34,904 nucleotides of DNA from Candidatus Woesearchaeota archaeon (GTDB lineage: Archaea; Nanobdellota; Nanobdellia; Woesearchaeales; ARS49), in assembly GCA_019323135.1 (NCBI GenBank), contig JAHWHT010000002.1, forward strand, positions 1 to 34,904. Reading direction: 5' to 3'. Each line of letters starts with the position of its first letter. Positions within the stretch are counted from its first letter, which is position 1. The notes beneath the pieces were generated by a model. That model worked only from the letters and a program-made list of their open reading frames with translations. It was not told where the DNA came from and made no database searches. Below are positions 1-34,904 of this stretch, one piece after another. Both the position numbers and the translations under genes were made by a program.

Positions 1-614
1 GAAAGATAAGGAGTATGCGAATCAATGAAATGCAATGCAGTAAAAGAATCCTTGCCCGCAGGTATTTTTTTCAATGAATTAAAAAATGCATCATTTACTG
101 ATTTGAATCTGATTTTCAGGCCAAGATTTAAGTTCGGATTATTGCCTAGGAATTCTTGAAGATAAAAATAAGCTTTCCTTGCAGAGTTATAAAAGATAGT
201 TTTTCTTAGCTTATTTCCCATAAAGGCAGCAAAGCGCGTTAATTTTTGCCTATTCGCCCCTACCTGCGGGCGCTCTTTAAGAAAATCTTCAAAATAATCA
301 AATCCCTTATCAAAACCAAATTTTCTGCAGGTCACAACATTAGAAGTTATGTACTGCGTATAAAATTTATTCAGTTTTTTTGGTAGGTATACTGGTTCTT
401 TTTTCTCAGTTATGTGCCAGGTGTTTTCAATCTCTAATGGAACCGTTCCTGTAAACATGCCACTCATTGAAAAATTTGTTGCAGACGCAATAGAATGCGC
501 ATCAAATGACATATACTCTTTTTTCAAATCATTCAAAAATGGCATAAGCGCAGGATTATTCGCAGTATCTGGTCTTAAGCAATCAAATATTATTAAAATA
601 ATTTGTTTAGCCAA
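1..614 (-). CDS. alkaline-phosphatase-superfamily (sulfatase/LTA-synthase-like) protein; 3' end lies outside the window
   Basis: My own minus-strand translation; it is absent from the ORF track because no stop falls in the window. Sequence: ..LAKQIILIIFDCLRPDTANNPALMPFLNDLKKEYMSFDAHSIASATNFSMSGMFTG...TALHFIDSHTPYL. The IIFDxLRxD start and HxxDSHxPY are sulfatase-fold hallmarks. There is no in-frame ATG before the conserved N-terminus, so TTG at 614-612 is proposed as the start. Confidence 0.6.
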   Translation of the reverse strand, partial: MAKQIILIIFDCLRPDTANNPALMPFLNDLKKEYMSFDAHSIASATNFSMSGMFTGTVPLEIENTWHITEKKEPVYLPKKLNKFYTQYITSNVVTCRKFGFDKGFDYFEDFLKERPQVGANRQKLTRFAAFMGNKLRKTIFYNSARKAYFYLQEFLGNNPNLNLGLKIRFKSVNDAFFNSLKKIPAGKDSFTALHFIDSHTPYL

Positions 615-684
615 TTTATTCCTCCAAATATTATCAAAACGCAGACCATTTAAAAGGTTTGCGATTTAATCGTGTTTCATTAGA

Positions 685-692
685 TTTATAAA
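685..692 (+). promoter_or_regulatory. TATA box TTTATAAA for 718..1686
   Basis: The octamer lies 25 nt upstream of ATG 718. The same octamer recurs at 21-25 nt spacing before other genes and RNAs (5866, 7849, 17202, 17240, 27358, 31641). Confidence 0.5.
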
Positions 693-717
693 CAAACCAC
701 CAATATCACGAAGATAA

Positions 718-1686
718 ATGAAAACACAAAAATCTATGCAATTGCCAAAAAGCGTGTTTACTTTTTCATTTGATACAGAACTGATTTGGGGGATGTTTCG
801 GTATAATCCTGCTTTTCAAAACAAGCTAGATAAAGATTGGTTTAAAAAGCGCAGGAACATACAGCTCATGCTGCGTGAATTTAACAGATACGACATTCCT
901 GCAACTTGGGCAATAGTAGGGCATTTGTTTCTTGATAAGTGCAACAAAAAACACGCAGACATAAAAAAAGGCGATGACTGGATCAAACAGGATCCTGGCA
1001 CAAATCTAAAAAAAGCCCCATTATGGTATGGAAAAGATATTATCGATCTTATTTTATCCTCAAAAGCAAAACACGAGATTGCATCACACAGTTTCTCGCA
1101 CATTGATTTTGATACGTGCTCCCCAGCTGTTGCAGATTCAGAATTAAAGAAATGCAGGTCTTTGTTCAATAAACTCCCTTGCAAACTAACAACATTCATT
1201 TTTCCAAGAGATAAATACGGTAATTTTGAAGCGCTAAGAAAAAATAACATCAAGATATACAGAAAAGAAGTAAAAACAAAGAGAGACTTACTGAAATCCA
1301 GATTTTTCAAAAAAATAGTTCGTGCACTAGACATCTTTTGTTTTTTCAAAGCAGATCCGCTCGAGCCAATTGTCCAAAATAATAAATTAATCCAGATGCC
1401 TAAGTCAAGATTAATTGTTCCTATCAATAAAGAAACAACAGGAATATCATCCAAAACTTTGTTGAATATAATAAAATATTTTAATCTGCTAAAGATAAAG
1501 AGGACGATTAACAAAGCAATCGCAAAAAAAATACCAATTCACTTGTACAGTCACCCAATAGACTTCACAAGCCCTGCAGACCTAGTGTATCTAAGAAAGA
1601 TTTTGGCGTTTGTCAAAAAGAAAGAAATGCAAAAAAAGCTGGAGTGCCTCACAATGCAGCAAACATACGAGAAATACTTGAAGTAA
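718..1686 (+). CDS. polysaccharide deacetylase (CE4/NodB-like) family protein
   Basis: Motifs FTFSFDTE, ATWAIVGH, ASHSFSH (HxxxH) and FPRDKYG match the CE4 motif order. Confidence 0.65.
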   Translation: MKTQKSMQLPKSVFTFSFDTELIWGMFRYNPAFQNKLDKDWFKKRRNIQLMLREFNRYDIPATWAIVGHLFLDKCNKKHADIKKGDDWIKQDPGTNLKKAPLWYGKDIIDLILSSKAKHEIASHSFSHIDFDTCSPAVADSELKKCRSLFNKLPCKLTTFIFPRDKYGNFEALRKNNIKIYRKEVKTKRDLLKSRFFKKIVRALDIFCFFKADPLEPIVQNNKLIQMPKSRLIVPINKETTGISSKTLLNIIKYFNLLKIKRTINKAIAKKIPIHLYSHPIDFTSPADLVYLRKILAFVKKKEMQKKLECLTMQQTYEKYLK

Positions 1687-1687
1687 A

Positions 1688-2620
1688 ATGAAAAAAATAT
1701 CTGTTGTAATACTAGCATATAATGAAGAAAAAGGTATTGCTAAATGCATTGATTCTATTCTAAATCAGTTGCATAAAGCACACGAGATCATAGTAATCAA
1801 TGACGGAAGCACAGATTCCACATTAAATATTCTGAAAAAATACAAGAATAAAATAAAAATTATTGATAAGAAGAAAAATGAAGGTCGTGCAAAAGCATAT
1901 ACTGCTGGATTTAAAAAAGCAAAAGGCAATGTGGTTGCTTTTATCGACGGGGATTCATATGCTCCGCGCAATTGGATAACTCTTCTTGCACAAGCATTTG
2001 AAAAATGTGCAAAAAACACTGCCTGTCTTGGTGGCAACTATCTTTGCGCTAATACGCAATACAAATTGTCAAATCTAGAAAACAAATACAACAAGATTGC
2101 CATGAAAAAAAGCTTGTTCAAACTTCCCTCTGGAACAAATATGGCTTATGACAAGAAAATCTGTACAAAGCTGAATGTTTTCAAGAATATTCCTCAATTT
2201 AGATGCGATAGATATGCAATGGATCTATTGATAAGAAAAGGTTATATTGCAAAGACGATTCCAGGCTGTTACGTATTCTCAAAATCACCCAAGAGCTTAC
2301 GAGGGTATTTTAAGCAGCGATTTCGCTGGGGAAGGGGCGCCCCAAGTGCCAGGATGCTGAAAACAAGTGTGCTTTTCCAAAAAACAGTACTTATTTTATT
2401 TCCCGCGATAATTGTGGCGGGGGTAATCATATTTCCTCACATCTTTTTTCCATTAATTGGCTTGACAGCAGTTCTGTTCTTATTATCTGGATTAATTATG
2501 TCTATAAGATGGAAAATATTAAGTTTTATTGAAGCACTGCAGTTGATATTACTTAAATTAGCCGGTTGCTATGCTTATGCAGCAGGATATGTTTTTCAGA
2601 CAATGCGGAGGGTAATATGA
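1688..2620 (+). CDS. family 2 glycosyltransferase with C-terminal TM segments
   Basis: SVVILAYNEE..INDGSTDST..FIDGDSY (DxD), followed by a hydrophobic C-terminus. Confidence 0.8.
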   Translation: MKKISVVILAYNEEKGIAKCIDSILNQLHKAHEIIVINDGSTDSTLNILKKYKNKIKIIDKKKNEGRAKAYTAGFKKAKGNVVAFIDGDSYAPRNWITLLAQAFEKCAKNTACLGGNYLCANTQYKLSNLENKYNKIAMKKSLFKLPSGTNMAYDKKICTKLNVFKNIPQFRCDRYAMDLLIRKGYIAKTIPGCYVFSKSPKSLRGYFKQRFRWGRGAPSARMLKTSVLFQKTVLILFPAIIVAGVIIFPHIFFPLIGLTAVLFLLSGLIMSIRWKILSFIEALQLILLKLAGCYAYAAGYVFQTMRRVI

Positions 2621-3648
2621 AGCTGTATTTTATCGCAAGTACGTTCAGGGGTTTTGGTTCTGGCAAAGGCTACTGGTTTCATAAGGCTGCAGAATTACTT
2701 TCTAAAAAAATAGACGTAAAAATATTTAGCATGAGGTTATTTAATGAAAAACCAGCTAATGTAAATTGTCTAAAAAAGAAATTCTGCAGAAAAATAGCAG
2801 AAATACGAAGAGAATGCAAAAAAAACAAGGCAGTCTTGCATTTTCCACAGTATCATCTCGCTTTATTCAGTTTTATCCCGAGGTTTTTTTTCAAGTGTCC
2901 GATAGTTATTGGACCAAACACTCTGCCGCTTCAAATTCCTAACAAAAACAAGAAGCCTTCCTTCAAAGAGCGACGCATTATCAACATGAAGTTTGATATG
3001 TTCACTGCTCTTAGCGATGCGCATAAAATAATTCTTGAAAATTACGGTATTCCCGCAAATAAAATAAAAGTGATTAAACCAGGTATTGAACTGGATATCT
3101 TCAAGCCAATGCCAGTCAACCGAAAGAAGTTCGGAATTGAGGAAAAAGATTTTGTTTTCGCATTTATCAACCGATTTGCAGAAGTCAAGCAGTTTGATTT
3201 GTTTGAAAAAGCAATGATGCAAATTATAGATAAACACAAGCACGTTAAATTCTTGATTATCGGTAAAAAATTGCCTGTTCAACATAAGAATATAATCAAC
3301 ATCGGATTTATCAACAGAATGAATCTTCCTAAACATTATAATTTATGCGACGTATATCTTATCACATCCGAATGGGAAACATATTCTATCGCAGGTATGG
3401 AAGCATTATCCTGCGGAAAACCATGTATTATGACTGATGTCGGAGGCAATCCTGAGCAGATAATTCCTGGAAAAAATGGATTTTTAGTTAAAAAAGACTG
3501 CAGTAATTTGATTGAAACAATGGAAAACTGCATAAACAATCCTAAATTGATTAAACAGATGTCTAAAAATGCTCGTGAATTAGCACTAAAGAATTTTAAT
3601 TGGGATGGCAAGATAAAAGAATTGATAAAGCTTTACCAAAATCTTTAA
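2617..3648 (+). CDS. GT-B fold glycosyltransferase (GT4-like)
   Basis: An EX7E-type region is present (SEWETYSIAGMEALSCGKPCIMTDVGGNPEQI). ATG 2617 overlaps the upstream TGA (ATGA), so the track start at 2566 is probably too long. Confidence 0.8.
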   Translation: MKLYFIASTFRGFGSGKGYWFHKAAELLSKKIDVKIFSMRLFNEKPANVNCLKKKFCRKIAEIRRECKKNKAVLHFPQYHLALFSFIPRFFFKCPIVIGPNTLPLQIPNKNKKPSFKERRIINMKFDMFTALSDAHKIILENYGIPANKIKVIKPGIELDIFKPMPVNRKKFGIEEKDFVFAFINRFAEVKQFDLFEKAMMQIIDKHKHVKFLIIGKKLPVQHKNIINIGFINRMNLPKHYNLCDVYLITSEWETYSIAGMEALSCGKPCIMTDVGGNPEQIIPGKNGFLVKKDCSNLIETMENCINNPKLIKQMSKNARELALKNFNWDGKIKELIKLYQNL

Positions 3649-3674
3649 AAAACAGCCGCCCTTAACTAAAAATA

Positions 3675-4295
3675 ATGAAACCGCAATTGAAAAAAATAAG
3701 ATATAAGCACAAATTAGTAGCGACTTTGCTTCAAGGTAAAGAAAAAGTGCTAGATATAGGTTATGCAAAACATCCTAATCCTTTTTTGAATAATGCGCAC
3801 GGTATTGATATTCAAGATTTAGGTAAACCAGCAAACTTTATCGAAACCAAAATAGCAAACCTGAATACAGACAAAATACCCTATCCGAATAAATTTTTTG
3901 ATGGAATAACTGCGTGTGGATTAATAGAACATTTAGAGAATCCACAAGATTTTTTGAGAGAATGTAATAGAGTATTGAAAATAGGGGGCAAATTGGTGCT
4001 AACCACACCAAACATTCTAGGATACATGAACGTACTCGGCGAATTATTGAACCGACCTGATGGAGATAAAGGAGCACACTTCCAAGAATATTCGCAAAGA
4101 GTATTGAAAAGAATACTAAGACGGAATGGGTTTTCTAATGTTCAAGTAAGGGGTATGTTCTTTAGGTTAAACAAAAGATTTTGGTTTAAAACAAAAAACT
4201 GCTGGCTGTCTCCCCAATTATTAGCAATGGGAACAAAAGCAAAAAACCCTGAAACCAAAATAATGTATGGTGACGGTACAATCATAAGCGATTAA
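3675..4295 (+). CDS. class I SAM-dependent methyltransferase
   Basis: VLDIGYA (motif I-like), GLIEHLENP and GGKLVLTTPN. Confidence 0.7.
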   Translation: MKPQLKKIRYKHKLVATLLQGKEKVLDIGYAKHPNPFLNNAHGIDIQDLGKPANFIETKIANLNTDKIPYPNKFFDGITACGLIEHLENPQDFLRECNRVLKIGGKLVLTTPNILGYMNVLGELLNRPDGDKGAHFQEYSQRVLKRILRRNGFSNVQVRGMFFRLNKRFWFKTKNCWLSPQLLAMGTKAKNPETKIMYGDGTIISD

Positions 4296-5842
4296 ACAAA
4301 TCGTTTAATGATTTTCTTTGCAAAATTAAGATTTAATCCTGATTTTCGTTCTATTGCTACAAGAATCATCAAATCCTCTTTATTGAATGACTTTAATAGA
4401 AGTAATAATCCCAAATATACCGCACAAAATAAAGCCAAAGTAACTAATAGTTCTAACAGAGAATATGGTCGGAAAAACTTGGTTAATACAGCATAACTTA
4501 AACATAGAGGTAATACTGCGCTTAATACATATTTCAAATACAATTTTAAATCATGACTAAATCCGATCATAGATCGAACTTTGAAAAAGAAAACAAATTC
4601 TCTTAAGATGACAAATGTGCTAGTTGCAACTGCAGCGCCGATTATGCCATATTTTGGAATTAATATCATATTTAAAACAATATTAAGAATAACTGCAACC
4701 AGATTGGTACAAAAAATAAATTTAGTTTTCTTGAACGCTTTTAAAACTGGATCTGTAGGACCATTTATAACATTGATAAAATATGCCACTAACAGCACAA
4801 CTAAAGCAGCAGAACCACCCACATAAGCTTTACCAAACAGAGTTTTTAATACAACCGACGGGAAAAACAAAACAATAAGAAAAACCGGGAAAGTTAAAAC
4901 AAATATCCATCTTTTTATCACTGCAAAAACTTCTCCAAGCCAAACATGTCTATTTTTACCGATGGATTCAGATGCTATTGGATAGAATATTTGACTAAAT
5001 GCAGTCAAAAATACCCCCAATATTGCCATAAGAGGCAAAACTGCATTATAAACACCCACATCTGCTGCAGTTTTAAAAATACCTAAAAGAAACGTATCAC
5101 CCCAACCCATTATATTCAAAAATATGCCTGAAAAAAAAAGAGGTGCAGAAAATTTGATTAGTTTTTTGTATTCATACTTTGTTTTATGCACCATTCCAAA
5201 TACAGGAAACACTTTCCATTGAAGCAGAATAAATCCCAATAATACTGCTGCCAATATAGAAATCAAATACGCCCAGGATATCTGCAGCACAGTACCTCCA
5301 AGTACAACAATAATTCCCACAAGTATCAAATTTATTGCGTAAGTAAATATGTTTTCAACTAATTGTTTGTATTCTGGTTTTTTGTATGCAAGGAAAAAAG
5401 AATTAACCAACCGAAATAAAACATATATTGGCAGTGCAAGTGCAAAAATTTTTAGGACTGGAATGAATTTTTCAGTATGAAACCATCCAATTGCAATCTG
5501 TTTCGAAAAAATCACCAGCAGCACAGTCATCACCAATGCTATAGGAAACCCTATTCTTACTGCTGCCCAAAAAATGCCCTTTATTCTGCTTGGATCTGCT
5601 TTACCCCTGTAGAACGCAACATACCTCATAAGGCCTTCCTTCACCCCAAACAGAGATATAATCAACCCCAAGCTCAATACCATCTGGCCTAATGCAATCA
5701 AACCATAATCCGAAGGCCCCAAATATCTAGTCAATACAATTCTATAAACAAAATTAAGGATATATGCAAGAAAAGTTCCTACAAAAATAATTCCTGCACC
5801 TCGCACAACTTGTTTCAGAAGCTGATGTTTTTCCTTAGACAT
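4292..5842 (-). CDS. MOP-superfamily polysaccharide/oligosaccharide flippase (Wzx-like)
   Basis: About 517 aa and polytopic throughout, with a typical Wzx/MATE-like composition. ATG 5842 (MSKEKHQLLKQ..) is preferred over the TTG at 5863. Confidence 0.75.
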   Translation of the reverse strand: MSKEKHQLLKQVVRGAGIIFVGTFLAYILNFVYRIVLTRYLGPSDYGLIALGQMVLSLGLIISLFGVKEGLMRYVAFYRGKADPSRIKGIFWAAVRIGFPIALVMTVLLVIFSKQIAIGWFHTEKFIPVLKIFALALPIYVLFRLVNSFFLAYKKPEYKQLVENIFTYAINLILVGIIVVLGGTVLQISWAYLISILAAVLLGFILLQWKVFPVFGMVHKTKYEYKKLIKFSAPLFFSGIFLNIMGWGDTFLLGIFKTAADVGVYNAVLPLMAILGVFLTAFSQIFYPIASESIGKNRHVWLGEVFAVIKRWIFVLTFPVFLIVLFFPSVVLKTLFGKAYVGGSAALVVLLVAYFINVINGPTDPVLKAFKKTKFIFCTNLVAVILNIVLNMILIPKYGIIGAAVATSTFVILREFVFFFKVRSMIGFSHDLKLYLKYVLSAVLPLCLSYAVLTKFFRPYSLLELLVTLALFCAVYLGLLLLLKSFNKEDLMILVAIERKSGLNLNFAKKIIKRFV

Positions 5843-5865
5843 ATAAAGATAAAACAAAAACAAGA

Positions 5866-5873
5866 TTTATAAA
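5866..5873. promoter_or_regulatory. single palindromic TATA box shared by divergent genes
   Basis: TTTATAAA is its own reverse complement. Exactly 23 nt separate it from ATG 5897 (+) and from ATG 5842 (-). Confidence 0.55.
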
Positions 5874-5896
5874 CCTTATGTATTTGAAAAGTAAAT

Positions 5897-6550
5897 ATGA
5901 TCTCCATAACAATCCCTGCCTACAATGAATCAGACATAATAGCAAGTACCATCCAAAATCTTCAAAAATTTTGCACAAAACAAAAAATCCCAATAGAAAC
6001 CATAGTAGTAGACGACGCTTCTACAGATAACACCTCAAAAATCGCCAAAAACGCAGGCGCACGAGTGTTAAGAAATAATCAAAATCGCCGCTCATCATAC
6101 ACAATTCTTAAAGGAATAAAGAACGCAAAATACAATAAAATACTGATTGTTGATGCAGATAATGAAATTCCAATACAAAACATTCTCCCAGTACTCAAAA
6201 TAACTCGAGGATACCTCATAATTGGCCAAAGAAAGTATTTGCCACGCAGAAGTGAGCGTTTTCTTGCTTTTTGGACAAAACATTTGCTAAAAATTAACGA
6301 TCCGTTATGCTACCTTAAATTCTTTGACAAAAGAGATCTAAAAGGCATAAACTCAATCCATACAAAAGAGAGATATGCATTTCAGCTCATAGAATTAGCC
6401 ATAAAAAATAATATTAAAATTAAGAATCTCCCTGTTAAAAACGTCAAGCGCCGACAAGCTTCAAAACACACATCTAATTTAAGAATCTGGATTACGATTT
6501 TGAAGAATATGTTTAAGACGTTTCAGTTGTGTTTAATAAAGAAAAAATAA
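5897..6550 (+). CDS. family 2 glycosyltransferase (dolichyl-phosphate sugar synthase-like)
   Basis: ISITIPAYNE..VVDDASTDNT..VDADNE. Confidence 0.75.
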   Translation: MISITIPAYNESDIIASTIQNLQKFCTKQKIPIETIVVDDASTDNTSKIAKNAGARVLRNNQNRRSSYTILKGIKNAKYNKILIVDADNEIPIQNILPVLKITRGYLIIGQRKYLPRRSERFLAFWTKHLLKINDPLCYLKFFDKRDLKGINSIHTKERYAFQLIELAIKNNIKIKNLPVKNVKRRQASKHTSNLRIWITILKNMFKTFQLCLIKKK

Positions 6551-6552
6551 AT

Positions 6553-7761
6553 TTAGATATAATCTTCTCCATTATACCTAACTTCTGCGTCTTTCGCTAT
6601 GGATCTATTCACAGCGTCAACTAACTTCTCTGATCTCATTTGGTCAGCAAATGTTGCCACTGCCACAGGTTTTTTGCCAGTCTCAGCCCAATCAAGAAAT
6701 TTCTCAAACTGTGTTCCAAATTCATCTGCACTAAGGTGCACTTCATTTACCATTAATTTACCTAATCCGCTTCTGTCTTTTTTTGTTTCATCTAGACATC
6801 CGTGCCAGGCATATATTCCATTTCTTATATGCTTGCCATGTTCTTTATATTTGTCTCTTAAATCAGTTATATCAACGTGCATTGTTACCGATCTCTGAAA
6901 CCTTTCTCCTTCAGGAAGTTCTCCGATTATCTCTATAACTCTTCCTTTTCTTGGATTCTCAAAATCATTATAAACAAAAGCCATTCTGCCGTCTTTATAT
7001 TTCAATGTTGCCATTGATGCTTTTGATATTCCTGCAACAACATATTTTTCACCTTTGAAATTATCCTCACTCAAATACCTTGTTCCTGTTTTATCAGTAG
7101 CGTTCTTCCAGTTTTCAGGGTTTACAATTATCTCTCCTTCTGAATCCACTGCATTAACCCTATACGGCAGTCCCTGCATTAACACAGACAATATGCTAAA
7201 TGGATGAGGTCCTTCTTCTGTTGTTATTCCAGGAATAACGTGCTCTCTTGGTCCTCTCTCTTTAACCCAGCTTATGTTAACTCTTCTTACATCAATTTTA
7301 TCTTCTTGAATCAACTGCATCGCTCTCATAAAAGCTGGATGAAACAGCATCTGGCTTCCTGCCACATTAGGAACTCCGTTTGTTTCCACAAGTTCTATTA
7401 ATTTTAATGCTTGATTATAATCTGCGTCTATTGGTTTTGATAAAAATACAGGAATTCCATTCGCAACCAATGGTGCTGTGGTTTCGTAATGCATTGTTGC
7501 AGGTGTATTGACAAATGCAAATTGTATTTGGTCTAGAATTTGGTTTGCAGGCATTTCGCCTTGTTTTACTTTGATTCTTCTTTCAGGAGGTATTCCATAT
7601 TTTTCTCCTTTTTCATCAAGTGCATCTTGGCTTGGATCTGCCAGCCAGATTTTATCTACTCTATCTGATAAGTCTTTACCCCATTGTCCTGCAAATCTTT
7701 GCAGCGGAAAATTAGCAAAATTTCCTGCCCCTAACATCAATCCATTCATTTTTTTATTCAT
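6553..7761 (-). CDS. Gfo/Idh/MocA-family NAD(P)-dependent oxidoreductase
   Basis: N-terminal Rossmann region (GLMLGAGNFA..), the SKP motif region (VFLSKPID), and a C-terminal alpha/beta domain of matching length. Confidence 0.7.
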   Translation of the reverse strand: MNKKMNGLMLGAGNFANFPLQRFAGQWGKDLSDRVDKIWLADPSQDALDEKGEKYGIPPERRIKVKQGEMPANQILDQIQFAFVNTPATMHYETTAPLVANGIPVFLSKPIDADYNQALKLIELVETNGVPNVAGSQMLFHPAFMRAMQLIQEDKIDVRRVNISWVKERGPREHVIPGITTEEGPHPFSILSVLMQGLPYRVNAVDSEGEIIVNPENWKNATDKTGTRYLSEDNFKGEKYVVAGISKASMATLKYKDGRMAFVYNDFENPRKGRVIEIIGELPEGERFQRSVTMHVDITDLRDKYKEHGKHIRNGIYAWHGCLDETKKDRSGLGKLMVNEVHLSADEFGTQFEKFLDWAETGKKPVAVATFADQMRSEKLVDAVNRSIAKDAEVRYNGEDYI

Positions 7762-7848
7762 TATAAACCACCTAAGAATGTTTAATTTTTCTCCCCTTTT
7801 AAAGCTTCAGGAATATAGCCCTATAGAGTAGTGATACCTTTCACAACA

Positions 7849-7856
7849 TTTATAAA
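7849..7856 (+). promoter_or_regulatory. TATA box TTTATAAA for 7880..9151 operon
   Basis: 23 nt upstream of ATG 7880. Confidence 0.5.
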
Positions 7857-7879
7857 GCGTTCCTAGTTCAGTGATTTTC

Positions 7880-9151
7880 ATGGGGAAAACAGTAATCATC
7901 GGCCTCGATGGTGTGCCATACCATCTAATAGACAATTTGTCTAACAAAGGAGTTATGCCTAATTTTAAGAATCTTAAGGATAAAGGCATTTTCAAGGAGA
8001 TGGAATCTGCAATTCCTGAAATCTCTTCTGTTTCCTGGAGTTCGATAATAACCGGCGTAAATCCTGCAGAGCATGGTATTTTCGGTTTTATGGATATGAT
8101 TCCAGGGACTTACACCATGTCTTTTCCTAATTTTAACTCAATTAAAGCGCCTGCATTCTGGCAAACAATGGATGGAACACATGCAATAATCAATGTCCCT
8201 TCTACTTATCCTGCAAAACCAATGAACGGCTTTCATGTTGCAGGTTTTGTTGCACTAGATTTAGAAAATGCAGTTTATCCACAAAAATATATTCCTATGC
8301 TTGAAGAATTGAATTATCGTATTGATGTCGATTCTGAAAAAGGACACAGTTCTAAAGAATTATTTTTCAAGGATTTGCACAGAACCTTAGACGCAAGACA
8401 AAACACAGCCCTACAGCTATGGGATGAAACAAAATGGGATACCTTCATGTTTGTAATAACCGGAACAGATCGAATTGGTCATTTCTTATGGGACGCATAT
8501 GAAGATGAAAATCATGAGCATCACCAAAACTTTTTAGATTATTTCAAAAGAGTTGACGAAGTTGTAGGAAGCATCACAAATAAAATGTCAGACGAAGATT
8601 CTTTAATCATGATATCTGACCACGGCATGGGCTTGTCAGAAACAAATGTAATCGTCAACGCAGTATTGAAAAATAATGGCTTCTTAGAATTAAACGATGC
8701 AGAACGCCAAAATCACAATCACATCAAAGCAAATTCCAAAGCTTTTGCATTAGACCCAGGAAGAATATACTTAAACAAAGAAGGCAAATACCCTAAAGGC
8801 ACTGTCAAAAAAGAAGATGAAGAACAGATTCTCAAAGACTTAACAAGCACCTTTGAAAATTTAGAAAAAGACGGCAAAAAAGTTATAAAGAAAATTTTCA
8901 GAAAAGAAGAAGTCTACAGCGGCCCGCATCTAGAGCAAGCTCCAGACCTTATCCTGCTTTCAAATAAAGGATTTAATTTAAGAGGAAATTTAACCAAGAC
9001 TGAAATTTTTGACAAAGATATTTTTACTGGAATGCACACACAGGAAGATGCATTTTTATTTGTTAAAACACCAAAAAGCATAGAGCTTCCTAAAAATCCA
9101 AAAGTAACTGATGTTTTTCCAATTATAAATAAAATAAACGGTGATACTTAA
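7880..9151 (+). CDS. alkaline-phosphatase-family protein (type I phosphodiesterase/nucleotide pyrophosphatase-like)
   Basis: VIIGLDGVPYHL, SSVSWSSIITGVNPAEHGIFG (nucleophile region), TGTDRIGH and ISDHGM. The stop overlaps the next ATG (TAATG). Confidence 0.75.
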   Translation: MGKTVIIGLDGVPYHLIDNLSNKGVMPNFKNLKDKGIFKEMESAIPEISSVSWSSIITGVNPAEHGIFGFMDMIPGTYTMSFPNFNSIKAPAFWQTMDGTHAIINVPSTYPAKPMNGFHVAGFVALDLENAVYPQKYIPMLEELNYRIDVDSEKGHSSKELFFKDLHRTLDARQNTALQLWDETKWDTFMFVITGTDRIGHFLWDAYEDENHEHHQNFLDYFKRVDEVVGSITNKMSDEDSLIMISDHGMGLSETNVIVNAVLKNNGFLELNDAERQNHNHIKANSKAFALDPGRIYLNKEGKYPKGTVKKEDEEQILKDLTSTFENLEKDGKKVIKKIFRKEEVYSGPHLEQAPDLILLSNKGFNLRGNLTKTEIFDKDIFTGMHTQEDAFLFVKTPKSIELPKNPKVTDVFPIINKINGDT

Positions 9152-10674
9152 TGAAACCATGTAATGCAAATAAAACGTGCTGGAACTGTCCAGCAGCAAT
9201 GTTAAAAGGTAATGTTGACTTTAGGGCCTGCGGCCAGTCAAAAGAAAAGAAAAGACAATTGTCTGAAGAAAAACAAGTTATGATTGAATGTTCAAGAAGA
9301 AAAGAATTAGGTCATTTTGAGCCTACAATTACTTTTGAACAGTGTCCTGAATGGGAATTGAATGAAAATTATAATCTTTACATGCTAAAGAACATGCGCG
9401 TCATGATTCTTGGTCTTGACGGGTATCTTGGCTGGGCTCTTGCTTTGAAACTAGGAAAATTAGGTTTTAAAGTAAGTGGTATTGATAATTACTGGAGAAG
9501 AGATTGTGTCATGGAAAAAGGTGCACACACAGTTGTTCCTATCCAAAGAATGACAGAACGACTTCGCGCTGCTAAAGAAGTTCTAGGTATTGATATTAAT
9601 TTCAGAAAAATGGATATTCTTGACCGGCCTAAATTAAAAGAATTTTTAGAAGAAACAAAACCCGAAGCAATTATCCATTACGCAGAGTGTCCTAGCGCAC
9701 CATACAGCATGGTTGATGTTGATCACGCAGTTAAAGTTCAAGAAAATAATGTTTTAGGAACATTAGGATTATTGTGGCTGATAAAAGAAGTTGTTCCAGA
9801 ATCTTGCTTAATCAAATTAGGCACAATGGGAGAATACGGTGCTCCATTGACCGGAAGACCAATTTTTGAAGGAATTTTCCCTGCAAATGCAACCCTTAAG
9901 TGGGATGATAGAGAATGGAGTTTAGGTGGAGAACTAACTCCGAGAGATCCAGTAAGTTTTTATCACGTCAGTAAAGTTCAAGACACATTTAATTGTTATG
10001 AAGCCTGCAAGTATTGGTGGTTAAGATCTTATGATGTTATGCAGGGAGTTATTTACGGCGTTCATACTGAAGAAGTTGCTGCTGACCCCCGATTAAGAAC
10101 CAGATTAGATATGGATGAATGGTTTGGAACAGTAGTTAACAGATTTGTTACTCAATCCATTCTGGGAATGCCTTTGACAATCTATGGCGAAGGCGAGCAG
10201 CTTAGAGGATTTATTGCACTAGATGATGCAATGCAATGCATGGTTAGATTAATTTCCAGTCCTCCAGAAGCAGGACAATATGATGTTGTTAATCAGGTTT
10301 CTGGATTAATCAGAGTAAAAAACCTTGCAGAGACTGTTGCAAATGTTGCTAAGGATTTTGGAATAAACACTAAGATTCAAAGAGTGGAAAATCCAAGAGT
10401 TGAGGCAGATAAGCATCCATTAGAAGTTATCTCAACTAAACTACCTGCAGATTTAGGTTTTAATGCAAGCATTACTTTTGATGCAGAAATCAGAAAAATG
10501 TTTGAATTATTAACTCAGCCAGAAATCAAAGCAAGGATTGAAGAGAAAAAACACGCAGTTATGCCTAAAACAAGATGGGATGGTGTAAAGCAGGAAAGTG
10601 AATCTTTTGAGACTTATGATCCTGGAACAAAGAATCTTGAAGATGGACATAAGGGCGTACTGCACACAAAATAA
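9151..10674 (+). CDS. sqd1: UDP-sulfoquinovose synthase (SQD1/Agl3 family SDR) with 81-aa Cys-rich N-terminal extension
   Basis: The body from M82 aligns along its whole length with plant SQD1 as I recall it. Shared blocks are GxDGYxGWAxAL, ECPSAPYSM, NNVLGTLxLL, KLGTMGEYG, SFYHVSKVQD, QGVIYG, RLDMDEWFGTVVNRF, PLTIYGEGEQLRGF and NPRVEA. Confidence 0.85.
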   Translation: MKPCNANKTCWNCPAAMLKGNVDFRACGQSKEKKRQLSEEKQVMIECSRRKELGHFEPTITFEQCPEWELNENYNLYMLKNMRVMILGLDGYLGWALALKLGKLGFKVSGIDNYWRRDCVMEKGAHTVVPIQRMTERLRAAKEVLGIDINFRKMDILDRPKLKEFLEETKPEAIIHYAECPSAPYSMVDVDHAVKVQENNVLGTLGLLWLIKEVVPESCLIKLGTMGEYGAPLTGRPIFEGIFPANATLKWDDREWSLGGELTPRDPVSFYHVSKVQDTFNCYEACKYWWLRSYDVMQGVIYGVHTEEVAADPRLRTRLDMDEWFGTVVNRFVTQSILGMPLTIYGEGEQLRGFIALDDAMQCMVRLISSPPEAGQYDVVNQVSGLIRVKNLAETVANVAKDFGINTKIQRVENPRVEADKHPLEVISTKLPADLGFNASITFDAEIRKMFELLTQPEIKARIEEKKHAVMPKTRWDGVKQESESFETYDPGTKNLEDGHKGVLHTK

Positions 10675-10675
10675 A

Positions 10676-10990
10676 ATGGAGCTTACCGATTCAAATTTTG
10701 AGCAAGAGGTTTATCATTCAGATATTCCTGTTTTTGTTGATTTTTGGGCATCTTGGTGTCCACCCTGCAAGATGATGGAGCCAGTGATTAATTCATTGGA
10801 AAAAGAATATGACGGCAGGGTTAAGATTTGCAAGATAAATATTGACAAGAATAGACTTGCTGCCTCAAAATTTGACATCAAAGGGGTTCCTTTATTTATT
10901 TTATTCAAGAATGGAGAAATCGTAGATCAAGCAGTTGCAGCAAAAACAGAAAGTCAATTAAAAGAAATGATTAATCAAGTATTACCATGA
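10676..10990 (+). CDS. trx: thioredoxin (WCPPC active site)
   Basis: VFVDFWASWCPPCKMM..GVPLFILFKNGE. ATG 10676 lies directly after the sqd1 stop. Confidence 0.85.
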   Translation: MELTDSNFEQEVYHSDIPVFVDFWASWCPPCKMMEPVINSLEKEYDGRVKICKINIDKNRLAASKFDIKGVPLFILFKNGEIVDQAVAAKTESQLKEMINQVLP

Positions 10991-11934
10991 CAAAAGTATT
11001 GATAACCGGCGGATGTGGATTTATTGGTTCTAATTTGGTTGAGTTTATTTTACAGAAAACTGATTGGCAAATTAATGTTCTAGACAATCTTACTGGAGGC
11101 AAGTTAGAAGACATAGAACAAATAGCTGGCTTCAAAGAGCGCAGTACTTTTTTCAAAGGAGACATTAGAAACAAAGAAGACGTTTCAAAAGCAGTTGCAG
11201 GTTGCGATTATGTTGTTAATCTTGCTGCACAGGTTGGCGTAATGCCTTCTGTTGAAGATCCATTATTTGATGCAGATGTTAATATAATTGGAACTATTAC
11301 TGTTTTGAATGCTTGTGTAAAGAACAAAATAAAGAAATTTGTTCAAGCATCTTCTGCTGCCCCTCTTGGCGACCAGGAAATGCCCATGCATGAGAAAAAA
11401 GTTCCTCAACCTCTTTCACCATATGGCGCTAGCAAGCTTGCAGACGAAGCATACTGCAGTGCATTTGCCGCTTCTTACGGGCTAAACACTGTTGCTTTAA
11501 GATTTTCTAACGCTTACGGCATTAAATCTTATCAAAAAGGCAGCGTCATTCCTCTATTCATAAGACAGATTCTTAATGGAGAAACCTGCACTATTTTTGG
11601 AGATGGTGAACAAACAAGGGATTTTATCTATGTTACAGACATCTGTAATGGTATTTATTTAGCATTGACCACAGAACTAAAAAACAAATTTGAGTTGATT
11701 CAACTTGCTACAGGCAAAGAAACTTCAATGAACGAATTATTCAAAGTACTAAAACAAGAATTTGAAAAGCATGGTAAAACAGTACAGGATGCCAAATACG
11801 TTCCAGCAAGGCCTGGCGAAATCATCAGAAACTATGCAGATATCACAAAATTAAGGACTTTGTTGAATTATGAGCCCAAAGTAGACCTAAAAGAAGGCAT
11901 TTCAAAAACAGTTTCTTGGTTCATTAATCAATAA
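10987..11934 (+). CDS. NAD-dependent sugar-nucleotide epimerase/dehydratase (GalE-like SDR)
   Basis: VLITGGCGFIGSNLV and YGASKLADE (YxxxK). ATGA overlap with trx. Confidence 0.8.
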   Translation: MTKVLITGGCGFIGSNLVEFILQKTDWQINVLDNLTGGKLEDIEQIAGFKERSTFFKGDIRNKEDVSKAVAGCDYVVNLAAQVGVMPSVEDPLFDADVNIIGTITVLNACVKNKIKKFVQASSAAPLGDQEMPMHEKKVPQPLSPYGASKLADEAYCSAFAASYGLNTVALRFSNAYGIKSYQKGSVIPLFIRQILNGETCTIFGDGEQTRDFIYVTDICNGIYLALTTELKNKFELIQLATGKETSMNELFKVLKQEFEKHGKTVQDAKYVPARPGEIIRNYADITKLRTLLNYEPKVDLKEGISKTVSWFINQ

Positions 11935-11961
11935 ACTATTCTAGAATCTAAAACCATAAGA

Positions 11962-11991
11962 TTTATATATGGCATACATAATTCTATGTAT
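11962..11991 (+). promoter_or_regulatory. TATA box (TTTATATA 11962-11969) plus inverted repeat ATACATA-N4-TATGTAT (11974-11991); candidate RHH operator
   Basis: A perfect 7-bp inverted repeat lies between the TATA box and the predicted transcription start. It is immediately upstream of two RHH genes. SD-like GAGGG/AAGGT precedes ATG 12009. Confidence 0.45.
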
Positions 11992-12008
11992 TTAAGAGGG
12001 TATAAGGT

Positions 12009-12341
12009 ATGGAAAACAGGACTACAATCCAAATTACAGAGGATTTAAGAAAACAACTCAAAGTGCTTGCAGCCAGAAGAGACATCTCTTACCAAGAATT
12101 ACTGCAAGATATGGTATCTGTTTTCAAAGAATTAAATCAAGAAAAAACAATTATTTCCATTCCTTCAATGCTTGCTGGCAAAGTCAATGAAAAGATTGAA
12201 AAAACTGATTTTAGTTCAGTAAGCGAATACACCACATTTGTTTTGCGACAAATGCTTATGGAAACAGCACACAAACAAGACATCGCTTCATCTGATGAAG
12301 AAAAAATAAAAGATAAATTAAGAAAATTAGGTTATTTGTGA
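12009..12341 (+). CDS. ribbon-helix-helix (CopG/Arc/MetJ-like) protein with two RHH-like modules and an acidic linker plus ..KLRKLGYL tail
   Basis: N-terminus TTIQITEDLRKQLKVLAARRDISYQELLQDMV fits the RHH pattern. The second module IISIPSMLAGKVNEKIEKTDFSSVSEYTTFVLRQM is paralogous to the next ORF. Confidence 0.7.
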   Translation: MENRTTIQITEDLRKQLKVLAARRDISYQELLQDMVSVFKELNQEKTIISIPSMLAGKVNEKIEKTDFSSVSEYTTFVLRQMLMETAHKQDIASSDEEKIKDKLRKLGYL

Positions 12342-12350
12342 GGTAACAAA

Positions 12351-12569
12351 ATGAAAATTGAAATTCCTGAAGATTTAATAAAAAAATTACAAAAAAGAGT
12401 TGATTCAACAGATGAGTTTGATTCTGTTGAAGCATATGTCAGCTACATACTTAAGCAGGTTGTAGAAAGACTCGAAACTGAAAATAAAGAAGATGAAAAG
12501 CCAGCTTTTAGCGAAGAAGATGAAGCAAAAGTAAAAGAAAGGCTAAGAAGTTTAGGATACTTGGACTGA
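12351..12569 (+). CDS. ribbon-helix-helix protein with acidic linker plus ..RLRSLGYLD tail
   Basis: KIEIPEDLIKKLQKRVDSTDEFDSVEAYVSYILKQVV fits the RHH pattern. SD GAGGT lies upstream. Confidence 0.7.
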   Translation: MKIEIPEDLIKKLQKRVDSTDEFDSVEAYVSYILKQVVERLETENKEDEKPAFSEEDEAKVKERLRSLGYLD

Positions 12570-12579
12570 GGTGGAAAAA

Positions 12580-13398
12580 ATGGATCATTTAGATGAATTA
12601 GAAAGTAAAAGCATATACATTATTCGTGAAGCATACAAACAGTATAAAAATCTTGCAATGTTATGGTCGATTGGTAAAGATTCAACAGCTTTGTTATGGC
12701 TCTGCAGAAAAGCATTTTTTGGAAGAGTTCCATTTCCAGTAGTGCATATTGATACAAGCTATAAATTCAAGGAAATTTATGAATTTAGAGATAAGTTTAC
12801 CAAAGAATGGGATTTAAAGTTGGTTGTTGGCAAGAACGAAGAAGCTATTGCTGCAGGCATGAGTCCTACTGAAGGAAATAAATTTGAGTGCTGTAACCAA
12901 TTAAAGACTGTTGCATTAAAACAGACTATTGCAAAGCAGAAGTATACTGCATTGCTATTAGGCATCAGAAGAGACGAGCACGGCATAAGAGCAAAAGAAA
13001 GAGTTTTCTCTCCTAGAAATCAGCAGTTCAAATGGGATTACAAGAATCAGCCTCCAGAACTATGGGATCAGTATAAATCAAAACAGGCAGAAGATGAACA
13101 CTTAAGAGTTCACCCGATTTTGCACTGGACTGAACAGGATATCTGGGATTATGTCAAAAGAGAAAAAATTCCAATTACAGAGTTATATTTTGCAAAAAAG
13201 ATGGAAAATGGCGAATCAAAAAGATATAGAAGTATTGGTTGTGAAACTTGCTGTAATCCAATCTGTTCTAATGCAGACGATGTTGACAAGATAGTTGAGG
13301 AATTAAGAACTACAAAAGTCGCAGAGCGTTCAGGCAGAGCACAAGACAAAGAATCTGCGTACATCATGCAGAAGCTTCGGTCTCTCGGATACATGTGA
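12580..13398 (+). CDS. cysD: sulfate adenylyltransferase subunit 2 (CysD, PP-loop ATP pyrophosphatase fold) with extra Cys motifs
   Basis: LESKSIYIIREA, SIGKDS (PP-loop), LLGIRRDEHGIRAKERVFS and HPILHWTEQDIWDY are colinear with E. coli CysD as I recall it. ATG 12580 follows SD GAGGTGG. Confidence 0.85.
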   Translation: MDHLDELESKSIYIIREAYKQYKNLAMLWSIGKDSTALLWLCRKAFFGRVPFPVVHIDTSYKFKEIYEFRDKFTKEWDLKLVVGKNEEAIAAGMSPTEGNKFECCNQLKTVALKQTIAKQKYTALLLGIRRDEHGIRAKERVFSPRNQQFKWDYKNQPPELWDQYKSKQAEDEHLRVHPILHWTEQDIWDYVKREKIPITELYFAKKMENGESKRYRSIGCETCCNPICSNADDVDKIVEELRTTKVAERSGRAQDKESAYIMQKLRSLGYM

Positions 13399-13402
13399 TA
13401 AT

Positions 13403-13609
13403 ATGGTTGACAAACACATTAGAAGCATTACAAAAGGCTTGAGTTGGAGGGTTCTTGCATCCCTCACAACTGTTATTTTAGTTTATGCTTTCACTGGAAA
13501 ATTGGCTCTAGCAGCAGGCATAGGTATACTAGAAGTTATTACCAAACTGCTCATCTATTATGTTCATGAACGGGCCTGGAATAATGTAACATGGGGGAAA
13601 ATAAAATGA
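13403..13609 (+). CDS. DUF2061-type small two-TM membrane protein
   Basis: SITKGLSWRVLASLTT..YYVHERAWN is the DUF2061 signature as I recall it. Confidence 0.6.
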   Translation: MVDKHIRSITKGLSWRVLASLTTVILVYAFTGKLALAAGIGILEVITKLLIYYVHERAWNNVTWGKIK

Positions 13610-14052
13610 GCAATTGCATATTTTGTAAAATAGAAAAAGGAGAAGTTCCTGCAAAGAAAATATATGAATCTAAATATTTTTTTGCAATACTCGATGCACA
13701 CCCAATAGTTGAAGGACACTGTCTTTTAATTCCAAAGAGACATTATGAAACTATTCATAAAATGAATAAAGAAGAAAGCCTGCAATTCGGTGAAGACTGT
13801 ATTACTCTTGCCAAAATGCTAAAAAATTACTGGCCAGATCTGACAATAGCAAACTCAAATGGAAAATTCGCAAGCCAAGCAGTACCGCATTATCACGTCC
13901 ACTTCATTCCTAGGCAGGAAGGAGATAGGCTTTGGGACGAAGATAAATCCAAGATATCATTAGACGTTAGTTCTGGTTTTGAAAGATTAAAACCATCCAA
14001 AGATGAATTAGAACAATTAGCAAACAAACTAATAGGTGATACACATGAATGA
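13606..14052 (+). CDS. HIT-family nucleotide hydrolase/transferase
   Basis: CIFCKI..., followed by the histidine triad [12 protein letters not shown] overlap with the DUF2061 gene. Confidence 0.85.
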
Positions 14053-15295
14053 ACAAGAACATTTTAAATTTGCAATCGTTGGTCACGTAGACCACGGTAA
14101 ATCTACTCTTATTGGCAGGTTATTCTATGATACTGGTTCCTTGCCAGAGGGAAAGATGGAAGAGCTCAAGAAAACCTGTGATGAATTAGGCAAAGATATT
14201 GAATTTGGTTTTATCATGGATCATTTGCAGGAAGAAAGAGAGCAAGGCGTAACTATTGACACTGCTCAGGCTTTTTTCAAGACAGATAAAAGACATTATG
14301 TCATAATCGATGCTCCAGGACATAAAGAATTCACCAAAAACATGATTACTGGAGCTTCACAAGCAGAAGCAGCTTTATTGATTGTTGATGCTGATGAAGG
14401 AGTTCAAGAGCAGACAAAAAGACACGCATACATCTTAAGCATGCTTGGATTAAAGCAGGTTATTGTTGTAATGAACAAGATGGACTTAGTAGAATACAAA
14501 GAAGAAAGATTCAAAGAAGTTGAAAAGAATTTGCTTGAATTTTTAGGTTCATTGAACATAAAACCATCTTACATAATTCCAATTTCTGCAAAGTTGGGCG
14601 ATAATATCGCAAAGAAATCAGAAAACATGTCTTGGTACACAGGAAAAACTGTTCTTGAAGCTCTGGACACATTTGAATCTCTTGCCAGCCTAAGTAATGC
14701 ACCACTTAGATACCCTATTCAAGATGTTTACAAGTTTGATGACAAGCGAATTTTGGCAGGCAGGGTTGAGGCAGGCATTCTTAAGAAAGGTAACCGATTA
14801 TTATTTTTGCCGTCTAACAAAGAAAGCACAATTACTACAATTGAAGACATGAATGGCGAAGTAGAAAGCGTTGAAGCAGGCAAAAGCACAGGAATAACAA
14901 TAGAACATCCGTTATTCGTAGAGCGAGGAGAAATTGCTTGCGATCCGGATGCAGAAAAGCCTACTGTTACAACCAGATTCAGAGGAAAAGTTTTCTGGAT
15001 GTCTAAGCTGCCGTTCAATAAATCTGAAAAAATAACTCTTAAATGCGCTACTCAAGAAGTTGAGTGTGTTATGGAAAAGATTGAGAAAAAGTTAGATTCC
15101 TCAACACTCGCAGTTCTTGAAGAAGATGCTTCTGAAATTAAAGAATGGGAAGTTGGAGAAATTGTCTTCAAAACAGAGGCTCCGGTTGTAATCGAGGATT
15201 TTAACGAAACTCCTGAATTAGGCCGGTTTGTCTTGGTTAAAGGAGAAGATGTTTGTGCAGGCGGAATTGTCACACATAAAGACTTAGAGAACTAA
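14045..15295 (+). CDS. cysN: sulfate adenylyltransferase subunit 1 (CysN GTPase), no fused APS kinase domain
   Basis: [14 protein letters not shown] (G1), DAPGHKEF (G3), NKMD (G4) and EF-Tu-like domains II/III. About 416 aa, which leaves no room for CysC. Confidence 0.85.
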
Positions 15296-15325
15296 AGTAA
15301 CAACAGTTACGACAAAGGTGGGAAA

Positions 15326-15640
15326 ATGGGAATATTTAATAAAGGATTAGATGGGTTTATCGAGCAAGTATCTAAAAATAAACCAACAAAAATAGAAATT
15401 ACAACAGATATACAAGAAGGCGGGGACGCACATTATGTTTGTGAGTATTTTGGTGTTTTTAAAGGCATATATGAAGACAGAAAACCTATTATTGCTCATA
15501 AGAAATATGGCGGAACATTAACTAATCACGCAGAAATGGATGAAGCAATGGATCAAGACATCAAAAAACTTCAAGAACTGGATATCCCTATCTTTAAAAC
15601 AAAAGGATTTCAAGATGATTCAGATAAAACAAATAATTAA
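15326..15640 (+). CDS. hypothetical protein
   Basis: ORF with SD AGGTGG upstream and no recognisable motif. It overlaps the next gene by 26 nt. Confidence 0.45.
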   Translation: MGIFNKGLDGFIEQVSKNKPTKIEITTDIQEGGDAHYVCEYFGVFKGIYEDRKPIIAHKKYGGTLTNHAEMDEAMDQDIKKLQELDIPIFKTKGFQDDSDKTNN

Positions 15641-16478
15641 ACTATTCAGACCAGCACAGTGGTACAAGAATTTACTAGTTTTTGTCCCTATTATTTTCTC
15701 AGGCAATTTACTGCATATGAATTCGCTTTTGCTTACTTTTATTGGTTTTATGAGTCTTTGTGCAGTCTCTTCTGCAAATTACATACTAAATGACATGATA
15801 GATCGCAAAAGAGATAAAAAGCATCCAGAAAAGCGTAAGAGACCTATTGCATCTGGCAAAATCAAGATTTGGCAGGCAAGCATATTGACAATAATGTTAT
15901 TAGCAATTTCTATTGGTCTTGCAGCGCCACTGAATATTAATTTCTTTTACGCAATCGCAGTATTGTTTGGTATCACTTTACTGTATTCTCTCCTGCTTAA
16001 AAAAGAGCCTTTTGTAGATATAATCACAATAGCAATTAATTTTGTAGTACGGGCAGTCGCAGGCGCTTTAATCCTTAGCATTGAAGTATCTCCTTGGCTT
16101 ATTGCATGTGTTTTCTTTTTAGCAGTATTTCTTGTTTCAGGCAAAAGACATGCAGATGCAATGTTCCTTGGCGAAAAAGCAAAAAAACATAGAAGCACAC
16201 TTAAAGTGTACACTCCAGAAATCACCAGTTCTTTGATGATAATCACTACTGCGTTATTGGCTACTGCTTACAGCTTATACTCTTTTTTCAGCGATAACAC
16301 GCCTTATTTGATTTTCACTCTGCCTTTTGCACTCTATTTAATTTTCAGGTATTTCTACTTAGTTTATTCTGGTTCCAAGATAGCACGGCATCCAGAAAGA
16401 ATTTTTTTAGACTTAAGAATGGATATTGGCATGCTTTTATGGGCTGCTGTTACTTTTGTTATACTTTATTTCTTATAG
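15615..16478 (+). CDS. UbiA-family prenyltransferase, decaprenyl-phosphate phosphoribosyltransferase (DPPR synthase)-like
   Basis: NDMIDRKRDKKHPEKRKRPIASG (NDxxDxxxD..K.xRPxxSG), polytopic. The start MIQIKQIIKLFRPAQWYKN is typical of the family. Confidence 0.75.
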   Translation: MIQIKQIIKLFRPAQWYKNLLVFVPIIFSGNLLHMNSLLLTFIGFMSLCAVSSANYILNDMIDRKRDKKHPEKRKRPIASGKIKIWQASILTIMLLAISIGLAAPLNINFFYAIAVLFGITLLYSLLLKKEPFVDIITIAINFVVRAVAGALILSIEVSPWLIACVFFLAVFLVSGKRHADAMFLGEKAKKHRSTLKVYTPEITSSLMIITTALLATAYSLYSFFSDNTPYLIFTLPFALYLIFRYFYLVYSGSKIARHPERIFLDLRMDIGMLLWAAVTFVILYFL

Positions 16479-17176
16479 ATTTCATTTACTTCTTGGTACT
16501 GTTCGTGACTTCCTATATCAAACCAAGGTTCTGTATAAATTACTGCATAAATTGGCTTTGTTTTCATCAAAAGCTTAGGCAAAGGAACTCCATCTTGCAC
16601 ATTCTGAGCACAAACTGTCGGAATATCTTCTTTCCTGATAAAATAACATAAAGTTGATGCAAGAGTAGATTTAGGATTTTCTGGTTTTTCCTCTATTTCT
16701 ATGATTTTTCCTTCAGAATCCAAGGCGCAGATACCCATCTTTTGAGCTTCCTCAACCGTTTTTACATCATATACTCCTATTGTTGAGGCGTTTTTCTTTT
16801 CTGACAACTGCGCCAATCTATTTAAGTCAAATTCAAATAAATTATCCCCGCCAACTATCAATAGATCTTCTTGTATATCTGCCTGGTTTATCGCATAGCA
16901 AATATCTCCCATAACACCCAATCTATCTTCATTGCTGGTTGTTCCGTCGTTTAGTATCGTAACTCCTTCTTGGTCTTTTGCCCAAGTTTGAAAAGTTTCA
17001 TAGAACTTATCATTAGTCACAATAAAAATCTCATTTATTTCTGGAACTTCCCTTATTTTATCTAGAATCCACCCCAGTATTGGCTTGCCTGCAACATCTA
17101 GCAAGGGCTTTGGTTTGTCTTTTGTCAAGGGATATAGCCTTGTCGCGTATCCTGCTGCCAATATTACTGCTTTCAT
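16466..17176 (-). CDS. sugar-1-phosphate nucleotidyltransferase (G1P uridylyl/thymidylyltransferase-like)
   Basis: MKAVILAAGYATRLYPLTKDKPKPLL signature. TATA 17202-17209 lies 25 nt upstream. Confidence 0.8.
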   Translation of the reverse strand: MKAVILAAGYATRLYPLTKDKPKPLLDVAGKPILGWILDKIREVPEINEIFIVTNDKFYETFQTWAKDQEGVTILNDGTTSNEDRLGVMGDICYAINQADIQEDLLIVGGDNLFEFDLNRLAQLSEKKNASTIGVYDVKTVEEAQKMGICALDSEGKIIEIEEKPENPKSTLASTLCYFIRKEDIPTVCAQNVQDGVPLPKLLMKTKPIYAVIYTEPWFDIGSHEQYQEVNEIYKK

Positions 17177-17239
17177 GGTATTTTAGAGGATAAATTGAGG
17201 TTTTATAAATCTTATGCTATACACAAGCCAAGCGAAAGC

Positions 17240-17247
17240 TTTATAAA
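17240..17247 (+). promoter_or_regulatory. TATA box TTTATAAA for 5S rRNA
   Basis: 21 nt upstream of the 5S helix I start. Confidence 0.5.
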
Positions 17248-17268
17248 TCGCCTATTATTCTATACTTT

Positions 17269-17380
17269 TAGACGGCCATAGGGGTCGGGTTCCACCCAGT
17301 CTCATTCGAACCTGGCAGTTAAACCGACTTCCGTATCGAACTGTACTGCATTGCGCGGGAAACTCGATAAGCTGTCTACC
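17269..17380 (+). rRNA. 5S ribosomal RNA (archaeal type), stand-alone
   Basis: GACGGCCAUAG...CCAGUCUCAUUCGAACCUGG..AGUUAA..GUACUGC..GCGGGAAAC. Helix I is closed by 17269-17276 pairing with 17371-17378. A T8 terminator follows at 17381-17388. Confidence 0.85.
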
Positions 17381-17552
17381 TTTTTTTTAAAGCATTTATC
17401 GCAAATTCTAATACTATAATACATTTTGCGTTCACGACCCTGTGTCGTGCTGTTTTGATCAAACTTACGACGACACTGTCGTCGAAGTTCTCCGAGGTTC
17501 TCGGAGTAACTTTTTTTAAAAGTTTGTCGTTATAAGCTGTCTACCTTTTTTT
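17367..17552 (+). repeat. 21-nt direct repeat ATAAGCTGTCTACCTTTTTTT (17367-17387 and 17532-17552) flanking 144 bp
   Basis: The two copies are identical. The first copy is the 3' end of the 5S rRNA plus its oligo-T terminator. Confidence 0.9.
17433..17524. other. array of four perfect short hairpins (possible small ncRNA or bidirectional terminator block)
   Basis: cacgac-cctgt-gtcgtg (17433-49), cgacgac-act-gtcgtcg (17468-84), ctccgag-gtt-ctcggag (17490-506) and aactttt-ttt-aaaagtt (17508-24). Confidence 0.6.
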
Positions 17553-17578
17553 ATATTCTTAATTTAACAGAAGTAGTT

Positions 17579-18697
17579 TTATTTTATCTCTATCACAATT
17601 TCGCCGTTCTTTTCATTAATACTTTTAATATATTTGACTGACTTTAACTTTGCCTTCACTTCTTTCCAAGACATTGTTTTTCTCATTTTTTTGATTTCTG
17701 CAAAAAGTGTTTTCAAATCTTGGTATTTTTCATATATTTTTTCTCCTTTTAGTTGAAACTCTTTTGATTTATTTTCTTGATCTGTAAGATTCTTTCTCTG
17801 CATCTCTAATCTTTTCTCTATCTTCTCTAATCTCCCTGCGAATTTTTCTTCAACCTGCGCAATATCTTTCTTCTGTATGTCTTTAGATAACACAGAATCT
17901 ATTGCTTCACTATATGTTTTGAAATCTTCCTGGCGTTTTGTTGCATAATACTCTAACTTAAATGGAGTAATATCCGCAACCTCTTTCTTATCAAATACAA
18001 CAACAGGCTCTATTTTTTGCTGTAATAAAGACTGCATTGTTTTATATAATTTTTTTACTGCAGCGTTATCTAGGCTTTTTTCTGTTTTTTTAATGCAAAG
18101 TCTTAAGCAAATTTCTGCAGCATACAATCCTCCAATCCCTAATCCTACTGCTAATGTTTTAGAGATAGTGTCTTTAGAGGATTTTATTAATTTCTCAAAA
18201 TTTGTTAAACTAATATTAAATGGATTATGCTCTCGCGATGGTGGAGTGTATTCTTCCCCCTTTTTAACCAGTCTATCGGCCCATTTCTGTACAGACAAAG
18301 GCATAATAATCTTATTGTTCTGGCACAGAATTATATTTCCTTGTCCAAACAATTCAATAATTATATCGTATTTTTCGTCTTTTGTCTCAAACGCTAATTT
18401 AAGTATTCTTTCACCGCCTATCTGTTCTATTTTTCTTAATCTTGCATTAGACAAAACTTTTCTCAGTAACGCACAAAACCCATATATTTTTACAGGCATT
18501 TCTGGTTTTACTGCTGCCAACCAAATCATCCCAGGCAGGGTTATTCTCAGCATTTTTTTGCCAACTCTAGGAACATGAAAAGAAAACAGCACGTCTTGTT
18601 TTCCTGGCTGGTATATTTTATCTATTTTGCCGTCGACTAGTTGTGAGAATTCATCTAATAAATATTTCAATTCTATGCTTGAGAGCTCTTTTTTCAT
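17579..18697 (-). CDS. NFACT-N domain protein (Rqc2/RqcH/FbpA-family homologue), short form
   Basis: LSSIELKYLLDEFSQLVDGKIDKIYQP..DVLFSFH, followed by a coiled-coil K/E-rich region. ATG 18697 overlaps the upstream stop (ATGA). Confidence 0.65.
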   Translation of the reverse strand: MKKELSSIELKYLLDEFSQLVDGKIDKIYQPGKQDVLFSFHVPRVGKKMLRITLPGMIWLAAVKPEMPVKIYGFCALLRKVLSNARLRKIEQIGGERILKLAFETKDEKYDIIIELFGQGNIILCQNNKIIMPLSVQKWADRLVKKGEEYTPPSREHNPFNISLTNFEKLIKSSKDTISKTLAVGLGIGGLYAAEICLRLCIKKTEKSLDNAAVKKLYKTMQSLLQQKIEPVVVFDKKEVADITPFKLEYYATKRQEDFKTYSEAIDSVLSKDIQKKDIAQVEEKFAGRLEKIEKRLEMQRKNLTDQENKSKEFQLKGEKIYEKYQDLKTLFAEIKKMRKTMSWKEVKAKLKSVKYIKSINEKNGEIVIEIK

Positions 18698-19038
18698 ATT
18701 CCTAAGCCGATTAATATTATACCAATTATTATCGCAGTTATACCTGCCCATTTAAGCAGGTTCATCTTTTCTTTTAAATATTTAACTGCCAAAAATGTTG
18801 ATATTAAATACTGTATAGAAATAATAGGGTATAGCATAGAGAGTTCGCCGTCTCTCAAAGCAAAAATAAAGCACAGCATACCGATTCCAGAGATGCCTGC
18901 CCCTAAAATCAAAGGATAATTTCTTAGTTGTTTAAGATTTAGTTTAAATTTCTGTGTGCCTATTTTTATTAACACTATGCCTATTCCTCCGCACAATCCA
19001 GAGATAAGCGTTAAAATAATTGCCAGAGTCGTAGTCAT
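18694..19038 (-). CDS. small 4-TM EamA/SMR-like (DMT superfamily) protein, ArnE/ArnF-like
   Basis: 114 aa and hydrophobic, with an LYPIISIQYL motif similar to the AYPMLSLNFV region of ArnE. Paired with its neighbour through an ATGA overlap. Confidence 0.65.
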   Translation of the reverse strand: MTTTLAIILTLISGLCGGIGIVLIKIGTQKFKLNLKQLRNYPLILGAGISGIGMLCFIFALRDGELSMLYPIISIQYLISTFLAVKYLKEKMNLLKWAGITAIIIGIILIGLGI

Positions 19039-19385
19039 TTTTTACCAACTCCAATTAACGTAACGCCTAAAAATATAAACAATACGCCCAGCCATCGAAA
19101 TACAGTTATTGTTTCTTGAAAAATTAACAAGGCATATAACGTTGATATTATGTAGCTTACAGCCACAATAGGGTAAATAGTGGTTACTTCTGCATGTTTT
19201 AGAGCATAAACTAAAAATAAAAGTCCTAAAAAATAAAAGAATATTGCTGCAAGTATCGGCCAATTAGTTGTTATTTCTGGAAGACGTTCTCCTGCAAATT
19301 TTTGAAAAACAGTCGCAGTGCTGACAAATAATGCACATAAGAGAGCAAGGCCTATTGCCTTTAGCTTTGTCATTTCAGTCTCCAA
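19035..19385 (-). CDS. small 4-TM EamA/SMR-like (DMT superfamily) protein, ArnE/ArnF-like partner
   Basis: 116 aa, with TIYPIVAVSYI and a C-terminal GVTLIGVG. Possible alternative start at M5 (19373). Confidence 0.65.
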   Translation of the reverse strand: METEMTKLKAIGLALLCALFVSTATVFQKFAGERLPEITTNWPILAAIFFYFLGLLFLVYALKHAEVTTIYPIVAVSYIISTLYALLIFQETITVFRWLGVLFIFLGVTLIGVGKK

Positions 19386-21114
19386 GTAAGATTTCTAAGA
19401 TAGACCCATATGCTGGCCTGGTGATAAAAACGCCTATTGTTATTCCTGCAATTGTTGTTAATGCAAATCCTTTCAACAGTCCTGCTCCTGCAAATACTAA
19501 CGGAAGCATTGCTACTGCTGTTGTAAAGTATGCTACCATAATTATAAAGAATGCTTTTTTGAGTCTCTGTGTAAATCCGCCGTATTGAGTAGATTGGTCT
19601 TTTTTGAGTGTTTCGTCAGTAATTATGACTTGATCATCTACTCCAGTTCCTACTGCGATTATGATTCCTGCCACTGATGCCAAGTCTATATTCCATCCAA
19701 CTAATGCTGCAAAGCCTAAAAGAAGAACTACCTCGCCTACGCAGATAAATATCATAGATAATGCAATTTTTAAATATCTATATCTTATGAAAATTATTGC
19801 TGCAACAGACAATATTGCAAGTATTCCTACAAGAAGCGCGTTTTTGACAAATTGCGTTCCCAGCATAGGAGATATATTATCTGTTTTAACTATCTGCAGT
19901 TTTACTGGAAGACTTCCTGTAATAAGTATTGTTTGCAGTCTTTTCATTTCTTTCAATGATTGAATCATTGCATCTTGCTCTGTCGCACCAGCACCGGCAC
20001 CACTTATTGCAATTTCAGTTACTGCTCTGCCTTTCAAATCTGCAGCTATGTTTAATTGATCTACTTGTTTATCATCTAAGAATAATCTTAATTTTTCAGA
20101 TAAGTATTCGCCATGCTCTAATTTTTCTATGCGCAGGTCTTTTGTTGCGTCTGCTTGTTTCTGCGCAGCTGAAGGCGTTAGTGATATTGAGAACATGAAA
20201 TTACAGGCATATCCATTGTCAACTTTGCCGCATCCTCTGTTTGGATCTATTCCAGAGCATTCTGCAGTTCGGCAGACATATGTTACGTCTTCTCCACCTA
20301 CAAACACGGTAGTGTTTCCTACTTTTGCCTCAAATTTGCCTTGTTTTGCTAAAAGGTCTTGTACTTCTTCTTCTGTTGCTCCAGCAATCTCAACTAGAAT
20401 ATATTTATTTCCTTCACCCAGAAGCGCAGGCTTGTCTCGAACTTCTTTTACAATAACATCGGCAATACCATAGACATTTAATCTTTGTTTTAAGTTATCC
20501 ATGATGGTATTAATCATTTCATCGTCTACTTGTTCCTCGGGTTGCAATATAACTCTTGTTCCGCCCTGCAAATCCAATCCTTTTCTTATATTAGAAGTTG
20601 GAGCTTGAACAACACTCAATCCTAAATTTTCCACACCAATCAAGGTTTTTTGTATTTTAGGAACTATGATTGTTTTATTTATCGTCTGATTTACTTGAAT
20701 TGTTTTATTGTCTACTGTTTCATTTACCAGTATTGTTTCCTGTACTGTTTTCTGCTCAGTCTCATTAAGTTTTTGTGTCGCGTATTCCCCTTTTGTGAGT
20801 AAAGTATATGATTTCTTGTCTGTCTTTATTCTGATTGTCCGGTTTGCATCCAACGAATCAACAAACTCGTAATAATCAGATAGCGTGTGAATTGGCTGGT
20901 TGTTTATAGATAATATAACTTCTCTAGACATTGGAGAAACAGTTGCTTGCGGATTCTCTATTCCTGCTAATGCTGCAGAACTGTTTGCAGTTACTGATTT
21001 TATCGAAACTCCGTCATTAAAAGGATTCGGCCTTATTGAAATTATTGCAAATAACAGGAATACAATTAATATGATTATTCTCCAGTTCGTGAATAACTTT
21101 TTAATTTTACTCAT
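19375..21114 (-). CDS. secD: protein-export membrane protein SecD
   Basis: N-terminal TM, a large periplasmic-type domain (LGLDLQGG) and a C-terminal six-TM bundle (GVDDQVIITDE). Confidence 0.85.
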   Translation of the reverse strand: MSKIKKLFTNWRIIILIVFLLFAIISIRPNPFNDGVSIKSVTANSSAALAGIENPQATVSPMSREVILSINNQPIHTLSDYYEFVDSLDANRTIRIKTDKKSYTLLTKGEYATQKLNETEQKTVQETILVNETVDNKTIQVNQTINKTIIVPKIQKTLIGVENLGLSVVQAPTSNIRKGLDLQGGTRVILQPEEQVDDEMINTIMDNLKQRLNVYGIADVIVKEVRDKPALLGEGNKYILVEIAGATEEEVQDLLAKQGKFEAKVGNTTVFVGGEDVTYVCRTAECSGIDPNRGCGKVDNGYACNFMFSISLTPSAAQKQADATKDLRIEKLEHGEYLSEKLRLFLDDKQVDQLNIAADLKGRAVTEIAISGAGAGATEQDAMIQSLKEMKRLQTILITGSLPVKLQIVKTDNISPMLGTQFVKNALLVGILAILSVAAIIFIRYRYLKIALSMIFICVGEVVLLLGFAALVGWNIDLASVAGIIIAVGTGVDDQVIITDETLKKDQSTQYGGFTQRLKKAFFIIMVAYFTTAVAMLPLVFAGAGLLKGFALTTIAGITIGVFITRPAYGSILEILLGD

Positions 21115-22003
21115 GTTTTTTCTCCTTGCTCTCTAAATACCATCGAAGTATGCCTGTATTTTGTATCCAGGTATTCACTATGTCAAACACCAGGCCAATG
21201 ACAATAATTATCATTATCTGTTTTATTACGTCTGATGATGTGAATATGTATGCCAGCAATGCTGCTACAAGTGATGTTATAGACATAGTCATTCCTGTTT
21301 TCATAGAATCCATTATTCTACTAAATACCGTACCTTCTTTTCTCTTCAACACTCTTGTTGTCAATAATATATCAGTATCTACTGAATAACCTATAAGCAT
21401 AAGAAACGCTGCCACTCCTGCTGTCGTAAGTTTCATTCCCAACAAAGACACTGTTGCAAGTGTACACACAATATCTGATGTTGCTGCCAATATTACAAAA
21501 AAAGAAGGAACCCATGATCTGAATGTAATCAATACAACCAGCCCCATTGCAATAAATGCAATGATTACCGCAGTGATTGTCTGTCTAAAAAAGCTGGCCC
21601 CTAATGATGAACCCATGGACTCTATAGTATAATTATCTTCAGTTACTGTCAAAAAACCAGATTCACTTACCGCATTCTTAAGCGCATCCTCATCAGTATC
21701 AGATGCTTCTATAATTACAGATTTAATCATTCCTGCCTCTGTTAAGCGTCTTATTTCAATATCAGATTTAGGCAACTTATCATGTAAAATTGTGTCCAGT
21801 GCAATGATATCTATATCTGTATCTGTTGATACAGTCAATGTTATTCCGCCTTTCAGAGATACTCCTTTTTCAATAAATTCTCCAGTTGTTGCATAATTAT
21901 ATCCTAATACGCCTATTGCTAGAAATAACAAGACTATAGTACATAGCATTAATCCTTTGTATCTTTTATCGTATATATCTATTAATTTTGATTTTATTCC
22001 CAA
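21107..22003 (-). CDS. secF: protein-export membrane protein SecF
   Basis: IDIYDKRYKGLMLCTIVLL.., SLGASFF, GYSVDTDILL. The start is uncertain. TTG 22003 avoids overlap with the upstream gene, while the longest ORF starts at 22111. Confidence 0.8.
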   Translation of the reverse strand: MGIKSKLIDIYDKRYKGLMLCTIVLLFLAIGVLGYNYATTGEFIEKGVSLKGGITLTVSTDTDIDIIALDTILHDKLPKSDIEIRRLTEAGMIKSVIIEASDTDEDALKNAVSESGFLTVTEDNYTIESMGSSLGASFFRQTITAVIIAFIAMGLVVLITFRSWVPSFFVILAATSDIVCTLATVSLLGMKLTTAGVAAFLMLIGYSVDTDILLTTRVLKRKEGTVFSRIMDSMKTGMTMSITSLVAALLAYIFTSSDVIKQIMIIIVIGLVFDIVNTWIQNTGILRWYLESKEKKHE

Positions 22004-22064
22004 AACCCTACACCCGATTTCAGAGAATAAAGAGGTGTTTTTAAAGTTTGCGGTTGTATTGTTA

Positions 22065-22628
22065 TTAGAAGAATGTATTCCAAAGACCAGAATACACTTT
22101 AAACCCATCAAACATAGGTATTGGAAGCATATTGAAGATAAATAAGAACAAGTTTATCTGCTTTGTGATATACAAAATAAGTCTGGTATTTTTACTCAAA
22201 TTCTTTTTCTTTAGAAATGCCCAGCAGATAAAGAACAAGGTTAAGTTAACAAATGGTCCTGCAAAGGATATTGCAGATAATTGTAAAGGAGGTATTACAC
22301 AGTCTTTTGTCACACAGCTAATCTGCACATAAGCAGGAACAAAGAAGATGAATCCAGTCTGCAGCACCCGCAATAATACGCCTATCCCTAGCCAGGTATA
22401 TGCTGCATGAAAAGTAGCATTAAATCCAAAGCTTAGGGCTACAAACTTATGCCCTAATTCATGCAGGATTATCGCAGGAGCAGTAACCAAAACTGCAAAT
22501 TTAAAGCTCCGCCAGTCGAATCCAGTCTGGAATCTATCCTGTGTAAACTTAAATATTCCCATAAAGATATAGCCCACTACAAGACTCATCAATAATACGT
22601 CTAATAGTTCCATCAAGGATAGTATCAT
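22065..22628 (-). CDS. M50-family site-2 protease-like membrane metalloprotease
   Basis: HELGH plus NMLPIPMFDG (NxxPxxxxDG), polytopic. A TATA-like TTATAAAA lies about 24 nt upstream. Confidence 0.8.
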   Translation of the reverse strand: MILSLMELLDVLLMSLVVGYIFMGIFKFTQDRFQTGFDWRSFKFAVLVTAPAIILHELGHKFVALSFGFNATFHAAYTWLGIGVLLRVLQTGFIFFVPAYVQISCVTKDCVIPPLQLSAISFAGPFVNLTLFFICWAFLKKKNLSKNTRLILYITKQINLFLFIFNMLPIPMFDGFKVYSGLWNTFF

Positions 22629-22686
22629 GATTTTAGTTGAAACTTGTTTGTTTTATAATGTTTTCGAAAAATTGGAGAATGAGAAT

Positions 22687-22716
22687 AAAAAATCAACTGC
22701 CCCTCTGACGAGGCAG
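22687..22716 (-). terminator. hairpin (CTGCCTC-GTCAGA-GGGGCAG) followed by T6
   Basis: On the minus strand it follows the stop of the 32-codon poly-Lys ORF by about 18 nt. Confidence 0.55.
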
Positions 22717-22733
22717 TGAAAGGTTTGCTAAAA

Positions 22734-22832
22734 TTATTTTTTCTTTTTCTTTTTAGCTTTTTTCTTTTTCTTTTTAGCTTTCTTTTTTGCTTTTTTCTTA
22801 GCTTTTTTCTTCTTAGCTTTTTTCTTTGCCAT
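22734..22832 (-). CDS. 32-aa polycationic peptide MAKKKAKKKKAKKKAKKKAKKKKKKAKKKKKK
   Basis: My own translation. The ATG lies 8 nt downstream of AAGAGGTG (SD), TATA-like elements lie upstream, and a hairpin plus T-run lies downstream. It is below the size cutoff of the ORF track. Confidence 0.5.
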   Translation of the reverse strand: MAKKKAKKKKAKKKAKKKAKKKKKKAKKKKKK

Positions 22833-22934
22833 TTGCACTGCACCTCTTTTTCTTTTAAGGTTTTTAATAATATTATTTATCTTTTCATATATAAATGTTT
22901 TGTTTTAAAATGATTTTTTTAGAGAAAAGAAACT

Positions 22935-23891
22935 TTAACTTAGAAAAAAGTTTTTTAGTGTTCTATCAATGAAAAAAATTACTTTATCTAGAGTCTCATA
23001 AGAAATAGTTTTGAACTTGCTTATTTTGCCGCCAGAAGCATATGCGTGTCCGCCACCGTCGAATAATCGCGCTATTTTGATTAAATCCATATTACATCCA
23101 TCTCTTCTTCTAAAACTGATTCTTCCATTGCGATAAATCACAACGGAAACATCAACTGCTTGATGTGATGTAAGTATTTTATCTCCCGCATCAGCAGAAC
23201 TTAAAATGTTTGGCGATAAGCTAAAACCAAATCTTTTGTCAAGATATGGCTTTACCTGAAGTTTAGTTATCAATTGAGCAAATGCTTTTTGTTTTTTCTC
23301 AAGGTAATCTGTTCTTACTTTTTCGAATTTCTCCGACCATAAAACACCTTTAGACAAATTATTGATTAAATCTCTTTTATTGATGCCAGAAGAAATTAAG
23401 TCTGCGAGTTTTATTGCGCGTTCATCTTTTTTTATCCAGAATTCTATATCTCGTGCAATTAACTTTAGCTGTAATGCAACAGAATCCATTGCCAAGAATT
23501 TTTTCGCAACAAGATCTGCTGAACACATCATTTGCTCTCCTTGCTTAGAATTTTTCATTTTGCCTGAAAAATCAACAGTAGGAATATATTTTTTCATCAT
23601 CTCTAAAGTTTGCGAATCATAAGGATGATGGCTGTTCCAATAAACTATCTTATTGTGTTTGGATATATCTATCAGTTTTTGTTCAAAGTTCTCTATTTGA
23701 TCTGGAGGAAAATCTAATACAAAAAACAAGTTTCCTTTAGAATCTGCCATTTCTTGGAATTTCTCCTCTATATTTTGATAATTTAGAAATCCACCTATTC
23801 TGCATGCAGAATTTCTTAAGCGTGCATAGCGAAGGACAATTGCCGCTGCAGAGATGCCGTCTAATTGTTCAGAGCAGTAGATGACGTACAT
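22935..23891 (-). CDS. DHH/DHHA1-family phosphoesterase-like protein (degenerate DHH motifs)
   Basis: C-terminal DGGGHAYASGG is the DHHA1 GGGH motif. The N-terminal motifs are atypical (LDGISAAA, SHHP). Confidence 0.6.
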   Translation of the reverse strand: MYVIYCSEQLDGISAAAIVLRYARLRNSACRIGGFLNYQNIEEKFQEMADSKGNLFFVLDFPPDQIENFEQKLIDISKHNKIVYWNSHHPYDSQTLEMMKKYIPTVDFSGKMKNSKQGEQMMCSADLVAKKFLAMDSVALQLKLIARDIEFWIKKDERAIKLADLISSGINKRDLINNLSKGVLWSEKFEKVRTDYLEKKQKAFAQLITKLQVKPYLDKRFGFSLSPNILSSADAGDKILTSHQAVDVSVVIYRNGRISFRRRDGCNMDLIKIARLFDGGGHAYASGGKISKFKTISYETLDKVIFFIDRTLKNFFLS

Positions 23892-23936
23892 ATTATATTT
23901 TAGATATTAAGAATATATTAATTTTTTGGCATAGGT

Positions 23937-24542
23937 TTATATAGCCAAATTTTTGCTTAAATACACGCGAAATCCTGATTTTTTTGCTAAAGCCTCTACA
24001 TTACCGAAAACTTCTTTCATCTTTTTTTCCAGCTGCTCTCCCCCTTTCTGATGCCGTGCAACAAGCTGCAATGTTCCATTTTCATTCAAATGCTTCTTTG
24101 CGTCTTCTATTATTTGAAAACAAAGTTTTCTTCCTGCTGCCATCGGAGGATTGACTAAGATTGCATCAAATTTCTCGTCTTTAAACGGCTCATATAAATT
24201 TCCAGATTTTACAGTTGCCTCTATTTTATTTAATTTTATATTCTTTTTTGCAAGGTGGATTGCTCTTTTATTTACATCAGTCATGTAAACTTCTGTTCCT
24301 GGAAATGTTTTTTTGATTGCTATGCCGACAGGACCATACCCTGCGCAAATATCGAGAATTTTATCAGCCTCATTTATTATCGACTTATTTATCAGCAGCA
24401 TTGTAGCAGGATCTACGCGGTTAGGAGAAAACACCCCAGAACCCGTGTAAAATTTGAATGTTTTATCTCTTAATACTGCAGTGATTGTTCTTAGATTTAG
24501 TTCGCTTGTTGGTTTTTCAGAATAATAGTGCTGTTGTGTCAT
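23937..24542 (-). CDS. class I SAM-dependent methyltransferase, MTS (RsmC/RlmG-like) type
   Basis: ILDICAGYGPVG (motif I) and ILVNPPMAAG (NPPxxxG). Confidence 0.75.
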   Translation of the reverse strand: MTQQHYYSEKPTSELNLRTITAVLRDKTFKFYTGSGVFSPNRVDPATMLLINKSIINEADKILDICAGYGPVGIAIKKTFPGTEVYMTDVNKRAIHLAKKNIKLNKIEATVKSGNLYEPFKDEKFDAILVNPPMAAGRKLCFQIIEDAKKHLNENGTLQLVARHQKGGEQLEKKMKEVFGNVEALAKKSGFRVYLSKNLAI

Positions 24543-24548
24543 GGCTCT

Positions 24549-25208
24549 TTAGATTATCTTATACCAGAGATAAAGCAATTTATCTACTGATTTCAGCAGT
24601 TCAAAATCCTTGCCCTGCAATGTTACACAATTGTCTTGCATGATTATTTGTGTTGGTTCGCCTGCCACTAGGTGTATTACTGCTTTATCTTTATCATCGC
24701 AAGTCACAATGGATACATTTTCACAAGTTTCGTTTTCATATCGTGTGCATGCAGGAATTATCTGTTTATTGAACGCTTTGACTATGCTCTGGCTTAATTC
24801 TGCAGACGCTAATGCAAGATACTTAAATGAATCATCCTCTGAATATGGATCAAAAGTTATGTATACTTTGCTTTGTTGAAATTCTTCGCTTATATCACCC
24901 ACTACAGAAACGTTTTCAACTTCATATGGATTAAATCGTAATGCAAGAGACACTAATCTGTTTTCATGCTGCCATTGCGCATACCAGGTTCCTGCTATTT
25001 TAGTAAATTCAAAACTATTGAATGTAACTGTTTCATATGGTTCTGGTTCAGGATAGACATATTTTACCCCAAAGAATACTGCAAAAAATAATATTATGAA
25101 TCCAACAACCACTACAACCGCAACAAGTCTTATTTTTTTCTGGTCTTTTTTTTCTTTCTCTATTTCTTCAGAAGTTTTTTCTACCTTTACTTCTTTTTCT
25201 GCTTCCAT
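24549..25208 (-). CDS. hypothetical N-terminally anchored extracytoplasmic protein (paralogue of next gene)
   Basis: K/E-rich N-terminus and a single TM. It shares the blocks FxF, (I/V)T(F/Y)DP.S and DNCV.L with 25208..25795. Confidence 0.55.
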   Translation of the reverse strand: MEAEKEVKVEKTSEEIEKEKKDQKKIRLVAVVVVVGFIILFFAVFFGVKYVYPEPEPYETVTFNSFEFTKIAGTWYAQWQHENRLVSLALRFNPYEVENVSVVGDISEEFQQSKVYITFDPYSEDDSFKYLALASAELSQSIVKAFNKQIIPACTRYENETCENVSIVTCDDKDKAVIHLVAGEPTQIIMQDNCVTLQGKDFELLKSVDKLLYLWYKII

Positions 25209-25795
25209 TAGTTCATCACTCCAAGCAGTAAGTAAAGTACTTTTGCATGATAAGCATTCAATTCTGTTTCGCTTGCCACAGTCAATATTACACAGTTATC
25301 AGAGACTTCAACTTTTGTTTCATTGCTCTGCTCTATTTGATAGACCGGCATTGCTGCCGTAGCATTTGCACAAGTTATCTGCGGAAGCGCATACCCTGTT
25401 GCATTTGTAAATCCTTTTGTCAGGAATCTATCCCCTACTTTTATGAATTTTTGCTCCATATCCAGCTGTTGTTCTGCTATTGACGAAGCAAAATCGGAAT
25501 TTGGATCATATGTAACAAATAGAACTTTTGTTCCAGACAGCAGTAATTTAGCATCATCAGACATATTTATTTGTTCCAAGTCTTCAGGATAATAATTAAA
25601 AGCTAGTTCTTGATTATTTATTTTTGTAACTAACCCATTTTGTGTTCTTGAGAATTTAAATCCGTTATAATCTGCCAGTTTATCTCGCTGATTAGTTTGA
25701 TAAGACATCATAAATCCAAATGCGCTTAAGACCATTATTGCTACTATAAACAAGGACATCAGAACTTTTTTGTTAATTAATTTTTTTCTTGCCAT
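25208..25795 (-). CDS. hypothetical N-terminally anchored extracytoplasmic protein (paralogue of previous gene)
   Basis: Single N-terminal TM, YNGFKF, LFVTYDPNS, DNCVILT. There is a 1-nt stop/start overlap with the downstream paralogue. Confidence 0.55.
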   Translation of the reverse strand: MARKKLINKKVLMSLFIVAIMVLSAFGFMMSYQTNQRDKLADYNGFKFSRTQNGLVTKINNQELAFNYYPEDLEQINMSDDAKLLLSGTKVLFVTYDPNSDFASSIAEQQLDMEQKFIKVGDRFLTKGFTNATGYALPQITCANATAAMPVYQIEQSNETKVEVSDNCVILTVASETELNAYHAKVLYLLLGVMN

Positions 25796-25807
25796 GGAGT
25801 TTGTGAT

Positions 25808-26803
25808 TTATTTGTCATTTATATTATTTTCCATTGATTTAAGGTATTGGCTTAATTTCTCTTTTAATTGTTCTTTAAGTTTATCATCAAGCTCTAGCTT
25901 ATCTACTTCTGCGCCCCAATCTATATCTGGAAGCACTGTCAAAGTCCCCTTAAACACTCTCCCTGCCTGTTCAGCGCCTGCTTCAACAACCCTTGCTTGT
26001 TCTGTCCCAAAAAGTTTAGTTGCAGGAAATTTAGTTATTGCATTAGCGCCTGTTTTGAACAATAATTCTGCTTCTTTATACCTTCTTGCAGTTGTTCCTG
26101 CGATTATATCTAATTTAGGGAATCTGATTCTTGTTTTTGCTATCCACTCTGCATAATATTCGCTTGTTGGCCCCTCTTTATTCTCAAATATTGTTCCTTT
26201 TACAGGTTTTAAGGCATAAAATGTTATTCTGTCCAATTGATGTTCTTCTATAAATTTATGAAGCATTTCTATATTTTTTTCTCCCAAACCTATTATTATC
26301 GCTATACTGGTTTTAAATCCCATTTCTTTCGCAATTTTTAGCATATCAGAATAAGGTTGTATTGGTTTATCAGGACAGAGTTCGTCATGCAGTTTTTCCT
26401 CGACAGTTTCTATAGAAGCACAGATTCCTTCTACATACGGTTTTAATCTTTCTAACTGTTCTGCATTAAACGCTCCCAGATTCACCCACACTTTCCTGCC
26501 AATTATTTTATTGACATTTCGTATTATCTCCAGTAATTCCTCAAAAGGATAAATCCCATATCCTCCTGTCAAGAACTCTATATTCCACCCAAGATTTTTT
26601 GCAAGCACTGCTTCTACAAGTATTGAAGCCATACTTCTTTTTGCAGTTTTGGCATGCTTTACCTTATGGTGTATTGTCGATCTAAAGCAGAACTTGCAAG
26701 TTCCCCTCTCACAATACCAGCTAAGAAATATACATCTGCCGTAATAAACTTCTTTCCCCCAATTCTCTAGGAATACTTTGTTTGCTTGCTCTATTGTGTT
26801 CAT
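25808..26803 (-). CDS. radical SAM enzyme (BioB/HydE-like TIM barrel) with CX4CX2C spacing
   Basis: GRCIFLSWYCERGTCKFCF, FLTGGYG and the later barrel strands. ATG 26803 is preferred because the longer ORF runs into the tRNA gene. Confidence 0.7.
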   Translation of the reverse strand: MNTIEQANKVFLENWGKEVYYGRCIFLSWYCERGTCKFCFRSTIHHKVKHAKTAKRSMASILVEAVLAKNLGWNIEFLTGGYGIYPFEELLEIIRNVNKIIGRKVWVNLGAFNAEQLERLKPYVEGICASIETVEEKLHDELCPDKPIQPYSDMLKIAKEMGFKTSIAIIIGLGEKNIEMLHKFIEEHQLDRITFYALKPVKGTIFENKEGPTSEYYAEWIAKTRIRFPKLDIIAGTTARRYKEAELLFKTGANAITKFPATKLFGTEQARVVEAGAEQAGRVFKGTLTVLPDIDWGAEVDKLELDDKLKEQLKEKLSQYLKSMENNINDK

Positions 26804-26810
26804 TTTCAAA

Positions 26811-26897
26811 GCCTCCGAAGGGATTTGAACCCTTGACCTATTGCTTGCCCACGTTATGTTACGAGGCAATCGCTCTACCGAACTGAGCTACAGAGGC
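26811..26897 (-). tRNA. tRNA-Thr(CGU) with about 14-nt intron at the canonical 37/38 position
   Basis: GCCTCTG-TA-GCTC-AGTTCGGTA-GAGC-G-ATTGC-CTCGTA[ACATAACGTGGGCA]A-GCAAT-AGGTC-AAGGG-TTCAAAT-CCCTT-CGGAGGC. Confidence 0.75.
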
Positions 26898-26905
26898 GAA
26901 ATTCA

Positions 26906-27061
26906 TTAAATATGTTTCAGAATCTCTTCTTTAGTCCTTAATTTTTTTTGGCACTCAAAACAGATTGTATGCTTCTTGCCCTTTTCATCTTTTAGAGTGG
27001 TGCCTATTATTTTTTTCAGGAATGTTTCCCCGATTTTATTTTTACATATCTCGCATTTCAT
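26906..27061 (-). CDS. 51-aa zinc-ribbon protein (CxxC..CxxC)
   Basis: My own translation: MKCEICKNKIGETFLKKIIGTTLKDEKGKKHTICFECQKKLRTKEEILKHI. TATA-like TTTAAATA lies about 27 nt upstream. Confidence 0.5.
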   Translation of the reverse strand: MKCEICKNKIGETFLKKIIGTTLKDEKGKKHTICFECQKKLRTKEEILKHI

Positions 27062-27100
27062 AGACTAAAAAAGAAAGAAATAGTATTTAAAGCTTCTTAC

Positions 27101-27295
27101 TTAATCAAATTTCTTGAATACAGTTACCATAACTATTCCTGCAATTGCAATTACTGAAACAACAGTCACAAGATTTCCAGATAGCCCTGCAACAAGAGAA
27201 TTTACTGCTCCACCTGTTGGTGAACTGGAATTAGTCATCATCCACACCAATCCAACAAGAAGGATTGCTGCAAATGCAAAATGTAATTTTTTCAT
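27101..27295 (-). CDS. small membrane protein (N-terminal signal/TM plus C-terminal TM)
   Basis: MKKLHFAFAAILLVGLVWMM...VVSVIAIAGIVMVTVFKKFD. Confidence 0.45.
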   Translation of the reverse strand: MKKLHFAFAAILLVGLVWMMTNSSSPTGGAVNSLVAGLSGNLVTVVSVIAIAGIVMVTVFKKFD

Positions 27296-27357
27296 GATAT
27301 GCACCTCTACTCTGTTTTTGTTTATCAGGTATTTAAATCTTTCGTAGGTCAATAACA

Positions 27358-27365
27358 TTTATAAA
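27358..27365 (+). promoter_or_regulatory. TATA box TTTATAAA for ABCE1
   Basis: 23 nt upstream of ATG 27389. Confidence 0.5.
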
Positions 27366-27388
27366 CCGCCTTTGTTTCAAGAGTGTTT

Positions 27389-29143
27389 ATGCCAAGAATA
27401 GCTGTTGTTCAGAAAGCCAAGTGCAACCCGAACGGATGCGGCGGGTATCTTTGTATGCGTCTTTGTCCAATTAACAGAAAAGGCGAAGAATGTATTGCTA
27501 AAGATGAAAATGGTAAAGTCAAGATAGATGAAAAACTCTGCACAGGATGCGGTATTTGCCCAAACAGATGCCCTTTTGAGGCCTTATCAGTCGTCAATCT
27601 TCCTGAAGAGCTTGCAAAACAGCCGATTCATCAGTATGGCGCTAATGGTTTTCATTTGTATAATCTGCCTATCCCTATTTTCGGTAAAGTAGTGGGTATT
27701 CTCGGTAAAAACGGCATTGGTAAGTCCACTGCCATTCAAATTCTTGCAGGATTGCTAAAACCTAATCTAGGAAAAGAAGAAAATGCAAGTTATGACGAAT
27801 TAATTGATTTTTTCAAAGGTTCTGAAGCACAGATTTTTTTTGAGAAAATAAAAAAAGGAGAGATTACTGTGAGTTTTAAGCCTCAACAGGTTGATTTGAT
27901 TCCTAAGAAATTCAAAGGCAATGTTCAAGAATTATTGAAAAAATCTGACGAAACTGCACGTTTTGATGAGATTGTTGATGCTCTGGATTTACGCACAGTT
28001 CTTGACAGGGATGTTGCCACTATTTCTGGTGGAGAACTGCAGCGCGTTGCTATTGCTGCAACTGTATTGAAAAAAGCAAATCTCTATGTTTTTGACGAGC
28101 CAACTTCTTATTTAGACATCAAGCAAAGAATAAAAATCTCTAAGTTCATCCAAAGTCTTGCTAATGAAGATACTGCAGTTTTAGTTGTTGAACACGATTT
28201 AATCATCCTAGATTACATGACTGATTTGATTCACATAATGTTTGGTGAACCAGGAGTATATGGTATTGTTTCTCTGCCTAAAGTAACTCGTGCAGGAATT
28301 AATGTTTATTTAGAGGGTTATCTAAGAGATCAAAATATTCGTTTTCGCGATCACGCTTTGACATTTGAATCACGCCCACCTCTAGCAGAACAGACTGGAA
28401 TAGAGTTGACATCTTGGACAGATTTAAAGAAAAAATTAGGCAATTTTAATTTGAATGCCAAACAAGGCAAATTAAACAAGAAAACTGCTGCAGGTATTCT
28501 CGGAGAAAACGGTATTGGTAAGACTACTTTTGTAAAGATTTTGGCAGGCGTTATAGAGCCAGATTCTGGCGAGATTAAAGATCAAGTTACAGTTAGCTAT
28601 AAGCCACAGTATCTTGAAACTGCTTCAGATACATTAGTTGCAACATTACTCAAAGATGCTGTTGAAAAATATGAAACTCAGATAATTCGCCCCCTGAACA
28701 TCAAGCCTTTGCTGCTTAAACCCCTAAATCAATTATCTGGCGGAGAATTGCAAAAAGTTTCTATCGCGCACTGTCTGGCGCAAAAAGCAAATCTCTATCT
28801 TCTAGACGAGCCTTCTGCATATCTGGATGTCGAGCAAAGGTTGATTGTTTCAAAGGTAATAAGAGATATTACAGAGCATAGAGGCTGTTCTATTTTAGTT
28901 GTTGATCACGATTTAGTGTTTATTGACTACCTATCTGACGAATTAATTGTTTTTGAGGGCATTCCTGCTAAAGAAGGCGAAGCAAAAGGTCCTTTTACAA
29001 TGGAAGAAGGAATGTATCTTTTCTTAAAAGACTTGAACATCACTCTAAGGCGGGATAAAGAAAGCAAGCGTCCAAGAATAAATAAACTTGGTTCTAGAAT
29101 GGATCGTGAGCAAAAAGAATCTGGCAAAGTGTATTACACTTAA
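27389..29143 (+). CDS. abcE1: ABCE1 (RNase L inhibitor homologue) ribosome-recycling ATPase
   Basis: N-terminal Fe-S domain (CNPNGCGGYLCMRLCP, CTGCGICPNRCP). Two ABC modules follow (GKNGIGKST / GENGIGKTT, two LSGGELQ signatures). Confidence 0.9.
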   Translation: MPRIAVVQKAKCNPNGCGGYLCMRLCPINRKGEECIAKDENGKVKIDEKLCTGCGICPNRCPFEALSVVNLPEELAKQPIHQYGANGFHLYNLPIPIFGKVVGILGKNGIGKSTAIQILAGLLKPNLGKEENASYDELIDFFKGSEAQIFFEKIKKGEITVSFKPQQVDLIPKKFKGNVQELLKKSDETARFDEIVDALDLRTVLDRDVATISGGELQRVAIAATVLKKANLYVFDEPTSYLDIKQRIKISKFIQSLANEDTAVLVVEHDLIILDYMTDLIHIMFGEPGVYGIVSLPKVTRAGINVYLEGYLRDQNIRFRDHALTFESRPPLAEQTGIELTSWTDLKKKLGNFNLNAKQGKLNKKTAAGILGENGIGKTTFVKILAGVIEPDSGEIKDQVTVSYKPQYLETASDTLVATLLKDAVEKYETQIIRPLNIKPLLLKPLNQLSGGELQKVSIAHCLAQKANLYLLDEPSAYLDVEQRLIVSKVIRDITEHRGCSILVVDHDLVFIDYLSDELIVFEGIPAKEGEAKGPFTMEEGMYLFLKDLNITLRRDKESKRPRINKLGSRMDREQKESGKVYYT

Positions 29144-29166
29144 TTTTACGCCGCAAATTTTCTTAT

Positions 29167-30606
29167 TCACTTAAGTGTTTTCAGATATTGCTTTATCTTA
29201 AGTTTTGAAAAGTCTGCTGCTCTTGAATCAGATCCTGGTGCTGCAAGTTCTTTCACTAGTTTGCCTGATTTTTTATTTTGCCACCATTTCCTGCCGTACT
29301 TTTGCTCTAATGGAACTCTCATCAGGTTTTCTTGCTGCACACTTGCAAGCATATAGCTAGGAACATACATCAAGGATTCTGGCAGAATGTGATGCAGTTT
29401 CCAGTAAGCTCCAGGAATATTCATGCCCATGCTTTTCTTCAGCTCTTTTGCATATGCTTTATCACAATCTTTGAACGCAAGCTTATCTTTCCAATATTTT
29501 ATCCTGAATAATGAATTTCCAGTATAGAACGCAATTGAGAATATATTTGAGAACTTGTGTCTTCTTATCAATTCATCAGAATAATCTGCATTAAGTTTTA
29601 GTTTTTTAGTCAGGTATTCTTTGTCCATCATAAAATGATCAAAGAAGATAGAGAATGTTTCTGCAAGTCCATTGGAAATCAGATTCTTTTTCCAGTATGG
29701 TTTTTTAGGGTCAATCAAATTAAAGTGTATTGCATGTCCAAATTCGTGATAGATGGATTTCGCATCTTCGACTGGATTTTCTTTTTTGAATGACACCCAG
29801 ACATCTTTTGGAATTTGTATTGCCATACAGAAAGGAGATGCATATTTGTTTGGCCTATCTTTAGAATCTACCTGTATTCTATTGGGATTAAGTCCCATTT
29901 CTCGCATAGTTTTCTTTACACTCTGTATCGGATCTATTTTACTGAATCCGCAGGTCATATCATTAAATAAGGCATTTCTTACAAAGTAAAAATCATCGTA
30001 ATATTCTGGATTTTTATCAAACAGTTTATTCGAATAATATTTGAATTGTTTTTTGAATTGTTTCTTCACGCCCTCTCTTAATTGCTTCATAGCATTCTCT
30101 AATTGCTTAAGCGTCATTTTATGTTCCTGAAGATAATCCTCCAATGGATCCATGCCGTATTTATTGTACACTTTTGTAGCAACATCAAATTTTTGTTTAA
30201 TTAATGGAGCTATTTTTGGTGTTTTCTTGATAAAATCATCAAAAACTTCTTTTCTTGCATTATCAGAAGCATGCACGACAAATTGTCTCCAAGTATTCCA
30301 ATTTACTGGCTTGCCTGCAAATTTGTATTTGTTTGTAGAAATCTGTTTTCCTCTTTGTTCATGGAACTTTAATTCTAGATGATATGTTTTTGAGCCGGCT
30401 ATTCCGCCCACACAAGCCTCTCTTAGTATTTCTGGTTCTTTGAAATCTTTTAAAAATTTAAGTGCGTGTTTCTCGCTCTCTTTTTCCAGTTTTTTGATTT
30501 TAGCTTTGCTGTATTTTAATCCTACGTTGAATTTAAGATATTCTTTTCTCAAGCCTATGCTTGATTTCTCGTCTTCGTTGCACCACTTTTTTAGTTCTGG
30601 TTTCAT
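29167..30606 (-). CDS. M3-family zinc metallopeptidase (oligoendopeptidase F-like)
   Basis: IYHEFGHAIH is an HExxH motif in M3-like context. ATG 30606 overlaps the trmI stop (ATGA). Confidence 0.65.
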   Translation of the reverse strand: MKPELKKWCNEDEKSSIGLRKEYLKFNVGLKYSKAKIKKLEKESEKHALKFLKDFKEPEILREACVGGIAGSKTYHLELKFHEQRGKQISTNKYKFAGKPVNWNTWRQFVVHASDNARKEVFDDFIKKTPKIAPLIKQKFDVATKVYNKYGMDPLEDYLQEHKMTLKQLENAMKQLREGVKKQFKKQFKYYSNKLFDKNPEYYDDFYFVRNALFNDMTCGFSKIDPIQSVKKTMREMGLNPNRIQVDSKDRPNKYASPFCMAIQIPKDVWVSFKKENPVEDAKSIYHEFGHAIHFNLIDPKKPYWKKNLISNGLAETFSIFFDHFMMDKEYLTKKLKLNADYSDELIRRHKFSNIFSIAFYTGNSLFRIKYWKDKLAFKDCDKAYAKELKKSMGMNIPGAYWKLHHILPESLMYVPSYMLASVQQENLMRVPLEQKYGRKWWQNKKSGKLVKELAAPGSDSRAADFSKLKIKQYLKTLK

Positions 30607-31382
30607 TTTATTTTTCTCACAAATGTCAAAAACGCAGTGTGTCCAATTTCTGCAGATTGGGGCCTCACTCTTTTGCCATCTATAATCCATCCTCTTTTTA
30701 TTATTTCAATTGTGCTGTCAAATAAAAATGATTCGTTTTTTGTTATCGCTTCTACAAACTGGCTTGCTTGTGTTGTTGTTGGAGTGTATGCAACAAGCCA
30801 TCCCCCGATTTTCAAGGCTTTGTTTACTGCCTTTATTGCTTCCCAAGGTTCTGGAAGGTCTAATGTTATCAAATCAACATTTTTTTCAGTAATTCCCTTT
30901 GTTACGTCTTTATGTTTTATTGTAATATTGGTTAATCCCAACATTTTGATATTTTCTTTAGCAACATCAACATGGTCATCTCTTTTTTCATACGTGATTA
31001 CTTTTTTGCAGATATTTGCCAGTGCACTAGCCAATGCTCCTGCCCCTGTGCCTGCATCAACTACTATGTCTTTTTTCCCTAGGCCTGTTTGCGCAATTAT
31101 CATTCCAAAATCCTTAGGTATCACTGTTTGCGGCGCTCTTCTTAGTTTTCTGAAATCGTCTGCAAATTGCGAAGTAAATATCACAAACTCTTTGTCTCTA
31201 TCTGTCTTCAATACACTACCATCTTTCTTCTTCAAATCTTTCTTAAGAATTATGCCGTATTTTGTGTGAAAATCTTTGCTCACATCAGTTACATAGTATC
31301 TCAAAGCTTTTCTTGTAGTCACTTCTCTCTTCAGCTCGGGTATGTACTCTTTTTTTCCTTTTGAAATCAGAATTTTTGCCAT
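30603..31382 (-). CDS. trmI: tRNA (adenine-N1)-methyltransferase TrmI (Gcd14 family)
   Basis: PQTVIPKDFGMIIAQTGLGKKDIVVDAGTGAGALASALA, LDLPEPW. Confidence 0.85.
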   Translation of the reverse strand: MAKILISKGKKEYIPELKREVTTRKALRYYVTDVSKDFHTKYGIILKKDLKKKDGSVLKTDRDKEFVIFTSQFADDFRKLRRAPQTVIPKDFGMIIAQTGLGKKDIVVDAGTGAGALASALANICKKVITYEKRDDHVDVAKENIKMLGLTNITIKHKDVTKGITEKNVDLITLDLPEPWEAIKAVNKALKIGGWLVAYTPTTTQASQFVEAITKNESFLFDSTIEIIKRGWIIDGKRVRPQSAEIGHTAFLTFVRKIK

Positions 31383-31439
31383 ACGTCAAAACTCATTTTT
31401 GATGTTCAAAAATCCATAAGATTTTTGTTATGAATAAAA

Positions 31440-31511
31440 AGCGGAGGGAGGGACTCGAACCCTCGATCATCGGGTTGCAGCCGATTGCCTTAGCCACTTG
31501 GCCACCTCCGC
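31440..31511 (-). tRNA. tRNA-Cys(GCA), intron-less, U73 discriminator
   Basis: GCGGAGG-TG-GCCA-AGTGGCTA-AGGC-A-ATCGG-CTGCAAC-CCGAT-GATC-GAGGG-TTCGAGT-CCCTC-CCTCCGC-T, then a T-run. Confidence 0.9.
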
Positions 31512-31586
31512 GAGTGGGCATATACGCACGAGTGGAGACCAGCAGAATTAACTTATTTAATTCTGCGCTGCCTCCGCGCAAACCTC
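31512..31586 (-). other. structured 5' leader of tRNA-Cys (long hairpin plus repeat of the tRNA 5' end)
   Basis: Hairpin at 31534-31575: 6 bp, an internal loop, then 10 bp with a 5-nt loop. CGCGGAGG occurs at 31578-31571 and again at 31512-31505. A TATA-like TTTTTAAA (31616-31609) places the predicted transcription start near 31585. Confidence 0.5.
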
Positions 31587-31640
31587 ATACTAGAGAATAC
31601 ATACGTCGTTTAAAAATGTTATTGTTTCTATTGAGAAAAC

Positions 31641-31648
31641 TTTATAAA
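31641..31648 (+). promoter_or_regulatory. TATA box TTTATAAA for tRNA-Arg
   Basis: 24 nt upstream of the tRNA 5' end at 31673. Confidence 0.55.
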
Positions 31649-31672
31649 CCGAATACAGTATGTTATGTTCAC

Positions 31673-31816
31673 GGGCCCGTAGCCTAGTCTGGATACTGTT
31701 TTTAAGCAGTAGGGCAAATAAGGCGACAGCCTTCTAAGCTGTAGATCAGGGGTTCGAATACTTGGCAGCGAAGTCGACAAGGATTTCGACGCCAGTCGAA
31801 TTTCCCCTCGGGCCCG
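31673..31816 (+). tRNA. tRNA-Arg(UCU) with two non-canonical introns (D-loop about 25 nt at 31696-31720; T-loop about 44 nt at 31760-31803)
   Basis: GGGCCCG-TA-GCCT-AGTCTGGATA[25 nt]AGGC-G-ACAGC-CTTCTAA-GCTGT-AGATC-AGGGG-TTCGAAT[44 nt]CCCCT-CGGGCCC-G, then a T-run. The exact splice points are ambiguous by 1-2 nt. Confidence 0.8.
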
Positions 31817-31860
31817 TATTTTTCATAATCTTTTTAAAACTCTGTTAAGTTCTACTTTTT

Positions 31861-32022
31861 ATGAAAATCTATGTAGGGCACGCAAAAAAGTTTGACTTTA
31901 AGAAAGAATTATACGAACCATTAAGAAAAAGCCCTTTGAATAATGAACACGAAATTGTTCTGCCTCATGAAAAAGACCTAATTTCTAAGCTAGAAAAAAA
32001 ATTAGAAAAATTTGCAGAATAA
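31861..32022 (+). CDS. 53-aa ORF resembling the N-terminal half of a nucleoside 2-deoxyribosyltransferase-like family protein (possible fragment)
   Basis: My own translation: MKIYVGHAKKFDFKKELYEPLRKSPLNNEHEIVLPHEKDLISKLEKKLEKFAE. A TATA-like element lies about 25 nt upstream. Confidence 0.35.
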   Translation: MKIYVGHAKKFDFKKELYEPLRKSPLNNEHEIVLPHEKDLISKLEKKLEKFAE

Positions 32023-32064
32023 TCAAAAAGCTTTTATATTTTGCACATCGAATCAATAATCACA

Positions 32065-32265
32065 ATGATAAAAGAATACAGAAAAAAGATAGACGAGATT
32101 GACTCTCAAATCATTTCTTTATTAGAAAAAAGAGAAAATTTAGTGAAAAAAGTAAGATTAATCAAATTACAACAAGCTATTCCTCTAAAAGACTCACAAA
32201 GAGAAGAACAAGTTCTGAAAAATGCAGGCAAATTCAAGAAAGTGTTTATAGAAATTCTTAAATGA
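32065..32265 (+). CDS. short AroQ-type chorismate mutase-like protein (66 aa)
   Basis: IKEYRKKIDEIDSQIISLLEKRENLVKKVRLIKL...PLKDSQREEQVL is the AroQ helix 1-2 pattern. TTTATATT lies 24 nt upstream of ATG 32065. Confidence 0.6.
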   Translation: MIKEYRKKIDEIDSQIISLLEKRENLVKKVRLIKLQQAIPLKDSQREEQVLKNAGKFKKVFIEILK

Positions 32266-32272
32266 TTTTGAT

Positions 32273-33364
32273 TTAAGGCAGCCACTTCTTAGGATCTTTC
32301 AACTTCTCAGGCAGGTAATTAGAAATAACATAATTCAATCCATGCTGTGCAAGTGCTTGCTGCTCTGCTCTTTTCTTTAATTTCAAACTCAGATTCAGCG
32401 CTTTCTGCCACTCTTTGTGTGCCTGTACAAATGGATCGTTCTTTAGTCCATCTTTAATACGTTTGATATCCACTTCTTTCAATGGATGTGTTGGTAATTT
32501 GTAATCAATTATGTCTTGTGCAGTTATTCCAATGAATTTTGCTTGTGGTACACAAAAATATTCATTCAAATGCGCAGCATTACCGCTTCCAACTTTGAGT
32601 GTACGATAAATATTCAGCCACCCATATGGGTCGCCGTCTGTAAACACAAATACAGGTAATTTTTTAGCATCTGCTAATCTACGAATAAATCTTCTACAAG
32701 CTCTTGTAGGAACTCCGCCCATAGATATTAATATACAATTAGCTTTTTTCCAATAAGCATGTTTTACTAATCTTTGATACATACCTGCGGTCTCAATAGC
32801 CAATATGAATTTCGCTTTGGTCTCAAATTTAAGATGCTCTACAGAACTTGGAATACTGTACGCTCCAGTTCCCATTTTAGTACAGTCAATTTTAATTTCT
32901 TTTCCATTATCTGGATTTTTATCAACAACAATAAGCTGTCCTGCGATGTCTCCTCCTTTTTCTTCAGGAATAAATCCTAGCTGTTCTCGATTCACGCCAA
33001 ATGTTGCCTCTACATCATCCATCACAGTGTCAGATTCTGGCTGCTCTTTAAATCCTGCTTCGCCCCAGTTTTTAGAAACATAATATGCTTCTCTTTTTGT
33101 TGCTATATCGTCTGTCTCAATAAGAGTTTTAGATAATCCCATCATTCGTAGTGTCTGTGCAAATGTTTTCACAGTTGCTGCAGTAAGTGTTCTGGTTTTT
33201 TCTTTGCCTAATAACTCAAAATAACCATGTTTTGGATCAAATTTGACATTAGAAAGGCTTCGAATAGGCGAAGATATTTCTGGTTGTTTTTTCTTTAGTA
33301 TTTTTTTATAAATACTATTAGCAAAATCTGTGATTTGTGTTACAACTGGTTTTTTCTTACTCAT
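32273..33364 (-). CDS. top6A: DNA topoisomerase VI subunit A (Spo11 family)
   Basis: TKREAYYVS (catalytic Tyr region), ILAIETAGMYQRL and TDGDPYGW (Toprim). Confidence 0.9.
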   Translation of the reverse strand: MSKKKPVVTQITDFANSIYKKILKKKQPEISSPIRSLSNVKFDPKHGYFELLGKEKTRTLTAATVKTFAQTLRMMGLSKTLIETDDIATKREAYYVSKNWGEAGFKEQPESDTVMDDVEATFGVNREQLGFIPEEKGGDIAGQLIVVDKNPDNGKEIKIDCTKMGTGAYSIPSSVEHLKFETKAKFILAIETAGMYQRLVKHAYWKKANCILISMGGVPTRACRRFIRRLADAKKLPVFVFTDGDPYGWLNIYRTLKVGSGNAAHLNEYFCVPQAKFIGITAQDIIDYKLPTHPLKEVDIKRIKDGLKNDPFVQAHKEWQKALNLSLKLKKRAEQQALAQHGLNYVISNYLPEKLKDPKKWLP

Positions 33365-34904
33365 TTTTATTATCCTTTTCTTCTTTACCTATTTTTGCAA
33401 ACTCTTCGTCATACTCTATGTTTTTTAGTTCTACACTCGCTAGTTTGCCTCTATGTTTTTCAAGCATAACTTTTAACAGTTGTTCTATTTTTGCTTCGTC
33501 TGCTTGTTTCAAAGCAAGCAGCTCTTTAAGCGCTTCTGCAACATGGGGAATATATTTCTCGATATAGCTTCTTTTCTTACTCTCGGCATGTATTCTTTTT
33601 TTCTTATTTACATACATCCCTAATTTTCTCCCGCATTCCTGCAAAGCCAGTTTTAGTTCTTTGATTATTTCAGGATAATGAGCTAATGCCTCTTTTGCTT
33701 CTGATGTAAATGGCGGCCACACAGATGCTAAATGAACAACTAATGTAACAGGTCCCTGCGGTAAAGAACCAGAGCTTTGTGAAAGTCCATAGCTTCTCCA
33801 TCCAGTCTGCACTGTTGCCTTGAATATTGCTCCTGCGCTTTGTTGATACAGCAATGGAACTCTATTTGCAAATCTCATTAGTTTTATTGAAGAATCTTTT
33901 GGCTGGTCTCCGCCATATGCTATTGCACACTCTACAACAAAAGGATTTCCGCGATATACTGACGGAGATCTTGTTACTGCGGTATAAAATTCTGCATTAA
34001 TTTCTTTTTTCAATCCTTTCTCAAGTAGTTCTGACCCTATCGGCACTATGCAGTTTGTTGATGGCGCAATTATTTTTGTATTCTTTATGCCTTCCATCAA
34101 TTTTTCTGCTTGCGCATGATTTATTGTATGTGGTTTAGTATTAGGTGTGATTGCTGCTTTTTCACAGATTTCTTTTGCAGTTCCTGATCCCACTCTGCAA
34201 AATTCTTTTGTCAAAAATGCCTGCACTGTTCTAGTCTCAGTATTCTTAAGCATTTTTATTAAGATGCCCAGCTCAATTCCGTATGGGTGCGGTTTTATCT
34301 CTTTTGGTTCATCTGGCAGAACATCTATTACTCTTGGAAATACAAATTGTTCTGCTTTAGGATTAGTATAGATTATTGTTGCATGAGGATTGACTATTGC
34401 AGTTTCTTTGATATAAGTATCAACACTCTGGTCGCCTTTTTGGTATGATGCCTCTAAATCCAGTTCTATTCTTGTTCCATGTTGTTTTTTCCACTCTATT
34501 TTTTCTTCTTTAATTATTTCTGGTATGTTATTTTTAGTATCAATTTTCAATTCAAACAACATTGCGTCGTGTTTTTCACCTATTCTTGATTTTATTTTTG
34601 CAGGTCTTCCTGTTGTTAATTGAGAATATAGTACTGCTGCGCTTATCCCTATTCCTTGCTGACCTCTTGCTTGTTTTAATGTGTGAAACTTGCTTCCATA
34701 TAGCAATTTTGCAAAAATATTAGGTATTTGTTTTTTGACTATTCCGGGCCATTATCTTCTATGATTGCTCTGAATCTATCATTGCCCATATCCAGTATCT
34801 GTACATTTATTTCTGGAAGTATTCTGGCTTCTTCGCAAGCGTCTATAGCATTATCTACTGCTTCTTTTATAACAGTCATCAAGGCTTTTCTTTTGTTATC
34901 AAAA
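33357..34904 (-). CDS. top6B: DNA topoisomerase VI subunit B; 5' end outside window; reading frame broken by a 1-nt frameshift at about 34745
   Basis: The upstream frame reads ..LMTVIKEAVDNAIDACEEARILPEINVQILDMGNDRFRAIIEDNGPE*. The downstream frame continues (W)PGIVKKQIPNIFAKLLYGSKFHTLKQARGQQGIGISAA.. Together these form the GHKL N-box and DxGxG box. Confidence 0.85.

Follow-up and report, generated by a model that had tools for sequence, protein, structure and literature searches.

A Conserved SQD1-Thioredoxin Module Joined to Sulfate-Activation Genes in a Woesearchaeal Locus, and a Possible Route from APS to Sulfite

Results

Organization of the Locus

The window, a stretch of 34,904 nucleotides from a Candidatus Woesearchaeota archaeon, contains the features collected in Table 1. 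Profile and sequence searches bore out the coordinates, strands and families of all 13 genes named in the original prediction (13/13). The arrangement is real: an identical locus is found in five independent assemblies, and a relative (L011), whose SQD1-like protein is 89% identical to that of the window, displays the same 14-gene order. The AP-family and SQD1 genes overlap in TAATG, a single nucleotide lies between the SQD1 stop codon and the thioredoxin ATG, and the thioredoxin and extended SDR genes share an ATGA. The predicted ATGA coupling of the thioredoxin thus exists with the downstream SDR, not with SQD1. A gap of 75 nt 5' of the first RHH gene harbors a TATA-like box and a palindrome, and the region is therefore made up of two transcription units, Unit 1 (7871-11934) and Unit 2 (11962-15295).

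Table 1. Features of the locus, in window coordinates
Feature	Position	Strand	Evidence
Small GT2 glycosyltransferase	5897..6550	+	BLAST cluster shared with the GT2 of 38 loci
AP-superfamily enzyme, NPP/PhnA-like, first gene of the module	7871..9151 (alternative start 7880)	+	PF01663, 139 bits
SQD1-like fusion, whole gene	9151-10674	+	NF041015 and PDB SQD1 matches
Five-cysteine N-terminal domain	9151..9393	+	C10, C13, C27, C47, C65
SQD1/Agl3-type UDP-sulfoquinovose synthase domain (predicted)	9394..10674	+	NF041015 412 bits; 1QRR/1I24 272 bits
Thioredoxin, active site WCPPC	10676..10990	+	TIGR01068 111 bits (cut-off 96.8)
Extended SDR nucleotide-sugar epimerase/dehydratase	10987..11934	+	Pfam Epimerase and GDP_Man_Dehyd
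Promoter and operator of the sulfate-activation operon	11962..11991	+	TATA-like TTTATATA, then perfect palindrome ATACATAATTCTATGTAT
Two RHH-type regulators (110 and 72 aa)	12009-12341, 12351-12569	+	RHH_1 matches RHH1 weakly
CysD, ATP sulfurylase catalytic subunit	12571..13398	+	PRK05253 366 bits (cut-off 195)
DUF2061 small membrane protein, between cysD and cysN	13403..13609	+	Pfam 71 bits
HIT-family nucleotide hydrolase/transferase, HYHVHF	13591..14052	+	Pfam HIT 73 bits
CysN GTPase subunit, 419 aa	14036..15295	+	TIGR02034 360 bits (cut-off 336)
Hypothetical protein, 104 aa	15326..15640	+	No Pfam or NCBIfam match
UbiA-family polyprenyl-phosphate transferase, DPPR-synthase-like	15540..16478	+	Pfam UbiA 106 bits
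Sugar-1-P nucleotidyltransferase, convergent	16466..17176	-	Pfam NTP_transferase 115 bits

The extended SDR, an orthologue of which is present in 17 of 83 module loci, scores below every NCBIfam equivalog cut-off; because sulfofucose occurs in Thermoplasma N-glycans (PMC12421959), we consider it a candidate UDP-sulfoquinovose 4-epimerase. The GT2 gene lies directly 3' of the thioredoxin gene in about 25 of the 38 loci that share its cluster, whose representative best matches AglJ and a dolichyl-phosphate hexose transferase, below their cut-offs. The nucleotidyltransferase bears only a weak resemblance to AglF (107 bits; cut-off 400), and the UbiA-family enzyme, with a start codon that is uncertain in that gene callers disagree on it, reaches 203 bits against the NF008977 cut-off of 234. 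The 104-aa hypothetical protein is lineage-specific; outside the window it occurs in L011 alone.

An SQD1 Fusion with a New Five-Cysteine Domain

The family assignment of the SQD1 domain is clear from its sequence. Over its full length it best matches SQD1/SqdB/Agl3 (Arabidopsis SQD1, 1QRR; Sulfolobus acidocaldarius Agl3), with which it shares the extended-SDR fold and the catalytic Thr, Tyr-His and Lys in the motifs GTMGEYG and SFYHVSK. The NF041015 match spans profile positions 1-383 of 384, and its score lies below the cut-off of 575 bits. Unlike SQD1 and Agl3, the window fusion carries an insertion on the N-terminal side of the YHxSK motif and an additional N-terminal domain of 80 aa with five cysteines; moreover, a thioredoxin gene invariably accompanies fusions of this type, and an AP-family gene nearly always does.

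The five-cysteine domain is new. It follows the pattern TCWNCP...CGQ...EC.RRPELGxFEP...CPxW, a Pfam search of it gave no match, and all five cysteines are kept in 83/83 loci. Modeled alone by AF2, it reaches a pLDDT of 57, which is low confidence. Standalone five-cysteine proteins of 68-108 aa also exist; in three independent contexts their gene is located directly 3' of an AP-family gene, and in one of these the next gene encodes an RHH regulator typical of CysDN operons. A glycan cluster (L101) combines an SQD1 core with a standalone five-cysteine protein and has neither AP enzyme nor thioredoxin, which counts against reduction by Unit 1 as proposed below.

Might the product be a 6-thio sugar rather than a sulfonate? 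A persulfide or thiol of the five-cysteine domain would then add to the 5,6-ene intermediate, and thioredoxin would release the product. A cysteine-rich carrier together with a thioredoxin does resemble thiosugar and thionucleoside sulfur relays, and the score of the fusion below the UDP-sulfoquinovose synthase equivalog cut-off (412 against 575) would fit. We nevertheless hold such a product to be very unlikely, because every SQD1 catalytic residue is kept, the SQD1-specific His included, because the recurrent linkage to sulfate activation described below indicates oxidised sulfur, and because cysteine desulfurase or sulfur-carrier genes do not recur in the module neighbourhoods.

Recurrent Partners: A Thioredoxin and an AP-Family Enzyme

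A thioredoxin gene directly follows the SQD1 fusion in all 79 loci with room for it (79/79), and its motif is always CxxC, never the housekeeping CGPC. SQD1 chemistry requires no external reductant, and the universal linkage of a thioredoxin therefore points to a redox step in substrate supply; given its conservation with the fusion, the embedded thioredoxin had rightly been suspected in the missing step. The archaeal enzyme Agl3, which provides sulfoquinovose for N-glycans, likewise requires no external reductant (PMC4388408).

The AP gene adjoins the SQD1 fusion in 72 of 76 loci, and in six further loci short PF01663-like proteins are encoded beside CysDN, Sat/CysC or a solo CysD-like paralogue. 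An AF2 model of the window enzyme (pLDDT 93.6) finds its best structural matches in PhnA (TM 0.66) and NPPs (TM about 0.6). The fold and the bimetal site with a Ser/Thr nucleophile are shared with these enzymes, whereas identity is only 13-16% and the pairing with a five-cysteine protein or domain is particular to the window type. The invariant residues (D13, S52/S53, N108, D200, H204, D250, H251, H389) are predicted to make up a full bimetal site with a Ser nucleophile; since this site is complete and the fold NPP-like, the enzyme looks active, with an NPP-like nucleotide-binding fold. It also appears to be cytoplasmic and devoid of a leader peptide, because the sequence begins directly at the first core strand.

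The Sulfate-Activation Operon and Its Unusual CysD

The palindrome at the head of Unit 2 recurs identically at the equivalent position in L011 and L018, and a scan of 1.6 Mb of DNA from the compared loci found no further copy. The two RHH-type regulators end in LRKLGYL and LRSLGYLD; in many loci, related regulators that share this ending are encoded ahead of CysDN or Sat/CysC. The orthology of CysD and CysN to the Pseudomonas syringae pair (1ZUN; 224 bits for CysD) is clear, and the two are encoded co-directionally and in adjacency. In contrast to that pair, membrane-protein or HIT genes are located between window-type cysD and cysN (DUF2061, TauE or HIT in other loci; HIT in L011 and L094 as in the window), the operon opens with RHH regulators that have a CysD-like tail, and there is no kinase. 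CysN aligns to just positions 20-428 of the CysNC profile (632 positions), in line with the earlier statement that it lacks a fused APS kinase; in L036, it is DUF2061 that is fused to CysC.

The window CysD also belongs to a clade of short CysDs that, compared with P. syringae CysD, lack an insertion of approximately 30 aa and carry five extra cysteines at iron-sulfur positions (ECC at 106-108, GCETCC at 223-228). It shares the APS reductase fold, and its CC and CxxC align on the ECC and SIGCxxC cluster ligands of M. tuberculosis APS reductase (7LHR). By sequence, the clade is of an iron-sulfur type that has the reductase ligands and lacks the catalytic Cys. Conceivably, such a CysD might be bifunctional, making and reducing APS in one active site with thioredoxin as electron donor. 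The exact coincidence of the ligands, the retention of the motif in 119 of the 120 closest homologues, and solitary CysDN operons of this type, with neither cysH nor cysC alongside, in Methanoperedens, a Phycisphaerae bacterium and a Micrarchaeota archaeon speak for this idea. Yet the C-terminal LRSLGYM aligns with the CysH tail KRECGLH such that Leu replaces the catalytic Cys (an ECGLH tail is found in no protein here), the extra Cys of CxxCC is not conserved, being Thr in L009, L013, L018 and L020, and the PP-loop and CysD-specific features are intact. Furthermore, the cluster of APS reductase is not itself the reductant, and in other loci the module is accompanied by Sat/CysC or by CysDs devoid of the cysteines (L038, L065). 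We judge bifunctionality highly improbable. The suggestion that Cys-rich features might replace the reductase was thus sound in pointing at cysteines that match iron-sulfur ligands; CysD itself is a poor candidate because it has no conserved nucleophilic cysteine.

Sulfate Activation Recurs beside the Module

The AP enzyme, the SQD1 fusion and the thioredoxin form a conserved, horizontally spread and uncharacterised three-gene unit, present in at least 226 archaeal and bacterial species from many phyla, across which the fusion is 65-75% identical. Many of the hosts are Thermoplasmata, and others include Woesearchaeota, Iainarchaeota (annotated as Diapherotrites), Aenigmarchaeota, Saccharibacteria and other Patescibacteria, so that the view of a sulfo-sugar pathway as unusual for a small genome did not hold.

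Of 83 loci, 20 have sulfate-activation genes (CysDN or Sat/CysC) no more than 10 kb away, and the remaining 63 have none within that distance. These genes belong to two non-homologous types and frequently abut the AP gene in the same orientation (L022, L052, L065, L081). The SQD1/Agl3-type enzyme is coupled to CysDN in the window, as proposed, and the supposed supercluster resolves into two modules, separable because about three quarters of SQD1-module loci have no sulfate activation nearby. Ten CysDN loci possess neither CysC nor a sulfotransferase, and APS itself must therefore be consumed. Sat/CysC loci often encode a PAPS-dependent sulfotransferase, which might be the true consumer; this counts against reduction by Unit 1.

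Which enzyme would turn APS into sulfite? Among window ORFs of at least 90 aa, none matched PAPS reductase (CysD aside), APS kinase or sulfite reductase, and among those of at least 45 aa a PAPS_reduct HMM, E. coli CysC, CysH, CysI and CysJ, and an ATP-sulfurylase query detected nothing more. This agrees with the initial observation that the window encodes no recognisable APS-to-sulfite enzyme (cysH, cysC or sulfite reductase), which says little about the whole genome, as it covers 35 kb alone. Nor was a CysH-type protein found in 1.2 Mb of module-locus flanks.

The main rival to reduction within Unit 1 is an ordinary split pathway, in which a canonical CysH-type APS/PAPS reductase or some other source encoded elsewhere in the genome supplies the sulfite, thioredoxin and the five-cysteine domain merely keep the enzyme reduced, redox-regulate it or hold a structural metal, and the substrate of the AP enzyme is a nucleotide sugar or a lipid carrier. 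In E. coli, as in many other organisms, cysH and cysDN are unlinked, and the window is just 35 kb long. ANME archaea with CysDN have been reported to encode divergent APS/PAPS reductase homologues elsewhere (PMC6286981). The 63 loci without nearby activation genes also fit, as do L095 and L107, where an AP enzyme and a standalone five-cysteine protein are encoded among nucleotide-sugar or unrelated genes and SQD1, thioredoxin and CysDN are all missing (in L107, a nucleotide-sugar operon without sulfur genes); this pairing is no less compatible with a part in nucleotide-sugar processing. A split pathway leaves unexplained, however, why a non-housekeeping thioredoxin is co-inherited in 79/79 loci and why 20 recruitments of activation genes stand against none of a reductase; in addition, sulfur assimilation is generally missing from the Patescibacteria and DPANN hosts. 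We regard it as a serious possibility, at less than even odds.

Alternatively, sulfite might derive from thiosulfate or an S-sulfonated thiol through a rhodanese-like cysteine of the five-cysteine domain that thioredoxin regenerates, with CysDN serving O-sulfation or general needs. Thioredoxin and the five-cysteine domain are indeed universal and activation genes are not, thiosulfate is available to sediment anaerobes such as the hosts (judged by record titles), and thiosulfate:thioredoxin sulfurtransferase chemistry is established. A non-APS donor nonetheless seems improbable to us, for the five-cysteine domain has no rhodanese fold or motif and no Pfam match, the AP enzyme would be left without a role, and it would go unexplained why CysDN or Sat-CysC genes are joined to the AP gene at the operon level.

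Discussion

We best read region 718-17176 as that branch of a surface-glycan island which makes a sulfo-sugar; it would consist of two separable units, with dedicated sulfate activation and with sulfoquinovose or sulfofucose as its probable product sugar. Within this island, our preferred reading, to which we assign a probability of about 0.4, is that sulfite is made by the thioredoxin, the five-cysteine domain and the AP enzyme. We envision that Unit 2, acting as an autoregulated operon, would provide the iron-sulfur-type CysD and CysN to convert sulfate, ATP and GTP into APS, and that the widely transferred Unit 1 would itself convert APS to sulfite. The sulfonucleotide would be bound by the NPP/PhnA-like AP enzyme, the sulfuryl group would be passed to a cysteine of the five-cysteine domain or of thioredoxin to yield S-sulfocysteine, and the dedicated CxxC thioredoxin would resolve this adduct, freeing sulfite beside the fused SQD1 active site. 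There, the SQD1 domain would make UDP-sulfoquinovose from UDP-glucose and sulfite, the adjacent SDR would probably epimerise or otherwise tailor it, possibly to UDP-sulfofucose, and the small GT2 would probably load the sulfo-sugar onto polyprenyl phosphate.

How might such a reduction compare with known systems? Its chemistry would be that of CysH-type reductases, in which a CxxC thioredoxin likewise resolves S-sulfocysteine to sulfite, although neither the AP enzyme nor the five-cysteine domain is related to the PAPS-reductase fold. Its logic would be that of thioredoxin-coupled arsenate reductase (ArsC), in which a phosphatase-fold enzyme, a cysteine relay and thioredoxin reduce an oxyanion; this likeness is a functional analogy alone, fold and substrate being unrelated and sequence similarity absent. 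Besides the points raised above, two considerations weigh against reduction by Unit 1: we know of no AP-superfamily enzyme that transfers a sulfuryl group to a thiol, and APS under NPP-type attack would normally yield sulfate.

The succession of an SQD1 and a GalE-like SDR in Unit 1 would yield the C4 epimer of sulfoquinovose. The N-glycan of Thermoplasma acidophilum contains sulfofucose, and no route for the biosynthesis of that sugar has been identified (PMC12421959). If our reading of Unit 1 is true, then the step from activated sulfate to sulfite may reside in the three-gene unit itself.

A Glycan Island with a Sulfo-Sugar Branch

The region can securely be described as the sulfo-sugar branch of a glycan island, composed of a transferable SQD1 module and an autoregulated sulfate-activation operon. 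An ORF map combined with family searches recovered every gene of the original prediction in its place (see the table), and the two coupled operons proposed there were borne out as well, junctions being tight inside each half and a 75-nt gap with a TATA-like box preceding RHH1, the first of two small regulators. The identical locus is carried by five independent assemblies, among them the NCBI MAG GCA_019322955.1, and in a fetched Woesearchaeota MAG locus (L011) the 14-gene order is that of the window, with an SQD1-like protein 89% identical to the window's. The window is archaeal, because topoisomerase VI, RLI, NFACT and an archaeal SecDF are encoded on it. It also holds a glycan-assembly cluster comprising a deacetylase, a GT2, a GT1, a methyltransferase, a flippase, a second GT2 and a GFO/IDH/MocA oxidoreductase.

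The DPPR-synthase-like UbiA protein gives a clear Pfam UbiA match and scores 203 bits against the decaprenyl-phosphate phosphoribosyltransferase family NF008977 (cut-off 234). Its longest ORF overlaps the neighboring orphan ORF by 100 nt, and its start is uncertain, because gene callers in other assemblies choose later codons (253-287 aa). The only rRNA gene of the window is a 5S gene (Rfam, 69.7 bits) situated between those for the nucleotidyltransferase and NFACT. An 88-nt tRNA gene is probably intron-containing, because ARAGORN reads a four-base anticodon loop call, and a tRNA-Cys (GCA) gene is also present.

Coordinates of features in the window and in fetched loci (L-numbers)
Locus	Feature	Position	Strand
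Window	Glycan-assembly cluster	718-7761	
Window	Small GT2	5897-6550	
Window	PF01663 alkaline-phosphatase-family (AP) protein	7871-9151	+
Window	SQD1-like SDR (SQD1 fusion), 507 aa	9151-10674	+
Window	Thioredoxin, WCPPC	10676-10990	+
Window	Extended SDR, 315 aa	10987-11934	+
Window	TATA-like box plus palindrome	11962-11991	
Window	18-bp palindrome	11974-11991	
Window	RHH1, small RHH-type protein	12009-12341	+
Window	Tail LRKLGYL of RHH1	12321-12341	
Window	RHH2, small RHH-type protein	12351-12569	+
Window	Tail LRSLGYLD of RHH2	12546-12569	
Window	CysD	12571-13398	+
Window	Tail LRSLGYM of CysD	13378-13398	
Window	DUF2061	13403-13609	+
Window	HIT	13591-14052	+
Window	CysN, 419 aa, without kinase domain	14036-15295	+
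Window	Orphan ORF, 104 aa	15326-15640	+
Window	DPPR-synthase-like UbiA protein	15540-16478	+
Window	Sugar-1-phosphate nucleotidyltransferase	16466-17176	-
Window	5S rRNA gene	17268-17380	+
Window	tRNA gene, 88 nt	26810-26897	-
Window	tRNA-Cys (GCA) gene	31440-31511	-
L011	Palindrome	~8268	
L014	CysD-like paralogue	6368-7213	-
L014	Short PF01663-like protein	8274-9032	
L017	Short PF01663-like protein	12066-12839	
L018	Palindrome	~12904	
L020	Short PF01663-like protein	14124-14912	
L022	CysD-like paralogue	2536-3375	+
L048	621-aa ORF (family representative)	3149-5014	-
L088	Short PF01663-like protein	17464-18294	
L092	Short PF01663-like protein	12530-13228	
L094	Short PF01663-like protein	12492-13202	
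L104	Standalone five-cysteine gene between 172-aa orphan and UbiA-family gene	33-1647	
L105	Intein-bearing SQD1 fusion, 983 aa (IMG/VR contig)	7965-10916	

The SQD1 Fusion Is a Distinct and Widespread Subfamily

In the SQD1-like protein, an 80-residue N-terminal extension precedes an SQD1 core, which aligns over its whole length with plant SQD1 (272 bits) and, as an extended SDR, matches Pfam Epimerase and GDP_Man_Dehyd. The NAD-binding glycine motif of the core, ILGLDGYLGW, pairs with VIGGDGYCGW of SQD1, and the catalytic Thr145, Tyr182, His183 and Lys186 (SQD1 numbering) are kept within the aligned KLGTMGEYG and SFYHVSK segments. These catalytic motifs are invariant in A1, and the strict motif was matched in 80 of 83 loci. 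Against the UDP-sulfoquinovose synthase family NF041015, the protein scores 412 bits over positions 1-383 of 384, the next-best family reaching just 48 bits. Since this full-profile match nevertheless falls below the equivalog cut-off of 575, the fusion represents a distinct subfamily of the SQD1/Agl3 family, and its sequence predicts that it works like SQD1/Agl3.

Across Woesearchaeota, Diapherotrites, Thermoplasmatota, Asgard archaea and Patescibacteria, homologues that span the entire fusion and not just its core show ~70% identity, and a scan with each species represented by a single genome located the fusion in at least 226 species of many archaeal and bacterial phyla. The suggestion that a dedicated sulfo-sugar pathway would be unusual for a small, streamlined genome is thus not supported, given its occurrence in Woesearchaeota, Diapherotrites and Patescibacteria. 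All 80 retrieved loci stem from MAGs or single-cell genomes, many of them from sediment, subsurface or hydrothermal samples. In some fusions (the 845-aa protein P0057 and the L105 copy), the sequence is broken up by inteins that contain LAGLIDADG homing endonuclease and Hint domains, a feature that fits a highly conserved and often transferred gene. A scan of viral contigs returned one copy of the fusion only, intein-bearing, and viruses are therefore not a major reservoir in the collection scanned.

Conservation and Mobility of the First Operon

ORFs were called in 83 distinct loci (1.2 Mb of flanks, reaching at most 10 kb to each side of a match) and labeled with the window proteins and the E. 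coli Cys proteins. The gene neighborhood of SQD1 homologues, to which the original prediction had pointed, proved to be conserved: a thioredoxin gene lies immediately downstream of the fusion in 79/79 loci with room for one, and an AP-family gene adjoins it in 72/76, being slightly downstream in 2 more. The first operon is a conserved and mobile module. Its thioredoxin scores 111 bits against TIGR01068 (cut-off 96.8) and bears WCPPC, not the canonical WCGPC; CxxC is kept in 80 of 81 orthologues, as CPPC, CTAC, CLPC, CVPC, CIPC, CPVC or CAPC across loci and never as CGPC. BLAST clustering placed a small GT2 (dolichyl-phosphate hexose transferase/AglJ-like) in 38 loci, usually right after the thioredoxin (the copy in the window is at 5897-6550), and an orthologue of the 315-aa SDR is found in 17. 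Six Thermoplasmata loci encode a 621-aa ORF family, a candidate tungsten-type aldehyde:ferredoxin oxidoreductase; it lies on the opposite strand, ~350 nt or less from the SQD1 gene ends, in four of the six.

The AP Enzyme and a New Five-Cysteine Domain

The N-terminal extension is a new protein domain linked to the AP enzyme. Alone, it has no match in Pfam and gave no usable AF2 model (pLDDT 57), and its five cysteines and an RRPELGxFEP motif are kept in all 83 loci. Among 1.8 billion representative proteins, it occurs in SQD1 fusions and in standalone proteins of 68-108 aa that keep the five cysteines; a metagenome scan with one of the latter (P0244) gave one short irrelevant match only. In three independent contexts (L095-097, L098-100 and L107), the standalone gene directly follows an AP-family gene of 422-426 aa, and the two AP proteins compared (L095 and L099) are 40-44% identical to that of the window. 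In L098 and L099 the gene that comes next encodes an RHH regulator like those at the head of CysDN operons, the L107 copy stands amid nucleotide-sugar genes, and L101-103 have the standalone domain in a glycan cluster with an extension-less SQD1 core, without AP enzyme or thioredoxin. Taken together, the standalone and fused contexts imply that three partners are connected through the domain: the AP enzyme, SQD1 and, in fusions, thioredoxin. On the contig of L104, another standalone copy is accompanied by genes for MCM, thymidylate synthase, dUTPase and dCMP deaminase, so that this contig may be viral or belong to a mobile element of another kind.

The AP enzyme itself is modeled well by AF2 (pLDDT 93.6); the structures closest to it are those of phosphonoacetate hydrolase and the nucleotide pyrophosphatases, with which it shares 13-16% identity. 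The bimetal site is complete with a serine nucleophile (D13, S52/S53, N108, D200, H204, D250, H251 and H389, invariant in 33 sequences). The score against the PhnA equivalog is 28 bits (cut-off 408), and the databases attach no functional name to the enzyme. Short PF01663-like proteins (232-320 aa) lie beside CysDN, Sat/CysC or a CysD-like paralogue in six loci, of which L092 and L094 are CysDN operons fetched independently of the SQD1 module; the association of AP-family proteins with sulfate activation therefore holds even in the absence of SQD1.

Sulfate Activation near the Module

In 20/83 loci, genes for sulfate activation are located no more than 10 kb from the module. CysDN is found in 11 (the window, L009, L011, L013, L017, L018, L020, L038, L065, L081 and L085), Sat and/or CysC in nine (L026, L032, L033, L036, L052, L063, L073, L086 and L088). 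A first count, with Sat-only loci left out, gave 8 of the 34 loci that have at least 8 kb on both sides. The genes are of two unrelated types, usually co-directional with the module where present, and they abut the AP gene in L022, L052, L065 and L081. L014 and L022 carry instead a CysD-like paralogue of the PAPS-reductase family (279-281 aa) with an intact PP-loop and an LR.LGYM tail, without CysN partner or CC/CxxC motif, the L022 copy being cysteine-free; such a paralogue lies directly upstream of the AP gene in a Saccharibacteria MAG. A 196-aa PAPS-type sulfotransferase often accompanies Sat/CysC loci, where activated sulfate may serve O-sulfation. Activation solely for PAPS-dependent sulfotransferases would suit some of these loci but not the ten CysDN-only loci, which have neither kinase nor sulfotransferase. 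In DPANN genomes, sulfate adenylyltransferase has been noted earlier, without downstream explanation (PMC8091004).

In the window, a perfect 18-bp palindrome, ATACATAATTCTATGTAT, follows the TATA-like box, with the RHH1 start codon 18 nt after it. Identical copies hold the same position in L011 and L018, lineages with the two-RHH arrangement; the rest of the 1.6 Mb of fetched DNA has none. From its sequence and placement, the palindrome is likely the operator for autoregulation of the sulfate-activation operon. Both RHH proteins share with CysD a C-terminal LGY(L/M) tail; ~20 related regulators in other loci have a tail of this type, and tail-bearing regulators also head Sat/CysC loci without CysD.

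CysD Probably Binds an Iron-Sulfur Cluster

The window CysD matches PRK05253 (366 bits vs 195) and PDB 1ZUN (224 bits) and has a SIGKDS PP-loop. Its CysN partner is encoded 640 nt downstream in one operon (TIGR02034, 360 bits vs 336) and lacks a fused kinase, as had been claimed. Judging by an exact alignment of ECC and GCETCC on the [4Fe-4S] ligands CC/CxxC (ECC, GCAPC) of M. tuberculosis APS reductase 7LHR, CysD probably binds an iron-sulfur cluster. The motif is kept in 119 of the 120 closest homologues, whose hosts are Woesearchaeota, Micrarchaeota, Methanoperedens, Methanosarcinaceae, Phycisphaerae and Acidobacteriota.

Conceivably, CysD could be bifunctional. This is a less likely explanation: when the LRSLGYM tail is aligned with KRECGLH of E. 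coli CysH, Leu takes the place of the catalytic Cys (ECGLH motif), and several CysDs linked to the module have Thr instead of the extra Cys in CxxCC, so that CysD is left without a conserved nucleophile for reduction. It was ruled out as main reductase candidate for this reason. Iron-sulfur-type CysD operons elsewhere run from RHH through CysD and TauE/HIT/DUF2061 to CysN and often a short AP-like protein, with no cysH, cysC or sir within 10 kb. Nor did any window ORF match PAPS/APS reductase (CysD aside), APS kinase, Sat or sulfite reductase, in agreement with the absence reported by the original prediction. A PAPS-reductase-family HMM run on the window and 83 loci retrieved nothing beyond CysDs and CysD-like paralogues; hence, there is no CysH in any locus examined. 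HIT enzymes release sulfate from APS. This chemistry, together with the fact that just 3 of the observed CysDN loci contain HIT, ruled out the HIT protein for the step from APS to sulfite.

Discussion

How might the SQD1 module be supplied with sulfite? SQD1 chemistry does not need an external reductant, and yet a thioredoxin accompanies the fusion in every locus, which points to a redox step in substrate supply. Several features fit such a step: the module has acquired activation genes many times over but never a reductase, some loci are APS-only, sulfate activation is associated with AP-family proteins, and the five-cysteine domain is paired with the AP enzyme. We envision a module-intrinsic relay, resolved by thioredoxin, that would turn APS into sulfite beside the SQD1 site, and consider this the likeliest mechanism, with a probability of about 0.4. 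An ordinary split pathway, in which CysH would be encoded elsewhere, is the chief competing explanation and only slightly less probable. It agrees with cysH being often unlinked to cysDN (PMC6286981; E. coli), with three quarters of the loci having no activation genes nearby and with the AP and five-cysteine pair occurring in contexts without sulfur genes. Less likely are a thiosulfate-type sulfite donor or a thiosugar product. Within the module-intrinsic relay, the AP enzyme, five-cysteine domain and thioredoxin might together constitute a new CysH-independent sulfonucleotide reductase that channels sulfite into the fused synthase, a proposal that we deem less likely than not.

Sulfoquinovose synthesis is one of the main routes by which sulfur enters organic matter, and all characterized sulfoquinovose synthases, to our knowledge, take free sulfite from the classical pathway. 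No characterized synthase has been reported with the fusion domain, obligatory thioredoxin or AP partner, and literature searches on sulfoquinovose with DPANN or Patescibacteria and on SQD1/Agl3 with thioredoxin found no paper on the module. Sulfoquinovose is established in archaeal N-glycans for Sulfolobus (PMC4388408), and its C4 epimer, sulfofucose, for Thermoplasma, with no biosynthetic route known (PMC12421959). As a candidate epimerase for a sulfofucose route, we point to the SDR encoded after the thioredoxin.

Hundreds of uncultivated archaea and bacteria possess a highly conserved, horizontally spread version of SQD1. Even on the ordinary reading, the module defines a candidate pathway for archaeal sulfo-sugars, sulfofucose route included, as well as a new protein domain, and it identifies an iron-sulfur-type CysD clade that is open to direct test. 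If the module parts do make sulfite, they would represent a new sulfate-reduction route and would explain the many minimal genomes that have CysDN but nothing downstream. Tiny archaeal and candidate-phyla genomes would then, if the reductase reading is true, make sulfonated surface sugars from sulfate without classical assimilation.

What the first reader, a model, noticed from the sequence alone, without database searches (positions are those of the whole stretch)
12009..13398. Two RHH proteins and CysD share the same C-terminal tail (acidic patch then K/R-LR-x-LGY-L/M)
Three consecutive ORFs end in ..SSDEEKIKDKLRKLGYL*, ..SEEDEAKVKERLRSLGYLD* and ..DKESAYIMQKLRSLGYM*. The underlying codons differ (aaattaagaaaattaggttatttg, aggctaagaagtttaggatacttg, aagcttcggtctctcggatacatg). 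The similarity is therefore maintained at the protein level and is not a recent DNA duplication. In canonical CysD the C-terminus (E. coli ..SMELKKRQGYF, from memory) is a conserved family feature, so the RHH proteins appear to carry a CysD-tail mimic. In addition, residues 47-110 of the first RHH protein are a paralogue of the whole second one (both have an I.IP... strand, F(S/D)SVSEY..(F/Y)(V/I)L(R/K)Q, an acidic linker and the tail). My hypothesis is that the tail is a docking peptide for a common partner, such as the CysN GTPase or another factor. That would let DNA-binding regulators sense or compete with ATP-sulfurylase assembly, as a partner-switch coupling enzyme state to transcription. 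I know of no description of such a module.
Basis: partly seen in the sequence, partly recalled or inferred. Interest (0 to 1): 0.75.

Follow-up and report, generated by a model that had tools for sequence, protein, structure and literature searches.

The report
Sulfate-operon repressors with portable tail
The two small genes are paralogous DNA-binding repressors from a widespread, uncharacterised archaeal family that sits in front of sulfate-activation genes, and they carry a nearly invariant 20-residue tail that also occurs on some enzymes of the same pathway, whereas the CysD resemblance covers only its last 8-9 residues and CysN is not the general partner.

Summary
Three consecutive + strand ORFs end in KLRKLGYL, RLRSLGYLD and KLRSLGYM, with different codons. 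L[RK].LGY occurs nowhere else in the six-frame translation of the window.

- RHH1 residues 47-110 and RHH2 are true paralogues (39% identity, E 2e-15), so their tails are shared by descent.
- Both belong to a large family of ~70-aa ribbon-helix-helix proteins: at least 492 loci in GTDB species genomes and 498 tail-bearing clusters at 50% identity.
- Family members lie directly upstream of ATP-sulfurylase genes of either type. Among 80 loci, 43 have Sat only and 26 have CysD and/or CysN.
- The tail (F/Y-S/T-x-E-D-E-E-K-V-K-E-R-L-R-x-L-G-Y-L-D) stays the same whichever enzyme follows, so CysN is not its general partner.
- Conserved operators lie just upstream of these genes: the palindrome ATACATA-N4-TATGTAT in the window, and 10-bp-phased TAATTA arrays in other lineages. 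This points to autoregulated repressors.
- CysD's ending is the CysD family's own C-terminus. It matches a tail profile only over its last 9 residues (8.8 bits).

The full tail also sits at the C-terminus of sulfatase and phosphodiesterase-type enzymes and of an APS kinase. It therefore looks like a portable interaction module, but its partner is unidentified.

The parts
11962..11969 (+). TATA-box-like element (tttatata) of the operon promoter
   Evidence: Read directly from the sequence. An equivalent TTTATATA precedes the palindrome in homologous loci L010, L012 and L014. Its function is inferred.
11974..11991 (.). Candidate operator: perfect palindrome ATACATA-attc-TATGTAT, lying between the TATA box and the RHH1 start codon
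   Evidence: It is the only match in the window with up to 2 mismatches allowed. The same palindrome lies just upstream of the RHH1-type gene in 10 of 15 loci, against 9 hits elsewhere in 917 kb.
12009..12146 (+). RHH1, N-terminal ribbon-helix-helix module (residues 1-46, strand NRTTIQ)
   Evidence: Pfam RHH_1 at 25.7 bits, above the 20.5 cutoff, over residues 4-36. R4, T5, T6 and Q8 are invariant in 50 homologues.
12147..12287 (+). RHH1, second RHH-like module (residues 47-93, strand TIISIP), paralogous to RHH2 and to the widespread YTTVSIP-type family
   Evidence: BLASTP against RHH2 gives 39% identity, E 2e-15. Against a Thermoplasmata family member it gives 44% identity, E 2e-20.
12288..12338 (+). 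RHH1 tail (SSDEEKIKDKLRKLGYL)
   Evidence: The tail profile scores it at 41.9 bits. AF2 predicts a helix at residues 94-107 followed by G-Y-L. L104 and G108 are invariant and L107 and Y109 at least 90% conserved.
12351..12506 (+). RHH2 body (strand KIEIP, two helices, acidic linker)
   Evidence: 57 homologues, which NCBI and JGI name CopG family or Arc/MetJ-type RHH. AF2 mean pLDDT is 87.7, with helices at 7-19 and 26-49. The profile matches the NikR RHH domain weakly, E 0.4. No Pfam or NCBIfam model hits it.
12507..12566 (+). RHH2 tail (FSEEDEAKVKERLRSLGYLD), the canonical invariant module
   Evidence: The tail profile scores it at 55.8 bits. E58, R64, L65, G69 and Y70 are invariant and K60, V61, K62 and L68 at least 90% conserved in 108 sequences. 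AF2 predicts a helix at 55-67, with mean pLDDT 94 for residues 61-70.
12571..13398 (+). cysD (sulfate adenylyltransferase subunit 2); probable true start is ATG 12580
   Evidence: Pfam PAPS_reduct 1e-44. NCBIfam PRK05253 at 366 bits. 1zun_A matches at 2.3e-65.
13369..13395 (+). CysD C-terminal nonapeptide QKLRSLGYM, the look-alike of the RHH tail
   Evidence: It aligns to the C-terminus of 1zun_A..EEKKRQGY. It scores 8.8 bits against the tail profile, where the best unrelated gene among more than 1,200 scores 6.5. It is conserved as MQKLR(A/S)LGYM in DPANN-type CysD, whereas Thermoplasmata CysD ends MEDRKKEGYF.
13403..13609 (+). DUF2061 small membrane protein of the operon. It has no tail here, but relatives carry a tail-like extension.
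   Evidence: Pfam DUF2061 9e-20. The L009, L012 and L022 orthologues end ..AKAGVIKKLRDLGYI.
13591..14052 (+). HIT-family protein of the operon
   Evidence: Pfam HIT 3.5e-20. It occupies the same position in L009, L010 and L012.
14036..15295 (+). cysN (EF-1alpha-like GTPase subunit)
   Evidence: NCBIfam TIGR02034 CysN at 359.6 bits, above the 336.1 cutoff. Pfam GTP_EFTU 1e-52.

Best explanation
RHH1 and RHH2 are paralogous ribbon-helix-helix repressors that head and autoregulate the cysD-DUF2061-HIT-cysN sulfate-activation operon.

They belong to a widespread archaeal family that has also been transferred to CPR bacteria. The members are ~70-aa CopG-like proteins that sit directly upstream of ATP-sulfurylase genes of either type. 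They bind operators overlapping the promoter. In the window this is the palindrome ATACATA-N4-TATGTAT at 11974-11991. In the main family it is an array of TAATTA hexamers phased at 10 bp.

The shared tail consists of a flexible acidic linker, a 13-residue polar helix (EDEEKVKERLRxL) and a Gly-Tyr-hydrophobic cap. RHH1 and RHH2 inherited it from their common ancestor. It is a portable protein-protein interaction module.

My committed mechanism is inferred, not shown. The tail's primary job is intrinsic to the repressor: it contacts a neighbouring repressor (tail-to-tail or tail-to-RHH), so that several dimers load cooperatively on the phased operator array. Enzymes that have acquired the same tail (AlkP-type phosphodiesterases and sulfatases, an APS kinase, and possibly DUF2061) can plug into that contact and feed enzyme level back onto transcription.

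CysD's ending is the CysD family's own C-terminus. It resembles the tail only in the last 8-9 residues, a helix-end pattern L-+-x-L-G-Y-hydrophobic. It is not the template for the RHH tail.
For: Shown:
- Paralogy of RHH1 47-110 with RHH2.
- Family size and spread: 73 and 57 close homologues; at least 492 loci in GTDB species genomes; 498 cluster representatives with E <= 1e-3 in an exhaustive tail-profile search. Lineages include Woesearchaeota, Thermoplasmatota, Altiarchaeales, MSBL1, Archaeoglobus, Theionarchaea, Freyarchaeia and Patescibacteria.
- Synteny: the gene lies immediately upstream of Sat-DHH-APSK-sulfotransferase or of CysD-CysN in 69 of 80 loci.
- The tail is unchanged whichever enzyme type follows.
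- Operators: palindrome in 10 of 15 RHH1 loci versus 9 hits in the remaining 917 kb; TAATTA-N4-TAATTA in 50 of 73 loci (108 hits) versus 19 elsewhere. Hexamer spacing is exactly 10 bp in 63 of 97 cases, 20 bp in 14 and 30 bp in 5.
- The arrays lie between the TATA box and the start codon in archaea, and between a TTGACT and a TATAAT in a Patescibacteria locus.
- Portability: the full tail sits at the extreme C-terminus of Sulfatase (P0290), Phosphodiest (P0346, P0364) and PglZ-like (P0387) proteins, of an APSK-RHH fusion (P0381) and of a Theionarchaeal APSK (L066, 26 bits). Several of these lie in clusters that also hold a tailed RHH gene or Sat.
- AF2 predicts the tail as a confident helix, mean pLDDT 94 for residues 61-70.
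- Literature: a 'putative copG transcription factor' heading the archaeal ATPS-pApase-PDE-APSK cluster is noted in PMC8268124.
Against: - No binding, oligomerisation or DNA-binding experiment exists, and no multimer model could be run here.
- Almost every residue of the tail helix is conserved, including the polar faces. That fits a conserved heterologous partner at least as well as self-association.
- The AF2 model of RHH1 is poor (pLDDT 67) and shows no docking of the tail.
- RHH2 has no Pfam or NCBIfam hit, and Foldseek matches to RHH antitoxins are not significant, E > 1.
- The Woesearchaeal RHH2 subtype has no operator of its own that I could identify.
- Pathway proteins are over-represented among C-termini of the form L..LGY-hydrophobic (CysD, many APS kinases, DUF2061). 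So a real functional link to CysD cannot be excluded.
Confidence: 0.5

Rival explanations
1. Hub-and-spoke docking. The tail is a short linear motif that docks onto one still unidentified, conserved hub protein. Regulators and enzymes carrying the tail compete for it, giving a partner switch that couples pathway state to transcription.
For: - The tail is portable onto unrelated enzyme folds.
- All faces of the helix are invariant across phyla and in CPR bacteria.
- One protein carries two tandem tails (P0274).
- The architecture of RHH plus flexible linker plus C-terminal helix is that of RHH antitoxins such as ParD, which are the top though non-significant Foldseek hits.
Against: - No protein family is common to all clusters. 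Sat, CysD/N, APSK, DHH, sulfotransferase and PDE are each missing from many.
- In most genomes the RHH protein is the only tail bearer in the locus.
Confidence: 0.22
2. First reader's model. The RHH tails mimic the CysD tail and dock on CysN, so that the regulators compete with CysD for the GTPase.
For: - In the window and in DPANN relatives, RHH1, RHH2 and CysD (and DUF2061 in L009, L012 and L022) all end in (K/R)L(K/R)xLGY-hydrophobic and are co-operonic with an EF-1alpha-like CysN.
- DPANN CysD tails are the best non-RHH, non-appended scorers against the tail profile.
Against: - 43 of 80 loci have Sat and no CysD or CysN within 8 kb.
- The RHH tail does not co-vary with the CysD tail type.
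- Tail-bearing enzymes occur next to Sat (L066, L095).
- CysD-like proteins with the tail occur without an adjacent CysN (L016, L019, L087).
- The CysD match is only 9 residues and 8.8 bits.
- Whether the CysD C-terminus touches CysN in 1ZUN could not be checked, because the paper is not held.
Confidence: 0.08
3. Sensor tail. The tail senses pathway state directly. It either contributes to a pocket for APS, PAPS or pAp, or its invariant tyrosine is sulfated by the cluster's sulfotransferase, and this changes DNA binding.
For: - The only thing common to all clusters is the chemistry: production of APS, and of PAPS where an APS kinase is present.
- Y70, K60, K62 and R64 are invariant or nearly so.
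- A sulfotransferase is present in many Thermoplasmata clusters.
Against: - The tail also sits on enzymes with no RHH domain.
- DPANN clusters, including the window, have no APS kinase or canonical sulfotransferase.
- Basic residues flank the Tyr, which from general knowledge is unlike known Tyr-sulfation sites.
- A 20-residue peptide is a poor small-molecule pocket.
Confidence: 0.08
4. Purely structural ending. L-x-x-L-G-Y-hydrophobic is just a common way to cap a C-terminal helix, and neither the RHH tail nor the CysD tail mediates any interaction.
For: Similar endings occur in unrelated proteins. Examples are the canonical C-terminal helix of APS kinases..KKLKELGYLE, and a glutaredoxin ending ..KLKERLQKLGL in the PDB.
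Against: - 20 residues are nearly invariant over archaeal phyla, while the DNA-binding body and the linker vary.
- The module has been transplanted repeatedly onto other enzymes together with its acidic linker.
- Only 1 unrelated gene among ~620 carries even the relaxed motif.
Confidence: 0.07

Closest known systems
Putative CopG-type regulator heading the archaeal sulfate-assimilation cluster (PYCH_17520 of Pyrococcus yayanosii; PMC8268124)
   Same: A small CopG/RHH gene is the first gene of a cluster with ATP sulfurylase, DHH pApase, type I phosphodiesterase and APS kinase. That synteny matches what I found in 69 of 80 loci.
   Different: The protein is only mentioned in passing as 'potentially regulates'. 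No operator, tail or distribution is described. The window has the CysDN type of sulfurylase, a duplicated regulator (tandem-RHH RHH1 plus RHH2) and no APS kinase.
Mnt repressor of phage P22 (RHH with a C-terminal helical tetramerisation domain) and other cooperative RHH repressors (Arc, CopG, omega)
   Same: An N-terminal RHH DNA-binding module is combined with a C-terminal helix. Operators are made of repeated sites, which implies binding by several dimers. What is known about Mnt comes from my own knowledge.
   Different: Here the helix is 13 residues on a long acidic linker, is invariant across phyla, and also occurs on enzymes. Tetramerisation was not tested.
RHH type II antitoxins (ParD, RelB, CcdA, FitA) and conditional cooperativity
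   Same: RHH plus a flexible C-terminal segment that binds a protein partner and thereby tunes operator binding. ParD2, ParD1 and VapB-type chains are the top Foldseek hits (E > 1, not significant).
   Different: There is no toxin gene. The neighbours are metabolic enzymes, and the tail is shared with those enzymes rather than being complementary to them.
CysD C-terminus (..ME-x-K/R-K-x-x-G-Y-F) of bacterial sulfate adenylyltransferase subunit 2 (1ZUN)
   Same: The window's CysD tail aligns with it position for position, and both end in G-Y-hydrophobic.
   Different: The DPANN-type tail has Leu at positions -1 and -4 relative to Gly (KLRSLGYM). That is what makes it resemble the RHH tail. The RHH tail has a further 11 conserved residues that CysD lacks.
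Hub-binding C-terminal peptides (archaeal PIP boxes for PCNA, the SSB acidic tip, the ribosomal stalk tail for EF-1alpha-type GTPases)
   Same: A short, conserved C-terminal peptide on a flexible acidic linker is carried by several unrelated proteins of one process. This comparison comes from my own knowledge.
   Different: No hub has been identified. The residues after Tyr vary (L, LD, LG, ME, and an internal copy in P0274), so a free carboxylate is not part of the motif.

Membership tests
Ribbon-helix-helix (CopG/Arc/MetJ) DNA-binding proteins | Sequence match to an RHH model (strand, helix A, G-x-S/T/N turn, helix B) | tested here: met
   RHH1 residues 4-36 hit Pfam RHH_1 at 25.7 bits, above the 20.5 cutoff. 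This applies to the N-terminal module of RHH1 only.
Ribbon-helix-helix (CopG/Arc/MetJ) DNA-binding proteins | The same feature, for RHH2 and for the second module of RHH1 | tested here: inconclusive
   No Pfam or NCBIfam hit. The profile matches the NikR RHH domain at E 0.4. hhalign against the RHH1 N-module gives E 0.005 over 19 columns, in register. Foldseek's top hits are RHH antitoxins but with E > 1. Sources name the homologues CopG or Arc/MetJ-type.
Ribbon-helix-helix (CopG/Arc/MetJ) DNA-binding proteins | Binds repeated or palindromic operators, usually at its own promoter | tested here: met
   The evidence is indirect (comparative only). There is a conserved palindrome and 10-bp-phased TAATTA arrays, enriched several-hundred-fold just upstream of the genes. 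No binding assay exists.
Ribbon-helix-helix (CopG/Arc/MetJ) DNA-binding proteins | Dimerises through an antiparallel two-stranded sheet | not testable with these tools
   Only single-chain AF2 was available. No strands were predicted in the monomer models.
CysD (sulfate adenylyltransferase subunit 2) | PP-loop/PAPS_reduct domain and full-length match to CysD models | tested here: met
   PF01507 at 1e-44. PRK05253 at 366 bits, above the 195 cutoff, covering residues 2-275. 1zun_A at 2.3e-65. It falls below the cutoff of the bacterial equivalog models TIGR02039 and PRK12563, so it is a divergent, archaeal-type subfamily.
CysD (sulfate adenylyltransferase subunit 2) | Co-operonic CysN GTPase | tested here: met
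   14036-15295 matches TIGR02034 CysN at 359.6 bits, above the 336.1 cutoff.
   43 of 80 loci have Sat only, and 26 have CysD and/or CysN.
   Thermoplasmata CysD ends MEDRKKEGYF while the adjacent RHH ends RLRALGYLD.
RHH type II antitoxins | Adjacent toxin gene whose product is bound by the C-terminal segment | tested here: not met
   The neighbours are CysD, Sat, AlkP-type enzymes and the like. No toxin family appears in the operon.
Membrane-targeting amphipathic C-terminal helices (MinD/FtsA type) | Hydrophobic, positively charged amphipathic helix | tested here: not met
   Mean hydrophobicity is about -0.6, hydrophobic moment 0.3-0.5 and net charge about 0, and the helix is preceded by a poly-acidic linker.

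The most novel reading that the evidence does not exclude
The tail is a pathway-wide docking peptide. Enzymes of sulfate activation and sulfation (AlkP-type phosphodiesterases and sulfatases, APS kinase, DUF2061 and, in DPANN, CysD) and their own RHH repressor use the same C-terminal helix to bind one another or a common hub. The amount or assembly state of the enzymes is thereby read out directly at the operator. This would be a short-linear-motif partner switch in archaeal metabolism, conserved from DPANN to Asgard archaea and exported to CPR bacteria.
Probability: 0.2. Interest if true: 0.8.

Novelty: new variant of a known kind. Interest (0 to 1): 0.55.

Why it matters
Regulation of sulfate activation and of glycan or lipid sulfation in archaea is essentially unstudied. 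This work defines a candidate regulator family present in hundreds of archaeal and CPR genomes. It also defines its candidate operators (TAATTA arrays phased at 10 bp, and ATACATA-N4-TATGTAT). These give directly testable regulon predictions.

The 20-residue tail is more conserved than the DNA-binding domain and recurs on enzymes of the same clusters. That is an unusual prokaryotic case of a portable short linear motif. If it links enzymes to their repressor, it would be a new kind of feedback.

For annotation, the result shows that the CysD resemblance should not be over-read, and that a family model for these 'hypothetical / CopG' proteins is missing from Pfam and NCBIfam.

Tried and rejected
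- **Tail-only homolog search.** I replaced it with 42-aa (A3) and 31-aa (A5) alignments.
- **Literature on the CysD C-terminus in the CysD-CysN complex.** Mougous 2006 is not held. PMC5770160 and PMC4373884 say nothing about the tail, and two further searches found nothing.
- **Literature on the motif string.** No relevant paper.
- **AF2 of RHH1.** Low confidence (pLDDT 67) and uninformative about tail docking.
- **Foldseek of the RHH2 model against the PDB.** No significant match.
- **PDB sequence search with the tail profile.** Only chance fragments.
- **Context look-ups.** Those for P0285 (Lrp plus tail) and P0387 landed on contigs of 548 and 1,147 bp and gave no context. P0285 and P0331 include RHH helix B before the tail, so they may be gene fusions or assembly chimeras. 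I do not count them as independent tail acquisitions.
- **HbYX or degron-type motif.** Rejected because the residues after Tyr vary and one copy is internal.
- **Membrane-targeting helix.** Rejected on hydrophobicity and charge.
- **ESCRT MIM1-like reading.** One homologue is named CdvB by JGI. I did not pursue this, because (from my own knowledge) most host lineages lack Vps4/CdvC.
- **TAATTA-N4-TAATTA in the window.** No enrichment: 4 hits at 2 mismatches against 9 expected. The Woesearchaeal RHH2 subtype therefore has no identified operator.
Full report
**1. Observation**

The three consecutive + strand ORFs are 12009-12341 (RHH1, 110 aa), 12351-12569 (RHH2, 72 aa) and 12571-13398 (CysD, 275 aa). 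The probable true start of CysD is ATG 12580. In a six-frame translation of the 34.9-kb window (35% G+C), L[RK].LGY occurs three times only, and all three are these C-termini. The third ORF is CysD: PAPS_reduct 1e-44; NCBIfam PRK05253 at 366 bits covering the protein to its last residue; 1zun_A at 2e-65. CysN lies at 14036-15295, with a DUF2061 membrane protein and a HIT protein between them. The surrounding window is a DPANN-type archaeal glycan-synthesis region. It holds a UDP-sulfoquinovose-synthase-like gene, a thioredoxin, an epimerase, glycosyltransferases and an AlkP-type phosphodiesterase, but no APS kinase or sulfotransferase.

**2. The two small proteins are paralogues, so their tails are shared by descent**

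RHH1 residues 4-36 pass the Pfam RHH_1 threshold. RHH1 residues 47-110 align with the whole of RHH2 at 39% identity, E 2e-15. They align even better with a Thermoplasmata relative: 44% identity, E 2e-20. RHH1 is therefore an extra N-terminal RHH module fused to a member of the RHH2-like family.

**3. The family is large and is tied to sulfate activation, not to CysD/CysN**

- Close homologues of RHH1 (73) and RHH2 (57) are from Woesearchaeota/Nanoarchaeota, plus a few Patescibacteria. The tail is their most conserved part.
The best 80 come from Woesearchaeota, many Thermoplasmatota, Theionarchaea, Methanofastidiosia, Freyarchaeia, Nanohaloarchaea, Methanobacteriota, Patescibacteria and Dojkabacteria.
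- I called genes in these loci and labelled them by BLASTP against reference proteins. The small gene is nearly always first and directly upstream of one of three arrangements: Sat-(~330 aa)-APS kinase-sulfotransferase; CysD-CysN-(~330 aa)-APS kinase-sulfotransferase; or, in DPANN, CysD-[DUF2061]-[HIT]-CysN-AlkP-type protein.
- Counts among the 80 loci: Sat only 43; CysD and/or CysN 26; neither 11, several of which are at contig ends.
- The tail F/Y-S/T-x-E-D-E-E-K-V-K-E-R-L-R-(A/S)-L-G-Y-L-D is the same in all of them. Where CysD has the bacterial ending ..AMEDRKKEGYF, the RHH next to it still ends ..RLRALGYLD.
- A further profile search added Altiarchaeales, MSBL1, Micrarchaeota and Archaeoglobus members. 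All are 68-74 aa and are named CopG family or RHH by their sources.
- No Pfam or NCBIfam model covers the family.
- One paper mentions the homologous position in Pyrococcus yayanosii as a 'putative copG transcription factor'. It heads a conserved cluster of ATP sulfurylase, DHH pApase, phosphodiesterase and APS kinase. This identifies the ~330-aa gene.

**4. They look like autoregulated repressors**

In the window, a perfect palindrome ATACATA-attc-TATGTAT (11974-11991) lies between a TATA-like element (11962-11969) and the RHH1 start codon. It is the only such site in the window. With up to 2 mismatches allowed, the same palindrome lies just upstream of the RHH1-type gene in 10 of 15 loci, against 9 hits in the other 917 kb.

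Genes of the main (YTTVSIP-strand) type are preceded by arrays of TAATTA-like hexamers. TAATTA-N4-TAATTA with up to 1 mismatch gives 108 hits in 50 of 73 loci, against 19 hits elsewhere. Successive hexamers are exactly 10 bp apart in 63 of 97 cases, 20 bp in 14 and 30 bp in 5. There are up to seven hexamers per promoter. The arrays lie downstream of the TATA box in archaea and between -35-like and -10-like hexamers in a Patescibacteria locus. Each strand type goes with its own operator type. This is comparative evidence for DNA binding and for loading of several dimers on one face of the helix. No experiment exists.

**5. The CysD tail is the CysD family's own ending**

The window tail aligns with the C-terminus of P. 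syringae CysD..GSMEEKKRQGY(F). A profile of the RHH tail scores as follows:
- RHH2: 55.8 bits.
- RHH1: 41.9 bits.
- Window CysD: 8.8 bits, over residues 267-275 only.
- Other DPANN-type CysD: 8-12 bits.
- Best unrelated gene among more than 1,200: 6.5 bits.

The resemblance is therefore positional and real, but short. It consists of a basic, Leu-rich helix end followed by G-Y-hydrophobic. The same pattern ends many APS kinases (..KKLKELGYLE) and a glutaredoxin in the PDB. This suggests a common way of finishing a C-terminal helix. CysD-like proteins with this ending also occur without an adjacent CysN (L016, L019, L087). I could not check whether the CysD C-terminus touches CysN in 1ZUN.

**6. 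The full tail is a portable module**

An exhaustive search of 1.84 billion cluster representatives with a 31-column tail profile found 498 proteins at E <= 1e-3. Most are 60-80-aa RHH proteins. The tail, with its acidic linker but without any RHH part, also sits at the extreme C-terminus of these proteins:
- A 429-aa sulfatase-family protein.
- 500-aa and 506-aa type I phosphodiesterase-family proteins.
- A PglZ-like AlkP protein.
- Several fragments of such enzymes.

Further cases:
- One APS kinase is fused to an RHH-plus-tail unit.
- A Theionarchaeal APS kinase has the tail appended after its normal end, scoring 26 bits.
- One RHH protein has two tails in tandem.
- In close relatives of the window's organism, the DUF2061 protein has a 16-residue extension ending KKLRDLGYI.

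These enzymes lie in glycan or sulfation clusters alongside a tailed RHH gene, a CysN-like GTPase or Sat.

AF2 predicts the tail as a helix (RHH2 residues 55-67; mean pLDDT 94 for residues 61-70) followed by G-Y-L-D. The helix is polar, with mean hydrophobicity about -0.6 and net charge about 0, so it is not a membrane anchor. The residues after Tyr vary, so a free carboxylate is not recognised.

**7. Mechanism**

Shown or strongly supported:
- The regulator family and its synteny with sulfate activation.
- The conserved operators.
- The paralogy of RHH1 and RHH2.
- The portability of the tail.
- The independence of the tail from CysD/CysN.

Inferred: what the tail binds. In most genomes the RHH protein is the only tail bearer in the locus, and its operators are phased arrays. 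I therefore favour a repressor-intrinsic role: contacts between neighbouring repressors that make binding cooperative, as in Mnt-like RHH proteins. Enzyme-borne tails would be later additions that plug into the same contact.

The main rival is a still unknown hub protein. Conservation of every face of the helix, and its retention in CPR bacteria, fit that at least as well.

**8. Novelty and verdict**

The specific interpretation (a CysD mimic that docks on CysN) is not supported. The general idea of a docking tail is plausible and is strengthened by the enzyme-borne copies. RHH repressors with C-terminal interaction segments are a known kind. This family, its operators and its invariant, portable tail are undescribed as far as the searches show. 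I rate it a new variant of a known kind, with moderate interest.

Noticed in passing
window 9151-10990: The UDP-sulfoquinovose-synthase-like protein (NCBIfam NF041015, 412 bits, below its 575 cutoff) has an ~80-aa Cys-rich N-terminal extension. It is followed by a thioredoxin whose listed ORF overlaps its 3' end. No APS/PAPS reductase, APS kinase or sulfotransferase is visible in the window, so the source of sulfite for SQD1 is unclear.
   Followed up: partly
L009, L012, L022 (DUF2061 orthologues) versus window 13403-13609: In close relatives, the DUF2061 membrane protein of the operon carries a 16-residue C-terminal extension ending KKL(R/K)DLGYI. The window's copy (68 aa) lacks it. In those genomes four proteins of one operon end in this pattern.
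   Followed up: partly
L066 8206-8793 (Theionarchaea): An APS kinase has a complete RHH-type tail (..PPENYTFEDEEIIKKRLKALGYL) appended after its normal C-terminal helix. It lies next to a tailed RHH gene and Sat.
   Followed up: partly
P0274 (107 aa), P0002 (185 aa): P0274 is an RHH protein with two tails in tandem, the first one internal. P0002 is an RHH1-RHH2 fusion in a relative of the window's organism, arising from read-through or a frameshift of the 9-bp gap.
   Followed up: no
L001 6345-7962: Two tandem CysD paralogues (266 and 267 aa) with identical tails lie between RHH1 and DUF2061-CysN. RHH2 is at the far end of that operon, after a 241-aa AlkP-like protein.
   Followed up: no
DPANN-type loci (L001, L003, L008, L013-L015, L047, L050, L051) and window 7871-9151: DPANN cysDN operons lack an APS kinase and a canonical sulfotransferase, but nearly always include an AlkP-superfamily protein of 241 aa or ~426 aa (Phosphodiest family). 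The window and its closest relatives also have a HIT protein between cysD and cysN. This suggests an APS-based, non-canonical sulfation route.
   Followed up: no
window 15326-15640: A 104-aa ORF with no family match lies directly after cysN. An ORF of similar size (94-104 aa), followed by a gene of ~287-291 aa (the window's counterpart at 15540-16478 is a UbiA-type prenyltransferase), occupies the same position in L009, L010, L012 and L022.
   Followed up: no
L057 and L059 (CysD): In my gene calls, two CysD genes continue for 6-15 residues beyond ..LGYM (..GYMIIPLIITNFISSSIF and ..GYMLLLNYF). This may reflect loss of the stop codon or an assembly error.
   Followed up: no
L095 1-1926: Two tandem phosphodiesterase-family paralogues both end in the full tail (..YTAEDEEKIKERLRALGYL[GD]). 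A Sat gene lies two genes away.
   Followed up: no

What the first reader, a model, noticed from the sequence alone, without database searches (positions are those of the whole stretch)
12580..13398. CysD homologue carries APS-reductase-like CC ... CxxC cysteine signature
The protein is clearly CysD-like (SIGKDS PP-loop, colinear blocks, cysN downstream). It also has FECCNQLKTVALKQ and YRSIGCETCCNPICS, where E. coli and Pseudomonas CysD (from memory) have ..HTDIMKTEGLKQ.. and ..FRTLGCWPLTG.. with no such cysteines. CysD shares its fold with assimilatory APS reductases (CysH). In those enzymes a CC pair in the equivalent CCxxRKxxPL region, plus the SIGCxPCT CxxC, ligate the [4Fe-4S] cluster; this is established for P. 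aeruginosa and M. tuberculosis CysH. Four or more cysteines at the homologous positions of a CysD suggest an Fe-S-bearing ATP sulfurylase subunit. This is notable because the cluster contains a thioredoxin but no cysH. The ECGLH catalytic Cys tail of CysH is absent, so I do not claim reductase activity.
Basis: partly seen in the sequence, partly recalled or inferred. Interest (0 to 1): 0.6.

Follow-up and report, generated by a model that had tools for sequence, protein, structure and literature searches.

The report
CysD carrying APS-reductase iron-sulfur cysteines
This archaeal gene encodes the catalytic subunit (CysD) of the GTP-coupled sulfate-activating enzyme, and it keeps the four cysteines that hold an iron-sulfur cluster in the related enzyme APS reductase; this is the rule in a large, unstudied, mostly anaerobic branch of CysD and does not point to a hidden sulfite-making activity.

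Summary
The ORF at 12580-13398 (+) is a CysD: NCBIfam PRK05253 scores 366 bits and the best solved relative is 1ZUN chain A. It has CC at residues 107-108 and CxxCC at 224-228, numbered from GTG 12571.

- **Alignment.** In sequence and profile alignments, CC and CxxC fall on the [4Fe-4S] ligands of the P. aeruginosa and M. tuberculosis APS reductases.
- **Conservation.** C107, C108, C227 and C228 are invariant in the 120 closest homologues and C224 is Cys in 120 of 121 rows. C232 is not conserved.
- **Co-occurrence.** Among 50 full-length cluster representatives, CC and CxxC occur together (27) or not at all (22).
- **Spread.** Relatives occur in at least 585 species genomes, mostly anaerobes, and cysN is adjacent in 81 of 81 loci.

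I read it as an Fe-S-bearing ATP sulfurylase subunit whose cluster has a substrate-positioning role and is probably inherited.

The thioredoxin/no-cysH hint is not specific:
- Four-Cys CysD also sits in an operon with a genuine CysH.
- A DPANN/CPR subclade has lost CxxC.
- The thioredoxin travels with the Cys-rich SQD1-like gene.

I found no published description. The scan noted the same motif on other genomes (e1-4765274, e1-4960037, e1-5108119). Cluster binding is inferred. I could not measure Cys-Cys distances.

The parts
12580..13398 (+). cysD, the catalytic PP-loop subunit of the heterodimeric ATP sulfurylase. It is 272 aa from ATG 12580; an in-frame GTG at 12571 gives 275 aa, and that numbering is used in this report.
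   Evidence: Pfam PF01507 1e-44. NCBIfam PRK05253 CysD 366 bits against a cut-off of 195. 1zun_A E 1.4e-65. AF2 model pLDDT 91; VIA-align Z 25.4, rmsd 1.5 A over 195 residues to 1zun_A. Start context.
12667..12684 (+). PP-loop SIGKDS (residues 33-38), the ATP alpha-phosphate / pyrophosphate binding motif.
   Evidence: Read from the sequence. S33, G35, K36, D37 and S38 are at least 90% conserved in alignments A1 and A2.
12889..12894 (+). Tandem C107-C108, proposed [4Fe-4S] ligands.
   Evidence: Invariant in 121 of 121 close homologues. Aligns with the CC of 2goy and 7lhr APS reductases. Lies at the N-terminus of predicted helix 104-123, as C140 and C141 lie on a helix in MtbAPSR (PMC8173546).
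12904..12906 (+). K112 of the LKT motif, aligned with the conserved active-site Lys (K144 in P. aeruginosa APS reductase) that follows the CC pair.
   Evidence: Invariant in A2 and at least 90% conserved in A1. Aligned K-to-K in the profile alignment to 2goy and 7lhr. The role of K144 is from bioRxiv 10.64898/2026.09.04.749436.
13240..13254 (+). C224-E-T-C227-C228. C224 and C227 are the CxxC pair of proposed cluster ligands. C228 is an extra cysteine specific to this subclade (CxxCC).
   Evidence: C224 is Cys in 120 of 121 rows; C227 and C228 in 121 of 121. CxxC aligns with siGCepCt of 2goy and siGCapCt of 7lhr. C228 is T in most of the more distant four-Cys CysDs and in the APS reductases.
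13264..13266 (+).
   Evidence: D in 71, E in 22 and C in only 4 of 121 homologues.
14036..15295 (+). cysN, the GTPase subunit (419 aa, no APS-kinase domain) and partner of CysD.
   Evidence: TIGR02034 CysN 359.6 bits against a cut-off of 336.1. A cysN homologue lies downstream on the same strand in 81 of 81 loci. The complex prediction is described in the full report.
7871..9151 (+). Alkaline-phosphatase-superfamily (PF01663) gene, the most frequent third partner of this cysDN type. It is a candidate consumer of APS (sulfotransferase-like). This is context, not part of the Cys signature.
   Evidence: PF01663 3.4e-40. A homologue lies within 6 kb of cysD in 67 of 81 loci. AP-like superfamily proteins Agl30 and Agl31 are N-glycan sulfotransferases in Hbt. 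salinarum (PMC11980604).
9151..10990 (+). SQD1-like UDP-sulfoquinovose synthase homologue with a Cys-rich N-terminal extension of about 80 aa (9151-10674), followed by thioredoxin (10673-10990).
   Evidence: NF041015 412 bits, below the cut-off of 575; PF00085 3.6e-31. The same gene pair recurs next to a CxxCC-type cysDN in L060, at 66% and 54% identity.

Best explanation
The gene encodes CysD, the ATP-binding catalytic subunit of the GTP-coupled ATP sulfurylase CysDN. This enzyme makes adenosine 5'-phosphosulfate (APS) from ATP and sulfate together with the CysN encoded 0.6 kb downstream.

Unlike the studied E. coli, Pseudomonas and Mycobacterium CysD proteins, it most likely binds a [4Fe-4S] cluster. 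The ligands would be C107, C108, C224 and C227, at the site where the homologous assimilatory APS reductases bind theirs: beside the invariant Lys (K112) and the phosphosulfate end of the nucleotide.

I infer that the cluster is not a redox-catalytic centre. It organises the sulfate/APS pocket and stabilises the fold. It is probably an ancestral feature of the CysD/CysH lineage, kept in anaerobes and lost in several lineages, including the canonical aerobic-type CysD.

What is shown and what is inferred:
- Shown: family membership, alignment of the four Cys with known ligands, their conservation and co-occurrence, and the pairing with cysN.
- Inferred: metal binding, the kind of cluster and its role.
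- Unexplained: the subclade-specific fifth cysteine, C228.
For: - **CysD identity.**. Fold match to 1zun_A has Z 25.4 and rmsd 1.5 A over 195 residues.
- **Alignment with ligands.** In HMMER single-sequence and profile alignments, CC falls on the CC, and CxxC on the CxxC, of M. tuberculosis (7lhr) and P. aeruginosa (2goy) APS reductases. Cluster-free PAPS reductases (6vpu, 1sur) and moss APR-B (4bwv) have no Cys there. Ligand identity is from PMC8173546 and PMC1175818.
- **Structural span.** The AF2 model (pLDDT 91) superposes on 2goy_B (Z 21.2, rmsd 2.4 A, 202 residues, model 9-261) and on 7lhs_B (Z 19.4, rmsd 2.1 A, model 9-232 against chain 26-231). Both ranges span both motifs.
- **Conservation.** C107, C108, C227 and C228 are invariant and C224 is Cys in 120 of 121 rows covering 120 homologues of 71-94% identity.
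- **Co-occurrence.** All-or-none: 27 both, 22 neither, 1 and 0 partial.
- **Minimal cases.** L097 and L103 CysDs have only these four Cys.
- **Hosts.** Carriers are overwhelmingly anaerobes: Methanothrix, Methanofastidiosum, Syntrophorhabdus, Smithella, Geomonas, Clostridium, Dehalococcoidia, Brocadiia, Omnitrophota and DPANN.
- **Cluster assembly.** The window's own genome encodes IscU and a cysteine desulfurase.
- **Ancestry.** The Fe-S CysH outgroup and all deep CysD branches carry the four Cys.
- **Partner.** The CysD-CysN complex prediction scored 0.83 against a best of 3 controls of 0.00. That mark was reached by 58 of 80 solved complexes and 2 of 110 mismatched pairs. The runs agree in at least 75% of contacts and the partner's pLDDT is at least 82. 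The counts hold only roughly, because my own alignments and a riding ligand were used. Because 1ZUN is solved, the pass may come from memory and shows likeness only.
Against: - No iron, sulfide or spectroscopy data exist for any CysD that I could find.
- The tools do not expose model coordinates, and the ligand in the complex job is not scored.
- A Cys4 site could bind Zn instead.
- The cluster cannot be essential for APS synthesis. Canonical CysD lacks it. A subclade 64-68% identical to the window's protein has replaced CxxC by CMPIT, and in five of those loci CC remains.
- In my tree the canonical CysD sits inside the four-Cys forms, but this placement is not robust. The alternative with them as sister groups has a higher likelihood, AU p 0.81. 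The ancestry argument therefore rests on the outgroup comparison.
- C228 is unaccounted for.
Confidence: 0.62

Rival explanations
1. The four cysteines bind a structural zinc ion, not an iron-sulfur cluster. The site only stabilises the loop that carries RSIGC.
For: Cys4 sites with a CxxC element are common Zn sites, and other PP-loop enzymes carry Zn fingers (general knowledge). Sequence alone cannot tell the metal. The site is dispensable in several lineages, as a purely structural site might be.
Against: The residues are positionally homologous to proven [4Fe-4S] ligands in the nearest paralogous family. A tandem CC is the unusual hallmark of that cluster (PMC1175818). The restriction to anaerobes fits an oxygen-labile cluster better than Zn.
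Confidence: 0.13
2. This CxxCC-type CysD is bifunctional. After making APS it also reduces it to sulfite, with C228 or another Cys as the sulfuryl acceptor and the neighbouring thioredoxin as reductant. This would supply the SQD1-like enzyme in a genome without CysH.
For: - The own genome (86.7% complete) has no CysH, no APS kinase and no sulfite reductase, yet it has an SQD1-like gene that would need sulfite and a thioredoxin.
- About 30 of 50 genomes with this CysD lack both a CysH-like gene and APS kinase.
- C228 is invariant in the subclade and sits next to the predicted cluster.
Against: - There is no ECGLH-type C-terminal nucleophile. The tail is the normal CysD tail.
- Thirty-six of 50 carrier genomes have no sulfite reductase. 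Only one other of the 80 related loci (L060) has a true SQD1 homologue near cysD. Most carriers therefore show no need for sulfite.
- The four-Cys motif also occurs in an operon with a genuine CysH (L097).
- The usual partner is an AP-superfamily gene, in 67 of 81 loci, which suggests direct sulfuryl transfer rather than reduction.
- The thioredoxin is coupled to the Cys-rich SQD1-like gene both here and in L060.
- A 94%-identical orthologue has neither gene nearby.
Confidence: 0.08
3. The cysteines form a thiol/disulfide or cluster-based redox or oxygen switch. It turns sulfate activation off when the cell is oxidised or iron-starved. The role is regulatory, not structural or catalytic.
For: - APS-reductase simulations suggest that the cluster's redox state modulates the conserved Lys and substrate binding (bioRxiv 10.64898/2026.09.04.749436).
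- The extra vicinal Cys C228 (and C226 in CECCC variants) could form disulfides.
- The hosts are anaerobes.
Against: There is no direct evidence. Strict positional homology to a stable, non-regulatory cluster is the simpler reading. This rival still needs the cluster to be bound, so it overlaps with the best explanation.
Confidence: 0.1
4. The cysteines are an evolutionary relic with no bound cofactor and no present function.
For: The site has been lost repeatedly without loss of the gene or of its cysN pairing.
Against: The four positions are invariant or near-invariant across 120 homologues from many phyla, where neighbouring positions vary. The all-or-none co-occurrence indicates purifying selection on the set.
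Confidence: 0.04

Closest known systems
CysD of the GTP-regulated ATP sulfurylase CysDN (P. syringae, PDB 1ZUN chain A; E. coli CysD)
   Same: - Same fold and PP-loop, colinear over the whole length.
- 45-48% identity over the aligned core.
- C-terminal basic-GY(F/M) tail.
- Adjacent CysN partner, and the same predicted interface type.
   Different: - Canonical CysD has HTDIMKT and RTLGCYPLTG, with only one of the four Cys.
- It has an insertion of about 30 residues before RFRTLGC that the window's protein lacks.
- The segment carrying the CxxC equivalent is not resolved in 1ZUN: 204 residues are modelled, chain range 2-211.
Assimilatory [4Fe-4S] APS reductase CysH (P. aeruginosa 2GOY; M. tuberculosis 7LHR/7LHS)
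   Same: - Same PAPS_reduct fold: Z 19-21, rmsd 2.1-2.4 A.
- CC followed by a conserved Lys, and sIGCxPC, align residue for residue with the cluster ligands.
   Different: - Only 21-26% identity.
- Scores 64-76 bits against the CysH/APS-reductase NCBIfam models, far below their cut-offs.
- The functional SIGKDS PP-loop is retained.
- No C-terminal ECGLH nucleophile.
- Spacing between CC and CxxC is 115 residues, against 81 in the M. tuberculosis enzyme.
- Partnered with a GTPase.
PAPS reductases (E. coli 1SUR/2O8V, V. vulnificus 6VPU) versus APS reductases
   Same: They offer a precedent within the same superfamily for paired forms with and without the cluster. The CysD family shows the same dichotomy.
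   Different: That dichotomy goes with a change of substrate (PAPS against APS). No substrate difference is known or shown for the two CysD forms.
TtuA/NcsA tRNA thiolases (PP-loop ATPases with a [4Fe-4S] cluster; 5B4F, 6SCY)
   Same: They are PP-loop ATP pyrophosphatase-fold enzymes that use a non-redox [4Fe-4S] cluster next to the adenylation site (Z about 12).
   Different: The cluster ligands lie at other positions, the chemistry differs (sulfur insertion) and the relationship is distant. The own genome has a separate TtuA-like gene on contig C95.

Membership tests
CysD (sulfate adenylyltransferase subunit 2) | PP-loop motif S-x-G-K-D-S in a PAPS_reduct (PF01507) domain | tested here: met
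   SIGKDS at residues 33-38. PF01507 1e-44.
CysD (sulfate adenylyltransferase subunit 2) | Scores above the curated cut-off of a CysD family model | tested here: met
   NF003587 (PRK05253, subfamily) scores 366.1 bits against a cut-off of 195. It is below the cut-offs of the narrower TIGR02039 (279.7 against 396.6) and NF009214 (294.5 against 413), which are built on long canonical CysDs.
CysD (sulfate adenylyltransferase subunit 2) | Encoded with, and binding, the GTPase CysN | tested here: met
   cysN lies at 14036-15295 (TIGR02034 above cut-off) and is adjacent in 81 of 81 loci. The complex prediction scored 0.83 against a best of 3 controls of 0.00; that mark was reached by 58 of 80 solved complexes and 2 of 110 mismatched pairs. 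Runs agree in at least 75% of contacts and partner pLDDT is at least 82. The pass may come from memory of 1ZUN.
CysD (sulfate adenylyltransferase subunit 2) | GTP-stimulated synthesis of APS from ATP and sulfate | not testable with these tools
   Needs an enzyme assay.
Assimilatory APS reductase (CysH, Fe-S type) | CC ... CxxC cluster-ligand motif | tested here: met
   C107, C108, C224 and C227 align to the ligands of 2goy and 7lhr.
Assimilatory APS reductase (CysH, Fe-S type) | C-terminal catalytic cysteine in an ECGLH-type tail | tested here: not met
   The protein ends ...MQKLRSLGYM, with no Cys after residue 232. Genuine CysH proteins from carrier genomes end in ECGLH or ECGIH.
Assimilatory APS reductase (CysH, Fe-S type) | Scores above the curated cut-off of a CysH/APS-reductase model | tested here: not met
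   TIGR02055 64.4 against 235.3; NF002537 75.6 against 154; TIGR00434 62.4 against 165.1.
[4Fe-4S] proteins | Bound iron-sulfur cluster | not testable with these tools
   Only ligand homology, conservation and co-occurrence could be tested. Model coordinates are not exposed, and the 4Fe-4S riding in the complex job was not scored.

The most novel reading that the evidence does not exclude
The CxxCC subclade of CysD is not merely a cluster-bearing sulfurylase. Its cluster and the extra vicinal cysteine C228 would take part in chemistry on the activated sulfate. Two routes are conceivable: reduction to sulfite with thioredoxin, or hand-over of the sulfuryl group to the conserved AP-superfamily partner. 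Either would give anaerobes and DPANN/CPR organisms an APS-based sulfonation or sulfation route that needs neither APS kinase nor CysH.
Probability: 0.08. Interest if true: 0.85.

Novelty: new variant of a known kind. Interest (0 to 1): 0.52.

Why it matters
CysDN is a textbook enzyme that has been studied only in aerobic or facultative bacteria, where CysD has no cofactor.

If a large, mostly anaerobic branch binds a [4Fe-4S] cluster at the APS-reductase site, three things follow:
- Sulfate activation in these organisms would depend on iron and be sensitive to oxygen.
- The with-cluster/without-cluster split known for APS and PAPS reductases would have a parallel in the sulfurylase.
- The common ancestor of the sulfate-activating and sulfate-reducing PP-loop enzymes would probably have been an Fe-S protein.

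The branch has relatives in at least 585 species genomes, including methanogens, syntrophs, Planctomycetota, Clostridia and DPANN.

The idea is cheap to test by anaerobic purification, for example from Geomonas, Clostridium or Methanothrix homologues.

The finding does not solve where this genome gets sulfite for its SQD1-like enzyme.

Tried and rejected
- **Cys-Cys distances in the model.** Structure prediction returns no coordinates and /data holds none, so I substituted structural and sequence alignment to 2goy and 7lhs.
- **4Fe-4S cluster in the CysD-CysN complex job.** Small molecules are not scored and their contacts are not listed, so the job says nothing about the site. The confident CysN interface does not include residues 107-108 or 224-228.
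- **Canonical Cys-less CysD nested inside four-Cys CysD.** The quick tree showed this. The AU test does not reject the sister-group alternative, which even has a higher likelihood (lnL +34.5, p 0.81). I dropped the nesting claim and kept only the outgroup argument.
- **MAFFT L-INS-i on 151 representatives.** It timed out and was replaced by hmmalign. The first hmmalign column mapping was offset by trimming and was corrected.
- **Second strong PF01507 hits as CysH.** On inspection, several are canonical CysD or second Cys-type CysD copies. CysH-like genes remain in 9 of 50 genomes, two of them fused archaeal forms; three more hits are ambiguous.
- **An SQD-like neighbour in 10 loci.** Most are generic epimerases. 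Only L060 has a true homologue of the window's SQD1-like gene.
- **Literature.** Searches for an Fe-S CysD and readings of PMC6286981 and PMC10322725 found no mention. The library lacks most subscription journals, so this is no proof of absence.
Full report
**1. The observation**

The ORF runs from 12571 (GTG) or 12580 (ATG) to 13398 on the + strand. ATG 12580 is the likelier start. It follows GAGGTGG, and the homologues begin MDHLD. I number residues from the GTG, giving 275 aa; subtract 3 for the ATG start.

- SIGKDS at residues 33-38.
- FECCNQLKT, with C107 and C108.
- YRSIGCETCCNPICS, with C224, C227, C228 and C232.

The protein ends LRSLGYM and has no ECGLH tail. P. syringae CysD (1zun_A) has HTDIMKTEGLKQ and RFRTLGCYPLTG at the aligned places.

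**2. What the protein is**

It is a CysD:
- Pfam gives PAPS_reduct, 1e-44.
- NCBIfam PRK05253 (CysD) gives 366 bits against a cut-off of 195. The CysH and APS-reductase models reach only 62-76 bits, far under their cut-offs.
- The best solved relative is CysD 1zun_A, E 1.4e-65.
- An AlphaFold2 model built on a 58-sequence alignment has mean pLDDT 91.
- The model matches 1zun_A best: Foldseek E 2e-21, and VIA-align Z 25.4 with rmsd 1.5 A over 195 residues. The next matches are APS and PAPS reductases, such as 2goy_B with Z 21.2 and rmsd 2.4 A over 202 residues.

The partner gene cysN lies at 14036-15295 (TIGR02034 above its cut-off). A cysN homologue follows cysD on the same strand in all 81 loci I examined.

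A complex prediction of CysD with CysN scored 0.83, against a best of 3 controls of 0.00.
- That mark was reached by 58 of 80 solved complexes and 2 of 110 mismatched pairs.
- The runs agree in at least 75% of contacts, and the partner's pLDDT is at least 82.
- The counts hold only roughly, because I used my own alignments and a ligand rode along.
- Because 1ZUN is a solved complex of this kind, the pass may come from memory and shows likeness only.

**3. Are the cysteines at the APS-reductase ligand positions?**

Yes, by two kinds of alignment.
- The single-sequence HMMER alignment to M. tuberculosis APS reductase (7lhr) puts ECC on ECC and SIGCetC on SIGCapC.
- A profile of 42 Cys-type CysDs aligns leCCtelK with geCCgirK of P. 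aeruginosa APR (2goy) and heCCrlrK of 7lhr. It aligns slGCepCtepv with siGCepCtrpv and siGCapCtak.

In the same search, the cluster-free PAPS reductases (6vpu, 1sur) and moss APR-B (4bwv) have no Cys at these columns.

The M. tuberculosis structure paper states that the cluster is coordinated by C140 and C141 (helix alpha7) and by C223 and C226, in a C-C-X81-C-X2-C motif (PMC8173546). Carroll et al. describe the CC-X~80-CXXC motif as the marker of Fe-S APS reductases (PMC1175818).

The structural alignments span both motifs: model 9-232 against 7lhs_B 26-231 at 2.1 A, and model 9-261 against 2goy_B 39-249. In the model, C107 and C108 open helix 104-123.

I could not measure Cys-Cys distances. 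Coordinates are not exposed, and the 4Fe-4S cluster I let ride in the complex job is not scored.

The corresponding C-terminal segment of canonical CysD is absent from the 1ZUN model, which has 204 residues covering chain range 2-211.

**4. Conservation**

The 120 best homologues are 71-94% identical. They come from Woesearchaeota, Methanofastidiosa, Methanoperedens, Methanosarcinaceae, Thermoplasmata, Micrarchaeota, Diapherotrites, Phycisphaerae and Acidobacteriota.
- C107, C108, C227 and C228 are invariant in all 121 rows.
- C224 is Cys in 120 of 121.
- C45 varies.
- C232 is mostly D or E, and Cys in only 4.

I then looked at the best 150 representatives of 50%-identity clusters. Fifty of them cover both regions:
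- 27 have CC and CxxC.
- 22 have neither pair (most keep only the single Cys of RTLGC).
- 1 has CxxC only.
- None has CC only.

Fisher p is 2.6e-13, uncorrected for relatedness. The fifth Cys is specific to the closer subclade; more distant four-Cys CysDs have CxxCT, like APS reductases.

Two CysDs, L097 (309 aa) and L103 (293 aa), have only these four cysteines in the whole protein.

**5. Spread and hosts**

A scan of species-representative genomes found at least 585 stretches encoding relatives. The best 80 are almost all from anaerobic lineages:
- Archaea: Methanothrix harundinacea, Methanofastidiosum, Thermoplasmatota, Bathyarchaeia and DPANN.
- Bacteria: Syntrophorhabdus, Smithella, Geomonas propionica, Thermodesulfobacteriota, Dehalococcoidia, Brocadiia, Sedimentisphaerales and Anaerohalosphaeraceae, Omnitrophota, Sumerlaeota, Kiritimatiellae, Clostridium, Lachnospiraceae and Patescibacteria.

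Of 81 loci including the window, 72 have all four Cys, and 59 of those have CxxCC.

Nine loci, mostly DPANN, CPR and Bdellovibrionota, have CMPIT or a similar sequence in place of CxxC. Five of them still keep CC (L042, L048, L049, L070, L072). This looks like recent decay of the site.

**6. Ancestry**

I built a quick maximum-likelihood tree (LG+G4, 83 rows) rooted on five Fe-S CysH sequences from carrier genomes. All deep CysD branches are four-Cys, and at least five changes of state are forced by well-supported branches.

The tree placed the canonical Cys-less CysDs inside the four-Cys forms, but this placement is not robust. Holding the remaining 64 rows together gives a better likelihood, and the AU test does not reject it (p 0.81).

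Under either topology, three observations make an ancestral cluster with repeated loss the parsimonious reading:
- The Fe-S outgroup carries the four Cys.
- The deep CysD lineages carry them.
- A four-Cys member (P0221) sits inside the canonical clade.

This rests on the motif being homologous in CysH and CysD, and on my choice of Fe-S-type outgroups.

**7. Is the motif tied to a missing CysH and the thioredoxin?**

The own genome is 0.99 Mb and 86.7% complete. It has no APS kinase and no NIR_SIR sulfite reductase. Its only other PAPS_reduct hit is a TtuA/NcsA-like tRNA thiolase next to ThiI, IscU and a cysteine desulfurase.

The motif is nevertheless not specific to that situation:
- **It coexists with CysH.** In L097 (Anaerohalosphaeraceae) a four-Cys CysD sits between a genuine CysH (243 aa, CC...CxxC...ECGLH) and a CysNC.
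- **The closest orthologue lacks the neighbours.** A 94%-identical orthologue (L009) keeps the core gene order RHH, small protein, cysD, DUF2061, HIT, cysN, UbiA. It has no SQD1 or thioredoxin beside it.
- **The thioredoxin follows SQD1.** The only other locus with a true homologue of the window's Cys-rich SQD1-like gene (L060, 66% identity including the N-terminal extension) has the thioredoxin directly after that gene, as here. The thioredoxin belongs with SQD1.
- **Most carriers show no use for sulfite.** In 50 carrier genomes, a sulfite reductase domain is found in 14, APS kinase in 14, and CysH-like genes in 9, plus 3 ambiguous hits. About 30 lack both CysH and APS kinase. Their completeness is not known to me.
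- **The commonest third partner suggests sulfuryl transfer.** It is an alkaline-phosphatase-superfamily gene, within 6 kb in 67 of 81 loci; here it is at 7871-9151. AP-like superfamily proteins Agl30 and Agl31 are the N-glycan sulfotransferases of Halobacterium salinarum (PMC11980604). This suggests that APS made by this cysDN type mostly feeds sulfation.
- **The partner is independent of the cluster.** The AP partner also accompanies CxxCT forms and forms that have lost the cluster.

Five genomes carry two CysDN systems (Geomonas, Clostridium, Lachnospiraceae, G008 and G034). In each, the CxxCC-type copy is the one next to the AP gene.

**8. Mechanism I commit to**

CysD adenylates sulfate at the PP-loop site, under control of CysN's GTPase. 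This is established for the family.

I infer that a [4Fe-4S] cluster held by C107, C108, C224 and C227 sits next to K112 and the phosphosulfate end of the product, as in APS reductase.
- In APS reductase the cluster is thought to interact with the sulfate moiety (PMC1175818).
- Recent simulations suggest it sets the conformation of the equivalent Lys, K144 (bioRxiv 10.64898/2026.09.04.749436).

Its role in CysD would be to organise and stabilise the pocket. This makes the enzyme iron-dependent and oxygen-sensitive, and the cluster would be dispensable once the pocket is rebuilt, as in canonical CysD.

C228 remains unexplained. My confidence in this reading is about 0.6. The rivals are a Zn site, a redox switch, a bifunctional reductase and a relic.

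**9. Novelty**

Full-text searches for an Fe-S CysD found nothing. The two papers that treat archaeal CysDN do not mention the cysteines. Earlier notes of this scan reported the same motif on three other genomes and reached a similar reading. I reached mine from my own tests.

I class the finding as a new variant of a known kind. It is moderately surprising for a textbook enzyme and easy to test, but it is not the bifunctional enzyme that the genomic context hints at.

Noticed in passing
window 12009-12341 and 12351-12569; L003:7753-7989; L005:7777-7989 and 11246-11467; L009:4845-5408: Small RHH-like proteins just upstream of cysD end in the same tail as CysD: an acidic stretch followed by RL(K/R)xLGY(L/M). 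A protein of this family lies near cysD in 26 of 81 loci, mostly upstream on the same strand. The CysD tail (residues 266-275) was not among the confident CysN contacts in the complex model.
   Followed up: partly
window 7871-9151; e.g. L003:10492-11202, L005:10530-11228: An alkaline-phosphatase-superfamily (PF01663-like) gene lies within 6 kb of this cysDN type in 67 of 81 loci across archaea and bacteria. It comes in a long form of about 440 aa and a mini form of about 235 aa. It is a candidate APS-using sulfotransferase, by analogy with Agl30 and Agl31 of Hbt. salinarum.
   Followed up: partly
window 9151-10990; L060:11333-13166: The SQD1-like gene with a Cys-rich N-terminal extension of about 80 aa, followed by a thioredoxin gene, recurs as a pair in an uncultured Planctomycetia genome (66% and 54% identity) next to a CxxCC-type cysDN. 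Neither genome has a CysH. The N-domain plus thioredoxin is an alternative candidate for the missing APS-to-sulfite step.
   Followed up: partly
50 carrier genomes G001-G050: About 30 of 50 genomes with this cysDN lack both APS kinase and any CysH-like gene, and 36 lack a sulfite reductase domain. The fate of APS in them is unknown. Completeness of these MAGs was not given.
   Followed up: partly
L042, L046, L048, L049, L058, L070, L072, L075, L076 (cysD at about 8001-8800 or as listed): A subclade 64-68% identical to the window's CysD, mostly in DPANN, CPR and Bdellovibrionota, has replaced CxxC by CMPIT. Some members still keep the CC pair. This appears to be a recent loss of the putative cluster site.
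   Followed up: yes
L092 (Geomonas), L093 (Clostridium), L094 (Lachnospiraceae), L097, L103: Some genomes hold two CysDN systems. One is a canonical or CxxCT-type cysD with cysH and/or cysNC (assimilatory or PAPS route). The other is the CxxCC-type cysDN next to the AP-superfamily gene. This suggests functional divergence of the two.
   Followed up: partly
window 13403-14052; L009:6241-6890; L048:4555-4998; L058:3968-4411: A HIT-family gene, and here also a DUF2061 gene, lies between cysD and cysN only in DPANN loci. Bacterial and euryarchaeal loci often have a TauE-family permease at that place.
   Followed up: no
L101:395-2278 (G006, Methanobacteriota MAG): A 628-aa PAPS-reductase-like protein with CC and CxxC-like cysteines is fused to a C-terminal ferredoxin-like Cys-rich domain. 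It resembles the 'putative APS/PAPS reductases' described for ANME and methanogens in PMC6286981.
   Followed up: no
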